Part shown: positions 1 through 64,000 of the stretch, one piece after another
How positions within the stretch are numbered: position 1 is the stretch's first letter
How the letters are laid out: each line of letters opens with the position of its first letter
Assembly: GCA_024653345.1 (NCBI GenBank)
Contig: JANLFV010000001.1
Location: forward strand, 84,387 to 148,386
From: Candidatus Acetothermia bacterium
Lineage (GTDB): Bacteria; Bipolaricaulota; Bipolaricaulia; RBG-16-55-9; JANLFV01
Reading direction: 5' to 3'
Length of the DNA stretch: 64,000 bases
Made by a program: the position numbers and the translations under genes
The notes under the pieces: generated by a model
Database searches by the model: none
What the model was told of the DNA's origin: nothing
The model's input: only the letters and a program-made list of their open reading frames with translations

Positions 1-1461
1 AACCCGGTCTTCTTCCCCGATGGCCAGAGGCTCCTGTTCGCGAAGCAGCGCTGGGGCGAGCGAAGCCCGGCCTTGGCGGCCCTGGACCTCTCGACCGGTG
101 AGGAGGAGATCCTGCAGGAGTTTCCCGACGGCCTCCTTATCGACTCGTTCTCCATCTCTCCGGACGGGAGCCGACTGGCTCTCTCCATCTGGCACTGGGG
201 TGGCTTTCAAGACATCTATCTCCTGCCCGCCGCGGGCGGGGAGTTGCTCCCGATCACCCAAGACCGGGCGACCGACCTCGATCCCACTTGGTCGCCCGAT
301 GGGCGGTTCGTGGTCTTCTCCTCCGATCGCGATGGTGTCAACAATCTTTATGCCTATCGCCTCGCCGACGGCGCATTCTTCAAGGTCACGAACGTCACCA
401 GCGGAGCCTTTGCGCCCGATCTCTCACCAGATGGGCAGGAGATCGCCTATGTCGGCTACTCCGTCGAGGGCTACGACCTGCGGATCCTGGACTGCGTGCC
501 TGAATCGTGGCGAGCAGTGAGCTTCAACGACGAACCGGTGCCGGAGTGGCCCGGCTGGCCCGAGCTGGAAGGCCCGGTTCATCGCTACAGCCCTTGGCCC
601 TCGCTCCTGCCGAAGCTCTGGCTCCCGCTCATCACCCCCGACGGCATGGGCCTGTTCACCTTCGGGAGCGACTACCTCTCCCAGCACGATTACTCGCTCG
701 TCGCGGGCTACGATTGGCGGAATCGAGAACCGTTCTACACCTTCAACTACGCCTCCCGCCGGCTTGGGCCGAGCCTCTCTCTCGGCCTCGAGAGCGGCTC
801 CCAAGGGGGCCGGCAGCAACTCCAGCTCATCATCCCGGTAGTGGACAGCCTGACAGAGTCGCAAGAGCTTCTGCTCGCCTATGAGCGACGAGATGGCGAA
901 GACCTCGTCAAAGGGGCCTGGAGACTTGCGGGCCGGCAGGGGTTCGACCTCCAGCGCGAGGAGCATCGGCTCGAAGTCGAGGGCGAGCTACGGAGGACGA
1001 GCGCAGGCCCCTACCGCGGGCTCATCCTCGACTGGCGCGAGCGGCTTCGCCTGCCGCTCGAGCGCGAGAACGAGCTGGCCCTGAAACTGACCTACGGCTG
1101 GCGGAGCCCCGGCGGGGAGCTCGAGCTCGGCGGACACGAGGGCAGGTTCATGCTCCGCGGCCTCCACCGGGGCGCACTGACCGGCCCGCAGGCCTTGGCT
1201 ACCAGCCTGGAATATCGCTTCCTCATCGGGAATATCGAGCGGGGCCTCGGCCTCTGGCCGTTCTTCCTCAACTGGCTGAAGGGGAGCCTCTTTCTCGACC
1301 TGGGGATGGCCGGGGAGCGGCTGAGGGCCGGCTTCGGCGTGGAGCTGAGACCCCAGCTGATCCTCGGCTATGCCCTCCCGCTGGAACTCCGCTTCGGGGT
1401 AGCTCAAGGGCTTGGCGAGAGCCGGCCCTCCTTCTATCTGGCCCTCGGGTCGGCCTCTTGA
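1..1461 (+). CDS. C-terminal part of a large outer-membrane protein (N-terminus lies upstream of the window). It is a paralog of the 6044..8818 product and has a PD40/TolB-like beta-propeller plus an Omp85-like C-terminal beta-barrel.
   Basis: The frame is open from position 1. Repeated SPDG-x-x-[LI] PD40 motifs are present. It aligns by eye along its length with residues ~440-924 of the 6044..8818 product, including the aromatic-rich C-terminal region (FYLALGSAS here versus FYLGFGSAF there). Confidence 0.6.
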   Translation, partial: NPVFFPDGQRLLFAKQRWGERSPALAALDLSTGEEEILQEFPDGLLIDSFSISPDGSRLALSIWHWGGFQDIYLLPAAGGELLPITQDRATDLDPTWSPDGRFVVFSSDRDGVNNLYAYRLADGAFFKVTNVTSGAFAPDLSPDGQEIAYVGYSVEGYDLRILDCVPESWRAVSFNDEPVPEWPGWPELEGPVHRYSPWPSLLPKLWLPLITPDGMGLFTFGSDYLSQHDYSLVAGYDWRNREPFYTFNYASRRLGPSLSLGLESGSQGGRQQLQLIIPVVDSLTESQELLLAYERRDGEDLVKGAWRLAGRQGFDLQREEHRLEVEGELRRTSAGPYRGLILDWRERLRLPLERENELALKLTYGWRSPGGELELGGHEGRFMLRGLHRGALTGPQALATSLEYRFLIGNIERGLGLWPFFLNWLKGSLFLDLGMAGERLRAGFGVELRPQLILGYALPLELRFGVAQGLGESRPSFYLALGSAS

Positions 1462-1462
1462 G

Positions 1463-2335
1463 GTGAGATACCTTCCCCAGCTCGCTCTGCTCTCCGTAAC
1501 CGTCATCTGGGGCTGGACCTTCGTCTTAGTGAAGGAGGGGGCGAGTGAGCTCGGCCCGCTGAGCTTCCTCGCGCTCCGGTTCGCCCTGGCGTTCCTCGCG
1601 TTGCTCATCCTCTTCTGGCACCGGCTTCGGCGAGCTCAGCTCGGGGTAAGGGAGTTCCTCCAGGGCCTCGCGATCGGGCTGGCCCTCTTCGGTGGGTATC
1701 TCTTCCAGACCTGGGGCCTGCTCTATACCACGGCCACCAAGAGCGGCTTCATCACCGGGCTGTCAGTCGTCCTCGTCCCGCTACTGGCAGCCTTGGCCTT
1801 CAAGGATCGGGTCCCCTCTAGCGGCTGGCTCGGCGCAGGGCTCTCCGCGCTCGGGCTCGGGCTGATCCTCCTCGGGCAGGGCGGGATGGGAAGAGGGCTT
1901 AACCTTGGCGATCTCCTCACCCTGCTGTGCGCGCTCTGTTTCGCGCTCCAGATCATCCTCATCGGGCGGCTCGTCACCCGAGAGAACTACCCCGCGCTGC
2001 TCGTGATCCAGATCGGGCTGGTCTTCCTCCTCAGCCTCGCCGGGGCTCTCTCCCTCGAGCGCCCGACGCTGGCGATCTCGCCCCAAGGCTGGCAGGCGGT
2101 CCTCATCACCAGCTTCCTGGCGACCGCGCTGGCCTTCTTCATCCAGAACAGGTTCCAGCCGCTCTCCACCCCGACCCGAGCGGCGATCATCTTCTCCGCC
2201 GAGCCCGTCTTCGCCGGCCTCTTCGGGTATCTCTTGCTCGGCGAGCGGCTGGCAGGCCTCCAACTGCTAGGCGCCGGCGCGATCCTGAGCGGGATCGCCC
2301 TCTCGCAAAGGGTCTCGCTCACCCGCCCGGACTGA
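1463..2335 (+). CDS. EamA/DMT-family drug/metabolite transporter. The likely start is a GTG at 1463, just after the upstream stop.
   Basis: About 10 TM helices in a duplicated EamA-like arrangement (two ~140 aa hydrophobic halves). The track ORF starting at 1412 overlaps the upstream gene, and the in-frame GTG at 1463 removes the overlap. Confidence 0.65.
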   Translation: MRYLPQLALLSVTVIWGWTFVLVKEGASELGPLSFLALRFALAFLALLILFWHRLRRAQLGVREFLQGLAIGLALFGGYLFQTWGLLYTTATKSGFITGLSVVLVPLLAALAFKDRVPSSGWLGAGLSALGLGLILLGQGGMGRGLNLGDLLTLLCALCFALQIILIGRLVTRENYPALLVIQIGLVFLLSLAGALSLERPTLAISPQGWQAVLITSFLATALAFFIQNRFQPLSTPTRAAIIFSAEPVFAGLFGYLLLGERLAGLQLLGAGAILSGIALSQRVSLTRPD

Positions 2336-3206
2336 GCGAGATCAGCCTCAGCCGGTCAGCATTGAACTCCGGGACTAGGAGCAGGTTCCGCTCCGGGTCA
2401 ACGGCGATGTCGGCCGGGCTCTCGAGGCCCTCGGCGAAGATCTCGCTCGTGCCCTCCGGTGAGCGCTTGAAGATCCGCCCCCCGGCGTAGTCGCTGATGT
2501 AGAGGTTCCCCGCGGGATCGAAGGCCAGGCCATCCCCTCCGCCGAAGCCCTCGCCGATCACCTCAGCGGAGGAGCCGTTCGGCTCGATCTCCAGGAGCTT
2601 GCCCGTGCTGAGGTCGATCACGAGGAGGTTCCCAGCCCCGTCGAGGGCCAGCCCGTTCGGGGCTTGCAGCTCGGGGAAGCGGGCCCGTTGGGCAAAGATC
2701 GTCACGCCGCCGCAGATGCAGGTCCGGACGGTGAAGATCACCCCGAGCTGGGTGTCGGAGATATAGAGCCGATCGGAGGAAGGGGCGAGGGCCACATCGT
2801 TGAGGAAGGCCGGCCGGCGGGGGAAGTCCTCCGGCCGGAGGAAGAGCTCCTTGTGCCCGTTAAGAGAGACTCGCCAGACCTTGTCGATGTCCGCGACATA
2901 GAGGGCCTCGCCGTAGATCGCGAATCCCTTCGGATCGTCCAGGCCGAGCGCCAGGTCCTCCAGGGTGCCGTCCTTCCCGAGGGCCATGATCTTCCCGTCC
3001 CCCGCCCGGCCAGGCTGGCCGACATTCGAGACATAATACTTCCCTTCAGGCCCGACGGCCACGGACTCCGGTTTCGAGAAGCCGCCGATCGATCCGCCCT
3101 CCTCGCCGCTCACCTCGGTCTGAGCGACCCGCACGCTCTTCACCCCCAGGATGACCGTGAGGGCGACCAGTGCTCCTATGACCACCAGCCAGAGATAGCC
3201 TTTCAT
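2319..3206 (-). CDS. Secreted NHL-repeat beta-propeller protein (SMP-30/gluconolactonase/LRE-like fold).
   Basis: N-terminal signal/TM segment MKGYLWLVVIGALVALTV. Repeated YxSD/YIAD...G.V motifs typical of NHL repeats. Its ATG overlaps the mnmG stop (ATGA). Confidence 0.6.
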   Translation of the reverse strand: MKGYLWLVVIGALVALTVILGVKSVRVAQTEVSGEEGGSIGGFSKPESVAVGPEGKYYVSNVGQPGRAGDGKIMALGKDGTLEDLALGLDDPKGFAIYGEALYVADIDKVWRVSLNGHKELFLRPEDFPRRPAFLNDVALAPSSDRLYISDTQLGVIFTVRTCICGGVTIFAQRARFPELQAPNGLALDGAGNLLVIDLSTGKLLEIEPNGSSAEVIGEGFGGGDGLAFDPAGNLYISDYAGGRIFKRSPEGTSEIFAEGLESPADIAVDPERNLLLVPEFNADRLRLISLSPGG

Positions 3207-5089
3207 CTTCCACCTCCACTTAGGGCTCGTTCTCCGTGTCTATCGCTCCGCCGCCTGCTCTTAAGGTATACCATGAGGATCGAGAGATCGGCCTGAGAGA
3301 CGCCGGGGACCCTTGCTGCCTGGCCGAGGGTCCGCGGGCGGACGCGGGTGAGCTGCTCCCGCCCCTCAGTCGAGAGGTTCTTCACTGTCGCGTAGTCCAG
3401 CTCATCAGGGATCATCTTATCCTCCAGCCGCCGGAGGCGTTCGACCTGGAGGAGTTGGCGCTTAATGTATCCCTCATACTTCGCCTCGATCTCTACCTCC
3501 CCGACCACCTCCGCGGGCAGCGGGGGCCGGGTCGGGTCGACCGGAGCCAGGAGGTCGTAGTCCAACTCCGGCCGCTTGAGGAGTTGATACAGTGTCTGCC
3601 CCTCCTCGACGACGAAGGGGAGCCTCCCGTTCACCTTCACCCAGGTCCGCCGGAGCCGGTCCAATTCGGCACTGATCAGCCTCTGCCGCTCGCGCATCCG
3701 CTCATATTGCTCGTCCGGGACGAGTCGCAGCTCGTGGCCGAGGGCCATCAGCCTCAGGTCGGCGTTCCCCTCGCGCAACAGCAGACGATACTCCGCGCGA
3801 GAGGGGAGCATCCGATAGGGCTCGCTCGTCCCTTTCGTGACTAAGTCGTCGATGAGCACCCCGATGAAGGCCTCGGCCCGGCCGAGGATGATCGGCTCTT
3901 TCCCCTGCAGATACCGGACAGCGTTGATCCCAGCGATGATCCCCTGGGCCGCGGCCTCCTCATAGCCCGTGGTCCCGTTGATCTGCCCGGCGAGGAATAG
4001 GCCCCGGAGGGCCTTCGTCTCGAGCGAGGCCTTAAGCTGCGTGGGGAAGACGAAGTCGTAGTCGATGTCGTAGCCGTAGCGCTCGATCTTGGCCTCCTCC
4101 AGGCCGGGGATCGAGCGGACCATCGCCTCCTGGACCTCGGGCGGGGAAGAGGTGTTGAAGCCCTGCATGTAGACCTCTTCGGTGAAGCGGCCCTCCGGCT
4201 CGAGGAAGACCTTGTGGCTCAGACGGTCGGGGAATCTCAGGACCTTGGTCTCGATCGAAGGGCAGTAGCGCGGCCCGACGCCGCCGAGGGTCCCGTTCTT
4301 CCCAGGGTTCCGGTGGAGGTTTTCCCGAATGATCCTGTGGGTCTCCTCGGTCGTCCGGGTGATGTAGACCGGGAGGTCCTTGGGCAGGACCCGGGGCTCT
4401 GAAGCATAGGAGAGGGCAAGCGGCTCCTCGGCTGTGTCCTGGCGCTCCAGGACAGCCGTATCGATGGTGTGCCTATTCAGCCTCGGCGTCGTCCCGGTAT
4501 TGAGCCTGCCGAGCTCCAGGCCCAGTCTCCTCAAGGATTCAGACAGCCCGACGGCCGGTGGCTCGCCCGACCTCCCCGCGGGATAGACCCGCTCGCCGAT
4601 GTAGACCCTCCCGTCGAGGAAAGTCCCGGTGGTGACGACGACCGCGCGGGCCTGGAAGTGGACCCCCTCGCGGACGATCGCGCCCGTGATCTTGCCCCCG
4701 GACCAGGTGAGCTCCTCCACCAATCCCTCGACCAGGCGGAGGTTCGGGGTGCTCTCCAGGACCCGCTTCATCTCCAGCTTGTATAGATCCTTATCGATCT
4801 GGGCGCGCGTCACCTGCATCGCCGGCCCCTTCCCGGTGTTGAGCCTCCGGACATTGATCATCGTTCGGTCGGCATTCTTCGCCATCTCTCCCCCGAGGGC
4901 GTCGACCTCGCGGACGAGTTGGCTCTTCCCCGGCCCGCCGATCGCCGGATTGCAGGGGGCCCGTGCCACCTCGGTCAGGTTGAGCGTCACCAGGGTCGTG
5001 GCAAAGCCCATCCGGGCCGCGGCGAGCGCGGCCTCGCACCCGGCATGCCCCGCGCCGATCACCAAGATGTCGGACTCCTCCGTGAGCAT
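3203..5089 (-). CDS. mnmG: tRNA uridine-5-carboxymethylaminomethyl modification enzyme MnmG (GidA).
   Basis: N-terminal FAD motif DILVIGAGHAGCEAALAAARMG. Full-length (~628 aa) similarity to the MnmG family. Start taken at the ATG (MLTEES) rather than the upstream TTG. Confidence 0.95.
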   Translation of the reverse strand: MLTEESDILVIGAGHAGCEAALAAARMGFATTLVTLNLTEVARAPCNPAIGGPGKSQLVREVDALGGEMAKNADRTMINVRRLNTGKGPAMQVTRAQIDKDLYKLEMKRVLESTPNLRLVEGLVEELTWSGGKITGAIVREGVHFQARAVVVTTGTFLDGRVYIGERVYPAGRSGEPPAVGLSESLRRLGLELGRLNTGTTPRLNRHTIDTAVLERQDTAEEPLALSYASEPRVLPKDLPVYITRTTEETHRIIRENLHRNPGKNGTLGGVGPRYCPSIETKVLRFPDRLSHKVFLEPEGRFTEEVYMQGFNTSSPPEVQEAMVRSIPGLEEAKIERYGYDIDYDFVFPTQLKASLETKALRGLFLAGQINGTTGYEEAAAQGIIAGINAVRYLQGKEPIILGRAEAFIGVLIDDLVTKGTSEPYRMLPSRAEYRLLLREGNADLRLMALGHELRLVPDEQYERMRERQRLISAELDRLRRTWVKVNGRLPFVVEEGQTLYQLLKRPELDYDLLAPVDPTRPPLPAEVVGEVEIEAKYEGYIKRQLLQVERLRRLEDKMIPDELDYATVKNLSTEGREQLTRVRPRTLGQAARVPGVSQADLSILMVYLKSRRRSDRHGERALSGGGR

Positions 5090-5183
5090 CCCCACCAAAG
5101 CTCAAGGATAGAGGGTCGTCCGGGAGAATTCAACGCTTGGCCTGCGGGAGCCGCACTGCTAGAATTGGTTGTCGGAGCACAGG

Positions 5184-5948
5184 ATGGGGAAGAGAGAGCC
5201 GATCATCGCGGCGAACTGGAAGATGCACAAGACGGTCGCTGAGGCCCGCGAGTATGTCCGCCGCTTCCGCGAGCTGGTCGAGGGCTTCTCCGGGGTGGAG
5301 ATCGTCCTCGCCCCGCCGTTCACCGCGCTGCCAGCGGTGAGGGAGGAGCTCTGTGGGACCGCGATCGCGCTGGCGGCCCAGGACATGTGGCATGAGCCGC
5401 TGGGGGCCTACACCGGCGCGATCTCGCCCCTGATGCTCAGGGACCTCGGCTGCCAGTATGTGATCATCGGCCACTCTGAGCGCCGGGAGCACTGCAAGGA
5501 GACCGACGAACTGATCAACAAGAAGCTCCGGGCGGCCTTCGCCCATGGCCTAACGCCGATCCTCTGCGTGGGGGAGAAGCTGGAGGACCGCCGGGCCGGG
5601 TTGACCCAGGCGGTTCTGGAGAGGCAGGTCCGGGCTGACTTGGCCGGGCTGGCGAAAGGGGATGTCGCGCGGCTGGTGATCGCCTACGAGCCGGTTTGGG
5701 CCATCGGGACCGGTGAGACGGCCTCCCCCCAGGACGCCAATGAGGGGGCCAAGTTCATCCGGGCCCTCGTGGCCAAGCTCTGGGATGAGGCCACAGCCCA
5801 GTCCGCCCGGATCCAATACGGCGGGAGCGTCAAGCCCGAGAACATCGCGGCCCTGATGGCAGAAGAGAATGTAGATGGCGCCCTCGTCGGGGGGGCCTCG
5901 CTCGATCCGGCGGCCTTCGCGGAGATCGTCCGGCGGGCCAGGGGATGA
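5184..5948 (+). CDS. tpiA: Triosephosphate isomerase.
   Basis: IIAANWKMHKT N-terminus and the active-site region AYEPVWAIGTG. Start at the ATG (MGKRE) with an upstream GGAG. Confidence 0.93.
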   Translation: MGKREPIIAANWKMHKTVAEAREYVRRFRELVEGFSGVEIVLAPPFTALPAVREELCGTAIALAAQDMWHEPLGAYTGAISPLMLRDLGCQYVIIGHSERREHCKETDELINKKLRAAFAHGLTPILCVGEKLEDRRAGLTQAVLERQVRADLAGLAKGDVARLVIAYEPVWAIGTGETASPQDANEGAKFIRALVAKLWDEATAQSARIQYGGSVKPENIAALMAEENVDGALVGGASLDPAAFAEIVRRARG

Positions 5949-6043
5949 AGCGGCCCGAGCGATGACTGCTCGCAGGGCAGGCTATTGACGCTGGACCTCG
6001 ACTCTCTGTATCCTTCCATCAATCTGAGCCACAGGAGGGCCCT

Positions 6044-8818
6044 ATGCGCAGGCGGGTGATCTTCCTCGGGTTGCTGTGCGCGCTCCTCACTTCAGCGACC
6101 GCGGCCGCGCAGCTGACGCCGCCCTACGACTGGCAGATGATGGAGACCCCGCACTTCCGCATCATCTTCCATCCGGAGGTCGAGGGCCTGGCCTGTGAGG
6201 CGGCCGTGGCCGCGGAGGACGCCTATCAGCTCTGGGCCGCGGAGCTTGCCACCACTCCCCCACCCAAGACCGACATCGTGGTGATCGACTTCGACGATAG
6301 CCCCAACGGCTTCGCCGACCCATACGAGCTTCACAGCTGGGAGTTCGCCAGCCAGGTGCAATTCAGCGCCTGGTCCGGCGGGCGGGTCGCCTCTAACATC
6401 GCCGACACGATCTATCACGAGTATTGGCACATCGTCGATATCGGCAAGGTGAGCGGCCCCTCGCAGGTCCTGCGCCAGCTCTTGGGGCGGAAGGTCATCC
6501 CGAACGATCTGAAGCCGCTGTTCAACATCGAGGGCTCCGCTACCTACGGCGAGTATCTGAAATACGGCTACTCGAGGGCTAACTTCGCGACCGCGGCGAT
6601 GTATCTCCGCCAGATGGCCCTGGACAATGATTTCCCCCCGCTCGATCGCGCCGCCACCTACTTCACCAACACGCGCTGGCCGTCCCTCGGGACGCTCTGG
6701 TATCTCCTGGGCGCCTGGTTCATGCGCTACATCGAGGAAGAGCATGGCCGAGGCGTGCTGGCCAAGCTCGATGAGCTCAATGCGCGAAGCTGGTCCGCCA
6801 CGCTCTCCGCCCTCCTGGCGGACCTGCTCGCGGATCAGCTCGGCGTGGCCTTTTATGTCGGCCCCGACTTCGGGGAGTTGATGGCCCAGGCGACCGGCGT
6901 CTCGGCAAGAGAGCTCTACGAGGGCTTCCAGCAGTGGCTGAGGAGCCAAGCCCTCGAGCACCTGAGAGAAGTTGAGGCAGAGGGGATCACCTCGAGCATC
7001 CGGCTCACCTCCCACGGCTACTGGACGGCCCAGCCGAGATGGTCCCCCGACGGCCAGTGGATTGCCTACGAGCATGACGACCCCTTCCGGCTCGGCGGCG
7101 TCCGGCTCGTCCGGCCGGATGGAAGAGACGATCATCCGCTGCTTCCGGCCACTTTCGTGCTGGAAGGAGCGTTCAGTTGGTCCCCCGACGGCCGGAGGCT
7201 GGTCTACTCCAGCTACGATCGGTTCGGTCATTACTTCAGCTACAACGACCTCTACCTCTATGACCTGGAGGCAGGCAAGGCGGAGCGCCTGACTCGCGGC
7301 GCACGGGCCTATAACCCGGTCTTCACGCCTGATGGCAGCAGCATCCTCTTCGGGAAGCAGGGCCCGGGGGACCGGACCAGCCTCATGAGACTGGAGCTGG
7401 CAACTGGCGCGGTCGAGACGATCAAGGAGTTCCCGCCCGACACCTTCCTCGACTTCTTCGCCCTCTCTCCCGACGGACGGCGGCTGGCCCTCTCGATCTG
7501 GAAGCGCCCGGGCTTCTCCGACCTCTATCTCATGTCGGCCACCGGCGGGGGACTCCAACCGCTCACGCAAGACCGGAACGAGGACCTCCGGCCCACATGG
7601 TCGCCAGACGGCGAGTATGTGCTGTTCGACTCGATCCGGGACGAGACATTCAACGTCTACGCGGTCCACATCTCCGATCGGAGCTTCTTGCGCGTGACCA
7701 ATGCGGTCTCCGGGGCCTCTGCTCCCACGATCTCCCCGGACGGGAAGAGGATCGCCTTCATCGGCTACAGTAGCCGAGGCTACGACCTCCACCTGATGGA
7801 CTTCGACCCCACCAGCTGGAAGGCGGTTAGCTTCCCGTCGGAGTCCATCCCCTCCTGGCCCGGCTTCCCCGAGGTCGATTACCCCGTCCGGCCCTATGAT
7901 CCGTCCCAGACGATGAGGCCGAAGTATTGGGAGCCAGCGCTCTATGGGACCCGACTCGGCGCGCGCACCTCCGCTTGGGACGCACTCTACCGCCGGTCCT
8001 ACTTCGCCGAGGCTGGCTACGACTGGTCACAGCGCGGGCCGTTCGCCTCCCTCTCCTACACGGACTCGGAGCAGCTCTCGCCCCTGGTCTTGAGCCTCAG
8101 CCTCGACCTCTTGCCCTACGGCAACGCCGAGCAGCTGTCACTGGAGTATTGGCCGCTCGAGGGATTCTATCAGTCCCAGCGGCTCTCGCTGGCGGTGGAA
8201 CGAGCGGAGTCCGCGAAGTTGGCCTACAGCCTCTCCGCTGCGTGGGACGGCTTCGCACTCCTCGGAAAGGACCTCTTCTGGCAGGAGCTCGAGGCTTCAC
8301 TTGGCACCTCGCTTTACTACGACACCGAGACGGGGGAGTGGAGTCGCGAGGCAGTCCTCGAGCTCAGGGACTACCTCCACCTTCCGGTGATCGATCTTGC
8401 TGGGCCGCACGAGCTGGCGCTCCGGTTGGCAGCGGGCTGGAGCGATCGCGAGGGGAACTTCGCCTTGGGCGGGACCAGTGGGCAGTTCCTCCTCCGCGGC
8501 CAGCCGGATGGCGTCCTGGAAGGGAGCTTGATCGCCGGCACCAGCATCGAGTATCGCTTCCCATTGCTCTCCCTCGAGAAGGGCTGGGGCTTGAGGCCTC
8601 TCTTCCTTGACGACCTGCGCGGGGCGCTCTTCGCCGATGCCGGGCTGGCGGGGGACCGGCTGCCGACGCTCGCCGAGCTGAAGGCCGGCTATGGCCTGGA
8701 GCTCCAGCTGCTCTTCACCACGGGGTTTGGCGTGCCGCAGGCGCTCAGCCTCGGCGTGGCTTACGGGCTGGGGCAGCCCGAGCCAATCTTCTATCTCGGC
8801 TTCGGCTCGGCCTTCTAG
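6044..8818 (+). CDS. Large outer-membrane protein with a signal peptide, an HExxH zinc-peptidase-like N-domain, a PD40 (TolB-like) beta-propeller and an Omp85/BamA-like C-terminal beta-barrel.
   Basis: Signal peptide MRRRVIFLGLLCALLTSATAAAQ. The motif IYHEYWHIVD (HExxH) lies in the N-domain. At least six PD40 repeats (WSPDG/LSPDG/ISPDG). The C-terminus GYGLELQLLFTTGFGVPQALSLGVAYGL...FYLGFGSAF resembles the Omp85 barrel closing strands with a terminal Phe. Confidence 0.6.
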   Translation: MRRRVIFLGLLCALLTSATAAAQLTPPYDWQMMETPHFRIIFHPEVEGLACEAAVAAEDAYQLWAAELATTPPPKTDIVVIDFDDSPNGFADPYELHSWEFASQVQFSAWSGGRVASNIADTIYHEYWHIVDIGKVSGPSQVLRQLLGRKVIPNDLKPLFNIEGSATYGEYLKYGYSRANFATAAMYLRQMALDNDFPPLDRAATYFTNTRWPSLGTLWYLLGAWFMRYIEEEHGRGVLAKLDELNARSWSATLSALLADLLADQLGVAFYVGPDFGELMAQATGVSARELYEGFQQWLRSQALEHLREVEAEGITSSIRLTSHGYWTAQPRWSPDGQWIAYEHDDPFRLGGVRLVRPDGRDDHPLLPATFVLEGAFSWSPDGRRLVYSSYDRFGHYFSYNDLYLYDLEAGKAERLTRGARAYNPVFTPDGSSILFGKQGPGDRTSLMRLELATGAVETIKEFPPDTFLDFFALSPDGRRLALSIWKRPGFSDLYLMSATGGGLQPLTQDRNEDLRPTWSPDGEYVLFDSIRDETFNVYAVHISDRSFLRVTNAVSGASAPTISPDGKRIAFIGYSSRGYDLHLMDFDPTSWKAVSFPSESIPSWPGFPEVDYPVRPYDPSQTMRPKYWEPALYGTRLGARTSAWDALYRRSYFAEAGYDWSQRGPFASLSYTDSEQLSPLVLSLSLDLLPYGNAEQLSLEYWPLEGFYQSQRLSLAVERAESAKLAYSLSAAWDGFALLGKDLFWQELEASLGTSLYYDTETGEWSREAVLELRDYLHLPVIDLAGPHELALRLAAGWSDREGNFALGGTSGQFLLRGQPDGVLEGSLIAGTSIEYRFPLLSLEKGWGLRPLFLDDLRGALFADAGLAGDRLPTLAELKAGYGLELQLLFTTGFGVPQALSLGVAYGLGQPEPIFYLGFGSAF

Positions 8819-8827
8819 GAGGTGACG

Positions 8828-9940
8828 ATGACAAAGGTGCTGCTTCTGGCGATGGTCCTAGGGATCTTGGTGGTGGCGCTCGTCCCGCGCGGGCCGACAC
8901 TGCGGTTCATCGGGGCCTACTCGATCCCCACGGACGAGTGGTCCTTCGGGACGATGCCGGTCGGGGAGCTATCCGGGCTCGCTTACGATCGAGCGAAGGA
9001 TATCTACTACGCCATCAGCGATGATCGGGGGGACACGGGCACCCCGGGCAGGCTCTATACTCTGCGAATTACGCTAGATCAGCGAGGGATTCACGCTGTT
9101 CAAGCCTGCTGCGTCACCTTCCTGGACAGCGATGGCAGCACTTCGGGCCTCCAGCCCTATCCCGCCAAGGGGCTGGATCCCGAGGAGGTGGTCCTCACCC
9201 CTCAGGGGACTTTAGTGATTTCCTCCGAGCGGGATCTGGACGGCCGCCCCTGGATCCGCGAGTTTGCGCTCGATGGTTCCCTCCTTGGGGAGATCCCGAT
9301 CCCCGAGAGGTTCATGCCCTCCCAGGGCAAGGGCGTGCGGAACAACCTCGCCTTCGAGGGCCTGGCGCTGACCCCGGACGGGAAGACCCTCTTCACCATC
9401 AACGAGCAGGCGCTGGCCCAGGACGGCCCGCTCGCGACCGTCGAGCACGGGACAACGGTCCGGCTGAGCCGATACGATCTGAGCGGCCCGCACCCGAGCG
9501 TCGTCGCGGAGTATCCCTATGTGACCGAGCCGATCTTCGCCCCGCCTCAGGGGACTTACGCGGACAACGGCGTCACGGCCATCCTCTATGTGAAGGAGAT
9601 CCTGCCGCGCTACGAGCTGCTCGTCCTCGAGCGGGCCTTCTCTGAGGAGATAGGGAACGACATCAAGCTCTTCGCCGTCCGCCTCGCGGGAGCGGAGGAT
9701 GTCAAGGGCCTCCCCTCCCTCCCCTTCCCCTTCACCGGGAGGGCGGTGGAGAAGACCCTTCTCCTGAGGATTTCAGCGCTGAAGAGCCTCTCCGATCTCC
9801 CGGTCAGGCCGGACAACATCGAAGCGCTCGCCCTCGGGCCGCGGCTGAAGAACGGCCACTACACCCTCATCCTAGCGAGCGACAACAACTTCAATCAGGA
9901 CCAGACGAACCTCTTCCTGGCCTTCGAACTTGTGCCCTGA
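8828..9940 (+). CDS. Secreted protein with a phytase-like esterase domain (esterase-like activity of phytase family).
   Basis: N-terminal TM/signal segment (MTKVLLLAMVLGILVVALV). The GELSGLAYD...YYAISDDRG motif region is typical of the phytase-like beta-propeller family. It is co-directional with the upstream gene at a 3-10 nt gap, with AGGAGG before the ATG at 8828. Confidence 0.45.
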   Translation: MTKVLLLAMVLGILVVALVPRGPTLRFIGAYSIPTDEWSFGTMPVGELSGLAYDRAKDIYYAISDDRGDTGTPGRLYTLRITLDQRGIHAVQACCVTFLDSDGSTSGLQPYPAKGLDPEEVVLTPQGTLVISSERDLDGRPWIREFALDGSLLGEIPIPERFMPSQGKGVRNNLAFEGLALTPDGKTLFTINEQALAQDGPLATVEHGTTVRLSRYDLSGPHPSVVAEYPYVTEPIFAPPQGTYADNGVTAILYVKEILPRYELLVLERAFSEEIGNDIKLFAVRLAGAEDVKGLPSLPFPFTGRAVEKTLLLRISALKSLSDLPVRPDNIEALALGPRLKNGHYTLILASDNNFNQDQTNLFLAFELVP

Positions 9941-9948
9941 CCGTCAGT

Positions 9949-10890
9949 TCAGTTGTGATAGACCTTCCCCTGGAGGCGGTAGTCTCCGCTCGCCGACCTG
10001 ATGTAGGCCGCCTTGACGCAGGCCGCCTTCTCCTCGCTCGCCTGAACGAGGAAGGTGAACTCCGGGCCGACGGGGGCCGCGACCTTCGCCTCGCCTCTCT
10101 CGAGGATCGCGCTGAGGTAGAGGTAGTTCGGGGCGGTCACCAGGGCCAGGAGCGCGGGCCCGAGCAAGCTCACCGCCAGGCTACCGAGGCCGGCCTCCTT
10201 CACCGCAAAGGCGCCGGGAAGCTCGATGATCGTCGCTCCTGAGCCGACGGCGATGTCGAGCGCCCGCTGGGAGGGGAGCTTCTCGCAGTCGACAGAGACA
10301 TTGAAGCCGAAAGAGGCCCCCGGAACGGCGACCGGCGCCGCCGGCGGCTGGGGCGGAGTGATGAGCTGAAAGAGGAGGTAGAAGACGGAGGCCGGGGGAG
10401 CGAAGAGGCTGACCGATGTGACGACGAAGGCGGCGAGCTCCCCGGAGCGGCGACCGGCCAGGGTGATGACCACAGGGTTTCCATAGACGACGATCCCGTA
10501 TTCCCCGGCGAAGTCCCTCCCTCGAAGGAGTACCCCCTCAGGGACGGTGATCGTTCCATAGACGATGTGCGAAGGCTGCCCCAGTGGGAGGGTCATGAGG
10601 CTCCAGGCATCCTGGAAGATCGTCCCGACGAGGCCGGTCGAGGAGCGGACCTCGCCGATTGGCACTCCCTTATCGAACTCCGCGGCCAGGGCCGCACCCG
10701 GCCTCAGGCCAGTCCTGCTCGTGAACTCCTGCTCTCGCTCGCCGAAGCCTGGGTCGTCGGGAAAGAGGACCGTCATGCCCGCGCTGACCGAGACGGTCTG
10801 AGCCGGGGCTTCCGTTTCGAGCCCGCCGGTGCCGATCAAGACCATCAGCGAGAGGAGACCTGCTGCTATGACCAGGCGCTTTCGCATCAA
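9949..10890 (-). CDS. Hypothetical secreted protein.
   Basis: Clear signal peptide MMRKRLVIAAGLLSLMVLIGTGG. No recognisable domain. Convergent with the upstream phytase-like gene. Confidence 0.4.
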   Translation of the reverse strand: MMRKRLVIAAGLLSLMVLIGTGGLETEAPAQTVSVSAGMTVLFPDDPGFGEREQEFTSRTGLRPGAALAAEFDKGVPIGEVRSSTGLVGTIFQDAWSLMTLPLGQPSHIVYGTITVPEGVLLRGRDFAGEYGIVVYGNPVVITLAGRRSGELAAFVVTSVSLFAPPASVFYLLFQLITPPQPPAAPVAVPGASFGFNVSVDCEKLPSQRALDIAVGSGATIIELPGAFAVKEAGLGSLAVSLLGPALLALVTAPNYLYLSAILERGEAKVAAPVGPEFTFLVQASEEKAACVKAAYIRSASGDYRLQGKVYHN

Positions 10891-11076
10891 GACATCACCT
10901 CAGCTAATTCTACCACAGCGCGAGCAGGGAAGGCTTTCGCACCTCGGGATCACGAGCTCCTTGATCAATCCGACGGGGCGCGATCGGCCCCTCGCTGCCG
11001 CAGCGCCAATTAGCCCGTTGGGGAAGCAGCCGCCGCGCGATTGCAGGGGATTGTTGGGCCATGTTAAGCTAGAACC

Positions 11077-11808
11077 GTGAGCGCGGCAGCAGACCCGCGG
11101 CGTCCGCCAGACGCTGAGCACCCCAAGGTCTCCATCGTCATCCCCGCCCGGAACGAGGGCGGGGAGATCGAGGCGTGCCTGAAGAGCCTGATGGCCCAGA
11201 GGTTTCGCGACTTCGAGATCCTGGTAGTGGACAACGGCTCGACTGACGATACTGAGGCGATCGCCCGCCGCTACGGCTGCCGCGTGGTCCACGAGGCCCG
11301 GCCGGGGGTGGCCTTCGCCCGGCAGCGCGGGTTTGAAGCGGCCCGCGGGGAGATCATCGCCTCGACCGACGCCGATACGACCCTCCCGCCGGACTGGCTG
11401 GAGCTGATCGTCCGCTCCTTCGGGGAAAACCCCGACCAGGTCGGAGTCTTCGGGAAGATCCTCCTCCGCGGGCGGCAGGGGTTCGGGCAGTGGCTGGCGG
11501 AGTTCCTCTTTACGCTCTTCCTCAGGCTGAACTCCCTCCTCGGCCGGCCGCACTTCTGCGGCCCGAACTTCGCTGTCCGGCGGACGGCCTTCCACCGCGT
11601 CGGGGGCTTCAAGAATGGTGACCGGTTCTACACCGCCTCCGAAGACCTCCAGCTCTCCCTCAAGCTCGCCCGGGAGGGCTACATCCTCTTCCACCGAGAG
11701 CTCGTGGCCTACTCCTCCTCGCGGAAGCTGAGCGGCGGCTCGCTCCGCTACATCTGGGAGCACACCAAGAACTACTGGTCGGTCGCCTGGCTCCGCCGGA
11801 CGAGATGA
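11077..11808 (+). CDS. Family 2 glycosyltransferase (GT-A fold); GTG start.
   Basis: VSIVIPARNEG...ILVVDNGSTDDT...STDADT motifs, including a DxD-like DAD. Confidence 0.8.
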   Translation: MSAAADPRRPPDAEHPKVSIVIPARNEGGEIEACLKSLMAQRFRDFEILVVDNGSTDDTEAIARRYGCRVVHEARPGVAFARQRGFEAARGEIIASTDADTTLPPDWLELIVRSFGENPDQVGVFGKILLRGRQGFGQWLAEFLFTLFLRLNSLLGRPHFCGPNFAVRRTAFHRVGGFKNGDRFYTASEDLQLSLKLAREGYILFHRELVAYSSSRKLSGGSLRYIWEHTKNYWSVAWLRRTR

Positions 11809-12476
11809 TTGCCCTCCTCCTGAAGATAGTCGGCCTCTTCGTCTTCCTGCCGATGGAGCTGATCGCCAGGTCAGTCCGGCTCGAGGTCCAGGGGCGGGAG
11901 CACATCCCGGAAGGGGGCTACATCCTCTGCCCGACCCATGTGGGGGAGCTCGACCCTTATTTCGTCCGTCGCGCTCTCGGGGAGCGGTGGGCCTTCAAGG
12001 GGCGGAATCGGTTCCTCTTCCGGCTCGAGTTCGGCCTCTGGGTCCGACGGCTCTTCCTCGCCTACTGGGGCGGCTGGATTCTCGAGGAGTCTGGCCCGAA
12101 CCTTCCGGCCCTCCGCGGGGCCTTGGCCTGGCTAGCCCGCGAGCGGCCGGTGACGATCTTCCCCGAAGGGCACCAGCACGGCCAAGGGCTGATCTACAGC
12201 GGCGCGGCCTTCCTCGCCTGCCGCTCGGGCAAGCCCCTCCTGCCGCTAGTCATCGACCGCGGGGTCTTCGTCGGGGAGGGAACGCCTTTCTATGTTTTCC
12301 CCTTTCTCGTGCTCCGCCGCTATCGCCGCGCGGCACCGCGAGTCAAGCTCACCTTCCTCGAGCCGCTCCGCCCTGATCTCGAGCGGTATCGCCGTGAGGG
12401 GCGGGAGTATCTCCAGTCCCTCTCCAGGGAGTTGGGCCGAAGGCTCTTCGGCCAGGAGCTGGAGGTGGTCGGATGA
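11805..12476 (+). CDS. Lysophospholipid acyltransferase (PlsC/LPLAT family).
   Basis: HX4D motif in CPTHVGELDP and a later FPEG motif. Its ATG overlaps the stop of the glycosyltransferase gene. Confidence 0.7.
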   Translation: MIALLLKIVGLFVFLPMELIARSVRLEVQGREHIPEGGYILCPTHVGELDPYFVRRALGERWAFKGRNRFLFRLEFGLWVRRLFLAYWGGWILEESGPNLPALRGALAWLARERPVTIFPEGHQHGQGLIYSGAAFLACRSGKPLLPLVIDRGVFVGEGTPFYVFPFLVLRRYRRAAPRVKLTFLEPLRPDLERYRREGREYLQSLSRELGRRLFGQELEVVG

Positions 12477-12577
12477 TCAGGATTCCTGCGGGTGGAGTTG
12501 CCCGGCTCGAGCGCATTTGGTATGGTTGAGTTCACTTCAGCGATCTAGAGGAGACCGTCCGTAGGCAGGCTCGGGCT

Positions 12578-14215
12578 GTGAATAAGGTGGCAGTCTTCGC
12601 GCTGGACGGGGCGACCTTTGCGGTCATCCGTCCGGCTGTGGAGCAGGGTGAGCTCCCTCATCTTGGGGCGCTCCTGGAGAAGGGCGCTTCGGGCGAGCTG
12701 GAGAGCACGATCCCTCCCATCACCGGGGCGGCTTGGACGACCTTCCAGACGGGGGTCAACCCGGGGAGGCATGGGGCCTTCGATTGGCTGACCCGTGAGG
12801 AGGGGAGCTATCGCCTCCGGCCGATCAGCTCGCAGATGCTCCGCCAGCCCCGCCTCTGGGACTTCATCGGGCAGCAGGGCGGGAGGGTCTGCGTCCTCGG
12901 CGTGCCCGTCACCTACCCGCCGCGGGCCGTCAACGGCTGCCTCATCTCGGGAATCCTCACCCCCGAGGGGGCAGACTATACCTATCCCCCGGAGTTGGGC
13001 CGCGAGCTGGAGGCGCGCGTGGGGAAGTTCCCCTTCCAGCCGGAGCACTGGCGGGGCCGCTCCCGGGCTCGAGAGTGGCTGGCAGAGCTCAAGCGGACGA
13101 TCGAAGCGCGGAAGAAGATCGCCCAGTATCTGCTGCGCAGGACTGACTGGGACTTTTTTATGCTCCACCTCATGGAGCTCGACTCGGTCCAACACCAGAT
13201 GTGGCACCTCCGGGACGGGGTCACAAGGCCTCGGTATAGGGTTAGCGTCGAGGGAGACCCGATCCTCGAGATCTACCGCGCCGCTGACCTGGCGCTCGGG
13301 GAGTTGATGGCTGAACTGCCTCGCGGGACAACCGTGTTCGTCATCTCCGATCACGGCTTCGGGCCGCTGCATTGGAACATCTACCTCAATACATGGCTCC
13401 TCGAGGAGGGCTATCTCGTCCTCAAGCGGGGGTTGAGGACCGGTTTGAAGCGGGCGGCCTTCCGGCTCGGGCTGACTCAAGAGAGGCTCTTCCCCTGGGC
13501 TGAGCGGCTCCGGCTCTTGGAGCGGGGGGCCCAGCTCCGCCACGGCCAGCTTCACGATCTGCTCGGGCGGTTCTTCCTCTCCCTCGAGGATGTGGATTGG
13601 CAGCGGACTAGGGCCTATTCGTATGGCAACATCGGCCAGATCTATCTCAACCGGCGGGGGCGGGAGCCCGAGGGAGTTGTGCAAGAGGCGGAGGCCGAGG
13701 AGCTGATCGAGGAACTGCTGGGGAAGCTAAGAAAGCTCGCTAATCCCTATACCGGTGAGCCGGTGATCGAGCGGCTCTATCGGAAGGAAGAGCTCTATTC
13801 CGGAGAGAGCCTGGCTCAGGCAGCGGAGATCCTCCTTCTCCCCCGGCGGGGATGCATGATCTTAGGGACGACCGACTTCGCCGCAGCGCGGGTTGTGGCG
13901 CCCACCTTCGCCGGCTCGGGGTGGCATGAGCTCCTCGGGGTCCTCATCGCCGCGGGCGAGGGGCTGGCCCGGGGCCAGGTTGAGGGGGCCCGCCTGCTCG
14001 ACATGTGCCCGACGATCCTCTATGCGATGGGCCTGCGCATCCCCCGTGGCCTGGACGGGCGCGTGCTGGAGGAGCTCTTCCGCGAGGATTATCGGCGGAG
14101 CCAGCCGCTGGAGTGGTTTGCGGAGGAGGTAGAACTTGCCCTCGAGGTCGAGGAGGAGGGCGAGGGATGGGAGGAGGAGGCCCGGCGACGGCTCCAGGAT
14201 CTCGGCTACATCTGA
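12578..14215 (+). CDS. Alkaline-phosphatase-superfamily enzyme (type I phosphodiesterase/nucleotide pyrophosphatase family).
   Basis: N-terminal FALDGATF and the nucleophile region STIPPITGAAWTTFQTGVNPGRHG. Later DHGFGP metal-ligand motif. 545 aa. Confidence 0.65.
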   Translation: MNKVAVFALDGATFAVIRPAVEQGELPHLGALLEKGASGELESTIPPITGAAWTTFQTGVNPGRHGAFDWLTREEGSYRLRPISSQMLRQPRLWDFIGQQGGRVCVLGVPVTYPPRAVNGCLISGILTPEGADYTYPPELGRELEARVGKFPFQPEHWRGRSRAREWLAELKRTIEARKKIAQYLLRRTDWDFFMLHLMELDSVQHQMWHLRDGVTRPRYRVSVEGDPILEIYRAADLALGELMAELPRGTTVFVISDHGFGPLHWNIYLNTWLLEEGYLVLKRGLRTGLKRAAFRLGLTQERLFPWAERLRLLERGAQLRHGQLHDLLGRFFLSLEDVDWQRTRAYSYGNIGQIYLNRRGREPEGVVQEAEAEELIEELLGKLRKLANPYTGEPVIERLYRKEELYSGESLAQAAEILLLPRRGCMILGTTDFAAARVVAPTFAGSGWHELLGVLIAAGEGLARGQVEGARLLDMCPTILYAMGLRIPRGLDGRVLEELFREDYRRSQPLEWFAEEVELALEVEEEGEGWEEEARRRLQDLGYI

Positions 14216-14224
14216 GGTAGCGCT

Positions 14225-15232
14225 GTGAAGACAGTGGCCCTGGTCGCCTCGGTGATCGTCGGCCTGGGGATCCTTGCGGCGATCCTCTACTATGTCGGCT
14301 GGCAAGGGATCGCGCGCGAGATCTACCAGCTCGGCTGGCTCGGCTGCCTCGCCCTGGCCGGTAACTACCTCCTCACCTTCTTCTTCTGGGGCCTCACCTG
14401 GCGGATCATCCTGAGATCCTACGAGATCGACGCCCCCTGGCGCGCGGTCCTGCGGGCCCTCGTGAGCGGCTACACCGTGAGCTATCTCACCCCCTCGATG
14501 TATTTCGGCGGGGAGCCGGTCCGGGTCTATGTCTTCTCCAAGGAGATCGGCCTCCCCCAGCCCCGCCTCTACGCCACGGTCTTTGTGACCAAGCTCCTGG
14601 AGGCGGTCAGCTTGATCCTCTTCGTCCTCCTCGGCGTCTTCTACGCGCTCTTCGCCGGGGGGAACCTCTCGGAGATCCAGCGCCAGTCGCTCTTCTACGG
14701 CGCGATCATCTTCAGCTTCTGGGTCTTCTTGGGCGTCTTGAACTTCACCCTGAACCTCGGGCTGGCAACGCGCCTGCTCCGGGGGCTCCGCCGCCTCCTC
14801 CCCTGGAAGGGGCTCCTCGTCAAGGCCGAGGAGAAGGTAGCGGAGGTCGAACGGGAGATCAGGCAGGCCTTCCATCAGGGCTCCAAGCTCCCCGCCACGG
14901 CCCTAGCGCTGCTCACGAGCTTCGCCGCCAACTTGCTCATCTACCTCCGCCCGCAGATCTTCTTCTACTTCACCCAGGAGAGGCTCTTCTCGCTCGCCAA
15001 CCTCTCCCTCGTCTACGCCCTCTCGGTTATCGTGGCCTCCCTCTTCTGGATCACTCCCGGAGGGATCGGGATCGCCGAGGGCGGCTGGATCGGGATCCTC
15101 ACGCTCGTAGGGATCGGGAAGGCAGGAGCGGTGGCCTTCGCCCTGATCCTGAAAGGCTTCGAGTTGACCTTCGTCATCGTGGGGATATCATTATTGATGG
15201 AGTTCGGCGTGCACCGTCGCTGGAGGAGGTGA
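14225..15232 (+). CDS. Integral membrane protein of the lysylphosphatidylglycerol-synthase TM-region / flippase-like family (UPF0104).
   Basis: About 8 TM helices with the conserved GGxxxxxEG-like segment (PGGIGIAEGGWIG). This family is typically found beside GT2 genes. Confidence 0.6.
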   Translation: MKTVALVASVIVGLGILAAILYYVGWQGIAREIYQLGWLGCLALAGNYLLTFFFWGLTWRIILRSYEIDAPWRAVLRALVSGYTVSYLTPSMYFGGEPVRVYVFSKEIGLPQPRLYATVFVTKLLEAVSLILFVLLGVFYALFAGGNLSEIQRQSLFYGAIIFSFWVFLGVLNFTLNLGLATRLLRGLRRLLPWKGLLVKAEEKVAEVEREIRQAFHQGSKLPATALALLTSFAANLLIYLRPQIFFYFTQERLFSLANLSLVYALSVIVASLFWITPGGIGIAEGGWIGILTLVGIGKAGAVAFALILKGFELTFVIVGISLLMEFGVHRRWRR

Positions 15233-15236
15233 GGCG

Positions 15237-16172
15237 ATGGCCCGATCTATCTTGGCAGCTCTCGTCCTGCTCCTGGCCCTCTCCGGGTTGGCAAGAGCCG
15301 ACTCGCTGACCGTAATCCTGAACGGTGGCGAGGGCGGGGAGAGCCTACTGTGCGGACTAGCCCAGGACTCCTTCCTGATGGAGTATCGTCTGGCGTTCGC
15401 TAGCCCCGGGCTCAGGGAGATCGAGCTCGGCCTCCGCCCGCCGCTGGCCCCCATCCGCCGCTTGGGCATGGAGTTTCAGCCCTACCTGATGGTCAACCCC
15501 GCCCGGGGCTTGACCGCCGGCCTCTTCGCCGAGAGGATAGAGCTCTCGGGCCTGGCCTACCTGGCGACGCTGACGGACTTGGCCTTCTCCAACCGGGGCG
15601 TGATGTTCTTCCTCAAGGGCGAGTATGCCGTGGGGAACATCGGCCTCCGCGGCCACCTCCAGCTCGACTGGGGCCGGCTGGCCGTCCAGCCCTGGGCGGG
15701 GAGGCTGAAAGAGCCATACTTCCCGGAATGGGCCCTCCTCACCACCGCCAGCCGTCGCTCCGGCTACCTCCCCAACTCCAACCTCTACATAGAGATCCGC
15801 AGAAGGTTCTCCACCAATCTGACGCTCTCCGAGGGCTTCGCCACCCCGCTCGGCAGCTCGCAGCTCGTCCCGGCCATCTTGCTGAACGCCGAGGTGGGGA
15901 GCTTGGCTCTCCGCCTCCTCCGCCAATTCCCCCAAGAGCTAGGGGAGGCCTTTACCCTGATCTCGCTCGGCTTCCGCCAGGGAGTCCTCTACACCCCGGA
16001 GCAGAAAAGAGCGGCGATCGTCCAGCTCGACCTCCAGTTCCGCTGGTTCCCCCAACGGGTGGAGGTCGATCTCCTCTCGAGCTACACCACCGCGGAGTTC
16101 GCCATCCAGAGCGAGAGCCACCTGACCTCGGAGGGCCTCTCCTACAGCCTCAGCCTCGAGGTGGGCTTCTGA
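15237..16172 (+). CDS. Hypothetical secreted protein, possibly an outer-membrane beta-barrel.
   Basis: Signal peptide MARSILAALVLLLALSGLARA. Alternating hydrophobic pattern and a C-terminal ...SLEVGF ending in Phe. Confidence 0.4.
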   Translation: MARSILAALVLLLALSGLARADSLTVILNGGEGGESLLCGLAQDSFLMEYRLAFASPGLREIELGLRPPLAPIRRLGMEFQPYLMVNPARGLTAGLFAERIELSGLAYLATLTDLAFSNRGVMFFLKGEYAVGNIGLRGHLQLDWGRLAVQPWAGRLKEPYFPEWALLTTASRRSGYLPNSNLYIEIRRRFSTNLTLSEGFATPLGSSQLVPAILLNAEVGSLALRLLRQFPQELGEAFTLISLGFRQGVLYTPEQKRAAIVQLDLQFRWFPQRVEVDLLSSYTTAEFAIQSESHLTSEGLSYSLSLEVGF

Positions 16173-16173
16173 G

Positions 16174-17010
16174 TCAGGGCGCGAGCCGCCTCAGAGTGAG
16201 GAGGCTCCACATCCCGCCGAGGAGTCCGATCAGCAGGCCGAAGCCGATGGAGAGAAGCGCTAGGGCGAGGACGGTCTGGGGCTCCAGCAGGCCGGGGAAC
16301 GAGCGGTAGAGCGCTTCCGTGTGGACCCGCCCCCAGTTGTGGGTGAGATAGAGCCCGAGGGTGAGGAGCAGTCCTCCTCCCAGGCCCAGGAGGGCGGCCA
16401 GGAGGACGAACGGCCTTCCCATCGTCTTTCTCGCCACTCCGGAGAGGTGAAGAAGCCGGAGCTCGCCGCTGAAGCTGGTGATCAACGCTCGGAGCGCGGC
16501 GCGGAGGCGAATGAGCGCGAGTAGCCCGAGCACGACAATGAGGGCGAGGAGGGGCCAGCGGAGCCGGCCGAGGGTGCGGAAGAAGCCCTCGAGCGCGCCG
16601 CGATCGTAAGAGATCACCGAGGCGACGCCCGGCAACTTCTCCAATCTCTCCTTGACGCTCGCGACCTCCCCCGGGTCGCGGAGCTGGACGCGAAAGAGGT
16701 CCCCGGCTAGATCGGGCAGGGAGAGCTTCACCAGCCCGGCCCGCACCTCTTCACCGAAGATGAACCTCACCTGGGCCACCTCCTCCCACTCGCGGATCTC
16801 CAGGTAGAGCTGGTCGATCTTGCTCGGCAGGAGGCCGGGAGTGAGAGGGACGAGAAGCTCGCCTCCCGCCACCTCCTCGAGGCCCCTCCCAGCAAGGATG
16901 AACAGGTCGAGCAGGGCCAGGAACAGGACGAGCAGAAGCCAGGCGACCAGGAGCGAGCCGAGCCCCTTCCTGCGCAACAGCCGGAGAAGCTCTTGCAAGA
17001 GGCTGATCAT
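16174..17010 (-). CDS. ftsX: FtsX-like permease.
   Basis: Four predicted TM segments with a large extracytoplasmic loop after TM1. Lies immediately downstream of the FtsE-like ATPase gene, which it overlaps. Confidence 0.6.
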   Translation of the reverse strand: MISLLQELLRLLRRKGLGSLLVAWLLLVLFLALLDLFILAGRGLEEVAGGELLVPLTPGLLPSKIDQLYLEIREWEEVAQVRFIFGEEVRAGLVKLSLPDLAGDLFRVQLRDPGEVASVKERLEKLPGVASVISYDRGALEGFFRTLGRLRWPLLALIVVLGLLALIRLRAALRALITSFSGELRLLHLSGVARKTMGRPFVLLAALLGLGGGLLLTLGLYLTHNWGRVHTEALYRSFPGLLEPQTVLALALLSIGFGLLIGLLGGMWSLLTLRRLAP

Positions 17011-17678
17011 CTTCTCTCCTCTAAGCGGCCATCCTTAAAGAGGACGAGCCGGGGGCCGAAGGTTGCGGCCGGCCCCGCTTCCTCGGCCGTGACCAGCATG
17101 GTCAGTCTCCGCTGGTCGTGGAGGCGATCGAGGAGCTTCAGGATCGTGAGAACCCCCTCCTCATCGAGCCCCCGATAGGGCTCGTCCGCGAGGAGGAGGA
17201 TCGGATCATTGCAGACCGCCAGGGCGAGCTTGGCTTGAGCCTGCTCCAGGAGGCTCAACTCCTGCGGCGGGCGGCCCGCGAGGTCGCTCAACTGGAGGGC
17301 CTGCAGTGTCTCCAGGCTCTTCTGCTCAGCCTCATCCTGAGGCGAGCCGAGCGCCCGGAGCTTGAGGACCAGGCTCGCCATCACTGTCGGCTGATTGAGG
17401 TTGAGCGGCTGGTCCGGGACGATCCCCATGCTCCGGCGGAGCTCATAGAGCCGCGCGGGGCTCAGGCGGGTCACATTCCGCTCATCCACGAGGATCTGGC
17501 CCCGTCGCGGCCGGAGCTCCCCCCAGAGGAGCTTGAGGAAGACGGTCTTCCCCGCCCCGGGCTGGCCGAGGAGCATGAGCCACTCCCCCCACTCCACCCG
17601 GAGATGGACATCCTCGAAGACTGCTCGGCCCTCGTCGGTGTAGAAGCTCAGCTCTGAGACCTCGATCATCAGGGTCAT
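17007..17678 (-). CDS. ftsE: Cell-division ABC ATPase FtsE.
   Basis: Walker A GQPGAGKT, signature and Walker B LLLADEP. 223 aa, a typical FtsE size. Confidence 0.8.
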   Translation of the reverse strand: MTLMIEVSELSFYTDEGRAVFEDVHLRVEWGEWLMLLGQPGAGKTVFLKLLWGELRPRRGQILVDERNVTRLSPARLYELRRSMGIVPDQPLNLNQPTVMASLVLKLRALGSPQDEAEQKSLETLQALQLSDLAGRPPQELSLLEQAQAKLALAVCNDPILLLADEPYRGLDEEGVLTILKLLDRLHDQRRLTMLVTAEEAGPAATFGPRLVLFKDGRLEERR

Positions 17679-18547
17679 CGCGCCCTCCTCACCGCCCGGA
17701 AGAACCGCTCTCGCCCGCTAAGGTCGGGAAGAACCTCCATCCGTTCGTATGCCCCCGAGGCGAGGGCCAGACTGCGCACGCGCGCTCCCTGGCTCGCGCC
17801 GATCTCGAGATAGAGCCCTCCCCCAGCCTTGAGATACGGCGGCGCCTCGGTGACGATCCGTCGGAGAGCCTCCAGGCCCTCCTCGCCGCCGTCCCAGGCC
17901 GAGCGGGGCTCATGCTCCCGCACCTCGCGGGGGAGGCTCCGGGCCTCATCTCGACTGACATATGGCGGATTCGCCACGATCAAGTCAAATCGGCCCTCGA
18001 CGGCGGCGAACCAGTCCGATTGAATGAGGGCAATCCGCGACGCCACCCCGTTGCGGGCCGCATTCTCCCTTGCCAGAGCCAGGGCCGGGGTGGAGATGTC
18101 GGCGGCCGTGATCTCCCCTCGGGGAAGGGAGTGAGCGAGCGCGATGGCGATCGCCCCTGAGCCGGTCCCCAGCTCCAGAAGCTTCAACCCCGCCTCCGCT
18201 AGCGAGCCCAGGTCGCGGAGGATCAACTCCACGAGTTGCTCCGTCTCCGGTCGGGGGATGAGCGCCCGGCCGTCGACCCGCAGTGGGAGGCCCATGAACT
18301 CCACCTCGCCGAGGAGGTATTGGAGCGGGACGCCAGCATGGCGCTGCCTGATCAGCTCCCGGTAGCGAGCCCGCTCCTCCGCGGTCAGAGCCCGCTCCGG
18401 CTGGAGATAGAGCATGAGCCGCTCCACTCCCAGAACATGGGCGAGGAGCTCCTCAGCCTCGAAGCAGGCCCGCTCGACTCCGCCTCGCCTCAGGTAATCG
18501 CCCGTCCAGCCGAGGACCCGCCTCACCGTCCACTCGCCTTCCATCAC
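17675..18547 (-). CDS. prmC: Release-factor glutamine N5-methyltransferase PrmC (HemK).
   Basis: IVANPPY catalytic motif and the SAM-binding LELGTGSGAIAIAL region. Confidence 0.85.
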   Translation of the reverse strand: MMEGEWTVRRVLGWTGDYLRRGGVERACFEAEELLAHVLGVERLMLYLQPERALTAEERARYRELIRQRHAGVPLQYLLGEVEFMGLPLRVDGRALIPRPETEQLVELILRDLGSLAEAGLKLLELGTGSGAIAIALAHSLPRGEITAADISTPALALARENAARNGVASRIALIQSDWFAAVEGRFDLIVANPPYVSRDEARSLPREVREHEPRSAWDGGEEGLEALRRIVTEAPPYLKAGGGLYLEIGASQGARVRSLALASGAYERMEVLPDLSGRERFFRAVRRAR

Positions 18548-18638
18548 CTCCCGAGGTTAGCAAAGCGATTGTAAAGGTGTCAACCATTTGGTATGATGCA
18601 GCCGAAGGTATCTGCCCCTCAACTGAGGGGAGGGAGGC

Positions 18639-19673
18639 TTGACGGTGAAGGCGGGATTTTACGGCATTTTCTTGGCCCTGGGAGCTCTCATCTCTTGGGC
18701 GGCGCGGCTCGCCCCGCCCCTCTTCGGCCTGGAGAGCTGGGAGGTGAGCCTCATCTTCGGCAGCCTGGGCGGGCTGGCGATCGCCGGGGTCATCGACGGG
18801 ACCGCGGCGCTGGTCGAACGACACCTGGCCCACGGGGGTGGGCGGAATCTCCTCAGTGGCGCGGCGCTCGCCCTGATCGGGAGCCTGATCGGTGTCGTGC
18901 TCTACCTCATCCTTGAGCTGATCGCGCCCCCCAGCCGCTTCCTCGGCCTGGCCGAGGGGCTGATCATCCTCTTCCTCGCGATCCTCGGGGGCCGGATCGG
19001 CTACCTCCGGCCGGCACCGCTCCTCCGAATCCTCCAGGGGCGGGCCGAAGTGAGCACGGCCCCTCCGAAGCTCCTCGACACTTCGGTGATCATCGACGGT
19101 CGGATCGGGGACATCGTCAAGAGCGGCTTCATCGAGGGGAAGGTGATCATCCCCCAGTTCATCCTCGACGAGCTCCACAGCATCGCCGACTCCTCGGACA
19201 ACCTCCGGAGGCGGAAGGGCCGCCGCGGCCTGGACATCCTGGGCGAGCTGACCCGGAACCCGGAGATCGAGGTCGAGACGATGGAGCGGGACTCTCCCCG
19301 CCCGGTCGATGCCGACCGAGAACTGATCCAGCTGGCCAAGGAGCTCGGAGGGAAGATCATCACCACCGACTACAATCTGAACAAGGTCGCCAAGGTCGAG
19401 GGCGTGAGGGTGCTCAACATCAACGAACTGGCTAACTCCGTCAAGCCGCGCTTCCTCCCCGGCGAGGAGCTAGAAGTCGAGGTCCTTGATCGCGGGGAGG
19501 AGATCGGCCAAGGGGTCGGCTACCTCGACGACGGGACGATGGTCGTGGTGGAGAACGGCCGGCGGTTCATCGGGAAGAAGATCCAGGTGATCGTCAACTC
19601 CAGCCTCCAGACCGAGGCGGGGAAGATGCTCTTCGTCCGCCCGAAGGGTGAGCATCCCCGGCGATGGGACTAA
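18639..19673 (+). CDS. Membrane-anchored PIN/TRAM-domain protein (YacL-like).
   Basis: N-terminal TM helices, then a PIN domain (LLDTSVIIDGRI...) and a C-terminal TRAM-like beta-barrel. Located upstream of ispD, as in Bacillus yacL-ispD. Confidence 0.7.
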   Translation: MTVKAGFYGIFLALGALISWAARLAPPLFGLESWEVSLIFGSLGGLAIAGVIDGTAALVERHLAHGGGRNLLSGAALALIGSLIGVVLYLILELIAPPSRFLGLAEGLIILFLAILGGRIGYLRPAPLLRILQGRAEVSTAPPKLLDTSVIIDGRIGDIVKSGFIEGKVIIPQFILDELHSIADSSDNLRRRKGRRGLDILGELTRNPEIEVETMERDSPRPVDADRELIQLAKELGGKIITTDYNLNKVAKVEGVRVLNINELANSVKPRFLPGEELEVEVLDRGEEIGQGVGYLDDGTMVVVENGRRFIGKKIQVIVNSSLQTEAGKMLFVRPKGEHPRRWD

Positions 19674-20359
19674 GGGTTGGTGCGGTAGTCCTCGCAGCCG
19701 GGCGGAGCGAGCGGATGGGCCAGAGCAAGCTCTACCTGCCCCTCGACGGCCGGCCGGTCTTGGTGCATTCCCTCGAGCGGTTTGCCCGCTCTCCATTGGT
19801 GCAGGAGCTCGTTGTAGTGATCAACCCTGCGGAGAAGGAGCGGTTCGAGCGAGAGGTCCTCGACCTTCTTGCTCTTGAAAAGCAGCTCAAGGTCGCTCGC
19901 GGCGGGCGCGAGCGGCAGGATTCGGCCCTCGCTGGGGTTCGAGCATTGTCTGCGGGAATTGAGCTGGTCCTGGTCCATGACGGGGCTCGGCCGTTCTTCT
20001 CCGATGATCTGCTCGCGAAGCTCGTCGCGGCCGCCGGGGAATGCGGCGCGGCTCTCCCGGCCATCCCGGTGAAGGAGACGATCCGCAGCTTCGATCATGA
20101 GGGGGTCTCCAGCGGAGAGCTGGATCGGGGACGACTCTTCCAGGTCCAGACGCCCCAGTGCTTCTCTTATCAGCTCCTGCGCCGCTCTCTGGAGGAGGCC
20201 TGCGCCCAGGGGAGATACTTTACCGACGACGCCGGGGCGGTCGCGGCGATCTCGGGAGTGCGGGCGAAGCTTGTCCCGGGCGAGGAGTGGAATATCAAGA
20301 TCACCACCCCCTTCGACCTGGAGTTGGCCAGTGTCTTGGCTGGGTTGAACAAGGCCTAG
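19664..20359 (+). CDS. ispD: 2-C-methyl-D-erythritol 4-phosphate cytidylyltransferase.
   Basis: VVLAAGRSERMG nucleotide-binding N-terminus, IspD length and family similarity. Confidence 0.9.
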   Translation: MGLRVGAVVLAAGRSERMGQSKLYLPLDGRPVLVHSLERFARSPLVQELVVVINPAEKERFEREVLDLLALEKQLKVARGGRERQDSALAGVRALSAGIELVLVHDGARPFFSDDLLAKLVAAAGECGAALPAIPVKETIRSFDHEGVSSGELDRGRLFQVQTPQCFSYQLLRRSLEEACAQGRYFTDDAGAVAAISGVRAKLVPGEEWNIKITTPFDLELASVLAGLNKA

Positions 20360-20411
20360 CTGGCCGTTGTGCTCCTCCCCTCCGTTCAGTAGGATTGCCC
20401 TGAGGAGGCCG

Positions 20412-21407
20412 ATGATGCACCCGGCGATCGAGGTAGTCAAGCTTAAGCGGCTCTTTCGCAAGAAGCAGGCCCGCCGCTCCTGGCGGACGGTCGTGGCCCT
20501 GGAGGAAATCGACCTGGAGATCCAGGAGGGCGAGCTCTTCGGGGTGCTGGGCCCCAACGGGGCGGGGAAGACGACCCTGATCAAGATTCTCGCCACCCTG
20601 CTTCTGCCGACGAGCGGCCAGGCCTTCGTCGACGGGATCGATGTGGTCAAGGACCCCCGCGCGGTCCGCCGGAGGATCAACATGGTCTCGGGAGGGGAGC
20701 ACTCGGGCTACGGGATCCTGACGGTCAGGGAGACGCTGTGGATGTTCTCCCAGTTCTACGGCGTCCCCGGTAAGGTCGCCCGCGAACGGATTAACGAGCT
20801 TCTCCGGGTCGTCGGCCTGGAGGAGGAGGCCAATACGAGAATCAGCCGGCTCTCCACGGGGATGCGGCAGAAGATGAACTTCGCCCGAGGCTTCGTCTCC
20901 GACCCGAAGATCGTCTTCCTCGATGAGCCGACGCTCGGACTGGATGTGGGCGCGGCCCGCGACGCCCGGAACTTCATCAAGAGCTGGGTCAAGGACCGGC
21001 CAGGGAAGACCGTTCTCTTGACGACTCACTACATGACGGAGGCGGAGGAGCTGTGCGATCGGGTCGCGATCATCGACCGCGGGAAGATCCTGGCCTGCGA
21101 CACCCCGGAGAACCTCAAGCGGCGGGTGAAGAAGGACTCCATCTTCCACCTAGAGGTGGCGGGCCTGGACTCTTGGGAAGGGCTGCACGAGATTGCGGGC
21201 GTGAAACAGCTCGTCTCGACCCCGCGGGATGGGTTCACCGAGCTGAAATTCATCTTGGACCACGAGGATGTCCTCCCGCAGCTATTGGGGAAGATCACGG
21301 AGCGCGGCTCGCGCGTCCTCTACATGCGGAAGACCGAGCCGACCCTCGAGGATGTCTTCATCGAGCTGGTCGGGCGGTCCCTGGAGGTCGATACGGCCGA
21401 GCGATGA
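20412..21407 (+). CDS. ABC-2-type transporter ATP-binding subunit (DrrA-like).
   Basis: Walker A GPNGAGKTT, signature LSTGMRQK, Walker B VFLDEPT. AGGAGG before the ATGATG start at 20412. Confidence 0.85.
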   Translation: MMHPAIEVVKLKRLFRKKQARRSWRTVVALEEIDLEIQEGELFGVLGPNGAGKTTLIKILATLLLPTSGQAFVDGIDVVKDPRAVRRRINMVSGGEHSGYGILTVRETLWMFSQFYGVPGKVARERINELLRVVGLEEEANTRISRLSTGMRQKMNFARGFVSDPKIVFLDEPTLGLDVGAARDARNFIKSWVKDRPGKTVLLTTHYMTEAEELCDRVAIIDRGKILACDTPENLKRRVKKDSIFHLEVAGLDSWEGLHEIAGVKQLVSTPRDGFTELKFILDHEDVLPQLLGKITERGSRVLYMRKTEPTLEDVFIELVGRSLEVDTAER

Positions 21408-22222
21408 GCGCGTCAGGGCTTGTGATGAACCTGAGGGCGATATGGGCCCGGGCCTATGTGAGGGTCGTGGGGGCCAACCGGGAGCTCTCCTGGCTCTTCT
21501 TCGACACCTTCTTGCCGCTCCTGGGGACCTCGGCCTATGTCTTCATCTACAAGGCGATGAAGGCCCCGCCGGAGTTCACCGGCTTCGTGATCCTCGGCGG
21601 GGCGATGACTGCCTACTGGCTCAATGTGCTGTGGAACATGGCCAGCCAGTTCTACTGGGAGAAGGAACAGGGGCAGCTCCAGCTCTTCCTGATCTCCCCG
21701 ACCTCGCCGATGGTGATTCTCTTGGGGATGGCCCTCGGGGGGATGTTCATGACGACGATCCGGGCCGGCTCGATCCTCATTTTGGGGAGCCTGATCTTCC
21801 GCGTCCAGTTCACCGTCCAGCAGCCGCTCCTGCTCGCGCTGCTCTTCTTCCTGGCGCTGGCCGCGCTCTACGGGCTCGGCATGCTATTTGCCTCGCTCTT
21901 CATGCTCTACGGCCGCGAGGCGTGGCATCTCTCGAACTTGCTGCAGGAGCCGGTCTATCTGCTTTCGGGGCTCTACTTCCCCGTCCGGGGGCTGGGCTTC
22001 TGGGTGGCCGCGGCGGCCTCAGTGATCCCGCTCACCCTCGGGCTGGACGGGATCAGGCAGCTCGCGTTCGGCGGGGCCGGCTGGGGCTTCCTCGCCCCGG
22101 AGTATGAGCTGGCCTTGCTGGCTTTCTTGAGTATAGTCTTCATCTACTTTGCCCGGCGGGCCCTCCGGTTCATGGAGGAGCTGGCGAAGCGCGAGGGGAG
22201 GTTGACCCTGCGGTGGCAGTGA
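21404..22222 (+). CDS. ABC-2-type transporter permease.
   Basis: Six TM helices. The ATG overlaps the ATPase stop (ATGA). The long upstream extension in the track is a frame artefact. Confidence 0.7.
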   Translation: MSASGLVMNLRAIWARAYVRVVGANRELSWLFFDTFLPLLGTSAYVFIYKAMKAPPEFTGFVILGGAMTAYWLNVLWNMASQFYWEKEQGQLQLFLISPTSPMVILLGMALGGMFMTTIRAGSILILGSLIFRVQFTVQQPLLLALLFFLALAALYGLGMLFASLFMLYGREAWHLSNLLQEPVYLLSGLYFPVRGLGFWVAAAASVIPLTLGLDGIRQLAFGGAGWGFLAPEYELALLAFLSIVFIYFARRALRFMEELAKREGRLTLRWQ

Positions 22223-23088
22223 GCGTCTCGCGCCGGGTGCGCGAGGGCTTTGGCGCATTCCGGACGGCCACGCGGCTTGGCTGGCAGATCGAGTCGAACT
22301 GGGCTGATCCGCTCGTCTTTGCCATCTACTCGATCATCAAGCCGGTCGCTGCCTCGCTGATCTTGGTCTTCATGTATCTTGTAATCACCCGCGGGAAGGC
22401 CGGGACGGAGCTCTTCGCCTACATCTATGTGGGGAACGCCTTCTACATTTTCGTCGGCGGGGTGCTCTTCGGGATCAGTTGGGCGATCATCGACGACCGC
22501 GAGCACTACGAGATGCTGAAGTATATCTATCTCTCGCCGATCCGGATCTACATCTATCTCCTGGGCCGGGGGATGGCCAGGCTCTTCATCTCGGCGATCT
22601 CCGTGGCCATCGCGCTGAGCTTCGGGGCCCTCCTGCTCAAGGTCCCGCTTCGCATCACTGCCATCGACTACCCTTATCTCTTCGCCGGGCTGATCCTCGG
22701 CCTGGGAGGGGTCATTGCTCTTGGTATCATCCTGGCGGGGGTCTGCCTGATCACCGCCCGCCACTCCTGGGGGATCAGCGAGTCAGTCGCGGGCGCGTTC
22801 TATCTCCTTTGCGGCGTGGTCTTCCCCCTGGATGTCCTGCCCAGATGGGCTCAAGCAATCGGGGTGGTGCTGCCACCCACTTATTGGATCGAGGCGATGC
22901 GCCGCGCGGCCCTCGGGGAGGAGGTCGCGGGCGTGAGCCAGGTCTTGGGGAGGTTCTCGAACAGCTCGCTCCTGTTGGTCTTGCTCGGGACGACCGCGGG
23001 GCTGATGTTCATCTCGCACCTGTTCTTCCGGGCTGCGGAGGGGCGTGCCCGCCGGCGCGGGCTCATCGATCAGCGGACGGACTACTGA
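22213..23088 (+). CDS. ABC-2-type transporter permease (second subunit).
   Basis: Six TM helices, a GTG start overlapping the upstream permease stop, and the ABC-2 family pattern. Confidence 0.7.
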   Translation: MAVSVSRRVREGFGAFRTATRLGWQIESNWADPLVFAIYSIIKPVAASLILVFMYLVITRGKAGTELFAYIYVGNAFYIFVGGVLFGISWAIIDDREHYEMLKYIYLSPIRIYIYLLGRGMARLFISAISVAIALSFGALLLKVPLRITAIDYPYLFAGLILGLGGVIALGIILAGVCLITARHSWGISESVAGAFYLLCGVVFPLDVLPRWAQAIGVVLPPTYWIEAMRRAALGEEVAGVSQVLGRFSNSSLLLVLLGTTAGLMFISHLFFRAAEGRARRRGLIDQRTDY

Positions 23089-23297
23089 GCCTCGCCTTCT
23101 TCAGCGAATTGATGCTGGTAACGAACTTCGCCCGGCGACGGGCCGGGCCGAGCTCCTGCTGGAGCAACTGCAGCTTTCTCTTCAGCTCCGCGCGCATCGT
23201 CATGGCCCGATTGTAGAGTGGCGGATCAGGGGGTTCAGTGACCTGGACCACGGCAGACTGGAAATGGCCTCGGGAGGGGACAGGGTTCCGGGCCGGC

Positions 23298-23738
23298 TCA
23301 ATCCTCGCGCACCGTGGGCCTCTCCCTCTCGCGCTTCCTCTCGCTCCGGCCTCGCTTGGCGCGCAGTCGCCTCTCGTGCGCGGCAGGACCGGGGCGCGTC
23401 GGCCTGCGGGCCCTTCTCGGGCGAAGGGCGCGAGCGAGCAGTTCCCCGAACCGCCCGACGGCCTCGGCCCGATTCTGGAGCTGGCTCCGGGAGGCGCGAG
23501 CGATGAGGTGCAACACCCCCTCTTTGTCGATATGTCCCCTCAGCCGGTCGAGAACCTGGGCCTTCTCTAGATCGTTGAGGCTCGGCGAGTGGAGCACATC
23601 GAAGAGCAGCTCCACCCTCGTCTCGACCCGATTTACGTTCTGCCCGCCCGGGCCGCCGCTCCGGCTGAACCGGAATCGCAGCTCTGTAAGGGGGATTGCC
23701 ACCTTGTCCGTGATCCGCAGCAGCTTCTCCGCTTCCAT
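23298..23738 (-). CDS. arfB: Peptidyl-tRNA hydrolase ArfB (YaeJ-type ribosome rescue factor).
   Basis: GGQ motif in GGPGGQNVNRVETRVEL and a highly basic C-terminal tail. About 146 aa. Confidence 0.75.
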   Translation of the reverse strand: MEAEKLLRITDKVAIPLTELRFRFSRSGGPGGQNVNRVETRVELLFDVLHSPSLNDLEKAQVLDRLRGHIDKEGVLHLIARASRSQLQNRAEAVGRFGELLARALRPRRARRPTRPGPAAHERRLRAKRGRSERKRERERPTVRED

Positions 23739-23807
23739 CTGGAGGAGACACCGCCTCTATGGTAGAATTATCCGAAACAATCGAGATCGAGACAAGGAGC
23801 ATGGGCT

Positions 23808-24956
23808 ATGCCGGTCTATGTCGTGCATTACAGCGAGATCGCCCTAAAGGGGAAGAATCGGGCCTACTTCGAGGAGGCGCTCGCCCGGAATATCGCGCTG
23901 ATGCTCAAAGGCCATGGCGAGGTGAAGGTCCGGAAGAGATACGGCCGACTGCTTGTCGAGGGCGAGGGCGCTCTCGACCGCGAAGCGCTCCAGTTGATCC
24001 CGGGGATAAAGTCGTTCGCCCAAGCCGAGAGAGTGGAGCTTGACCTGGAGGCCATTGCGACGATGGCCCTCCGCCTGGCCCAGGGGGAACAGGCCAACTC
24101 GTTCATGATCCGGACGAAGCGCTCGGACAAGTCCTTCCCGCTCACCTCGCTGGAGGTCAATCGGCTGGTGGGGGAGCGGGTCGCGCGCCAGACCGGGAAG
24201 ACCGTCTCCCTCACGGCACCAGAGCTCACGATTCACATCGAGATCTGCAGCGATGAAGCCTATCTCTACAAGGAGATCGTCCCCGGCCTCGGCGGCCTCC
24301 CCGTGGGGACCTCGGGGCGAGTGATTGCCCTGGTCTCCGGGGGGATCGACAGCCCCGTGGCGGCCTTCCTGATGATGAAGCGGGGGTGCGAGGTCATCCT
24401 CCTCCACTTCTTCAACGAGACGATTCACTCCCTGAAGGTCGGGGGGAAGCTCGCCTCCCTGGCGGAGCGGCTGGCCCACTTCCAGGGCGAGACCAAGCTC
24501 TATATGGTCCCCTTCGGGGGCCTCCAGCGTGAGATCATCAAGGCTGTCCCGGCGAGGTATCGGATGCTCATCTACCGGCGGACGATGATGCGGCTCGCCG
24601 AGGAGGTCGCCCGCCTCGAGGGGGCCAAGGCCCTCGTCACCGGGGACAGCCTGGCCCAGGTCGCGAGCCAGACCCTCGACAACCTGCGGGTGATTTATGA
24701 GGCCACCGGCTTGCCCGTCCTGGCACCGCTGATCGGCTCCGACAAGGAGGAGACGATCGCCCTCGCCCGGAAGATCGGGACCTACGAGATCTCGATCTTG
24801 CCTTATGAGGACTGCTGCTCCTTCATGGTCGCGCCCCACCCCGAGACCCACGGGGATCCCCAGACCATCGCCGCGCTACAGAAGGGCCTGGCCTTGGACC
24901 TCGCCGACGCGATCAGTCGGGCCGAGATCGAGTCCTTCGGCCCAAACCGGGCTTAG
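23808..24956 (+). CDS. thiI: tRNA 4-thiouridine synthase ThiI.
   Basis: THUMP-like N-domain and the PP-loop SGGIDSPVAA. Confidence 0.9.
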   Translation: MPVYVVHYSEIALKGKNRAYFEEALARNIALMLKGHGEVKVRKRYGRLLVEGEGALDREALQLIPGIKSFAQAERVELDLEAIATMALRLAQGEQANSFMIRTKRSDKSFPLTSLEVNRLVGERVARQTGKTVSLTAPELTIHIEICSDEAYLYKEIVPGLGGLPVGTSGRVIALVSGGIDSPVAAFLMMKRGCEVILLHFFNETIHSLKVGGKLASLAERLAHFQGETKLYMVPFGGLQREIIKAVPARYRMLIYRRTMMRLAEEVARLEGAKALVTGDSLAQVASQTLDNLRVIYEATGLPVLAPLIGSDKEETIALARKIGTYEISILPYEDCCSFMVAPHPETHGDPQTIAALQKGLALDLADAISRAEIESFGPNRA

Positions 24957-24979
24957 CCCCCGTCTGTTTGGGGGCCCAC

Positions 24980-25003
24980 CCGAGGAGGGGTCCCTCCCCT
25001 CGG
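24980..25003 (+). terminator. GC-rich hairpin just downstream of the thiI stop, with no U-tract.
   Basis: ccgaggagggg tc ccctcccctcgg forms a ~10 bp stem. There is no T-run, so it is only a candidate. Confidence 0.25.
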
Positions 25004-25163
25004 CCCAGGCCGAAAGACCGTTGGACTTGGGCCGAGATCGATGGTAAACTTATGTCGCTTGATGGGCTAAGCTTCTTGCATGGCTTAAGCCCAAGTGGCT
25101 CGAGACGGGACTCCCCAGCCGGGGCGGCTCGAGCCTCAGGCCGCATAAGATGAGCATGAGGAG

Positions 25164-25394
25164 ATGATCGGGATGCACGAGAGAGTAGAAGCGGCACTGG
25201 AGCAGATCCGGCCGATGCTGCGGGCCGACGGCGGGGATGTCGAGCTTATTGATGTCACCGACGATGGGGTCGTCCTAGTGAGGCTTATTGGGGCCTGCGG
25301 CGGCTGCCCGATGGCCGCGATGACCCTCAAGGAGGGGATCGAGCGGCTCCTCAAGGAGGAGGTCCCCGAGGTCCAGGCCGTCGAGGCCGTCTAG
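25164..25394 (+). CDS. NifU-like Fe-S cluster scaffold domain protein (Nfu-type).
   Basis: CGGCPMAAMTLK CxxC motif and the conserved Nfu C-terminal domain. 76 aa. Confidence 0.8.
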   Translation: MIGMHERVEAALEQIRPMLRADGGDVELIDVTDDGVVLVRLIGACGGCPMAAMTLKEGIERLLKEEVPEVQAVEAV

Positions 25395-25590
25395 AGGATA
25401 GCATAGCTCGCATCCGAGTGATAACCTCCTGGCGGGCCTTGAGCCCGGTCCTGTCCCGACTTTGCTCCGCCTTCGTCTTCCCCTAGCCTACCCGGGGTCG
25501 GTACCGGCATCTCACGGCACCTTGCCCGGGTATTAGGCCAGCTTGTGTATGTGGCAAAACCTCTGAATCAATAGGGAAAATGGGCATCAC

Positions 25591-25619
25591 TTGCCGAGGC
25601 CGGGTCGCGGTGCTATAAT
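25591..25619 (+). promoter_or_regulatory. Sigma70-type promoter: TTGCCG, 17 nt spacer, TATAAT, upstream of the copper operon.
   Basis: The -35 TTGCCG (25591-25596) and a perfect -10 TATAAT (25614-25619) with 17 nt spacing, followed by the RBS AAAGGAG and an ATG at 25668. The surrounding intergenic region is AT-richer than the coding DNA. Confidence 0.5.
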
Positions 25620-25631
25620 CTGCTGGCTGAA

Positions 25632-25645
25632 CCCACCCGAGGTGG
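25632..25645 (+). promoter_or_regulatory. GC-rich inverted repeat CCCACCcgaGGTGG downstream of the -10; a candidate CsoR-type operator.
   Basis: Seen directly in the sequence. It resembles the GC-rich pseudo-palindromes bound by CsoR-family repressors, and a csoR gene terminates this operon. Confidence 0.3.
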
Positions 25646-25667
25646 AGTCGGCAAGAAAGGAGCGAAG

Positions 25668-26363
25668 ATGCGGGGAAGGGGCAAGGCTTGGATGGTCGTT
25701 GGGATCGTAGCTCTGGGGTTACTCTCTGGCGGGGCCCTTGGCCTCACTTACGGGACCCCCTGGGGGTCGGCTGGCGGAGGGATGATGGGCGGCTGCCCCA
25801 TGGGTGGGCCAGGGATGGGCTGGTATCCGGGCTTCGTGGCCCAGGACATGGCGCAGGCGGCCCAGGCCGCGCAACTGTATGTGGCGGCCTTCTGGGGCGA
25901 GCCCGATCTTGCGGTCAAGGAGGTCATGGAGTTCTCCAATCAGTTCTATGTCCAGATCGAGGAGCGGAGCACCGGCCTCGGGGCGATGGAGCTCTTGGTA
26001 GAAAGGCCCAGTGGCCTGGTCCATCCCGAGCCGGGGCCGAATATGATGTGGAACCTCAAATACGGCCATATGGCCCGGGGGATGGGCATGATGGGCCGGT
26101 GGCAGGGCTGGCAGGCCCCGCCGGCCGGGATGCCGCTCAGCCCGGAGCAGGCCGAGCAGCTCGCCCAGCAGTATCTGGATGCCTATATGCCCGGCGCAAA
26201 GGTTACTGAAGAGATCACGCCATTCTACGGCTACTATACCCTCGATCTTGAGAGAGCTGGCCGGATCTTTGGGATGCTCTCGGTCAATGGCTTCACTGGC
26301 CAGGTCTGGTATCACCACTGGCACGGCCAATTCCTGGGGATGTGGGAGCCCGAGGGGCATTGA
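25668..26363 (+). CDS. Secreted Met/His-rich protein, a putative periplasmic Cu(I)-binding protein.
   Basis: Signal/TM segment, then Met-rich motifs MMGGCPMGGPGMGW and HMARGMGMMGRW, and a His-rich C-terminus VWYHHWHG. First gene behind the promoter. Confidence 0.4.
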   Translation: MRGRGKAWMVVGIVALGLLSGGALGLTYGTPWGSAGGGMMGGCPMGGPGMGWYPGFVAQDMAQAAQAAQLYVAAFWGEPDLAVKEVMEFSNQFYVQIEERSTGLGAMELLVERPSGLVHPEPGPNMMWNLKYGHMARGMGMMGRWQGWQAPPAGMPLSPEQAEQLAQQYLDAYMPGAKVTEEITPFYGYYTLDLERAGRIFGMLSVNGFTGQVWYHHWHGQFLGMWEPEGH

Positions 26364-26993
26364 TTGAACCGAGTCCAAGCGACCGCTAGGACCCAGGCCC
26401 GCTACGACCGGCTCGCGCCGGTCTACGACCTTATGGGGGCCCTGATGGAGCGGACCGCCCAGAAGTGGCGGCGGCTCCTCTGGGAGGAGGTCGAGGGGGA
26501 GAGCATCCTAGAGGTCGGGGGGGGCACGGGGAAGAACATGCCCTTCTACCCTAAGGGCCCGAGGATCACGGCCATCGACCTGAGTGAGAGGATGCTCCAG
26601 CGGGCGCGGCGGCGGGCCGCGCGGCTCGGCTTAGAGGTCGAGCTCCGCCAGATGGATGTCCAGGCCCTCGATTTCCCCGATAAGTCGTTTGATATCGTGG
26701 TAGCGACCTTCGTCTTCTGCTCCGTCCCCGATCCCGTCCTCGGCCTGCGGGAATTAGGGCGGGTCGTGAAGCCCCGGGGCAAGATCTTGCTCCTCGAGCA
26801 CATCCGCCCGGAGTGCCCCTGGCTCGGGAGGCTCTTCGACCTCTTGAATCCCCTAGTCGTCCGCCTCTTCGGGTTCAACATTAACCGCCGCACGCTCTTG
26901 AGCCTCGCCGAGGCCGGGCTGAAGCTCGACTTCGTGAAGGATCTGGACAGGCTGGGCATCTTCAAGCTGATCGGGGCCAGACCGAGCGCTTAA
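26364..26993 (+). CDS. Class I SAM-dependent methyltransferase (Methyltransf_11/UbiE-like).
   Basis: Motif I ILEVGGGTGKN and a post-I acidic residue. 209 aa. TTG start abutting the upstream stop. Confidence 0.8.
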   Translation: MNRVQATARTQARYDRLAPVYDLMGALMERTAQKWRRLLWEEVEGESILEVGGGTGKNMPFYPKGPRITAIDLSERMLQRARRRAARLGLEVELRQMDVQALDFPDKSFDIVVATFVFCSVPDPVLGLRELGRVVKPRGKILLLEHIRPECPWLGRLFDLLNPLVVRLFGFNINRRTLLSLAEAGLKLDFVKDLDRLGIFKLIGARPSA

Positions 26994-27001
26994 GGAGGAA
27001 G

Positions 27002-27229
27002 GTGAACAGGATGCCTGAAAGGGTAAGGGACCCCGTCTGCGGGATGGAGCTCGAAGAGGACCAGGCGGCGGCGACCTACGAGTATAAGGGCAAGACCTAC
27101 TATTTCTGCGCTCTCAGCTGTCGGGAGGAGTTCGAGCGAGATCCAGAGAAGTATCTCGGCAAGGAAACTGAGGAGCATCGCAGGCGGAGGGGCCGGTTCT
27201 GGCGAGGCCTGATCGGCAGGTGCCATTAA
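27002..27229 (+). CDS. YHS-domain metal-binding protein.
   Basis: DPVCGMEL...YYFCALSCREEF YHS/TRASH-like motif. The alternative start at ATG 27011 has a better RBS. Confidence 0.75.
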   Translation: MNRMPERVRDPVCGMELEEDQAAATYEYKGKTYYFCALSCREEFERDPEKYLGKETEEHRRRRGRFWRGLIGRCH

Positions 27230-27251
27230 CTAAAGGAGAGGAGGTGCGATT

Positions 27252-27314
27252 ATGTGCCCACCGTGCCCACTGTGCCGAGGCGGAGCTAGGGCAAAGCGGG
27301 TCAGGAGGGCCTAG
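27252..27314 (+). CDS. 20-codon Cys-rich mini-ORF MCPPCPLCRGGARAKRVRRA. It may be a leader or metal-binding peptide; translation is unproven.
   Basis: Strong RBS AAAGGAGAGGAGGTG 5 nt upstream of the ATG. Three Cys in CPPCPLC. Its stop codon sits in the loop of a perfect 9-bp hairpin. Confidence 0.25.
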   Translation: MCPPCPLCRGGARAKRVRRA

Positions 27315-27323
27315 GCCCTCCTG
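27302..27323 (+). promoter_or_regulatory. Perfect GC-rich hairpin caggagggccTAGgccctcctg spanning the mini-ORF stop. A second imperfect hairpin follows at ~27338-27368.
   Basis: A 9-bp perfect inverted repeat seen directly. It lies between the YHS gene and the RBS of the PCYCGC gene. Confidence 0.3.
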
Positions 27324-27384
27324 GCCCTTCGAGGCGGCTTGCCCGCCGAGCTGCTAAGCGGCGGCAAGAACAGGAGGTGAGCGA

Positions 27385-27933
27385 ATGAAGAAAGGTCAAC
27401 AGAAGAGGCTGCTCTGGGCCGGGGCGAGCCTAATAGTGTTATTCCTCGGGCTCCTCGGCCTCTTCCTCTCCGGGAAGATCGGCGACGAGGAAGGCGCGAA
27501 CCGGTTCACGATCGGGGGCTATACCTTGCCCCGGGCGCTCCCGGATTACGCCCGCCGGGACAACTATACCCTCGCGAGCTATATGACCGCCCTAGCGATG
27601 CCAAGGGCGCTGGAGCACATCCCCTGCTACTGTAGCTGCGATGCGGCCGGCCATGAGAATCTCGCCGACTGCTTCCTCGAGGGCAAGGGGTTCACCGCAC
27701 ATGGGGCGAACTGCGGGATCTGCAAGGTCGAGGCGGCCAAGGCCGCTGAATTGTTGCTGAAGGGGGCTTCGATAAAGGAGGCCCGGGCCCTCATCGAGCA
27801 ACAGTTCGGGAACGGCCACTACGGCCGGCCGACGCCCACCCCGCCGATCGCGGAGGATCGCTATCTCAGTGAGCTAGCACCCGAGCTCGACCGCGAGGCC
27901 TTCCAACGGGCCTTGAAGGAGTTGTTCGAATAG
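27385..27933 (+). CDS. PCYCGC-motif domain protein, a membrane-anchored putative metal-binding protein.
   Basis: N-terminal TM helix, then HIPCYCSCDAAGHENLADC and a further CGIC motif. Confidence 0.6.
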   Translation: MKKGQQKRLLWAGASLIVLFLGLLGLFLSGKIGDEEGANRFTIGGYTLPRALPDYARRDNYTLASYMTALAMPRALEHIPCYCSCDAAGHENLADCFLEGKGFTAHGANCGICKVEAAKAAELLLKGASIKEARALIEQQFGNGHYGRPTPTPPIAEDRYLSELAPELDREAFQRALKELFE

Positions 27934-27947
27934 GAAAAGGAGCAAAG

Positions 27948-28586
27948 ATGGGGATCCAGAGAGGCATCAACAGCAAGGAGCTTGCCGCAATCTGGCGGCC
28001 GATACTGGTGCTCGCCGGCCTGGTCTTGCTCTTTCTGACGGTCCTCAATAGTGCGATGCCCTCGGCAGCCTCGGGCGGGCCGGCGGTAGACGGAGTGATC
28101 GGCCCGGAGGAATATCAGTTCCACTACGCCGACCCGGACATCGGGATGGAGGTCTATTGGGCAATCACTGACCACGACTTCTATATCGGGCTCAGGGCCC
28201 CGGCCAAGGGGTGGCTCGCCCTCGGCCTCTACCCCGGGATCCCTCCCGAGGCCGAGGGGATGAAAGGGGCGGACATCTACATCGCCTATGTGAGCGGAGG
28301 TCGGGCCTTCGGCGGGGACCACTTCGCCGATAGCCTCTTCGGCCATCAGCCGGATACCGCGCTGGGCGGGACCGCGGACATCGCCGAGCTCGCCGGCTCC
28401 GAGGAGGCCGGCTCTACCACCATCGAGTTCAAGCGGGCGCTGAACACACTGGACAAGTTCGACGCCGATCTGCCCGTCCGCGGGCTGGTCTACCTCGCCT
28501 ACGCCGAGGCCGACGACTTCGCGCGGATCCACACAGCCCGGACCGAGGCGATCTTCAACTTCGCCACCGGAAGGGTGGAGAAGTAG
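27948..28586 (+). CDS. Membrane-anchored protein with a DOMON-like beta-sandwich domain (tentative).
   Basis: N-terminal TM helix. The extracytoplasmic domain has a DOMON-like aromatic/His pattern (FHYADPD...YWAITDHDFYIGL). Assignment from pattern memory only. Confidence 0.35.
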   Translation: MGIQRGINSKELAAIWRPILVLAGLVLLFLTVLNSAMPSAASGGPAVDGVIGPEEYQFHYADPDIGMEVYWAITDHDFYIGLRAPAKGWLALGLYPGIPPEAEGMKGADIYIAYVSGGRAFGGDHFADSLFGHQPDTALGGTADIAELAGSEEAGSTTIEFKRALNTLDKFDADLPVRGLVYLAYAEADDFARIHTARTEAIFNFATGRVEK

Positions 28587-28649
28587 GGGAGGGTGGGCTG
28601 ACCAAGGTCCCCGGCAGGCTGGGATTCTCAAGAGAAGGAGGAGTAAACG

Positions 28650-29057
28650 ATGGAGGAGAAGGGGCCTCGGGCACAAGCAAGTGAGCGGCCGATCGCGGCC
28701 TTCGTCCTCGCGCTCCTAGCTGGCTTGTGGATGGTAGCGGCAGGAGGAATGATGGCCGGTTTCGGCTGGGGCGCGGGCGGGATGAGCTGGATGTGGGGCC
28801 ATGGGATGATGGGCCGCTTCGGAAGCTTCGCTTCACCTTCGCCCTGGTGGCCCTGGCTCGGGCTCATCGCGGGTATCGTTGTCCTGGTCGGCGCGACGAT
28901 GCTCTACGCCCGGCCGAAGCAGGCCCAGGGGTGGGGGATCGTCATCCTGGTCGCCTCAGCGCTCAACCTCTTCCTGGGGATGGGCGGCATCCTCGCGAGC
29001 CTCCTCGGCATCATCGGCGGGGCACTGGCCCTGGCCGGCGGATCGAAGGGCAGTTGA
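28650..29057 (+). CDS. Small integral membrane protein with a Gly/Met/Trp-rich loop.
   Basis: Two or three TM helices flanking [31 protein letters not shown] before the ATG. Confidence 0.45.
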
Positions 29058-29070
29058 AAGAGGTGAAACC

Positions 29071-29643
29071 ATAAGTTACGACCTGATCATCCTCGGCTCA
29101 GGCTCGGCGGCCTTCGCCGCGGCCCTCAAGCAGCTGGGGGTCGAGGTGGCGATGCTCACCGGGGACAGCCGGGCCGTTGCCGAGTGGGTCGCCGGGGAGC
29201 TCGGCCTGGATGTGGTCTTCGCCGAGGTCAAGCCGGAGGAGAAGGCGGCCAAGGTGAAGGAGCTCCAAGCCCAAGGGAAGGTCGTGGCGATGGTGGGCGA
29301 TGGGATCAACGACGCCCCGGCGCTCGTCCAGGCCGATGTGGGGATCGCCATCGGCGCGGGGACCGATGTGGCGATCGAGTCAGCCGATGTCGTCCTGGTG
29401 AAGAACGACCCCCGGGATGTGGTCAAGCTGATCCGCCTCTCCCGGGCGACGATGCGCAAGATGCGCCAGAACTTGGTCTGGGCTACGGGCTACAACGCCG
29501 TGGCCATCCCCGCCGCGGCCGGGGTCTTCTACCCCCTGGGGCTGGTCCTCCGCCCGGAGTGGGGGGCGCTGATCATGGCCGCGAGCACGCTGATCGTCGC
29601 CGCTAACGCGCTCTTACTGCAGCGGGCTCGGCTGGAGGTTTAG
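29071..29643 (+). pseudogene. Truncated duplicate of the C-terminal ~190 aa of a copper P-type ATPase (a copA fragment with no plausible start codon).
   Basis: Its translation matches the hinge/TM region of the downstream CopA (residues ~640-829) almost co-linearly: [34 protein letters not shown]. It lacks the N-terminal HMA, CPC and DKTGT regions. There is no in-frame ATG/GTG near its 5' end. Confidence 0.55.
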
Positions 29644-29661
29644 GCTGGACTAGGGAGAGGA

Positions 29662-32151
29662 GTGATGAGCATAGAGAAGCTGGAGCTGAAGATCTCCGGG
29701 ATGACCTGCGCCTCCTGTGTAGCCAGGATCGAGAAGGGCCTCTCCGCGCTGGACGGCGTGGTGGAAGCCAGCGTCAACCTGGCCACGGAGCGAGCTAGGG
29801 TGGGCTTCGATCCCTCCAAGACCCGGCCTCAGGAGCTCGTCAAGGCCATCGAGGAGCTCGGCTATGAGGTCGAGCTGGCAAAGCTCAGCCTCCCCATCCA
29901 GGGGATGACCTGTGCCTCCTGTGTCAGGAAGGTCGAGGAGGCCTTGAAGGGCGTTCCAGGGGTCATCAAAGCCAGCGTCAACCTGGCTACGGAGCGGGCT
30001 ACGGTCGAATATCTCCCCGGTGTGGCCGGCCTGCAAGACCTCAAGCGGGCCGTCCATGACGCTGGCTATGAAGTCCTGGAGGTCGAGCCAGAAGCTGCCC
30101 TGGAGCGGGAGGAGCGGGCCCGGCGGCAGGCCTACCTCGGGCTGAAGCGGAAGCTCAGCCTCGGGCTCGCGCTCACCGTTCCCATCTTCCTCCTCACTTA
30201 CGCCGATCCCTTGGGGCTCGCGGCGCTGATCCCCTGGCGGCTCAATTCCCTCTTGCAGCTCCTCCTGGCCACGCCGGTCCAGTTCTGGGTCGGCTGGCAG
30301 TTCTACCGCCGGGCCTGGGCCGCGGCCAAGCACAAGACCGCTGATATGAACACCCTCATCGCCGTGGGGACCTCCGCAGCCTATATCTACAGCATGGTCG
30401 CCACCTTCTTCCCCGGGCTATTCGCCGCCGAGGGCCTGGGGGCCCATGTCTACTTCGACACCGCTGCGGCGATCATCGTCCTGATCCTCTTAGGAAGGCT
30501 CCTCGAGGCCCGGGCCCGGGGCCGGACCTCGGAGGCAATCAAGAAGCTCATGGGCCTCCGGCCGAAGACCGCCCGGGTCATCCGTGAGGGCCAAGAGGTC
30601 GACATCCCCGTGGAGGAGGTCGCGGTCGGGGAGATCGTCGTCGTGCGCCCGGGGGAGAAGATCCCCGTCGATGGGATGATCGTCGAGGGCTACTCCTCAG
30701 TCGATGAGTCGATGCTCACCGGGGAGTCCCTGCCGGTGGAGAAGGGGCCCGGATCGGAGGTGATCGGGGGGACGCTCAACCGGACCGGCTCCTTCAAGTT
30801 CAGGGCGACCAAGGTGGGGAAGGAGACGGCCCTGGCCCAGATCATCAGGCTGGTCGAGGAGGCCCAGGGCTCGAAGCCCCCGATCGCCCGGCTCGCGGAC
30901 ACCATCGCCGGCTATTTTGTCCCCGCGGTCATCGGGATCGCCTTGCTCACTTTCATCGCCTGGCTCCTCTTCGGCCCCGAGCCGCGCCTTACTTATGCCT
31001 TGCTCAACTCGATCGCTGTCCTGATCATCGCCTGCCCCTGCGCCCTCGGGCTGGCCACCCCCACTTCGATCATCGTCGGGACGGGGAAGGGGGCAGAGCA
31101 CGGCATCTTGATCCGCGGCGGCGAGGCCCTGGAGACGGCCCATAAGCTGGATGCGATCGTCCTGGACAAGACCGGGACCCTCACTCGCGGCGAGCCCCAA
31201 GTCACTGAGGTCATCTCGCAAGACGGCAATGAGGAGGCGGTCCTGGCCCTGGCCGCCTCCGCGGAGCGGGGCAGCGAGCACCCCCTGGGGGAGGCGATCG
31301 TCCGGCGGGCTCAGGAGCTGGGGCTCGAGCTAGCCGATCCGGAGGAGTTCGAGGCCCTCCCTGGGAGGGGAGTCCGGGCCCGGGTCGATGGCCGAGAGGT
31401 CCTCTTGGGGAACCTCCGGCTGATGGAGGACGAAGGGCTCGATCTTGGAGGGCTGGGCGAGGAGGCCGCGCGGCTCTCCGCGGCGGGGAAGACGCCCATG
31501 TTCTTAGCCGTTGATCGAAGAGCGGTGGGGATCATCGCCGTGGCCGATACCCTGAAGGAGGGCTCGAAGGAGGCGGTGGCAGCCCTCAAGGGCCTGGGCC
31601 TCGAGGTGCTCATGATCACCGGGGACGACCGCCGGACCGCGGCGGCGATCGCCAGGGAGGCTGGGCTCGAGCCCGACCGCGTCCTGGCCGAGGTCCTCCC
31701 TCAAGACAAGGTCTTGGAGATCAAGAGGCTCCAGGCCCAGGGCCTGCGGGTGGCGATGGTCGGGGACGGGATCAACGATGCCCCGGCCCTGGCCCAAGCG
31801 GATGTGGGAATCGCGATCGGGACCGGGACGGATGTGGCCATGGAGGCCGCGGACATCACCCTGGTCGGGGGCGACCTCCGCGGGGTGGTCACGGCCATCG
31901 CTTTGAGCAGGGCCACGATCCGGAACATCCGGCAGAACCTCTTCTGGGCCTTCTTCTACAATGCCATCCTCATCCCTGTGGCTGCGGGGGTCCTCTATCC
32001 CTTCTTCGGGCTCTTGCTCTCCCCGATCTTCGCCGCCGCGGCGATGGGTGCCTCCTCGGTGACCGTAGTGAGCAACGCCCTCCGGCTCCGGCGGTTCGCG
32101 CCCCCGCTAGGGCGGGGAGTGCGGGTCGCTCCCGCTCCTATTGAAGCCTAG
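29662..32151 (+). CDS. copA: Copper-translocating P1B-type ATPase.
   Basis: Two N-terminal HMA domains (GMTCASCV twice), the CPC motif ([10 protein letters not shown]), [17 protein letters not shown] and HP. 829 aa. Confidence 0.95.
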
Positions 32152-32212
32152 GGCGGGCTCTGTTACGATCAATCCGATCCCCAAAAAGGATCGGCTGGGA
32201 AAGGAGCGGACA

Positions 32213-33001
32213 GTGAAAGGCTTCATCTCGATGAGGTGGTCGGCCCTGGTCATCGGGCTGGTCCTGGCCGGGGGGTTCTTCCTCGCCGGGCTCTTCACCC
32301 ATGAGTTGATCTTCCCCCAGCGGGGCTTGGAGGAGTTGAAGGCCCGGGTCGCAGAGCTCCAGGGGCAAGTGAAGGCCCTGAGTGAGCAGGTGGCCAAGCT
32401 AGCGGCCCAAGCCCAAGCTCCGGCCCAGGCTCAGGCCCAGAGGCCCGAGGGGCCGGAGCGGGTCGAGGTGAGCGTCGACGACGACCCCGCGCTCGGGCGG
32501 CCCGAGGCCCCGGTGGTGATCGTGGAGTTCTCCGACTTCCAGTGCCCCTACTGCGCCCGGTTCGCTCAACAGACCTTCCCCCAGCTCAAGAAGGAATACA
32601 TCGATACCGGGAAGGTGCGGCTCGTCTTCCGCGACTTCCCGCTCTCGTTCCACCAGAATGCCGCGCCGACGGCCGAGGCGGCCCAGTGCGCCCACGAGCA
32701 GGGCCGCTTCTGGGAGTATCACGACCGGCTCTTCGCCGGGCAGGGGGAGTGGTCCGGGAGCGCCAGCGCCAGCCAGATCTTCGCCGGCTATGCCGAGGGG
32801 CTCGGCCTGGATGGGGCGAGGTTCCGCGAGTGCCTCGCCTCCAGGCGCTACAAAGAGGAGGTGCAGCGGGATTTCAATGACGGTATAGGCTACGGCGTGA
32901 CGGGGACCCCGACCTTCTTCATCAACGGGCGGAAGCTCGTCGGGGCCCAGCCGTTCAGTGCCTTCCAGCAGATGATCGAGGCCGAGCTGAAGGGAGGATA
33001 G
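32213..33001 (+). CDS. Membrane-anchored DsbA-like thiol:disulfide oxidoreductase (thioredoxin fold).
   Basis: TM helix, a coiled-coil linker, then FSDFQCPYCARF (CPYC active site) and the DsbA-family C-terminus. Start chosen at a GTG with a nearby AAAGGAG; ATG 32231 is the alternative. Confidence 0.8.
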   Translation: MKGFISMRWSALVIGLVLAGGFFLAGLFTHELIFPQRGLEELKARVAELQGQVKALSEQVAKLAAQAQAPAQAQAQRPEGPERVEVSVDDDPALGRPEAPVVIVEFSDFQCPYCARFAQQTFPQLKKEYIDTGKVRLVFRDFPLSFHQNAAPTAEAAQCAHEQGRFWEYHDRLFAGQGEWSGSASASQIFAGYAEGLGLDGARFRECLASRRYKEEVQRDFNDGIGYGVTGTPTFFINGRKLVGAQPFSAFQQMIEAELKGG

Positions 33002-33005
33002 AGAG

Positions 33006-33308
33006 ATGGCCCAAGGAGCGGCCCTGAAGAAGGGGAGCTTGGCGGTCTTCCCCGAGGTCAAGCGGGGACTCCAGCGGAGGATGCGGACCGTCGTCGGCCA
33101 CATCCAGGCGATCGAGCGGATGATTGAGGAGGAGCGCTACTGCGTCGAGATCTTAAAGCAAATAGCGGCCGTCCAGGCCCAGCTCTCGAACATCGCCCAT
33201 GAATTGACCAAGAGCCACATGAAGGGCTGCCTCACCGGGGCGATCCACGCCGGCCACGGCGAGGAGGCGATCGAGGAGCTGGCCGAGATCCTCAAATACC
33301 TCCGCTAG
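33006..33308 (+). CDS. csoR: CsoR/RcnR-family metal-sensing transcriptional repressor.
   Basis: GHIQAIERMIEEERYCVEILKQ...HMKGC with the conserved Cys/His ligand positions of the CsoR family. Confidence 0.85.
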   Translation: MAQGAALKKGSLAVFPEVKRGLQRRMRTVVGHIQAIERMIEEERYCVEILKQIAAVQAQLSNIAHELTKSHMKGCLTGAIHAGHGEEAIEELAEILKYLR

Positions 33309-33315
33309 AGCCCGC

Positions 33316-33344
33316 TTGACTGGGGCGCCACCGCTCTATATAAT
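33316..33344 (+). promoter_or_regulatory. Consensus sigma70 promoter (TTGACT, 17 nt, TATAAT) for the pst operon.
   Basis: TTGACT at 33316-33321 and TATAAT at 33339-33344 with exactly 17 nt between. It lies 57 nt upstream of the pstS ATG. Confidence 0.55.
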
Positions 33345-33348
33345 CCGG

Positions 33349-33369
33349 CTGTGACATATATAGTCACAG
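33349..33369 (+). promoter_or_regulatory. Perfect 7-7-7 palindrome CTGTGAC-ATATATA-GTCACAG immediately downstream of the -10; a candidate operator.
   Basis: Seen directly. Its position at +1 to +25 relative to the promoter is typical of a repressor site. Confidence 0.4.
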
Positions 33370-33400
33370 ACCAAACTATAGATTAAAGGGGTGGTTCACT

Positions 33401-34309
33401 ATGGGCAAGCGGCTCCTCTGCTCGATCCTCCTCGGCCTGTTGTTCCTCGGGCTCCAAGCCGGTGCGCGCTCCCCGGCCGAGCTGAAGCTCGAGGGCTCGA
33501 CGACGGTGCTCCCGATCGCCGGGCGGGCGGCCGAGCTCTTCCAGGCCCTCTACCCCGAGATCTGGGTCACCATCAAGGGCGGCGGCTCCTCGGTCGGGAT
33601 CGCGGCCCTCATCAACGGGACGACCGACATCGCCAACGCCTCGAGGGCGATGAAGCCCGCGGAGCTGGCCAAGCTCCCCACCGCGGTGGAGCACGCGATC
33701 GCCAAGGACGGGATCGCCATCGTCGTCCATCCCAGCAACCCGATCGAGGGGCTCACCCTCGAGCAGATCGCGGAGATCTACACCGATCCTTCGATCAGGA
33801 ACTGGAGGGAGCTCGGCGGGCCCGATCTCCCGATCGTGGTGGTCTCCCGCGACACGACCTCCGGGACTTACGGCTCGTTCATCGAGCTGGTCATCGAGCC
33901 TGTGAAGGGCAAGGGTGCGCAACTCCGGCCGGACATCATCTATGTCGGCTCGAACGCCGAGGCCGTCGCGACCGTCGAGGGCGCGGAAGGTGCGATCGGC
34001 TACATCGGGCTCGGCTACCTGAAAGAGAGCCTGAGGCCCCTCCCGGTCTCCAAGGGCGGCGGGCCCTACATCCTGCCGACCGCCCGAGCCGTCCTCTCCG
34101 GGAGCTATCCGATCAGCCGCGACCTCTACATGTATACCGATGGGGTCCCGGATCCGCGCGAGCCGAGAGGGCTCTGGCTCGACTTCATCTACAGCCGGAC
34201 CGGCCAGTGCGTCGTCCTCGAGCAGGGGTTCGTGGCCTTCTACCCCATCGATCTCGCGGTTTGCGAGGCCCTCTTTTCGGCCCTGGGGAGCGAGTTCATT
34301 AAGAGATGA
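33401..34309 (+). CDS. pstS: Phosphate ABC transporter substrate-binding protein.
   Basis: Signal peptide, a PBP-like_2 family pattern (GSTTVLP...GGGSSVG...YPI) and its position before pstC/A/B. Confidence 0.9.
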   Translation: MGKRLLCSILLGLLFLGLQAGARSPAELKLEGSTTVLPIAGRAAELFQALYPEIWVTIKGGGSSVGIAALINGTTDIANASRAMKPAELAKLPTAVEHAIAKDGIAIVVHPSNPIEGLTLEQIAEIYTDPSIRNWRELGGPDLPIVVVSRDTTSGTYGSFIELVIEPVKGKGAQLRPDIIYVGSNAEAVATVEGAEGAIGYIGLGYLKESLRPLPVSKGGGPYILPTARAVLSGSYPISRDLYMYTDGVPDPREPRGLWLDFIYSRTGQCVVLEQGFVAFYPIDLAVCEALFSALGSEFIKR

Positions 34310-35187
34310 TCCGGCAGGCCTGGCGGGAGAGGTCGATCCGCGGGCTCTTCTTCCTCGCCGCGGCCACCTCGATCATCATCCTCTTGCTGATCATGCTCTT
34401 CCTCTTCGGCGAGGGCCTGCCGCTCTTCCGGGCTTATGGCCTCTGGGACTTCCTCGCGGGGCAGTTCTGGGCCCCTACCGCCGAGCCGCCAAGGTTCGGG
34501 CTCCTGCCCTTGCTCCTCGGCTCGCTCTGGGTCACCTTTGGGGCGCTCTTGCTGGCCGTCCCGCTCGGGCTCGGCGCGGCGATCTACATCGCCGAGCTCG
34601 CGCCCGCGGGCCTGCGCGAGCTGCTCAAGGCCCTGGTGGAGGTCCTCGCCGCGATCCCCTCGGTCGTCTACGGCTTCTTCGCCCTGGTGATCATCGTCCC
34701 CTGGGTCAAGGCGAGCTTCCATCTCCCGATCGGGAAGACGGCCCTCAGCGCCTCGCTCGTCCTGGGGGTGATGGCCCTCCCGACGATCGTCAGCCTGGCC
34801 GAGGACGCCCTCACTGGCGTCCCGAGGGGCTTCCGCGAGGCCGCGCTCGCGCTGGGGGCCACCAAGTGGCAGACGATCTGGCGGGTGACGGTCCCGGCAG
34901 CCCTCTCCGGGATCTCCACGGCCGTGATCCTCGGGGCGGGGCGGGCGATCGGGGAGACCATGACCGTCCTGATGGTGAGCGGGATGGCCCCCATCATCCC
35001 CCACTCCTTCCTCCAGCCGGTCCGGCCGCTCACGGCCACGATCGCCGCCGAGGTCGGGGAGGCCGTCTGGGGGAGCCCCCACTACCACGCGCTCTTCGCC
35101 CTGGGGATCGTCCTCTTCCTCCTCTCGCTGGGGATCAACCTCCTCGCGGAATGGCTCACCTCGCGCTACCGCGGAGTGAAGGTATGA
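34306..35187 (+). CDS. pstC: Phosphate ABC transporter permease PstC.
   Basis: Six TM helices and the EAA-like motif region ALGATKWQTIWRVTVPAA. Confidence 0.9.
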   Translation: MIRQAWRERSIRGLFFLAAATSIIILLLIMLFLFGEGLPLFRAYGLWDFLAGQFWAPTAEPPRFGLLPLLLGSLWVTFGALLLAVPLGLGAAIYIAELAPAGLRELLKALVEVLAAIPSVVYGFFALVIIVPWVKASFHLPIGKTALSASLVLGVMALPTIVSLAEDALTGVPRGFREAALALGATKWQTIWRVTVPAALSGISTAVILGAGRAIGETMTVLMVSGMAPIIPHSFLQPVRPLTATIAAEVGEAVWGSPHYHALFALGIVLFLLSLGINLLAEWLTSRYRGVKV

Positions 35188-36035
35188 GGCTCCGGCGGCT
35201 CACCCAGGCAGCGGCCTTCGCGTTCCTCACCCTGGCGATGGCCGCGGTCCTCCTCGCCTTGGGGACGATCCTTTACTACATCCTGGCGCGGGGGGCAGGC
35301 GCGATCTCCTGGGAGTTCCTCACCTCCTTCCCTAGGAGGGGGATGACCGCGGGCGGGATCTTCCCCGCGATCGTGGGGACCTTTTACCTTGCGGTCGGGA
35401 CCCTCATCTTCTCTCTCCCTTTGGGGATCTGCGCCGCGATCTACCTCGTGGAGTATGCCCCCCAGGGGCGGGCGGTCCGGCTCATCCGCATGGCGGTGAA
35501 CAACCTCGCGGGGGTCCCGTCGATCGTCTTCGGCCTCTTCGGCCTGGCCTTCTTTGTGAGGCTCCTCGGGCTGGGGGTCTCGATTCTCTCCGGCTCGCTC
35601 ACCCTGGCCTTCCTCGTCCTGCCGACGATCATCCGGGCGAGCGAGGAGGCCCTCCGCGCTGTGCCCCAGGAGTTCCGGGAGGGGGCCCTCGCCCTGGGGG
35701 CCACGCGGTGGCAGATGATCCGCAGGGTCGTCCTCCCCGCCGGGCTCCCGGGGGTCCTCACGGGGGCGATCCTGGCCTTGGGAAGGGCGGCGGGCGAGAC
35801 GGCCCCGATCATCTTCACCGCCGCGGTCTTCTCCGCCAGGCTCCCCAACTCCCCCCTCTCACCGGTCATGGCCCTCCCCTACCACCTCTTCGTCATGGCC
35901 ACGGAGAGCATCTTCTACGAGGAGACCCGCCCGATCCAGTATGGCACGGCGATCGTGCTTCTGGGGCTGGTCCTGGCGCTCGACCTGGTCGCGATCCTCG
36001 TCCGCGCCCGCCTCCGCCGCGGGAGGCGGTGGTAA
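35184..36035 (+). CDS. pstA: Phosphate ABC transporter permease PstA.
   Basis: The ATG overlaps the pstC stop (ATGA). TM protein with the motif ALGATRWQMIRRVVLPA. Confidence 0.9.
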   Translation: MRLRRLTQAAAFAFLTLAMAAVLLALGTILYYILARGAGAISWEFLTSFPRRGMTAGGIFPAIVGTFYLAVGTLIFSLPLGICAAIYLVEYAPQGRAVRLIRMAVNNLAGVPSIVFGLFGLAFFVRLLGLGVSILSGSLTLAFLVLPTIIRASEEALRAVPQEFREGALALGATRWQMIRRVVLPAGLPGVLTGAILALGRAAGETAPIIFTAAVFSARLPNSPLSPVMALPYHLFVMATESIFYEETRPIQYGTAIVLLGLVLALDLVAILVRARLRRGRRW

Positions 36036-36056
36036 CCGCGCCCGTGGGGGGATAGA

Positions 36057-36824
36057 ATGCCCAAGGAGATGCTCGAGCCGGTGATCGTCGTCGAGGACCT
36101 CGATTTCTACTACGGCAAGGAGCAGGCCCTCCGGGGTGTCTCCCTCTCGATCCCGAGGAACAAGGTCACCGCGATCATCGGCCCCTCCGGCTGCGGGAAG
36201 AGCACCTTCCTCAAGACACTGAACCGGCTCCATGAGCTGATCCCCGGCGCGAGGGTCAAGGGGCGGGTCCTCTTCAACGGCCGGGACATCCTCTCCAGGG
36301 AGGTCGACCCGGTGGAGCTGCGGCGGCGGATCGGGATGGTCTTCCAGAAGCCGAACCCTTTTCCCAAGTCGGTCTTCGAGAATGTGGCCTTCGGCCTAAG
36401 GGTGAACGGCGATGTCTCGAACCTCAAGGAGAAGGTCGAGCAGGCCCTCCGCCGCGCGGCCCTCTGGGATGAGGTGAAGGACAAGCTCCAACGGAGCGCC
36501 TTCGACCTCTCGGGTGGCCAGCAGCAGCGGCTCTGCATCGCCCGGGCGCTCGCGGTCGAGCCGGAGGTCTTGCTAATGGACGAGCCCTGCAGCGCACTCG
36601 ACCCGATCGCGACCGCCAAGATCGAGGACCTCATCCTCGAGTTGAAGGAGGACTATACGGTCATAATCGTGACCCACAACATGCAGCAGGCGGCCAGGGT
36701 GAGCGACTACACCGCCGTCTTTCTCACCGGCGGGGTGATGGTCGAGTTCGCCGAGACGAAGAAGATCTTCGAGAACCCGGCCAACAAGATGGTCGAGGAT
36801 TACATTACGGGGAAGTTCGGCTAA
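36057..36824 (+). CDS. pstB: Phosphate import ATP-binding protein PstB.
   Basis: Walker [10 protein letters not shown], signature LSGGQQQRL, Walker B LLMDEP. 255 aa. Confidence 0.95.
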
Positions 36825-36828
36825 TCTC

Positions 36829-37491
36829 ATGGCCCGCGAATCCTATCGGCGGCAGCTTGACGAGCTGAGCGACGCGGTCCTTTCGATGGGGAACCTCGTC
36901 GCCTCGAGGCTGGGGAAGGGATTAGAAGCCCTCAAGCGGCCCGAGCCGGAGCTGATCGAGGAGCTCTTCCGCGGGGACGACGAGGTCGACCGGCTCTACA
37001 GCAAGATCGAGCGGCGGTGCATCGACCTGTTGGCCCTCCAGCAGCCGGTGGCGGTCGACCTCCGGCTGATCACCACGGCCTTCAAGATCTCGACCGACAT
37101 CGAGCGGGTCGGGGACATCGCGGTCAACCTCGGCCAGTATGCCCGGAACTACCACCTCAATCTCAGGCTCCTCCCCCATGAGCAGCTCTTCTCCATCGGG
37201 GACCTGGTGACGACCATGGTCTATGAGTCGCTGAAGGCCTTCTACGATAAGGATCCCCGCCGGGCCGAGGAGGTCCTCGAGCTCGATGACCAGGTCGACC
37301 GGATGTTCTGGGACCTCGTCTCACGGCTGATCGAGGACCTGCGCGGCTCGCCTGACCGAGGCGAGGAGATCGTGACCGGGGCGGTCGCGCTCCTCCTCTC
37401 GATCCGGGACTTGGAGCGGGTCGCGGACCACGCGGTCAACATCGCCGCCCGGACGATCTACATGATCGAGAGCCGGGCCGACTATATCTGA
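36829..37491 (+). CDS. phoU: Phosphate transport system regulator PhoU.
   Basis: Two PhoU repeats with the conserved D/E..ER.GD motifs (ERVGDIAVN; ERVADHAVN). Confidence 0.9.
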   Translation: MARESYRRQLDELSDAVLSMGNLVASRLGKGLEALKRPEPELIEELFRGDDEVDRLYSKIERRCIDLLALQQPVAVDLRLITTAFKISTDIERVGDIAVNLGQYARNYHLNLRLLPHEQLFSIGDLVTTMVYESLKAFYDKDPRRAEEVLELDDQVDRMFWDLVSRLIEDLRGSPDRGEEIVTGAVALLLSIRDLERVADHAVNIAARTIYMIESRADYI

Positions 37492-38519
37492 ATCTGAGCC
37501 GGTCCGTCTCCGTGCAGCGGGGGCATGGCCGCGTTGAGCACGACCTCGGCGATGTTCGTAGTGTAGTCGCTCACGCGCCTGATGCTATCGACCACGATCC
37601 CCAGAGCTTCCGCAGCGCGCGGCCGCTTCGAGGCATCCAGCTCGAGCTGCCAGAGCAGCTCGCCCACCCTGAGAAGCAGTCCCTCCATCGCTGCGGCCCG
37701 GTCGATGACCTCGTTGGCTTTCGCGAGATCGAGTTGGCTCAGCGCCTGGGCCGCTCCTTCGAGACGAGTGACCACCTCCCGGTTCGCCCGCGCGATCGTC
37801 TCGCGCAGCCCCGGAGAGATCGACTGCTCCAGGGCCATGACTGCCCGGGCGATCTTCACCGCGTGGTCGGCGATGCGCTCCACCTGCTTGGTCGCGGTGT
37901 AGTAGTCGAAGAGCCTCAGCCGAGCCGCTTCCTCGCCCAGGATGTCCTGGAGCGCGATTCTCAATTGGCGCGAGAGCATGAGGAAGAGGCGGTCGACCTC
38001 GCTGTCCCGGCCGATCACATCGCGGGCCAGCTCGCTGTCCCGCTCGAGCAAGGCCCGGACGGCATCTTCGAGCATCGACTTGGCGATGGAGTAGATCCTC
38101 TCGAAGGTCCGCTCGGCCGAGACCTCGCTCAGATCAAGCAGGTTGTGGATCACTATGGACTCGCCTGACTCCTCGACGATCTCCGGGCCGATAAGGGTCC
38201 GGCTGACCTCGCGGATCACCCTGCGCTGGTCCGGGCTGATCCGCTCGCCCCGAATCTCGATGATCTCGAACCCCGCAATGTAGAGGGAGATGATCTCCCT
38301 GGCCAGGGCCTCACCTGCGAGCTGCCCCCTCTGATCGGTAAGCCTGAAGATGACCCTGGCCGGCCGAGGGCGCTCCTCCGGGAGGAGGATGAGGGCCTCC
38401 CCACGGGGCGCGAGCCGCAGGGGCGAGCCGGCCCGCAGCCCGACCTTCTCCGCCCAGCCCTTGGGGAGTGTGATCATGAACGTCGCCCCGCCAGTTATCT
38501 GGACCTTACGGACCTCCAT
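37482..38519 (-). CDS. Phosphate uptake regulator with an N-terminal SpoVT/AbrB DNA-binding domain fused to two PhoU domains.
   Basis: The N-terminus VQITGGATFMITLPKGWAEKVGL is an AbrB/MazE-type swapped-hairpin motif. Two PhoU-like repeats follow (RIADHAVKIA; RVSDYTTNIA). Confidence 0.75.
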   Translation of the reverse strand: MEVRKVQITGGATFMITLPKGWAEKVGLRAGSPLRLAPRGEALILLPEERPRPARVIFRLTDQRGQLAGEALAREIISLYIAGFEIIEIRGERISPDQRRVIREVSRTLIGPEIVEESGESIVIHNLLDLSEVSAERTFERIYSIAKSMLEDAVRALLERDSELARDVIGRDSEVDRLFLMLSRQLRIALQDILGEEAARLRLFDYYTATKQVERIADHAVKIARAVMALEQSISPGLRETIARANREVVTRLEGAAQALSQLDLAKANEVIDRAAAMEGLLLRVGELLWQLELDASKRPRAAEALGIVVDSIRRVSDYTTNIAEVVLNAAMPPLHGDGPAQIQI

Positions 38520-38632
38520 CTATATAGATCACCAAGGCATTATATAGGAGGAGAGAAGGCCGAGCAAGCCCAAGCTTGGCGGAGAGGGCCGATGAGGAGT
38601 AGGATGGCCTCAGCTCAGGCTGAGGAGGCAGT

Positions 38633-39358
38633 ATGGCAGAGTATCAGAAATTCCACCGCGCGAGCAGCCATACCCGTGAGCGGCTCTTCCTCACCCCTCG
38701 GACGGCCGCGAGGGGACCGGCGCCCGAGCTGCGCAAGGATTACCAGGCCGAGGCCATTCGGCTCCCGCCGGTCGAGCCGCGCGGGATGAGCTTGGAAGAG
38801 GCCATTCGCCGAAGGCGCTCGATCCGGGAGTATTCGCGAGAGCCCATCTCGCTCGAGGAGTTGGCAAGGCTGCTCTTCTACGGCGTGGGGGTGACCGGCC
38901 CTGCGGAATACAAGCGAGCGGCCCCGACCGCCGGGGGGCTGACGCCCATCGAGCTCTATCCTGTGGTGAACAATGTCGTGGGCCTGGACCGCGGGCTCTA
39001 CCATTATGATCCGCTGGAGCATCACCTCCACCTCCTCAAGCGGGCCGACTTGCGGCGGGAGATCGCCCGGGCCTGCCTCGAGCAGGACTTCCTGGCTGAT
39101 GCCGCGGCGGTCATCGTCCTGACGGCCGTCCACCGCCGGACGGCCTGGAAGTATGGCGAGCGAGCTTATCGTTACATCTTGCTCGATGCCGGCCATGCGG
39201 CCGAGAACATCCAGCTCGAGGCGACCGCCCTGGGGCTGGGAAGCTGCCCGATCGGGGCCTTCTTCGACGATGAGCTCAATAGACTTCTCGGCCTCGAGGG
39301 GGAGGAGCAGCTTGCCCTCCTCGCCGTGGCAGTCGGCCGCTGGCGGGCCTCATGGTGA
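38633..39358 (+). CDS. SagB-type dehydrogenase domain protein (nitroreductase superfamily).
   Basis: RRSIREY, PTAGGL.PIELY and GLYHYDP motifs characteristic of SagB/ThcOx-type FMN dehydrogenases. 241 aa. Confidence 0.65.
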   Translation: MAEYQKFHRASSHTRERLFLTPRTAARGPAPELRKDYQAEAIRLPPVEPRGMSLEEAIRRRRSIREYSREPISLEELARLLFYGVGVTGPAEYKRAAPTAGGLTPIELYPVVNNVVGLDRGLYHYDPLEHHLHLLKRADLRREIARACLEQDFLADAAAVIVLTAVHRRTAWKYGERAYRYILLDAGHAAENIQLEATALGLGSCPIGAFFDDELNRLLGLEGEEQLALLAVAVGRWRASW

Positions 39359-39471
39359 TCTCGGTTACATACATCTGCGCGAGAGGTGAGCTAGAATACG
39401 CTCGAGCGGAAAAGGCGGTCTGAGTTGCTGGCGCTACAGAGGCGAGCGGTCAGTCATTCAAGGAGGTTTGA

Positions 39472-42195
39472 ATGCGGAGGATACTCTTGCGTGCGGTGCT
39501 CCTAAGCGTGCTGACCCTGTTACTTTGCGGGGCAGCCTTGGGACAGGGGGGAGGTCGGATCCCCGTAGGCGAACATCCGCGCTCCATCGCCGTGCTGGAC
39601 TGCAATCGGGATGGGTGGGATGACTTTGTCGTGGGCAACGAGCTCTCCAACGATATCACCATAGCCGTTGCTCAAAGGAACGGCTTTTTTCAGGTAACAA
39701 CTCTGCCGACCCCGGCGATCATCCCCATGGCTACCGCGGCTGGTGATTTGGACTCTGATTCCGACAAAGATCTGGTCCTAGTGGCCTGCGGACTCGCTGT
39801 TGAGACAGCTCACTCCGAGGTTACGGGCGTCTATGTCACTAAGGCGTTCAACGTGTTCACCTTTGAGAACAACGGTAGTTGCGGTTTCTCTCTTAAACAT
39901 AAGCTCCGGGCTGGGGATTGTCCCAGCGCGGTCGCTCTCGCTGACTTGAATCGGAATCACAAGCTGGACATCATCGTAGTTAACTCTGAGTCAAGGAGTC
40001 TCACGCTCTTCATCGACGTCACGGGAATACCACCGGTAGAAGTGAGCCTTGCGGATTGTGCACAGCCAGTGGCCTTGGATATCGGGGACATCAACCGCGA
40101 TGCTATACCCGATGCCGTCGTCGCCTGCTCCGAATCTGACACGGTCTGGGCTCTCCTAGGGACCGGTGCTCCTCCTTTCTTCGTTCTTCCTCCTGCTCAG
40201 GTCATCGCTACTGGAGAACGGCCGATGGACGTGGAGCTCGCTGACATCAATGGTGACACTATTCTGGACCTAGTCGTGGCTCACTTCGAGTCCGACAAGG
40301 TATGGACCTTCTTCGGGGATGGGACGGGGCTCTTTGGCGATGCTACTCTCCAGAACAGCCGTATCGCTGCCGGCAGCTTTAAGAAAGGCCAGCCCCACGC
40401 CACGTATCATGTCGATCAGGCCCCCTCCGCTTTGCTCCTTCGGGACTTCAATCAGGACGGAATGCTGGACATGGTCGTGACAAATGCCTATGCTGACGAC
40501 GTTTGGCTCCTCTGCGGAAGGCACGATGAGAGGAGCAACAAGGGGGATTTCGTATCGGGAGGCAAGTGGCCCGTTGGCGAGAAGCCCGTAGCTCTAGCCT
40601 CGGGCGACTTCGACGCCGTCCGTGACGGCTGGCTCGATATAGTCGTAGCTAATGAGCTCTCCAATGATGTGAGCATCCTCCTAGGAAGGCCGAGAGAATG
40701 GTGCTACGAATTCCTTCCGCCGCCAGAGAACAAGCCGCCGGTCGCGGACTTCAGCTACTCCCCCGCTCAGCCGAAGGCCGGGGAGAAGGTGAGGTTCGAC
40801 GGCTCCTCCTCCAGCGACCCCGACGGCCAGGTCATCTCCTGGAGCTGGGACTTCGGCGACGGGAAGACCGGCACGGGGAAGATCGTCGAGCACACTTTCG
40901 AGAAGGAGGGCCAGTATAAGGTCTGCCTCACGGTCAAGGACGACAAGGGCGCGGAGGGGCAGGCCTGCGAGGACCTTACTGTCGGGCCTCCGCCGCCCCC
41001 GCCAGCGACCAAGCTGCCCACGGTCGGGGACGAGCCGAGCGGGCTGGCCTCGGGTGACTTCAATGGCGACAGGAAAGAAGACCTGGCCGTAGTGAACCAG
41101 AACTCGAACAACCTCTCGGTCCTCCTCGGGAGCGGGGACGGCAAGTTCAGCCCTGGCGGGACGGTCGCCACAGGCAGGGGCCCGAGCGCCGTCGTCTCTG
41201 CAGACTTCAACAAGGACAATCAGCTCGATCTGGCCGTGAGCAACGCTGGCTCGAACACCGTCTCGATCCTCATCGGCGACGGAAAGGGCGGATTCCACGG
41301 CCGGGGCGAGCTTGCGGTGGGGAGCAATCCCATGGGCCTGGCCTTCGAGGACTTCGACAAGGACGGGAAGCTCGACCTGGCTCTGGCCAACTCCGGGGCC
41401 AACAATGTCTCGATCCTGCTCGGGAACGGGGACGGAAGCTTCAAGGAGGCCCGGAACACCGAGCCGATCGGGAACTCGCCGGAGAAGCTGGCCCCGGCCG
41501 ACCTTAATGGTGATGGGAAGGTCGATCTGGCCGTAGCAAGCCTCAACTCCGGGGAGATCTTCATCCTGCTTGGCAACGGCGACGGGACCTTCGCAGTCGG
41601 GACCAAGCTTGCCGGCCTCAACCATCCTCGCGGCCTGACCATCGACGACTTCAACAACGACGGTAAGAAGGACATTGCCGTCGCGGTCTCCGATGCCAAC
41701 ACGGTAGCCCTCTTCTTGGGGAAGGGGGACGGGAGCTTCGAGGAGCCGCTCTCGGCCAAGGTCGGGGACTCCCCAAGGACGCTGGTGGCCGGGAAGTTCA
41801 ATGCCGACGCCAACCTCGATCTGGCCGTGGCAAACTACACCTCCGGCAATGTCTCGATCCTGCTGGGCAAGGGCGACGGCTCGTTCGAGGAGCAGAAGCT
41901 CTTCAAGGTAGGTGAAAAGCCCAATGGGATCGTGGCCGGGAAGTTCAACGCCGATGCCAATGTCGATCTAGCCGTGGCAAACGCCGGCTCGGACAACGTC
42001 ACAATCCTGCTCGGGAAGGGGGACGGGAGCTTCGAGGACCCGCCGCTCAGCTTCATAGGGAGCGCCTGGAGCGGGGTGCTCGTCGGGGGCCTGGGCTCGC
42101 TAGTCTTCTTCCCTCTCCTGCTCTGGCTCTGGGCGCTCTGGACGAGTGACGACCGCCGGAGGGCCCTCTGGGCTAAGCTCGGCCTGAGGAGGTGA
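39472..42195 (+). CDS. Large cell-surface protein with N-terminal and C-terminal blocks of FG-GAP/VCBS-like repeats, a central PKD domain and a C-terminal TM anchor followed by an Arg cluster.
   Basis: Signal peptide. Recurrent ~65 aa units ending D[LI]xVxNxxSN[DN]VSILLG (integrin-alpha FG-GAP-like). PKD motif WSWDFGDG. C-terminal LVFFPLLLWLWALW then DDRRR. Confidence 0.7.
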   Translation: MRRILLRAVLLSVLTLLLCGAALGQGGGRIPVGEHPRSIAVLDCNRDGWDDFVVGNELSNDITIAVAQRNGFFQVTTLPTPAIIPMATAAGDLDSDSDKDLVLVACGLAVETAHSEVTGVYVTKAFNVFTFENNGSCGFSLKHKLRAGDCPSAVALADLNRNHKLDIIVVNSESRSLTLFIDVTGIPPVEVSLADCAQPVALDIGDINRDAIPDAVVACSESDTVWALLGTGAPPFFVLPPAQVIATGERPMDVELADINGDTILDLVVAHFESDKVWTFFGDGTGLFGDATLQNSRIAAGSFKKGQPHATYHVDQAPSALLLRDFNQDGMLDMVVTNAYADDVWLLCGRHDERSNKGDFVSGGKWPVGEKPVALASGDFDAVRDGWLDIVVANELSNDVSILLGRPREWCYEFLPPPENKPPVADFSYSPAQPKAGEKVRFDGSSSSDPDGQVISWSWDFGDGKTGTGKIVEHTFEKEGQYKVCLTVKDDKGAEGQACEDLTVGPPPPPPATKLPTVGDEPSGLASGDFNGDRKEDLAVVNQNSNNLSVLLGSGDGKFSPGGTVATGRGPSAVVSADFNKDNQLDLAVSNAGSNTVSILIGDGKGGFHGRGELAVGSNPMGLAFEDFDKDGKLDLALANSGANNVSILLGNGDGSFKEARNTEPIGNSPEKLAPADLNGDGKVDLAVASLNSGEIFILLGNGDGTFAVGTKLAGLNHPRGLTIDDFNNDGKKDIAVAVSDANTVALFLGKGDGSFEEPLSAKVGDSPRTLVAGKFNADANLDLAVANYTSGNVSILLGKGDGSFEEQKLFKVGEKPNGIVAGKFNADANVDLAVANAGSDNVTILLGKGDGSFEDPPLSFIGSAWSGVLVGGLGSLVFFPLLLWLWALWTSDDRRRALWAKLGLRR
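41785..42078 (+). repeat. Near-identical tandem duplication (2 x 147 nt, 49 aa units) inside the FG-GAP gene.
   Basis: The two units (VAGKFNADANLDLAVANYTSGNVSILLGKGDGSFEE.. and VAGKFNADANVDLAVANAGSDNVTILLGKGDGSFED..) are far more similar at the DNA level than the other repeats. Coordinates are approximate to within 5 nt. Confidence 0.4.
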
Positions 42196-42199
42196 CTCC

Positions 42200-44086
42200 G
42201 TGAAAGCTAAGCTGACCGGCTTGAGCCTCGTCCTGGCGCTGGTCCTGCTGGCTGCGGGACCTCTCGCGGCTGACCCCTTGCCTCTTGCCGGGGCGATTAC
42301 GATCTCAAAGACCGTCCGGCCGGAGTTGATCAATCCCCGCGGCCAAGGGGCCCCCGATAGGGCGACCGTCACGATCACGGTGAGCGGGAGCATCGCGGGA
42401 GAGCGGCTCCCGCTTGATCTCGTCTTCGTAGTCGACCGCTCGGCCACGATGGACATGGCCCAGGTCAAGGCGGCGGTCGCGCAGACGCTGGCACTGCTTG
42501 GCGCCCGGGACCGGATCGGTCTGGTCTCGTTCGCGGACGACGCCCGAACTGAGATCGACCTCGTCGCAGCCACGGCGGAGAACAAGGCTGAATTGCTCCA
42601 GCTCGTGAGCGCCTTCCCCAACCGGGGGAGGACGGCCTGTGACGCGGGCGTGGCCCAGGCAACAGCCCTCCTGCAGGCCCAGGGCCAGACCACTGCCATC
42701 TGGGCGGAGCTGTTGCTTACGGACGGGACCTGCACGCACGGGCACGAGCCCGAGGCCGAGCTAGCCGAGGCAGTCGCGTTGGGGATCGCCCCTCTGATCG
42801 TGGCCGTCGGGCCACTGAGCCAGGCCTTCCCCGCCAAGATCCGGGATGTCCCGGGGGTGAAGTTCTTCTCCTCGCCCGCCTTCTTCCTCGACTACCTCGA
42901 GCGGACGCTCCGGGAGATCGCCGGCCTCGTCGCGCGAGACCTGGTGCTGATCGAGCGCCTCCCCAGCTACATCCACTACGAGGGCGGCGCGAGCGAGCTC
43001 CCCTCCAGCATCGATCCGAGCGGGGACCTGGTCATCGAATGGCGGCGCGAGCGGCTGGAGTCCAGCACGCGCTGGCAGATCTCCTTCCTCATCAGCGCCG
43101 AGAAGACGGGCAGGATCGTCGTGGAAGCGGGCGGCGAGCTCCGCTTCAGGAATCTGCTCACCGATAGCCCTATGCCGGCCCTGCCTCTCCCTCAAGCGAC
43201 GATCACGGTGAGGAACGCCGCGCCGGTCTGCGCCTTCACCTATGAGCCCGCTAAGCCGACCACGGCTGACGATGTCAACTTCTACGACCAGTCGGTCGAC
43301 GCCTTCGGAGGCACGATCGTCAGCTGGCAATGGGATTTCGGCGACGGAAGCGGCTCGCCCAAGCGGAACCCCTCCCATCGCTACACGAAGGACGGCTCAT
43401 ACCTAGTGAAGCTCCAGGTCACTGACGAGGAGGGCGCGACCTGCGAGACGAGCCAGACGATCACCGTCGGCCTGGTCGAGGTCCTCGCCTCCCGGACGAT
43501 CCTCACCTTCCCCAACGAGCGGGTCCTCCCAGGCCGGGCCTACGAGGCCGAGGTGACGATCGTTCCGAAGGTCTGCATCAACGGGATGGGGCTCCAAGAG
43601 GTCTACCCCCAGGGCTGGGGGATTGAGCTGGTCGACAGCGGCGAAGCGCGCTTCAGGCCGCCGAATGAGTGGATCTGGCAGGGACCGCTCTGTCCGCCTG
43701 CTGAGGCCGGAGTCCGCTATCGAGCAGCAGTGCCGCCGGGGACCGCTGTGGGGCGATATGCCATCTCCGGGACGGTCAGCAGCTTCTCCCCGAGGATCGA
43801 CATCCGCGTTGCGGGACTCTCCACCTTGGACGTCGTCGAGCGGCTGAGCATTGAGGTGGCGATCGCCTGCCTCGATGTAGCTGCGAACGAGCCGGACCCG
43901 GCGAGCTGTTACGATGCCCAGGGGCGGGTGCTGCTCAAGCCGGACCAGATCGAGCGGGCGAAGGAGTTCTATCAGAACGGCCAGCCGGTCCCGGGGACAG
44001 GAGGCGCGCTCATCGACTATGAGATGATGCTCCGGCTCCTCGCCTACTACCAGACGGGGACACCGGTCACGCAGCCGCTCCCCTAG
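42200..44086 (+). CDS. Secreted VWA-domain protein with an internal PKD domain.
   Basis: Signal peptide MKAKLTGLSLVLALVLLAAGPLAA. vWA MIDAS-like segment LDLVFVVDRSATMD. PKD motif WQWDFGDGSG...YLVKLQVTDEEG. Confidence 0.65.
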   Translation: MKAKLTGLSLVLALVLLAAGPLAADPLPLAGAITISKTVRPELINPRGQGAPDRATVTITVSGSIAGERLPLDLVFVVDRSATMDMAQVKAAVAQTLALLGARDRIGLVSFADDARTEIDLVAATAENKAELLQLVSAFPNRGRTACDAGVAQATALLQAQGQTTAIWAELLLTDGTCTHGHEPEAELAEAVALGIAPLIVAVGPLSQAFPAKIRDVPGVKFFSSPAFFLDYLERTLREIAGLVARDLVLIERLPSYIHYEGGASELPSSIDPSGDLVIEWRRERLESSTRWQISFLISAEKTGRIVVEAGGELRFRNLLTDSPMPALPLPQATITVRNAAPVCAFTYEPAKPTTADDVNFYDQSVDAFGGTIVSWQWDFGDGSGSPKRNPSHRYTKDGSYLVKLQVTDEEGATCETSQTITVGLVEVLASRTILTFPNERVLPGRAYEAEVTIVPKVCINGMGLQEVYPQGWGIELVDSGEARFRPPNEWIWQGPLCPPAEAGVRYRAAVPPGTAVGRYAISGTVSSFSPRIDIRVAGLSTLDVVERLSIEVAIACLDVAANEPDPASCYDAQGRVLLKPDQIERAKEFYQNGQPVPGTGGALIDYEMMLRLLAYYQTGTPVTQPLP

Positions 44087-46020
44087 GGGGCGATGACGGT
44101 GATCTGCTTCGAGGTGCGGCTCATCGCTCCCTTGTTGTCGATCACCCACAGCGTGACGGTATAGGTCCCTGGCGCGGTGTAGCGATGGGTTGGATTCCGG
44201 GTGTTGCCCGAGCCGCAATTGCTGGGGCAATTCGTGCCGTCACCGAAGTCCCAGCCCCAGTTCTCGATCCTTCCCGTAGGACTCGGGTCATGGGATAGAT
44301 CCGTGAACTGGACCTCATCCGCGACCGTCGGCCTCGTGGGGGAGAAACTGAAGTCGCAGATCGGCGGGGCGTTAGCCACCTGGATTGTCCTGGAAACGGT
44401 GTCGCTGTCCCCGTCGTTGTCCCACACGGTGAGCTCTAGCCCATAGTCGCCATCCACCTGATACTGGTGCGTCGGGTTCTGTTCGGTCGAGCTTGTCCCA
44501 TCGCCGAAGTCCCAGGACCACTTGACAACCTGGCCGTCTGGGTCTGAGGAATCATCCTTGAATTGGATCGTGTCCGCATCGGTCGGCTTCTCCGGATCGA
44601 AGCTCAAGGCCGCCCTCGGGGCACGGTTGAGGACCTGCACCTGGCCCTGGGCGGTGGCCGTTTCTCCCTCGTCGTCGGTGACCCGGAGCTTGACGGCATA
44701 GGTCCCGTTATCGGCGTAGGAATGGGTGACCTTCGCGGCGGTCAGGCACTCCTCGAACTCTCCATTCCCGTCGAAGTCCCACTCATACTTGACGATCTCG
44801 CCGTCGGGATCGTCAGAGGCGGAGGCGTCGAAGGTGATCACCTCGCCGGTGTAGGCCCGCTCGGGGCTGACAGTGAATGAGGCCTTCGGCGGGACGCCTC
44901 TGACTCTTATCTCTTGGGAGGTGTCATCGGTCCCGCCCCGATCGTCCGTCACGCTCAGCGTCACCGTGTATGTCCCGCTCTTGGCGTAGCGATGGGAAGG
45001 GCTCTGGACCTCCGCGGTCGCGCCGTCCCCGAAGTCCCAGCGCCAGGCGACGATCTCGCCATCCTGGGCGCTTGACTGGTCCATGAACTGGATCTCGTCC
45101 TCGGTCGTGGGGTCGAGCGGCCAGTAGCTGAAGTCCGCTACGGGGAGGGGCCGCGGCTCTTCCCGGACGACCACGTCCTTCTCGGCGGTCCCTTGGGCCA
45201 ACCGGTCGTCGGTCACCGTCAGTCGGACGGTGTAACTTCCGGCCTTCTCATACTTATGCGAGGCGGTTTGGCCCTCGCCGGTGAACCCATCCCCGAAGCT
45301 CCAGTCGAACCGGATGATCTTCCCGTCGGGATCGGTGGAGGAAGAGCCGTCGAAGATCACCAACTCCTCGACCAGCGGCTCGCTTGGCGAGAAGGTGAAC
45401 GCCGCGACAGGTGGCCGATTGGAGGCGGAGTTCGTGGCCTTGGGCGTCCCGTTTAGCGGGTTCCCTCGGGCATCGAGGCCGCAGCGATGGGTCCCATCGT
45501 TGCTTGCCCAGTTGGCGTCCGTGTCCTCTTTCGTTGGGTCGATCCGCTCCATGCTGGCATAGGGCGGCTTCCCTTGGGCCTCGGTCCCTCCGGGCCAGGG
45601 CCCGCCGTCCCCATTGGCTGAGTCGATCAGCTCCCCTTCAGGGTCGAGGAGCCGGAGCGCTTCCCCGGAGTTGGTGAGGGCCCCCTGATAGATCTGATCG
45701 GCAGTGATGTCGCTGATCGTCCCGTCGTCGCTCCGCTCGAGGAGGAAGAACCCCCGGGCGGGGATCTTCCCGGAGAGTTTAACATCGGGGCTGCCATCAT
45801 CGGACTTCAAGTGCCAGCCGGTCAGGTCGATAGCCTCGTCGGTGTTGTTGTATAGCTCGATCCACTCATCGCTCGAGCTGGCCGCGGTCCCGGCCCAGGC
45901 CACCTCGTTGATCACCACCGTCCGCTCGGGTGCCTCGTCGCCGGTCGACCAGCCCGCCAAAGATCCGGCTAGGAGCAAGAGAACCATTAGATAGCGCCAG
46001 ACTCTTCTCACGCTCATCAC
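44083..46020 (-). CDS. Secreted protein with an N-terminal lamin-tail domain (LTD) followed by ~6 tandem PKD domains.
   Basis: Signal peptide. LTD signature VVINEVAWAG...DEWIELYN...DLTGWHL. Six W[RS]WDFGDG-containing PKD units. Confidence 0.7.
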   Translation of the reverse strand: MMSVRRVWRYLMVLLLLAGSLAGWSTGDEAPERTVVINEVAWAGTAASSSDEWIELYNNTDEAIDLTGWHLKSDDGSPDVKLSGKIPARGFFLLERSDDGTISDITADQIYQGALTNSGEALRLLDPEGELIDSANGDGGPWPGGTEAQGKPPYASMERIDPTKEDTDANWASNDGTHRCGLDARGNPLNGTPKATNSASNRPPVAAFTFSPSEPLVEELVIFDGSSSTDPDGKIIRFDWSFGDGFTGEGQTASHKYEKAGSYTVRLTVTDDRLAQGTAEKDVVVREEPRPLPVADFSYWPLDPTTEDEIQFMDQSSAQDGEIVAWRWDFGDGATAEVQSPSHRYAKSGTYTVTLSVTDDRGGTDDTSQEIRVRGVPPKASFTVSPERAYTGEVITFDASASDDPDGEIVKYEWDFDGNGEFEECLTAAKVTHSYADNGTYAVKLRVTDDEGETATAQGQVQVLNRAPRAALSFDPEKPTDADTIQFKDDSSDPDGQVVKWSWDFGDGTSSTEQNPTHQYQVDGDYGLELTVWDNDGDSDTVSRTIQVANAPPICDFSFSPTRPTVADEVQFTDLSHDPSPTGRIENWGWDFGDGTNCPSNCGSGNTRNPTHRYTAPGTYTVTLWVIDNKGAMSRTSKQITVIAP

Positions 46021-46182
46021 TCCTTCCCTGGTCTTAGTTTTATTATATCCCCAAAGGGTGAAGATCCTGTGGAAGAGTTGAGGAGGTTTTTGGGAACTCC
46101 ATCCCTCCGCCGGGGGACAAGGAGCCGTTGCACCGCCGCCGCGAGAGCGCTATCCTCGAAGCGAGGAGGCTAAGCGCGAGAG

Positions 46183-46833
46183 ATGCGAGTAGTCGGGGGA
46201 GAGAAGGGCGGGGCCCGGCTCCTGGAGCTGGAGCACGAGCAGATCCGGCCGATGCGGGCGGAGGTCCGAGCGGGCCTGTTCAATATGATCCAGGACTTCG
46301 TCCCCGAGAGCCGGTTCCTCGACCTCTTCGCCGGGACAGGGTCCGTAGGGATCGAGGCCCTCAGCCGCGGCGCAGCGGAATGCACCTTCGTGGACAACCT
46401 CCCCGAGGCGGTCCGGCTGATCAAGATGAACCTGGCCAAGCTCGGCCTGACCGGCCGGGCGAAGGTCTATCAGCTCGATGTCTTCGAGGCGCTCGCGCGG
46501 TTCGAGCGCCGGGGAAGGAGATACGACCTCGTCTTCATCGGCCCTCCTTATGGCCAAGGACTGGGGGTCCGGACGCTGGCGCGGCTCGCCAGCTCGAGCA
46601 TCTTGAGTGATGATAGCCTCGTGATCGTCGAGCTGTTCAAGAAGGAGCGCCCGGAGGTCGGGGAGAGCTACGGCCAGCTCGGCCTCGTCCGCGAGCGGAG
46701 GTATGGGGACAACTTAATCCTGATCTACCGCCGAGGCCAGCCTGTCCCCTCAGTAGAGCAAGACGGCCAGGACCGCGGCCGCGGCCAGGGCCAGGCCCGC
46801 GGGGAGAGCGAGCCTCCCCAGGAAGGCCCGTAG
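46183..46833 (+). CDS. rsmD: 16S rRNA (guanine966-N2)-methyltransferase RsmD.
   Basis: LDLFAGTGSVGIEALSRGA SAM motif and DPPY (IGPPYG). The 3' end overlaps the convergent gene, so the true stop may be as annotated but with a low-complexity tail. Confidence 0.8.
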   Translation: MRVVGGEKGGARLLELEHEQIRPMRAEVRAGLFNMIQDFVPESRFLDLFAGTGSVGIEALSRGAAECTFVDNLPEAVRLIKMNLAKLGLTGRAKVYQLDVFEALARFERRGRRYDLVFIGPPYGQGLGVRTLARLASSSILSDDSLVIVELFKKERPEVGESYGQLGLVRERRYGDNLILIYRRGQPVPSVEQDGQDRGRGQGQARGESEPPQEGP

Positions 46834-47940
46834 GGAGATGCCGAAATACTCGGTCGAGACCGCGATGCAGGGATGCATCGGGGTCAGGACATACCCGAGG
46901 AAGATGCTGTAGAAGATCACGGCAAAGACCGGCAGGGTCACCCCGGTTGCCCCGACGCCGAGGATGGGGATGATGATCGAGGCCGAGGCCTCGATCCGGC
47001 CCGTGATCAGCCCCAAGAGGAAGCCCCCGACCACGCCGAGGGCTGCCGGGGGGAGGGCCAGCCCGGCCAGGAGCTGGGGGGCCTCCGACCGCTGAAAGAC
47101 GGCGATGAAGAAGAACATCCCCAGGATCACCAGGCTGAAGCGCCAGACCCTCATCTTCTTCCCCACTGCAAGGAGGTCCCTCCCGCTCAGCCGGCCGAAG
47201 CTGGCCACGAGGAGGAGGCTGATCGAGACCCCGGCGAGGGTCCCCAGCTCGCGGACCGGCAGGGCGAGGGTGCTCTCGAGGATCAGGTCCGTGACCGGGG
47301 CAGCCAGGAGGGCCCCCAGAGGGAGCAAGAGCCCCCTCAGCGAGAACGAGCCGGGATAGTCCATCCGGCCCTCGACTCTCCGCAGCAGGAAGAGGTAGCC
47401 GAGCAGGATCGAGAGCAGGCATAGCGGCAAGAGATACGGAATCACGTGATAGATCTCCAAGCCGGCGACCTTGGCTGAGGCGATCAGCGCCGGGCCGAGA
47501 GGATAGACCAGGAAGAGGACATGTCTGAACCAGACATTGACCGCGGCCTGGAGGGCTCGATCGGTCTCCCCGCCGCCGCGCTCGACGAGCGGCGCGGAGA
47601 GGAGCGCTCCGCCAGGCATGGGGAGCATCCCGACGATCGCGGGGGCGAAGGCGAGAAAGGCCCTCCGGCCGATCCGCATGTTCCTGACCAGCCCCTCCAT
47701 CTGGCCCGAGTCCTCCAGCCCGCCGCCGATCAGGGGGATGATCGCCACGACCAAGGCCAGGAGCAAGATCCCCGGATCACGGAAGAGCCCGAGGAGTGCC
47801 GCCCCGACCTGCTCGGGCGAGAGGGCGAGGAAGCCGAACACTATCGCCGCGCTGAAGAGCGCGACATACAGCCTCCACCGCGCCAGCCCCAAGAGCACCG
47901 CTACCGCGAGGAGCAGGCCGAGCCAAGTGCGGAGTTCCAT
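46750..47940 (-). CDS. Polytopic membrane protein, possibly DUF401-family.
   Basis: About 10-12 TM helices and 396 aa. Family assignment from pattern memory only. Last gene of an ACAD-M24-membrane operon. Confidence 0.4.
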   Translation of the reverse strand: MELRTWLGLLLAVAVLLGLARWRLYVALFSAAIVFGFLALSPEQVGAALLGLFRDPGILLLALVVAIIPLIGGGLEDSGQMEGLVRNMRIGRRAFLAFAPAIVGMLPMPGGALLSAPLVERGGGETDRALQAAVNVWFRHVLFLVYPLGPALIASAKVAGLEIYHVIPYLLPLCLLSILLGYLFLLRRVEGRMDYPGSFSLRGLLLPLGALLAAPVTDLILESTLALPVRELGTLAGVSISLLLVASFGRLSGRDLLAVGKKMRVWRFSLVILGMFFFIAVFQRSEAPQLLAGLALPPAALGVVGGFLLGLITGRIEASASIIIPILGVGATGVTLPVFAVIFYSIFLGYVLTPMHPCIAVSTEYFGISLRAFLGRLALPAGLALAAAAVLAVLLY

Positions 47941-47941
47941 C

Positions 47942-49105
47942 TCAGACCGTCAGGCTCCCCAGGTCCCGGGGGTAGTCGGTTAAGACCTCGACCCCTTCCT
48001 CGGTGATCAAGATCGTATCGCTGTGGCGGTAGCCGCCGTGGCCGGGGATGTAGATCCCCGGCTCGATGGAATAGACCTGGCCGGGGCGCATCTCGCCCTC
48101 GCTGTTCCGGTCGATGAACGGCGGCTCATGCGCCGCGAAGCCGAGGTGGTGGCCGGTGTGGTGGCGAAGGTAGGGCTCCCTCCCCTGCGCGACGAGGAAG
48201 CCGTGGACGGCCCGGTCGACCTCGGCCAAGGGGACCCCGGGGCCGCTCCGCTCGAGCCCGAGCTGCTGGGCCTCGAGCATGATCTCGAAGAAACGGCGCT
48301 GCTCGGCCGTCGGCTCCCCCACGATGAGGGTCCGCTCGAGCTCACTACAATAGCCCCAGATGTCCGCGCTCGCGCCGGTGATCAAGAGGTCGCCGGGCTG
48401 GATCTTCCGGTTCAGGCTCATCGCGTGCGGGAGGGCCGTCCGCTCGCCGCTGATCAGCCCGGCCTCGGCGGGGAACCCGCCGCGCATGTGGCCGCCGTAT
48501 TCCGGCCCTAGGGCCGCGAGCATCTCCCGGCTCGCCTCGTATGAGGCGCGCAGGCCGAGCTCGAGCTCGCTCAGCCCTACCTGAATGAGCTCTTGGAGCT
48601 TGCGATGGGCCAATGCGCCCCACTTGGCCGACTCGCGGATCAGCTCGAGCTCCGCTGGGCTCTTGACCAGCCAGAGGTCGTCGATCAGCTTGGGCTCGAC
48701 CTTCACCTCAGCCCGGACCAGCTCGGAGAGCTTCGGCCCCTCATACCCCCAGATCCCGGGGTAGCCGTCGCTGTCGGCCACGATGCGCTTGGCCCCTTTG
48801 AGCAGGCTGGCTAAGAGCCGAAGCGGCGGCTCCGCGCCGGGATACTCGAAGTAGTGATGGACCTCGTCGATCAAGGGGCAGGCCTGGGCCGGCTCGAGCT
48901 CGAGCCGGGGGATGAAGGCTACGAGCCTCTTCTCATCGACGATCAACGCCACCGGCCGCTCGGTGGCCAAGAGATGGTAGCCGCAGAGCCAGGCGATCCG
49001 CTTGGCACTGAACAAGACGAGCCGGTCCGCCCCGCGCTCATCCAGCCGCTCCCGGACCCGCCCGATCCGGGCAAGATACTCTTTCTCTTCAATCTTCAGC
49101 CCCAT
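47942..49105 (-). CDS. M24-family metallopeptidase (Xaa-Pro aminopeptidase/dipeptidase-like).
   Basis: Pita-bread fold metal ligands in HHTGHHLG...SIEPGIY...H. RBS GGAGG before the ATG. Confidence 0.8.
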   Translation of the reverse strand: MGLKIEEKEYLARIGRVRERLDERGADRLVLFSAKRIAWLCGYHLLATERPVALIVDEKRLVAFIPRLELEPAQACPLIDEVHHYFEYPGAEPPLRLLASLLKGAKRIVADSDGYPGIWGYEGPKLSELVRAEVKVEPKLIDDLWLVKSPAELELIRESAKWGALAHRKLQELIQVGLSELELGLRASYEASREMLAALGPEYGGHMRGGFPAEAGLISGERTALPHAMSLNRKIQPGDLLITGASADIWGYCSELERTLIVGEPTAEQRRFFEIMLEAQQLGLERSGPGVPLAEVDRAVHGFLVAQGREPYLRHHTGHHLGFAAHEPPFIDRNSEGEMRPGQVYSIEPGIYIPGHGGYRHSDTILITEEGVEVLTDYPRDLGSLTV

Positions 49106-49182
49106 CTGCGCCTCCTCAGATCAGCGCGAGATTGTAGCCCGAGGCTCATCTCAAGTCCAATGCGGTTCACGCCAGGAGAGGT

Positions 49183-50346
49183 TCACTTGAACGCCGAGAG
49201 CCCGGTGATCGCCTCCCCCAGGATCAGGGTGTGGATCTCGTGGGTCCCCTCGTAGGTCTTGACCGCCTCGAGGTTCATCAGGTGGCGGACCGCCTGGTAG
49301 TCCAGGGTGATCCCGTTCGCCCCGAGGATCTCCCGGGCCGAGCGGGCGACCATCTGGGCCATCGCCACATTATTCCGCTTGGCGAGCGAGATCTGGACAT
49401 GATCGGCCCGGCCTTCCTCCTTGAGCTGGGCCAGCCGGAAGACCAAGAGCTGGGCCTTGGTGATCTCGGTGAGCATCTCCGCCAGCTTCTCCTGGATCAG
49501 TTGGAAGGAGCCGATCGGCCTCCCGAACTGGACCCGCTCGAGTGCGTAAGCCCTGGCCTCCTCATAGCAGGCTAAGGCCGCTCCGACCGCCCCCCAGGCG
49601 ATCGAATACCGGGCCTGGTTGAGGCACATCAATGCCGGCTTCAGCCCTTGAGCCTGAGGGAGCATGTTCTCCGCGGGGATGCGGCAGTCGGTGAAGACGA
49701 GCTCGCCGGTGTCCGAGGTTCGGAGGGACATCTTATGCTCGATCTTGGCCTGGGTGAACCCCGGAGTCCCCCGCTCGACGAGGAAGCCACGAATCCCCTC
49801 ATCAGTCCTGGCCCAGACTAGAGCCACATCTGCTAGGGTCGCATTAGTGATCCAGGTCTTGACCCCGTTCAGGACATAATAATCCCCGTCGCGGTCGGCC
49901 CGGGTCTGGAGCCCCCCGGGGTTTGAGCCGAACTCCGGCTCGGTCAGCCCGAAGCAGCCCACGGCCTCGCCCCTGGCTAGCCTAGGGAGCCACCTTTCTT
50001 TTTGCTCCTCCGAGCCGAAGGTGTAGATCGGCCACATCACCAGGCCGCCCTGGACCGAGGCGAAGCTCCGGATAGCGGAGTCGCCCCGCTCGAGCTCCTC
50101 CATCACCAGGCCATAGGAGAGTTCATCAACACCGGCCGCGCCGTAGCCCTCGAGGTTGGCCCCCAAGAAGCCGAGTTCCCCGAGCCTGGGGATCAACTCC
50201 GTGGGGAACCGCCTTACCTCGAAGGCCCCCTTGATGATCGGGAGGACCTCCTCATCGACGAACTCGCGGGCCGTCTTGCGGATCAGCCGCTGCTCCTCGT
50301 TCAGCAGGGAATCGAGCTCATAAAGATCGGCCCCTCTGAAGCCCAT
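49183..50346 (-). CDS. Acyl-CoA dehydrogenase (glutaryl-CoA dehydrogenase-like).
   Basis: ACAD N-terminal, middle and C-terminal domains. GCFGLTEPEFGSNP region. Start at the ATG (MGFRGAD) with a GGAGGTG RBS rather than the upstream TTG. Confidence 0.85.
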   Translation of the reverse strand: MGFRGADLYELDSLLNEEQRLIRKTAREFVDEEVLPIIKGAFEVRRFPTELIPRLGELGFLGANLEGYGAAGVDELSYGLVMEELERGDSAIRSFASVQGGLVMWPIYTFGSEEQKERWLPRLARGEAVGCFGLTEPEFGSNPGGLQTRADRDGDYYVLNGVKTWITNATLADVALVWARTDEGIRGFLVERGTPGFTQAKIEHKMSLRTSDTGELVFTDCRIPAENMLPQAQGLKPALMCLNQARYSIAWGAVGAALACYEEARAYALERVQFGRPIGSFQLIQEKLAEMLTEITKAQLLVFRLAQLKEEGRADHVQISLAKRNNVAMAQMVARSAREILGANGITLDYQAVRHLMNLEAVKTYEGTHEIHTLILGEAITGLSAFK

Positions 50347-50398
50347 CGCCCACCTCCAGGTAGGAAGCTCGCTCAAGGGGAGTATAAGCTAAGGCGGG

Positions 50399-50474
50399 TG
50401 GCGGTCCCAAGGGGATTCGAACCCCTGTTTCCGGCTTGAGAGACCAGTGTCCTAGGCCGCTAGACGATGGGACC
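50399..50474 (-). tRNA. tRNA-Glu (anticodon CUC).
   Basis: Reverse complement GGTCCCATCGTCTAGCGGCCTAGGACA CTGGT CTCTCAA GCCGG AAAC AGGGGTTCGAATCCCCTTGGGACCGCCA. Cloverleaf with 7-bp acceptor, TTCGAAT T-loop and encoded CCA. The body closely resembles bacterial tRNA-Glu. Ends are within 2 nt. Confidence 0.7.
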
Positions 50475-50495
50475 TCTAAGGGAGGCCGCGCCTCC

Positions 50496-50569
50496 TGGCT
50501 GGGAGAGGAGGATTCGAACCCCCACTAACAGGTCCAGAGCCTGTCGTCCTACCGTTAGACGATCTCCCA
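50496..50569 (-). tRNA. tRNA-Gln (anticodon CUG).
   Basis: Reverse complement TGGGAGATCGTCTAACGGTAGGACG ACAGG CTCTGGA CCTGT TAGT GGGGGTTCGAATCCTCCTCTCCCAGCCA. U1:A72 is typical of bacterial tRNA-Gln. Anticodon loop CU-CUG-GA. Confidence 0.7.
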
Positions 50570-50684
50570 ATCCGGCCCTAATCTTACCGGAGGGGGCAGT
50601 TCTTGTCAAACCCTTCCCGTCTCGACCTGAGCTTGACACCCCCGCGCGGAGAGGATTAGACTCGATCGGAAGGGGAGGGATGGG

Positions 50685-51536
50685 ATGGCCGTCCGCAGAC
50701 CATATGTCGCCGGGCTCTTCTATGCCGGGAGCGAGGCCCAGCTCCGCAGGCAGCTCGAGTGGTGCTTCTCCTGCGAGCTCGGCCCGGGGAAGCTCCCTGA
50801 GCCGCCGAGCCGCGAGCTGGCTGGCCCGGTGGCGCTCGTCCTCCCCCATGCGGGCTACCAGTATTCCGGGCCGGTCGCGGCCTGGGGGTTCGCCTGGCTC
50901 GCCAGACAGGGCCGGCCCGCGGCGGCCGTGATCGTCGGGACGAACCATACCGCCTATGGCGGGCGGGTCTCGATCATGACCTCCGGGCTCTGGGAGACGC
51001 CTCTGGGGGCAGCGGAGATCGACGCCCCGCTGGCGGAGTCAATCATGAGCCTCAACCCTGCCGTTGCCCTCCGCCCCGAGGCCTTCGCCGCGGAGCACTC
51101 AGTCGAGGTCCAGCTCCCCTTTCTCCAGTATCTCTTCGGCAAGCTCAAGTTCGTCCCGCTCGTCTCGCGCGACCAGGAGCTCGAGACCTCGAGGGAGCTG
51201 GGGCGGGCGCTCGCCGAGGCGCTGAAGGGCCGGCCGATCGCGCTCATCGCCAGCAGCGACTTCACCCACTACGAGCCGCACGAGGCCGCGAGCCGGAAGG
51301 ACCGGGCCGCGATCGAGCGGATCAGGGAGCTCGACCTCGAGGGCTTCTACGAGGTTATCGCGCGCCATTCCATCACCATCTGCGGGTATGGCCCGATCGC
51401 GGCGGTGATGGAGGCCGCTCAGCTCCTGGATCTGGGAACTGTGGAGTTGCTCAAGTATGCCACCTCGGGGGAGCTCGGCGGGGACCGCTCGGCGGTCGTG
51501 GGCTACGCCAGCATCTCCTTCGGAGGGGCGCGATGA
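50685..51536 (+). CDS. MEMO1-family protein (AmmeMemoRadiSam system protein B).
   Basis: VAGLFYAG...VLPHAGYQYSG...His ligands of the Memo/LigB-like fold. 283 aa. Confidence 0.8.
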   Translation: MAVRRPYVAGLFYAGSEAQLRRQLEWCFSCELGPGKLPEPPSRELAGPVALVLPHAGYQYSGPVAAWGFAWLARQGRPAAAVIVGTNHTAYGGRVSIMTSGLWETPLGAAEIDAPLAESIMSLNPAVALRPEAFAAEHSVEVQLPFLQYLFGKLKFVPLVSRDQELETSRELGRALAEALKGRPIALIASSDFTHYEPHEAASRKDRAAIERIRELDLEGFYEVIARHSITICGYGPIAAVMEAAQLLDLGTVELLKYATSGELGGDRSAVVGYASISFGGAR

Positions 51537-52390
51537 TCCGGTCCATGACCGGCTTCGGGCGGGGGAGCGCCAGCTCCGGTGCCTGGATGGTCGAGGCGAG
51601 GCTGAAGACGGTTAACCATCGCTACCTCGAACTGCAGCTCCGCGGGCTGGAGGGGCGCGAGACGCTGGAGATCGCGGCGCGACGGCTCCTCGAGGGAGCG
51701 TTTGCCCGTGGCCGGATTGAGCTCGCAGTGGAGCTGGAGAGCGCTGGCGAGGGGGGCCTGATCTTCGACCTCGAGACCGCCCGGCGCTACTACCGCTCGC
51801 TGAACGGGCTGTGCAACGAGCTAGGACTCGAGGACTGGGTCAGGCTGAGCGACCTCATCGCCTTGGGAGCCCTCCGTCCCCAGGAGGACGAGGAGGAGCT
51901 CTGGCTGCTCCTGGAGAGGGCGATCAACGAGGCGATCGCCTCGGTCCAGGAGATGCGGGCTCGCGAGGGCGAGCACCTTCAGCGAGATCTGGAGGGAGCG
52001 CTGGGGCGATTGAGCCAGATACTGGATCAGGTCGAGGCCCGTGCCCCTGAGGTGAAGGTCTACTACCGCGAGAAGCTGCGCGAGCGCGTGGAGGAGCTAT
52101 TGCAATCGCCGATAGTTCGGGAGCGGCTCGAGGAGGAGGTCGTGCTCTTCGTCGAGCGAGCTGACATCTCTGAAGAGTTGGTGAGGCTGCGGAGTCACCT
52201 GGCGGGGGCGCGCGCTGCGTTCGACTCGCCCGAGCCCGCGGGGCGAGTCCTCGACTTCCTGGCTCAGGAGATGGCCCGCGAGGCGAACACGATCGCGGCC
52301 AAGGCCCGCGACACGGAGATCCTCCGCCAGACCGTGGCGATGCGGGCGGAGATCGAGAGGCTAAGAGAGCAGGTGAGGAACATTGAGTAG
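51533..52390 (+). CDS. yicC: YicC-family stress-induced protein.
   Basis: MIRSMTGFGRG N-terminus and the C-terminal DUF1732-like helix region. ATG overlaps the upstream stop. Confidence 0.85.
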   Translation: MIRSMTGFGRGSASSGAWMVEARLKTVNHRYLELQLRGLEGRETLEIAARRLLEGAFARGRIELAVELESAGEGGLIFDLETARRYYRSLNGLCNELGLEDWVRLSDLIALGALRPQEDEEELWLLLERAINEAIASVQEMRAREGEHLQRDLEGALGRLSQILDQVEARAPEVKVYYREKLRERVEELLQSPIVRERLEEEVVLFVERADISEELVRLRSHLAGARAAFDSPEPAGRVLDFLAQEMAREANTIAAKARDTEILRQTVAMRAEIERLREQVRNIE

Positions 52391-52625
52391 GGAGCTGATT
52401 GCTCTGGGTCCGCAGAGCCTGGTGTTGCGCGACCGAGTTGTGCTGATCGCCCGGCCGGACACAGTCCCGCTCCAGCGGCTGATCCGGCGCTACGAGGGGG
52501 AGGGGAGGCTGATCGACCTCACCCAGGGCCGGGGAGCCCGCGCGGCGGTCATCACTGACGCTGGGTTCATCATCCTCTCGCCGCTCCGGCCGAAGACGAT
52601 CGCCGAGCGGTTCCTCGAGGAATGA
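52383..52625 (+). CDS. DUF370 (RemA/YlzA-like) small protein.
   Basis: 80 aa. The family is typically found between yicC/yloC and gmk, exactly as here. TTG start. Confidence 0.7.
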   Translation: MSRELIALGPQSLVLRDRVVLIARPDTVPLQRLIRRYEGEGRLIDLTQGRGARAAVITDAGFIILSPLRPKTIAERFLEE

Positions 52626-53194
52626 CCCCGCGGCTCTTCGTCCTGAGCGGCCCCTCAGGCGTGGGGAAGACGACGATTGTCCGGGCCGTGCTGGAGAGGA
52701 TCGGGAACCTGGAGTTCTCCGTCTCCTGCACTACCCGCCCGCCGCGAGCTGGGGAGAGAGAAGGGGTAGACTACTACTTCATCTCGCCCCAGCAGTTCGC
52801 GGCCCTGGTCCGGGCCGGGCAGTTCCTCGAGCACGCCTGGGTCTACGGCCATCGCTACGGGACGCCCTTGGCGGAGGTGGAGCAGCGCTTGCAGCGGGGG
52901 AAGAGCGTGCTCTTGGACATCGACACCCAGGGAGCGGCAGCGGTCCACCGGCGGAGGGCCAGGCTCGGCTTCCCCACGAGCTTCATCTTCGTCCTCCCCC
53001 CGTCGCGGGAGGAGCTCCTCCGCCGCCTTGAAGGGAGGAAGAGCGAGACGGTCGAGGAGCTGCGGCGGCGACTCGAGGAGGCCTGGGAGCAGACCGCGGC
53101 CGGGATGTGGTTCGACTATCTCGTGATCAACCGCCATCTGGAGGAGGCGATCTCATGGGTCACGCGGCTGATCCGACTGGAGTTATTAGGATAG
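52622..53194 (+). CDS. gmk: Guanylate kinase.
   Basis: P-loop SGPSGVGKTT and the downstream TTRPPR.GE..G.DY motif. Confidence 0.9.
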   Translation: MTPRLFVLSGPSGVGKTTIVRAVLERIGNLEFSVSCTTRPPRAGEREGVDYYFISPQQFAALVRAGQFLEHAWVYGHRYGTPLAEVEQRLQRGKSVLLDIDTQGAAAVHRRRARLGFPTSFIFVLPPSREELLRRLEGRKSETVEELRRRLEEAWEQTAAGMWFDYLVINRHLEEAISWVTRLIRLELLG

Positions 53195-53607
53195 GGCTGG
53201 ATCTCGTGGAGATCGGGCGGATCGAGCGACTGGTCGACCGCTGGGGCGAGCGATTCCTGAAGAGGGTCTTCACCGAGGAGGAGCTACGCTCCTCTCTCGG
53301 GCGGCGGAGGAGCGCGGAGCACCTGGCCGCGCGGTTCGCGGCGAAGGAGGCCCTCATCAAAGCCGCGGGGCTGCCGTCCGGCTGGCGGAGGATCGAGATC
53401 TCGAACAGGCGCTCGGGCGAACCTTACTTCTCCCAACTTCCTGAAGGCCTGGCCCCGGAACGGGTCCGACTGAGCCTCTCCCACGCCGCTGGGGTGGCGA
53501 TGGCCATCGTCCTGATCGAGGCCAGTCTCCCTAGAAGGCCCGTTGCTCCTCCCCGCGCCGGAGCTGGGCGATGTTCGTCCGATGGCGGAAGAGGGCGAGC
53601 AGGGTGA
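53155..53607 (+). CDS. acpS: Holo-[acyl-carrier-protein] synthase.
   Basis: IGLDLVEI...FTEEE...AARFAAKEA AcpS motifs. The start is uncertain (ATG 53155 overlaps gmk). The C-terminal extension overlaps convergent plsY. Confidence 0.7.
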   Translation: MGHAADPTGVIRIGLDLVEIGRIERLVDRWGERFLKRVFTEEELRSSLGRRRSAEHLAARFAAKEALIKAAGLPSGWRRIEISNRRSGEPYFSQLPEGLAPERVRLSLSHAAGVAMAIVLIEASLPRRPVAPPRAGAGRCSSDGGRGRAG

Positions 53608-54118
53608 GAGCGGCCATCAGAACTACCCCCCAGAGATCATGGGTGAAGAGCCACACCGTCAGCGGAGAGAGGGAAAGGGCCGCGAGCGAGGCGACCGAGG
53701 CAAATCGCGTCCGCCACAACGCCAGAGCCCAAAGGGCGATCGAGATCAAGAGCGCCTCCCAGGAGAGGGCGGCCAGGAGGCCGAGGGAGGTCGAGACCCC
53801 CTTCCCCCCGCTGAACCTGATGAAGATGCTCCAGTCGTGGCCCACGACCGCCAGCCCCGCCAAAAGGAGCGGCCAAGCCCCGGTCAAGCCCCAATGGCTG
53901 GCCAATAGCCCGGCGGCCAGCCCCTTCCCCAGGTCGAGGGCCAGGGCCAGAGGATAGTAGCGCCGGCCGAGGACCCGTCCGACATTCGTCGCCCCGACGT
54001 TCCCGCTCCCGTGCTCGCGGATGTCGATCCCCTTCAGCCGGCCGATGATGTAGCTGCAGGGGATCGCCCCGAGGAGATAGAAGACAGCCGCAACGAGGAG
54101 GCCTTCGAGGAGCCTCAA
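53531..54118 (-). CDS. plsY: Glycerol-3-phosphate acyltransferase PlsY.
   Basis: GSGNVGATN signature and five TM helices. 195 aa. Confidence 0.9.
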   Translation of the reverse strand: MRLLEGLLVAAVFYLLGAIPCSYIIGRLKGIDIREHGSGNVGATNVGRVLGRRYYPLALALDLGKGLAAGLLASHWGLTGAWPLLLAGLAVVGHDWSIFIRFSGGKGVSTSLGLLAALSWEALLISIALWALALWRTRFASVASLAALSLSPLTVWLFTHDLWGVVLMAALTLLALFRHRTNIAQLRRGEEQRAF

Positions 54119-54182
54119 CGCCCGATCACTCCTGTCACCCGATCCCGCAGCGCCACAGCGCGCAGCCGCCGGACCGACGGCT

Positions 54183-55823
54183 CTAGGAGAGCCTCTTCCC
54201 CTGGAGGTGCTCGCGCATGGTCAGCATCTCGTGGCCCTGGTCTTCCTTATAGAGCTCTTGCGGCGCGAGGTTGCGCATCGAGAGCCGGACCTGCCGCTTC
54301 TCCTCGTTGATCCCGATGATGCGGGCCTCGACCTCATCCCCGACAGCGAGGACCTCGTGGGGCGTGGCGATCCGGTCCTCGGAGATCTCCGAGACATGGA
54401 TCAGCCCCTCCACATCTGGGGTGATCTGCATGAAGGCCCCGAAGTCCTTGATCTCGATGATCTTCCCCCGCACGGTCGAGTTGAGGGAATACTCCTCGAG
54501 GAACTTGTGCCAGGGGTCCTCGCGCAGCTCCTTGAGGGAGAGGCGGATCTTCCGCCGAGCCTTGTCGACCTTCAGGACCTTCGCCTCGACCTCGTCGCCA
54601 TCCTTGAGGAGCTCCTCCGGCCGGCTGACCCGCTCCCAGCTCATCTCGGAGATGTGCAACAGCGCCTCGACGCCCTCCTCCAGCTCGACGAAGGCCCCGA
54701 AGTCGGCCAGCTTCGTGACCCTTCCCCTGACGATCGACCCCTGCGGGTAATGCCGGTCGACCGCATCCCAGGGGTCTGGCAGGGCCCGCTTCAATGAGAG
54801 CGAGATGCGGTGCGACTTCTCGTCGCACCCCAGCACGACCACCTCGAGCTCATCCCCTTCGGAGACAACCTGGCGCGGGTCCTTCGGAAAGCCCCAAGAG
54901 AGCTCCGAGATGTGGACCAGGCCCTCGACATCCGGCTCGAGCTCCAGGAAGGCCCCGAACTCGGTGATGCTCACGACCTTCCCCTTCACCCTCTTCCCGA
55001 CAGGGTAGCGCTGGGCGAGCCCCTCCCAAGGGTTGGGCCGGAGCCGCTTGATCGAGAGGGAGATCCGCCCCTTCTCCGGGTCGAAGCCCAAGACGCGGAC
55101 GGGGATCTTCTGCCCCACCTTGTAGTTGTGGGCCGGGAAGGGGACGTCCTTCCAGGAGATCTCCGAGCGGTGGACGAGCCCCTCGAAGCCCCCGATGTCC
55201 ACGAAGATCCCGAAATCGACGATCGACTTGACCACTCCCTCGCGGACCTGCCCTTCCTCGAGGCTGGCGAAGAGCTTGGCCTTCCGCTCCTCCTCCAACT
55301 TCTCCAGATACCGCTTGTGGGAGACGACGAGGTTCTTCTCCCAGCGGTCGAGCTCGATGATGATGAAGTCCGTCTCGCGCCCGCGCAGCTTCTCAATGTC
55401 CCCGGGGAGATCGTTGCCCAGGTGGGAGCCGGGGAGGAAGGCCCTGATCCCGGAGAGGTTCACATGGTAGCCGGCGCCGGAGACCTCGGCCTCGATCCTG
55501 CCCCGGACCGGAAAGCCCTTGTGATAGGCCTCCTCCAGCCGGGAGATCGACCGCTCGTAGAGGGCCTGCTTCTCCGAGACATAGACCGTCCCCTCTTCTT
55601 CGTCGATGTAGGTTACGAGGACCTCGAGCTCCTCGCCCTCGGTCACCTTCCCATTCCTGAAGGACGAGAGCTCGCTCCAGCGCAGGATCCCCTCGGTCTT
55701 GTAGCCGATGTCCACGGAGATCACCTGATCCGAGATCTGGAGGACCTTGCCCCTGATGATGTCACCCCGCGTGTAGGTATGCACGTCACTGTTCGCGACG
55801 AACTCTTCCATCTTCCTTGCCAT
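54183..55823 (-). CDS. rpsA: 30S ribosomal protein S1.
   Basis: Six S1 domains (repeated G.V..I...G.FV.L pattern). 546 aa. Confidence 0.9.
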   Translation of the reverse strand: MARKMEEFVANSDVHTYTRGDIIRGKVLQISDQVISVDIGYKTEGILRWSELSSFRNGKVTEGEELEVLVTYIDEEEGTVYVSEKQALYERSISRLEEAYHKGFPVRGRIEAEVSGAGYHVNLSGIRAFLPGSHLGNDLPGDIEKLRGRETDFIIIELDRWEKNLVVSHKRYLEKLEEERKAKLFASLEEGQVREGVVKSIVDFGIFVDIGGFEGLVHRSEISWKDVPFPAHNYKVGQKIPVRVLGFDPEKGRISLSIKRLRPNPWEGLAQRYPVGKRVKGKVVSITEFGAFLELEPDVEGLVHISELSWGFPKDPRQVVSEGDELEVVVLGCDEKSHRISLSLKRALPDPWDAVDRHYPQGSIVRGRVTKLADFGAFVELEEGVEALLHISEMSWERVSRPEELLKDGDEVEAKVLKVDKARRKIRLSLKELREDPWHKFLEEYSLNSTVRGKIIEIKDFGAFMQITPDVEGLIHVSEISEDRIATPHEVLAVGDEVEARIIGINEEKRQVRLSMRNLAPQELYKEDQGHEMLTMREHLQGKRLS

Positions 55824-56673
55824 CGTTCACACCACCCATCAATCGCTCAATCTCTCCTTGGACTGCCCGTAGAGACGTCTCGGGGGTGGAGGTGCCGCCC
55901 GAGATCCCGATCCGATGCTTCCCCATCAACCACCTCCTCTCCAGCTGGTTCGGACTCTCTATATGATAGCATCCAGTATAGCGCGCTGCAATCTCGGCGA
56001 GCCGGGCGGTGTTAGAGCTGTTCCGGCCCCCGATTACGAGCATGAGCTCCACCCGGCAGGCCGCCTCCCGGACGGCCTCCTGGCGACGGAGGGTCTCCTG
56101 GCAGAGGGTGTTGACCGCCTTCAGCTCCCGGACCTGTCTCGCGGCCGCAGCGACCACGGCCGTGAACTGCTCGGGGAGGAGCGTCGTCTGGGAGAGGACT
56201 CCCAGGCGATCGCCCGGCCGGAAGGATAGCTCCTCCGGGGTAAGGACGACCTCCGCCCTCCCGCCGACCGCACCCAGCAGGCCGGCGAGCTCCGGATGCT
56301 CCCGGTGGCCGACGAGCACCAGCCGATAGCCCTCGGCGGCCAGGCGGAGCGCCTCCGAGTGGGCAGCCAGCACCCGGGGACAGGTTCCGTCAACGATCTG
56401 GTAGCCTCGCTGCTTGACCTCTTCCAGGATCTGGGGCGGGAGCCCGTGAGCGCGGATGAGAAACCGCTTGCCAGCCCCCTCAATCGGGAGCTCCTCGAGG
56501 CTGGAGACGGTCCTCAATCCGAGCGCGGCGAGGCGAGCCACCTCTTCCAGGTTATGGATCAGCTCGCCGAAGCAGTAGAGCTGGCCCCGCTCGCGGAGGA
56601 GGCGCTCGACCAGCCCGACAGTCCGCCGCACCCCGGAGCAGAAGCCGTATGGCCGGACCAGCTCGATCTCCAT
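55786..56673 (-). CDS. ispH: 4-hydroxy-3-methylbut-2-enyl diphosphate reductase.
   Basis: YGFCSGV Cys ligand motif at the N-terminus and the LytB family. Immediately upstream of rpsA with an overlap. Confidence 0.9.
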   Translation of the reverse strand: MEIELVRPYGFCSGVRRTVGLVERLLRERGQLYCFGELIHNLEEVARLAALGLRTVSSLEELPIEGAGKRFLIRAHGLPPQILEEVKQRGYQIVDGTCPRVLAAHSEALRLAAEGYRLVLVGHREHPELAGLLGAVGGRAEVVLTPEELSFRPGDRLGVLSQTTLLPEQFTAVVAAAARQVRELKAVNTLCQETLRRQEAVREAACRVELMLVIGGRNSSNTARLAEIAARYTGCYHIESPNQLERRWLMGKHRIGISGGTSTPETSLRAVQGEIERLMGGVNDGKEDGRVRREQ

Positions 56674-57308
56674 CAGCGCCCGTCCCCGGTGTCGATCCGC
56701 TCCATCATCATCAGCGTCAGCCGAGCCTCCCGCTCCCTTCTATCAAGACCAGGTGGAAGTTCTTCAGCCAATTCCTGAAGGCGGAACGGGCGGCCGATGT
56801 AGATCTCGGCGCGGGGGAAGCCGAAGGGATAGCGAGGCGGATAGGGCCCGTGAGTGACGATCTTCACAGGGAGGAGCTTCTGCCCGGTCTTCTCGGCAAA
56901 CCGGACCACGCCGATCTTCGGCGCGGCCCCCTTCGTCGTCCCCTCAGGGAAGATTCCGACGAGCTGGCCTGCTGAGATCGCCTGCAGGACCCGGCGATAA
57001 TCGGTGGGCCTGAAGTTCTCGCGGTCGATGGGAATGGCGTAGAGCAAGACGAAGATCCCGATAAGGGGGTTCTCTCGGATCAGGCTCCGCCGGGCCACGA
57101 ACGAGATCCTCCGCCGAGCGCCGCAGGCCACGGCGATGATGGGGATATCCCAATAGCTCCGGTGGCGCGCGATGAGGATCGCCCCGTCATCGGGGATCTT
57201 CTCGCGGCCCTCGACCCGCAAGCGGAAGAGGAGCTTACAAGCGAGCGCAACGACCGCCACGCTCACCAGGTAGAGGAGATCCTTCGCTAGTCTTCCCAGC
57301 CGGTTCAT
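56673..57308 (-). CDS. plsC: 1-acyl-sn-glycerol-3-phosphate acyltransferase.
   Basis: HRSYWD (HX4D) and FPEGT motifs. Confidence 0.8.
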   Translation of the reverse strand: MNRLGRLAKDLLYLVSVAVVALACKLLFRLRVEGREKIPDDGAILIARHRSYWDIPIIAVACGARRRISFVARRSLIRENPLIGIFVLLYAIPIDRENFRPTDYRRVLQAISAGQLVGIFPEGTTKGAAPKIGVVRFAEKTGQKLLPVKIVTHGPYPPRYPFGFPRAEIYIGRPFRLQELAEELPPGLDRREREARLTLMMMERIDTGDGR

Positions 57309-57924
57309 CTTTTTCCAAGGCCTCTCTCACCGCCGCGAGGGCTCGTGCAACGACCTCTTCCACACTCAGGCCGTCGGTGGCAATGATGATCGCGTCAGGG
57401 GCCGGGTCGAGCCGACCGAAGTCGTGGTCCCGCGCGTCTCGTTCTGCCAACTCCTGCTCGACCTCTTCGCGCGAGCCGCCCCGCTCGCGAGCCCGCCGCC
57501 TCGCCCGCTCCTCAAGCGAGGCCTCGAGGAAGATCTTCACTTCTGCCTCGGGGAGGACGACCCGGCCGATGTCCCGCCCCTCCATCACCACATTCCTCCC
57601 CTGGGCCAGTTGGCGTTGCTTCTCGATCAAGAAGGCCCGCACGCTCGGGTCCCTGGCGATCTCCGAGGCGCGGAGGTCCACCTCTTCATTATACAGGTTC
57701 GGCGTGACGTCCTCGCCGTTGAGCAGGACCCGCTCATCTGCCAGGTCAAGCTCCATCCCCTCGAGCGTCAACCCCTGGCACAGACCCCAGGCCACGGCGC
57801 GATACATCGAGCCGGTGTTGATGAACTGAAACCCGAGCCGCCGCGCCAGCAGCCGCCCCACGGTCGTCTTCCCCGACCCGGCGGGGCCGTCGATCGCGAT
57901 CCAGATGGCCTTAGCAGCACTCAT
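57235..57924 (-). CDS. cmk: Cytidylate kinase.
   Basis: IAIDGPAGSGKTT P-loop and the Cmk family. Long charged C-terminal tail. Confidence 0.9.
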   Translation of the reverse strand: MSAAKAIWIAIDGPAGSGKTTVGRLLARRLGFQFINTGSMYRAVAWGLCQGLTLEGMELDLADERVLLNGEDVTPNLYNEEVDLRASEIARDPSVRAFLIEKQRQLAQGRNVVMEGRDIGRVVLPEAEVKIFLEASLEERARRRARERGGSREEVEQELAERDARDHDFGRLDPAPDAIIIATDGLSVEEVVARALAAVREALEKDEPAGKTSEGSPLPGERGGRCARL

Positions 57925-58740
57925 AGCTTCTCTCGATCGTCTCCGTCAAGATGGCCTGGCCGGGGAGGCCGGCCGCCCGCGCGGCCAAGGCTGCGGCCCG
58001 CTCCCGCTCGCTGAAGCCGGCAAACCAAGCGGGCCCGCTCCCGCTCATCCCCCAGAACTCCGCGCTAGCCCCCCGAAGAAAGTCGCGATAGTCCTCAAGC
58101 TCCGGGCGGAGAGCGAGCGCGGCTCGCTGGAGGTCGTTCCTCAGCAGCCCGGGGATGTCGTCACCCGAATCCACGCTCTGATGCCCAATCTTGTCGAACG
58201 CGGCGTAGACCTCGGGAGTGGGGAGGGGAAAGGGCGGGACGAGCAATACGAGATGATACAGCGGTAGCCGAGGGAGCCGCTTCACCCTCTCACCGCGCCC
58301 GCTCACGGAGCAGGTCCCGCCCTCGAAGAAGAAGGGGACATCGCTCCCGAGCTCCAGGCCCAGGGCCTTCAGCTCATCCTTCCCGAAGCCCAGGCCCAAC
58401 AGCTCATTGAGCCCGGCGAGCGTGGCCGCGCCGTCGCTGCTCGCGCCGCCCAAGCCCGCGCCGGCGGGGATGCCCTTCGATAGGCGGATGTGGACCCCCT
58501 TTCGGCAGCCGGCTCGCTCCAAGATCAGCCGGGCCGCACGATAGGCGAGGTTCTCCGCGGCGGGCAGGCCCAGGTCCGGCTCGACCTCCAGGGTCACCCC
58601 CTCCGCCCCAGGCCGGGGCTCGAGCACCAGCTCGTCGGCGAGAGAGATGCTCTGCATCACAGTCTGGATCTGGTGGTAGCCGTCCTCTCGCCTTCCGAGG
58701 ACCCTCAGGCCGAGGTTAGTCTTGGCATAGGCCCGGATGC
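57911..58740 (-). CDS. ispE: 4-(cytidine 5'-diphospho)-2-C-methyl-D-erythritol kinase.
   Basis: AKTNLGL N-terminus and the GHMP kinase motif PAGAGLGGASSDGAA. Start placed at the ATG (MRVRIRAYAK); the track start is 52 nt further upstream. Confidence 0.85.
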
Positions 58741-59972
58741 GCACGCGCATAGACCACCTCGCCCCGCTTGAGGACATACTTGACCAAGTCATGGCCGAGG
58801 AAGTAGGAGATCTGCCTGTAGCTCTTAAGGTCCAGGACCACGAGGTCGGCGAGCTTCCCTGGGGCGATCACCCCCCGATCCTCGAGGGCCAAAGCCCGGG
58901 CCGCGTTCCGCGTCGCGGCGATGAGGGCCTCCTCGACGGTCATCCCCATCTTCATGACCGTCAGGGCGATGATGAAGAGCATCGAGTTGATCAGGCAGGT
59001 TCCGGGGTTGAAGTCCGTGGCCAAGGCCACGGGGAGCCCGGCGGCCAGCATCTTCCTGGCAGGAGCGTATTCGGCGTTCAGGGTGAAGGGTGTCCCCGGC
59101 AAGAGCACGGGGATCACGCCCGCCTCCCTCAGCCGTGCGATCCCCTCGTCCGAGACCTTCAGGAGATGGTCGGCCGAGACGGCCCCCAGCTCGGCCGCGA
59201 GCTCCGCCCCGCCGGAATTCTGGAATTCATCGGCATGGAGCTTGAGCTTTAGCCCCGCGGCGCGGCAGGCCGACAAGATCTTGCGGCTCTCCTCGACGGA
59301 GAAGAAGCCCGGCTCGCAGAAGACATCGCAGAACTCTGCCAGGCCCGCGCTCTTGACCTTGGGGATCATGGCGAGCACTTCCTCGAGATACTCCGAGCTG
59401 CCCTTCCCCTCGGGGAGGGCGTGGGCCCCGAGGAAGGTCGGGACGAGGTCGAGCGGTAGATCTTCGTTCAGTCGCTTGATCACCCGGAGCAGCTTCAGCT
59501 CGTTCTCCAGGTCGAGGCCGTAGCCGCTCTTCACCTCGACGGTCGTGGTGCCGGAGCGGAGCATCTCGAGCAGGAAGTGCCGGCCATTCCGGTAGAGCTC
59601 CTCTTCGCTCGCCGCCCGGACCGCCGCGACGGTCGCCCGGATCCCCCCGGAGGTGTAGCGCTCGCCGCGGCAGCGCCTCAGGAACTCCTCCTCCCTCGTC
59701 CCGGCGAAGACCGCGTGGGTGTGGGGATCGACCAGGCCGGGGAGGACCACGCCCCCTTCAACATCCAGCACCTTGCGGCCCCGGAGGGGCGGGGCCTCCT
59801 CCAGCGGCCCGAGCGCGGCGATCCTCCCCTCGTTAATCCGGATATAGCAATCCTCGAGGACCACGAGCTCCGGCCCCTGGACTTGAGGGGTGATGAGCTG
59901 GCCGATCCCGGTGATCAAGAGCTCCACAGCTCGAATATTATGTGAAGGGCGCACCAGTGCGCAAGGGGCCAA
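58716..59972 (-). CDS. hutI: Imidazolonepropionase.
   Basis: GLVDPHTHAVFAG metal-ligand motif and the amidohydrolase fold, HutI family. Lies beside hutH. Confidence 0.85.
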   Translation of the reverse strand: MAPCALVRPSHNIRAVELLITGIGQLITPQVQGPELVVLEDCYIRINEGRIAALGPLEEAPPLRGRKVLDVEGGVVLPGLVDPHTHAVFAGTREEEFLRRCRGERYTSGGIRATVAAVRAASEEELYRNGRHFLLEMLRSGTTTVEVKSGYGLDLENELKLLRVIKRLNEDLPLDLVPTFLGAHALPEGKGSSEYLEEVLAMIPKVKSAGLAEFCDVFCEPGFFSVEESRKILSACRAAGLKLKLHADEFQNSGGAELAAELGAVSADHLLKVSDEGIARLREAGVIPVLLPGTPFTLNAEYAPARKMLAAGLPVALATDFNPGTCLINSMLFIIALTVMKMGMTVEEALIAATRNAARALALEDRGVIAPGKLADLVVLDLKSYRQISYFLGHDLVKYVLKRGEVVYARAHPGLCQD

Positions 59973-60017
59973 GGGTTGCAGCCCGGCGGCTAGGCCGCTA
60001 TATTCAAAAGCAGGCGA

Positions 60018-61505
60018 ATGGCGAAAGCGGCGGTCGAGCTGGAGCTGGACGGGGCCGGGCTGACGGTCGAGGCCGCAGAGGAGGTGGTCTTCGGCCTCCG
60101 TGAGGTCAGGCCGACGGAGGCGAGCCTCGCGCGGGTCGAGCAGGCCTACCGGGCCTTATGCGCCGCCCTCGCCCGCGGCGAGCGGATTTACGGGGTGAAC
60201 ACGGGCTTCGGAAAGCTGAGCGAGGTTCTCATCCCCCAAGAGAGGCAACCGAAGCTGCAAGAGAACTTGCTGAGGAGCCATGCCGTCGGGGTCGGTGAGC
60301 CCCTCCCCGATGCTGCCAGTCGCGCGGCCCTGCTCTTCCGGCTCAATTCGCTCCTTCTTGGCCATTCCGGTGTCCGGCCCAAGGTCATCGCCTACCTCGT
60401 CGCGCTCCTGAACCGGCGGGGCTATCCCCTGATCCCGGCCAGGGGGTCGGTCGGGGCCTCCGGCGACCTCGCGCCCTTGGCCCACCTCGCCTTGATCCTG
60501 ATCGGCGAGGGCCAGGCCAAGCTCGACGGCCAGCTCCTGCCAGGGCGGGAGGTCCTGCGGCGGCTGGGGCTCGAGCCGCTCGAGCTCGAGCCGAAGGAGG
60601 GGCTGGCCCTGATCAACGGGACCCAGGTCTCGCTGGCCGTGGGCTTTGTCGCCTTCGTCCGGGCTTGGCGGCTCCTCGAGGCCGCGACCCTCCTCTCCGC
60701 GATGGCCCTCGAGGCCTACGGCGGTCAGATCGGCCCCTACGATGAGCAACTCCACCGGGCCCGACCCCATCCGGGACAACTCGCGGTCGCGGCCCGGATC
60801 AGTGAACTGCTCCAGGGAAGCGGCCTGGTAGACAGCAACGGTGCCGTCCAAGACCCCTACTCGCTGCGCTGCGTCCCCCAGATCCTGGGAGCCTCGTCCG
60901 ACGCTCTTGGGTTCGTGGAGCGAACGCTCGAGCTCGAGATGAACTCCGCAACTGATAATCCCCTTGTCTTCCCCGAGACCGGCCAGATCCTCTCCGGTGG
61001 GAACTTCCACGGCGAGCCCTTGGCCCTGGCCTTCGAGCTCTTGGCCCAGGCCACGGCCGAGATCGGGGCCCTCGCCGAGCGCCAGCTCAATCTGCTGTTG
61101 AATGCCCCGGGGCTCCCGCCGTTCTTGGCTGAAGAGCCCGGCTCGAACTCCGGGTTGATGATGGTCCAATACACCGCCGCGGCCCTGGTGAGCGAGAACA
61201 AGGTCCTGGCCCACCCCGCGGCTGTGGACTCGATCCCCACCTCCGGAGGGGTCGAGGACCACAACAGCCTCTGCTCCGTCTCGGCCCAGAAGGCCCTCGA
61301 GATCGCCGAGAATGTCGAGCAGATCCTCGCGCTCGAGCTCCTGGCCCTCGCCCAGGCCCTCGACTTCCGCGAGAACTCGAAGATGGCGCCGGCCACGAGG
61401 GGGGCCTACGAGCGGGTCCGGGCCGCGATTCCCCATCTCACCGAGGACCGGGTGATGCAGGAGGACATCCAGCGAGCCCTTGGGCTCATCCGGGAGGGGC
61501 TATGA
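60018..61505 (+). CDS. hutH: Histidine ammonia-lyase.
   Basis: GSVGASGDLAPLAHLA, including the ASG triad that forms the MIO cofactor. Confidence 0.9.
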   Translation: MAKAAVELELDGAGLTVEAAEEVVFGLREVRPTEASLARVEQAYRALCAALARGERIYGVNTGFGKLSEVLIPQERQPKLQENLLRSHAVGVGEPLPDAASRAALLFRLNSLLLGHSGVRPKVIAYLVALLNRRGYPLIPARGSVGASGDLAPLAHLALILIGEGQAKLDGQLLPGREVLRRLGLEPLELEPKEGLALINGTQVSLAVGFVAFVRAWRLLEAATLLSAMALEAYGGQIGPYDEQLHRARPHPGQLAVAARISELLQGSGLVDSNGAVQDPYSLRCVPQILGASSDALGFVERTLELEMNSATDNPLVFPETGQILSGGNFHGEPLALAFELLAQATAEIGALAERQLNLLLNAPGLPPFLAEEPGSNSGLMMVQYTAAALVSENKVLAHPAAVDSIPTSGGVEDHNSLCSVSAQKALEIAENVEQILALELLALAQALDFRENSKMAPATRGAYERVRAAIPHLTEDRVMQEDIQRALGLIREGL

Positions 61506-62392
61506 AGTCCGGGTTCGTCGGTGTCCTCGGCCAGACGAATGTCGGGAAGTCGACCTTCATCAACGCAATCTTAGGGCGGAAGGTCGTGATCGTCTCGGAA
61601 AAGATCCAGACCACAAGGAACCGGATCCGCTGCATCTACAACGATGAGGAGTCCCAGGTCATCTTGGTCGACACCCCCGGACTCCACAAGCCGGTGAACC
61701 GGCTGAGCAACTACCTCCTCCAGCAGGCCTACGGGGCGCTTCAGGGGCTGGACCTGCTCTTGTATATGGTCGAGCCGTGGGTCGAGGTCCAGCCCTACGA
61801 CCGTGAGGTCTTCAAGCGGCTACGGGAGATGAAGCCCCAGCCCCCGGCGATCCTCCTGGTGAACAAGATCGACCGGGCCAAGGGGAACGAGGTCCCCGAG
61901 ACGCTCAAGAACTACGGCGAGCTCGGGCTCTTCAAGGAGCTGGTCCCGATCTCCTGCAAGGAGAGGATCAACCTCGGTATAGCGCTGAAATTGGTGAAGG
62001 AGAACCTCCCCGAGGGGCCGGCCTACTTCCCGAAAGAGGAGCTGACCGACCGCTCGGAGGAGTTCCTGATCGCGGAGTTCGTGCGGGAGCAGATCTTCCA
62101 GTTGACCTACCAGGAGGTCCCCTACTCCACGGCCGTGGAGGTGGTCGAGCTCCGCGAGCGCGAAGAAGATCACCTGATCGAGATCTATGCCGACATCTAC
62201 GTGGCGCGGGACTCTCAGAAGGGGATCCTGGTGGGCGAGGGCGGAAGGATGATCCGCGAGATCGGGGCCCGCGCGCGAAAGGAGATCGAGCGCCTCCTGG
62301 GAGCCCATGTCTACCTCGATCTGCGGGTCAAGGTCCGAAAGGACTGGGTGGAGGACGAGCGCCAGATCGTCCGCCTGGTCGGGCAGGATTGA
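61502..62392 (+). CDS. era: GTPase Era.
   Basis: G1 GQTNVGKST, G3 DTPG, G4 NKID and a C-terminal KH domain. Confidence 0.92.
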   Translation: MKSGFVGVLGQTNVGKSTFINAILGRKVVIVSEKIQTTRNRIRCIYNDEESQVILVDTPGLHKPVNRLSNYLLQQAYGALQGLDLLLYMVEPWVEVQPYDREVFKRLREMKPQPPAILLVNKIDRAKGNEVPETLKNYGELGLFKELVPISCKERINLGIALKLVKENLPEGPAYFPKEELTDRSEEFLIAEFVREQIFQLTYQEVPYSTAVEVVELREREEDHLIEIYADIYVARDSQKGILVGEGGRMIREIGARARKEIERLLGAHVYLDLRVKVRKDWVEDERQIVRLVGQD

Positions 62393-62464
62393 GCGAAGCA
62401 GTTGGCTAAGTTGAGCGGTGGAAAAGGCCGACTGAGAGTTGTATCATGACAACTCGCGTGAGGG

Positions 62465-63367
62465 ATGATTGAGATCACGCCGATCACTGACCTGGCCGGG
62501 CTTCGGGAGTGCGAGCGCCTCCAGCGGGAGATCTGGGGCTTCAGCGAACAAGCGGTCGTCCCGGATCATCTGATGCTCACGGCGATCCGCAGTGGCGGGT
62601 GTCTGCTCGGGGCCTACGATGGGACCAGCCTCGTGGGGTTCGCCTTCAGCTTCGTCGGGCTCGAGCGCGGGCGGCCGAAGCATGCCTCGCTCATGGCCGG
62701 CGTCCTTCCCCAAGCCCGCTACCGCGGGGTCGGCTACAAGCTGAAGCTGGCCCAGCGGGAGTTCGCCCTCGAGCAGGGGATCGAGCTGATCACCTGGACC
62801 TTCGACCCGCTCCAGAGCGCGAACGCCCACTTCAACTTCAAGAAGCTGGGGGTGATCTCCCGCCGGTATGAGGAGAACTACTACGGCGACATGCGGGACC
62901 GGCTCAACCGGGGCCTGCCGAGCGACCGCCTCATCGTCGAGTGGTGGCTCACCTCCCCCAGGGTCGAGGCCCGGCTCAAGCTCGCGGGGCGCTACCCCCT
63001 CCCCTCGGTCGAGGCCCTCCTCGCCCAGGGCGCGGAGGTGGTGAACCGGACCGAGCTGGCCCTCCTCTCCCCCTCAAGGGGGGAGGGCCAGGGAGAGGGT
63101 GCTCAACTTGAGGAGGGCTTCCGAGTCAACCTCGATTATCGGCTCGACCTGGAAAGCGCGAAGCTCCTCCTCGAGATCCCCACCAATACCCCGGAGATGC
63201 GGGAAAGGGCCCCAGAGCTGGCGAGCCGCTGGCGGCTCGAGACTCGCCCGGTCTTCGAGCACTACCTGTCTCGAGGGTATCTCGTCTCGGAGTTCATCCT
63301 GGAGGGAGGAAGGGGCTTCTACCTCCTCGAGCGGGCCTCGCCCGAGGAGCTCCTCTCCCGGAGATGA
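62465..63367 (+). CDS. Protein with an N-terminal GNAT acyltransferase fold (~170 aa) and an uncharacterised C-terminal extension.
   Basis: GNAT motif A region QARYRGVGYKL...ELITWTFDP. 300 aa. Its stop overlaps the start of the downstream enolase-superfamily gene. Confidence 0.5.
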   Translation: MIEITPITDLAGLRECERLQREIWGFSEQAVVPDHLMLTAIRSGGCLLGAYDGTSLVGFAFSFVGLERGRPKHASLMAGVLPQARYRGVGYKLKLAQREFALEQGIELITWTFDPLQSANAHFNFKKLGVISRRYEENYYGDMRDRLNRGLPSDRLIVEWWLTSPRVEARLKLAGRYPLPSVEALLAQGAEVVNRTELALLSPSRGEGQGEGAQLEEGFRVNLDYRLDLESAKLLLEIPTNTPEMRERAPELASRWRLETRPVFEHYLSRGYLVSEFILEGGRGFYLLERASPEELLSRR

Positions 63368-64000
63368 GGCTCAAGATCGAGATCGAGCGGGCCGAGCTAC
63401 GGCTGATCGAGCTCCGGCTGGTCCAGCCGTTCGAGACCAGCTTCGGGCGGGAGGAGGAGCGGCCAGCCCTCATCGTCGCCCTATACAGCGATGGGGCGGT
63501 CGGGTGGGGCGAGTGCGTCGCCTCGAGCGGGCCGTGGTATTCCTACGAGACGGCCACGACCGCCTGGCATGTGCTCGAGGAGTTCCTGCTCCCGAGGGTC
63601 TTGCATCAGGAGCTGGACGGGCCGCAAGCCCTTTGGGCCCAGCTGGCCCCGGTCCGCGGCCACAACATGGCCAAGGCGGCCCTGGAGATGGCCTTCTGGG
63701 ACCTCTGGGCCAAGCTTAAGGGGGTCTCGCTCGCCCACCTCCTCGGGGGGACCAAGGAGCGGGTCGAAAGCGGGGTCTCGCTCGGGATCAAAAGGACGAT
63801 CCCCGAGCTCTTGGAGGAGATCGCCCGCCGCTTAGAGGAGGGCTATCCCCGGATCAAGCTCAAGATCAAGCCCGGCTGGGACCTAAAAGTCCTGGAGCAG
63901 GTCCGGGCCCATTTCCCGGACATCAAGCTCCAGGTGGACGCGAACGCGGCCTACACCCTCGCGGACCTCCCGCTCCTCAAGGGGCTCGACCGCTTCGGGC
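63364..64000 (+). CDS. Enolase-superfamily enzyme of the o-succinylbenzoate synthase / N-succinylamino-acid racemase (MenC/NSAR) subgroup; partial, continuing beyond the window.
   Basis: The capping domain and the start of the barrel with the KxK motif (RIKLKIKPGW) and the first metal ligand D (QVDANAAY) are characteristic of the MR/MLE-OSBS family. Confidence 0.75.
   Translation, partial: MRLKIEIERAELRLIELRLVQPFETSFGREEERPALIVALYSDGAVGWGECVASSGPWYSYETATTAWHVLEEFLLPRVLHQELDGPQALWAQLAPVRGHNMAKAALEMAFWDLWAKLKGVSLAHLLGGTKERVESGVSLGIKRTIPELLEEIARRLEEGYPRIKLKIKPGWDLKVLEQVRAHFPDIKLQVDANAAYTLADLPLLKGLDRFG

Follow-up and report, generated by a model that had tools for sequence, protein, structure and literature searches.

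The question raised by this locus is how the pstSCAB-phoU operon may be controlled in a bacterium that encodes no PhoBR-type system beside it. Phosphate sensing in Archaea and in bacteria without PhoBR is still poorly defined. The window, by which we mean the whole stretch of 64,000 nucleotides that was analysed, comes from a Candidatus Acetothermia/Bipolaricaulota MAG with a GC content of ~66%. Pfam scans of essentially all of its ~60 ORFs detected no response regulator, histidine kinase or cNMP-binding protein in the 64 kb. The stand-alone phoU gene that ends the operon (36829-37491) encodes a canonical PhoU (TIGR02135 equivalog, 185.9 bits), and opposite it lies a second PhoU-type gene, named abrB-phoU here for the domains of its product. 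On the 5' side of the pstS promoter is a copper operon consisting of a P-type ATPase with HMA domains, a DsbA-like protein and a CsoR-family repressor, and 8 nt separate the end of the csoR-family gene from the -35 hexamer. Positions of all features are collected in the table; related loci are designated by L numbers and alignments by A numbers.

Features of the pstS and abrB-phoU regions, with positions counted from the first nucleotide of the window
Feature	Position	Strand	Remarks
-35 hexamer TTGACT, pstS promoter	33316..33321	+	TTGAC invariant in orthologues (alignments A2, A4)
Box 1, TCTATATAAT	33335..33344		8/10 match to the TCTATATAGA consensus; overlaps the -10; TATATA at 33337
Composite module TATATAAT-N12-TATATAG, pstS copy	33337..33363	+	Also in L081, L082, L171 and L172
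-10 hexamer TATAAT, pstS promoter	33339..33344	+	Embedded in box 1; CTATATAAT invariant in orthologues
Palindrome CTGTGAC-ATATATA-GTCACAG	33349..33369	+	Arms 33349-33355 and 33363-33369; centre 33356-33362
Box 2, CATATATAGT	33355..33364		TATATA core 33357-33362, exactly 20 bp past the box 1 core; over the predicted transcription start
Box 3, CTATAGAT	33376..33383		Short box variant; TATA core (TATAGA) at 33377, another 20 bp on; in the 5' UTR
Shine-Dalgarno GGGGTG of pstS	33388..33393		pstS ATG at 33401
pstSCAB-phoU operon	33401..37491	+	pstS 33401-34309, pstC 34306-35187, pstA 35184-36035, pstB 36057-36824, phoU 36829-37491 (Pfam); synteny kept in L081, L083 and L084
abrB-phoU	37482..38519	-	345 aa (Pfam); convergent to pst; 3' end overlaps phoU by 10 bp
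Perfect 12-bp palindrome ATCTATATAGAT	38518..38529		Holds the consensus box TCTATATAGA at 38519-38528 with 0 mismatches
Composite module TATATAAT-N12-TATATAG, abrB-phoU copy	38520..38546	-	Sense orientation; also in L001 and L081
Putative abrB-phoU promoter	38539..38567	-	-35 TTGCTC 38562-38567; 17-nt spacer; -10 TATAAT 38539-38544

The hexamers upstream of pstS are separated by 17 nt, and they form the sole match of at least 11/12 to TTGACA-16..18-TATAAT on both strands of the 64 kb, as compared with 0.06 in shuffled sequences. In seven orthologous loci, whose PstS proteins are 76-91% identical, TTGAC, CTATATAAT, ATATATA, AAAnTATnGA and the Shine-Dalgarno sequence were all invariant, whereas the -35/-10 spacer and the arms of the palindrome were variable. 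This pattern of conservation supports 33316-33344 as a real, conserved sigma70 promoter of pstSCAB-phoU. Because the promoter is near consensus, an activator should be unnecessary. The transcription start near 33351 was assumed from the position of the -10.

The same operon is the target of the E. coli/Bacillus Pho regulon (PhoB/PhoP with PhoR), in which a PhoU module likewise takes part in signalling and a stand-alone PhoU is present as it is here. The promoter described here differs from PhoB/PhoP promoters in that no 7-nt direct repeats with an 11-bp periodicity take the place of the -35, which is intact, near consensus and would require no activator. A PhoB Pho box was therefore rejected as an interpretation, there being no tandem 7-nt direct repeats replacing the -35. 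Further differences from the PhoB/PhoP systems are that neither response regulator nor kinase is encoded in the 64-kb window, and that DNA-binding domain and PhoU are joined in one protein, which makes a one-component system. A preliminary description of this DNA had called the promoter a textbook sigma70 promoter unlike the direct-repeat Pho boxes, and had noted that no phoBR was nearby and that the convergent gene joined a SpoVT/AbrB domain to two PhoU domains. All of this was borne out: the promoter matches at 11/12 with a 17-nt spacer, is unique in the window and keeps its hexamers while the spacer varies; the only repeats are TATA-core boxes with a 20-bp period downstream of the intact -35; the absence of phoBR holds for these 64 kb; and Pfam confirmed the fusion.

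The hexanucleotide TATATA occurs four times in the 64 kb (33337, 33357, 38521 and 38541), in each case within the promoters of pstS or abrB-phoU. The copies form two pairs, one per promoter, with the members of each pair exactly 20 bp apart. A spacing of 20 bp amounts to two helical turns and thus places the boxes on one face of the DNA. Around each pair, the composite module TATATAAT-N12-TATATAG was found in 2 exact copies in the window, one at each promoter and each in the sense orientation of its gene, against 0.00 expected even at ≤2 mismatches, and the module is kept in orthologues at both promoters. At pstS, box 2 coincides with the centre of the palindrome, the ATATATA of which is invariant in orthologues, and in the region of box 3 the sequence AAAnTATnGA is invariant across alignment A4. 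The conservation of box 1 could stem merely from its being the -10. The pstS boxes of this lineage are degenerate, with 8/10 and 7/10 matches to the consensus. A reading of the paired elements as tandem promoters was rejected, since box 2 has no -35.

The region 5' of abrB-phoU measures 113 bp. One of its two TATATA copies overlaps the -10 and the other lies within the ATCTATATAGAT palindrome, which overlaps the first two bases of the start codon and is conserved in L001, L081, L083 and L084; the putative promoter arrangement is conserved in L001, L081 and L083. The presence of the same module at the promoter of the regulator's own gene argues for autoregulation and makes AbrB-PhoU the most parsimonious binder. 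A phytase-like gene (8822-9940) and a phosphodiesterase gene (12578-14215) of the window were without a box.

The AbrB-PhoU protein carries a SpoVT/AbrB domain at residues 8-51 (PF04014, E = 3.4e-7, 30.6 bits versus a cut-off of 24.7; TIGR01439 scored 20.8 bits, below its cut-off of 28.3) and two PhoU repeats (PF01895 twice, E = 1.4e-24). The AlphaFold2 model (pLDDT 85.4) consists of an AbrB-type N-terminus, an alpha/beta domain (residues 55-126) and a C-terminal six-helix bundle. Lower confidence in the N-terminal segment is to be expected, as the AbrB domain folds as a swapped dimer. Foldseek placed PhoU crystal structures at the top of its matches to the model (TM 0.81-0.85), and no structure of the fusion protein was found in the PDB. 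In alignment A1, the LPKxW signature of the AbrB domain and the D/ExxxD positions of the PhoU domain D172/D176, E214/D218, D311 and E325 were invariant in 26 homologues. The protein matches an NCBI entry of the Candidatus Acetothermia/Bipolaricaulota group at 100% identity. About 90 full-length homologues with the same two Pfam domains were obtained, at 43-78% identity in Bipolaricaulota and 30-40% in Archaea, and 423 stretches of genome contigs were related to AbrB-PhoU. A literature search found no biochemical study of any member of the AbrB-PhoU family and no bacterial example.

The box was followed in these relatives. Upstream of abrB-phoU genes with 43-77% protein identity, in Bipolaricaulota, in Fraserbacteria and in MAGs labelled 'uncultured Thermotogae', a TCTATATAG(A) box recurs. 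Its position varies: it lies between -35 and -10 in L002-L005 and L025, just past the -10 in L007-L012, abutting the ATG in the window, L001 and L081, and about 16 nt upstream of it in L083/L084. The pstS promoters of L002 and L003, whose PstS proteins are 25-27% identical to that of the window, have a perfect GATCTATATAGATC right past the -10, at a place equivalent to box 2. When matches to TCTATATAGA at ≤1 mismatch were counted within 400 bp upstream of abrB-phoU, the 14 bacterial loci gave 11/33 box matches in 11 loci (0.8 expected), and the 66 haloarchaeal loci, with a GC content of 65%, gave 43/61 (1.3 expected).

Among the haloarchaea, a TATATAG or CTATAGA box was present at -44 to -51 from the ATG in 55/66 loci, and in many of them the variant TCTATAGA takes the place of TCTATATAGA. 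A TTTAT TATA box of its own (-29 to -33) followed 16-18 bp downstream of these boxes, and because of that separate element the possibility that the haloarchaeal box is itself a mere TATA box was rejected. Further boxes were seen about 100-170 bp upstream of the divergent pstS; in Haloferax volcanii the boxes stand at about -48 from the ATG of HVO_2374 and about 140-170 bp upstream of pstS1. The control set comprised 79 pst loci of other phyla without an adjacent abrB-phoU, drawn from a metagenome PstS scan (homologues 40-50% identical); these loci are AT-richer, with a GC content of 44%. A box at ≤1 mismatch was found within 200 bp upstream of pstS in 0/79 control loci, and within 400 bp in 1/79. 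One relative, L088, which has none of csoR, the promoter and abrB-phoU, also had no box. The genes abrB-phoU and pst converge in the window, L081, L083 and L084, diverge in L090 and stand in tandem in L089 and L106; in haloarchaea abrB-phoU is divergent from pstSCAB(-phoU) in 52/66 loci. For the bacterial abrB-phoU genes L007-L013, no pst operon was found within 10 kb.

The palindrome that surrounds box 2 has to be weighed separately from its core. It was reported as following TATAAT at once; it is indeed a perfect palindrome, and 4 nt (CCGG) intervene. Although it occurs once in the window at ≤2 mismatches, perfect inverted repeats with 7-bp arms and loops of 3-10 nt number 99 in the window, versus about 60 in shuffled sequences, and 15 of the 99 have a 7-nt loop. 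Given the 99 repeats, the palindrome is by itself statistically ordinary. In close orthologues its arms differ (CGTGGC/GCCAAA in L081, TGTAAC/TTTGCA in L083), and they are absent from the more distant orthologues L086, L089 and L090. This abundance of inverted repeats and the loss of the arms with distance leave some room, rather little in our judgement, for the arms being a chance inverted repeat without function, with only the promoter and the AT-rich core mattering; what speaks against such a chance origin is that pairing survives two double substitutions in close orthologues.

These substitutions are compensatory changes at two arm positions, A-T to G-C in L081 and L172 and G-C to A-T in L083. 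Across six distinct orthologous sequences 90.5% of the cells of the 7-bp helix pair, a statistic of the kind that kinship of the sequences inflates; slid controls pair at 21-48%, and the pairing values were equalled in 6-7/500 shuffles. Five one-sided arm changes in the six sequences are of the G.U type on the sense strand. Changes of both kinds would be no harder to reconcile with an RNA hairpin than with a protein site. It is thus possible, if still on the doubtful side, that the arms act as RNA: an mRNA starting near 33351 would open with the stem-loop GUGAC-AUAUAUA-GUCAC, which would shield it from 5'-end-dependent RNases or modulate translation. Consistent with such a hairpin, the two outer pairs, which decay among the orthologues, would fall upstream of the predicted start, and the hairpin is present in the predicted minimum-free-energy fold of the leader. 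It is weakened by the small set of six sequences with about two independent events and inflating kinship, by an unremarkable folding energy (z = -1.07), by a start site assumed from the -10 position only, and by the absence of the arms in L086, L089 and L090. Known 5'-terminal stabilising stem-loops (ompA in E. coli; aprE and ermC in Bacillus) resemble the predicted structure in being short hairpins at the 5' end, and here the stem appears to covary; the stem differs from them in having 5-7 bp, in being represented by six sequences and in resting on a start site that is predicted only. A role of the arms in RNA would be compatible with the TATATA core being a DNA operator. From these comparisons the arms appear to be a lineage-specific addition, through which the 5' end of the pst mRNA may fold into a stem-loop.

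According to the preliminary description, AbrB-PhoU was a plausible one-component repressor acting on the palindrome. In this reading the whole 7-7-7 palindrome would be the operator, and a dimeric AbrB-PhoU would read the CTGTGAC/GTCACAG half-sites. The perfect inverted repeat immediately past the -10, the paired changes that keep the symmetry of the inner arms in orthologues, and a GTGA found ahead of the second box of the abrB-phoU promoter as well all agree with this. We nevertheless regard it as improbable, as the arm sequences differ in L081 and L083, nothing at the abrB-phoU promoter corresponds to the right arm, the distant pstS promoters and all abrB-phoU promoters have only the TATA-core box in common, and the window has many perfect inverted repeats of 7 bp. 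Of that proposal, the regulator candidate was retained on account of the shared module, the conservation of the box as far as haloarchaea and its absence from the 79 control promoters, and the arms as its element were not. The element that is shared and conserved is instead the TATATA core, the 'spacer' of the palindrome, together with the two boxes 20 bp to either side of it, while the arms vary or vanish.

A different regulator could in principle use the site, namely a CRP/FNR-type dimer, the CsoR-family repressor encoded just upstream, or a PhoB-type regulator encoded elsewhere, and this seems to us highly improbable. The half-sites TGTGA and TCACA are exact, the csoR-family gene is in the close proximity described above, and the gene content is known for the 64-kb window only. 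The half-sites are 9 nt apart, however, as opposed to the 6 nt that separate the half-sites of the CRP consensus, they are unconserved in L081, L083 and L172, and neither a cNMP-binding nor a two-component protein is encoded in the window; a CRP-type site was rejected on the basis of this spacing, the lack of conservation and the lack of a CRP-family gene in the window. In L002, L003, L089 and L090, where no csoR adjoins, the box still accompanies pstS and abrB-phoU, and a CsoR operator was rejected because the motif tracks pst and not csoR. Against a PhoB-type regulator stand the absence of a direct-repeat Pho box and the intact -35.

Taking the shared module, its conservation and the control loci together, AbrB-PhoU is a well-supported candidate for an autoregulated repressor acting on the TATA-core boxes. 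We consider it fairly likely, with some reserve, that 33316-33383 is a phosphate-controlled promoter-operator of pstSCAB-phoU in which three phased TATA-core boxes are bound by this protein. Weighing against this reading are the degeneracy of the pstS boxes, the overlap of box 1 with the -10 as a possible cause of its conservation, the usually loose specificity of AbrB-type domains, the reported need for pho-boxes in haloarchaeal upregulation, and the abrB-phoU genes L007-L013 with no pst operon within 10 kb; a PhoBR pair or another regulator recognising the box might also be encoded outside the 64 kb. The boxes lie over the -10, the predicted start and the early leader, and elsewhere in the -35/-10 spacer, which is the geometry of a repressor. 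Their 20-bp phasing on one helix face would suit an oligomer of AbrB-domain dimers. In the proposed mechanism, an AbrB-PhoU oligomer would bind the boxes through its N-terminal swapped-hairpin AbrB domains and block RNA polymerase at the pstS and abrB-phoU promoters, so that under phosphate sufficiency pst would be repressed and the regulator would limit its own expression by negative autoregulation. The PhoU domain would take the phosphate signal, and the DNA would be released on starvation. The signal might come from the Pst transporter or the stand-alone PhoU, or from direct binding of a ligand or metal at the conserved D/ExxxD motifs.

Several properties of the proposed repressor have parallels among the swapped-hairpin regulators and antitoxins of the AbrB/SpoVT/MazE/MraZ type, with which it shares its N-terminal domain (PF04014; TIGR01439 below cut-off). 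Autoregulation, operators that overlap promoters and multimeric binding to phased AT-rich sites are features of that family. It differs from these proteins in its C-terminal sensor, a PhoU six-helix bundle accompanied by an additional alpha/beta domain. The sequence specificity of AbrB-type domains is usually loose; in contrast to the loose AbrB consensus, the operator proposed here is a defined 10-bp palindrome.

The closest known systems are those of the haloarchaea. Their AbrB-PhoU proteins have the same architecture (AbrB plus 2 PhoU) and are 37-41% identical over about 97% of the length. As in the window, they are linked to pstSCAB-phoU, a TCTATATAGA-type box is found 5' of both the regulator gene and pst, and no PhoBR-type system is alongside. 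They also differ from the present locus. Here the host is bacterial and the promoter of the sigma70 type, and the boxes cover the -10 and the start in a repressor geometry; in haloarchaea 16-18 bp lie between the proximal box, beside the BRE, and the TATA box downstream of it, and pho-boxes are reported to be needed for upregulation (PMC6560208). The genes abrB-phoU and pst converge here and diverge there.

Haloarchaeal 'PhoU transcription factors' with functional pho-boxes have been described (PMC6560208), and H. volcanii PhoU2 (HVO_2374) is a predicted regulator (PMC6267482). In Thermococcus, the T. kodakarensis AbrB-PhoU protein TK2245 was detected among chromosome-associated proteins (PMC7325993). 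PMC6560208, citing Furtwangler et al. 2010, states that the pho-boxes of Halobacterium salinarum pst promoters are required for upregulation. This requirement suggests activation, not repression, in archaea. The idea of AbrB-PhoU as a phosphate regulator is thus not new, having been proposed for haloarchaea (PMC6560208, PMC6267482), and, with PhoU transcription factors and pho-boxes on record for haloarchaea, the present locus is a bacterial member of a known, poorly characterised kind. What comparison of the sequences adds here is a predicted, defined box conserved across both domains, and a two-box promoter module apparently shared by pst and the regulator gene.

A more general reading, which we offer tentatively and hold to be rather unlikely, is that the AbrB-PhoU operator imitates a basal promoter element of its host domain, the regulator binding two TATA cores spaced by some two turns of the helix, of which one is, or directly abuts, the element read by the transcription machinery. 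Under this reading, and at the same low degree of confidence, the imitated element would be the -10 in the form of TATATAAT in bacteria; in haloarchaea the box lies beside the BRE, with 16-18 bp between it and the TTTAT TATA box downstream. If such imitation were true, one regulator-operator cassette would keep working after transfer between Archaea and Bacteria, and organisms that lack PhoBR would have in AbrB-PhoU their missing one-component regulator of phosphate.

AbrB-PhoU proteins carry no more than the annotation 'phosphate uptake regulator PhoU'. For this family, the locus and its relatives give a concrete candidate operator in the form of a TCTATATAGA-type box, repeated in this lineage at an interval of 20 bp; a predicted target set, consisting of pst and the regulator's own gene; and a predicted direction of regulation, namely repression at a consensus sigma70 promoter. 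Haloferax and other haloarchaea that are open to genetic work conserve the same box, so that the hypothesis could be put to a direct test in them; for the Bipolaricaulota, which are uncultured, the test would be in vitro.

Immediately 5' of the pst promoter lies a copper or redox cluster, whose products are listed in the table. The pstS -35 element is located just 8 nt past the csoR stop codon and, because no terminator was found between the two, read-through from csoR into pst is possible. At the other end of the operon, the stop-proximal ends of phoU and the convergent abrB-phoU gene overlap by 10 bp, an arrangement also present in the close orthologous loci L081, L083 and L084; no terminator-like site was found between the two gene ends in the window. 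If pst is strongly transcribed, antisense transcription would extend into abrB-phoU, a possible feed-forward loop on derepression.

Between its AbrB and PhoU parts, the candidate repressor contains an alpha/beta domain (residues 55-126) that was modelled confidently and had no Pfam match. Foldseek returned weak matches to a Pyrococcus horikoshii 'potassium channel related' protein (1vct, 2bko), which may stem from this predicted domain or from the PhoU part. Residues 55-126 could serve as a ligand-binding or oligomerisation module. In the bacterial loci L002, L003 and L005, the divergently oriented neighbours of abrB-phoU are a gene for a Fur-family (Zur-like) regulator and a znuA/ABC operon for zinc uptake, and a Fur-box-like inverted repeat, TTATTGAAAAnnATTTTCA, is also found in the intergenic region between abrB-phoU and the Fur-family gene.

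Two other genes in the window are candidates for phosphorus scavenging, and no TCTATATAGA-type box was found near either. The back-to-back promoters are directed at the tRNAs and a Memo-like gene. The surface-protein genes lie downstream of the nitroreductase gene, and synteny extends to the first two of them in L081 and to the first in L083.

Coordinates of features in the window and at homologous loci.
Feature	Location	Strand	Remarks
Phytase-like esterase gene	window 8822-9940		candidate phosphorus scavenging
Type I phosphodiesterase/nucleotide pyrophosphatase gene	window 12578-14215		candidate phosphorus scavenging
Copper/redox cluster	window 27385-33308		PCYCGC-motif protein, DOMON protein, HAD hydrolase, P-type ATPase (two HMA domains), DsbA-like thioredoxin, CsoR-family repressor
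phoU/abrB-phoU overlap	window 37482-37491	+/-	10 bp
AbrB-PhoU residues 55-126	window 38142-38357	-	alpha/beta domain (modelled)
Three very large predicted surface proteins	window 39472-46020		FG-GAP, PKD, VWA, LTD domain-rich
tRNA-Glu(CTC), tRNA-Gln(CTG)	window 50399-50684	-	
Two back-to-back sigma70-like promoters	window 50609, 50633 (-35 first bases)	-, +	10/12
abrB-phoU/Fur-family divergence	L002 9875-10000		equivalent position in L003, L005
Short leader ORF MAHKTAGLQRVHTPR-stop	L086 5255-5302		own strong Shine-Dalgarno sequence
Short leader ORF MAQRGKQI-stop	L089 2560-2586		own strong Shine-Dalgarno sequence
pstA/pstB junction box	Natrialbaceae ~6640-6890		L042, L045, L048, L053, L055, L061, L074
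Joint loss	L088 972-6788		

The more distant pstS orthologues L086 and L089 have long leaders, in which arrays of TATAT[AT] boxes at 17-21 bp spacing lie upstream of the short ORFs; these ORFs possibly encode leader peptides. Within the pst operon, Natrialbaceae loci carry an extra TCTATATAG-type box at the pstA/pstB junction, and L002 and L003 have one at the pstS/pstC junction; such placement suggests internal regulated promoters or roadblocks. In the relative L088, csoR, the pstS promoter and abrB-phoU have all been lost together; dsbA is followed directly by pstS and phoU directly by the nitroreductase gene. This natural deletion is consistent with regulator and operator travelling jointly.
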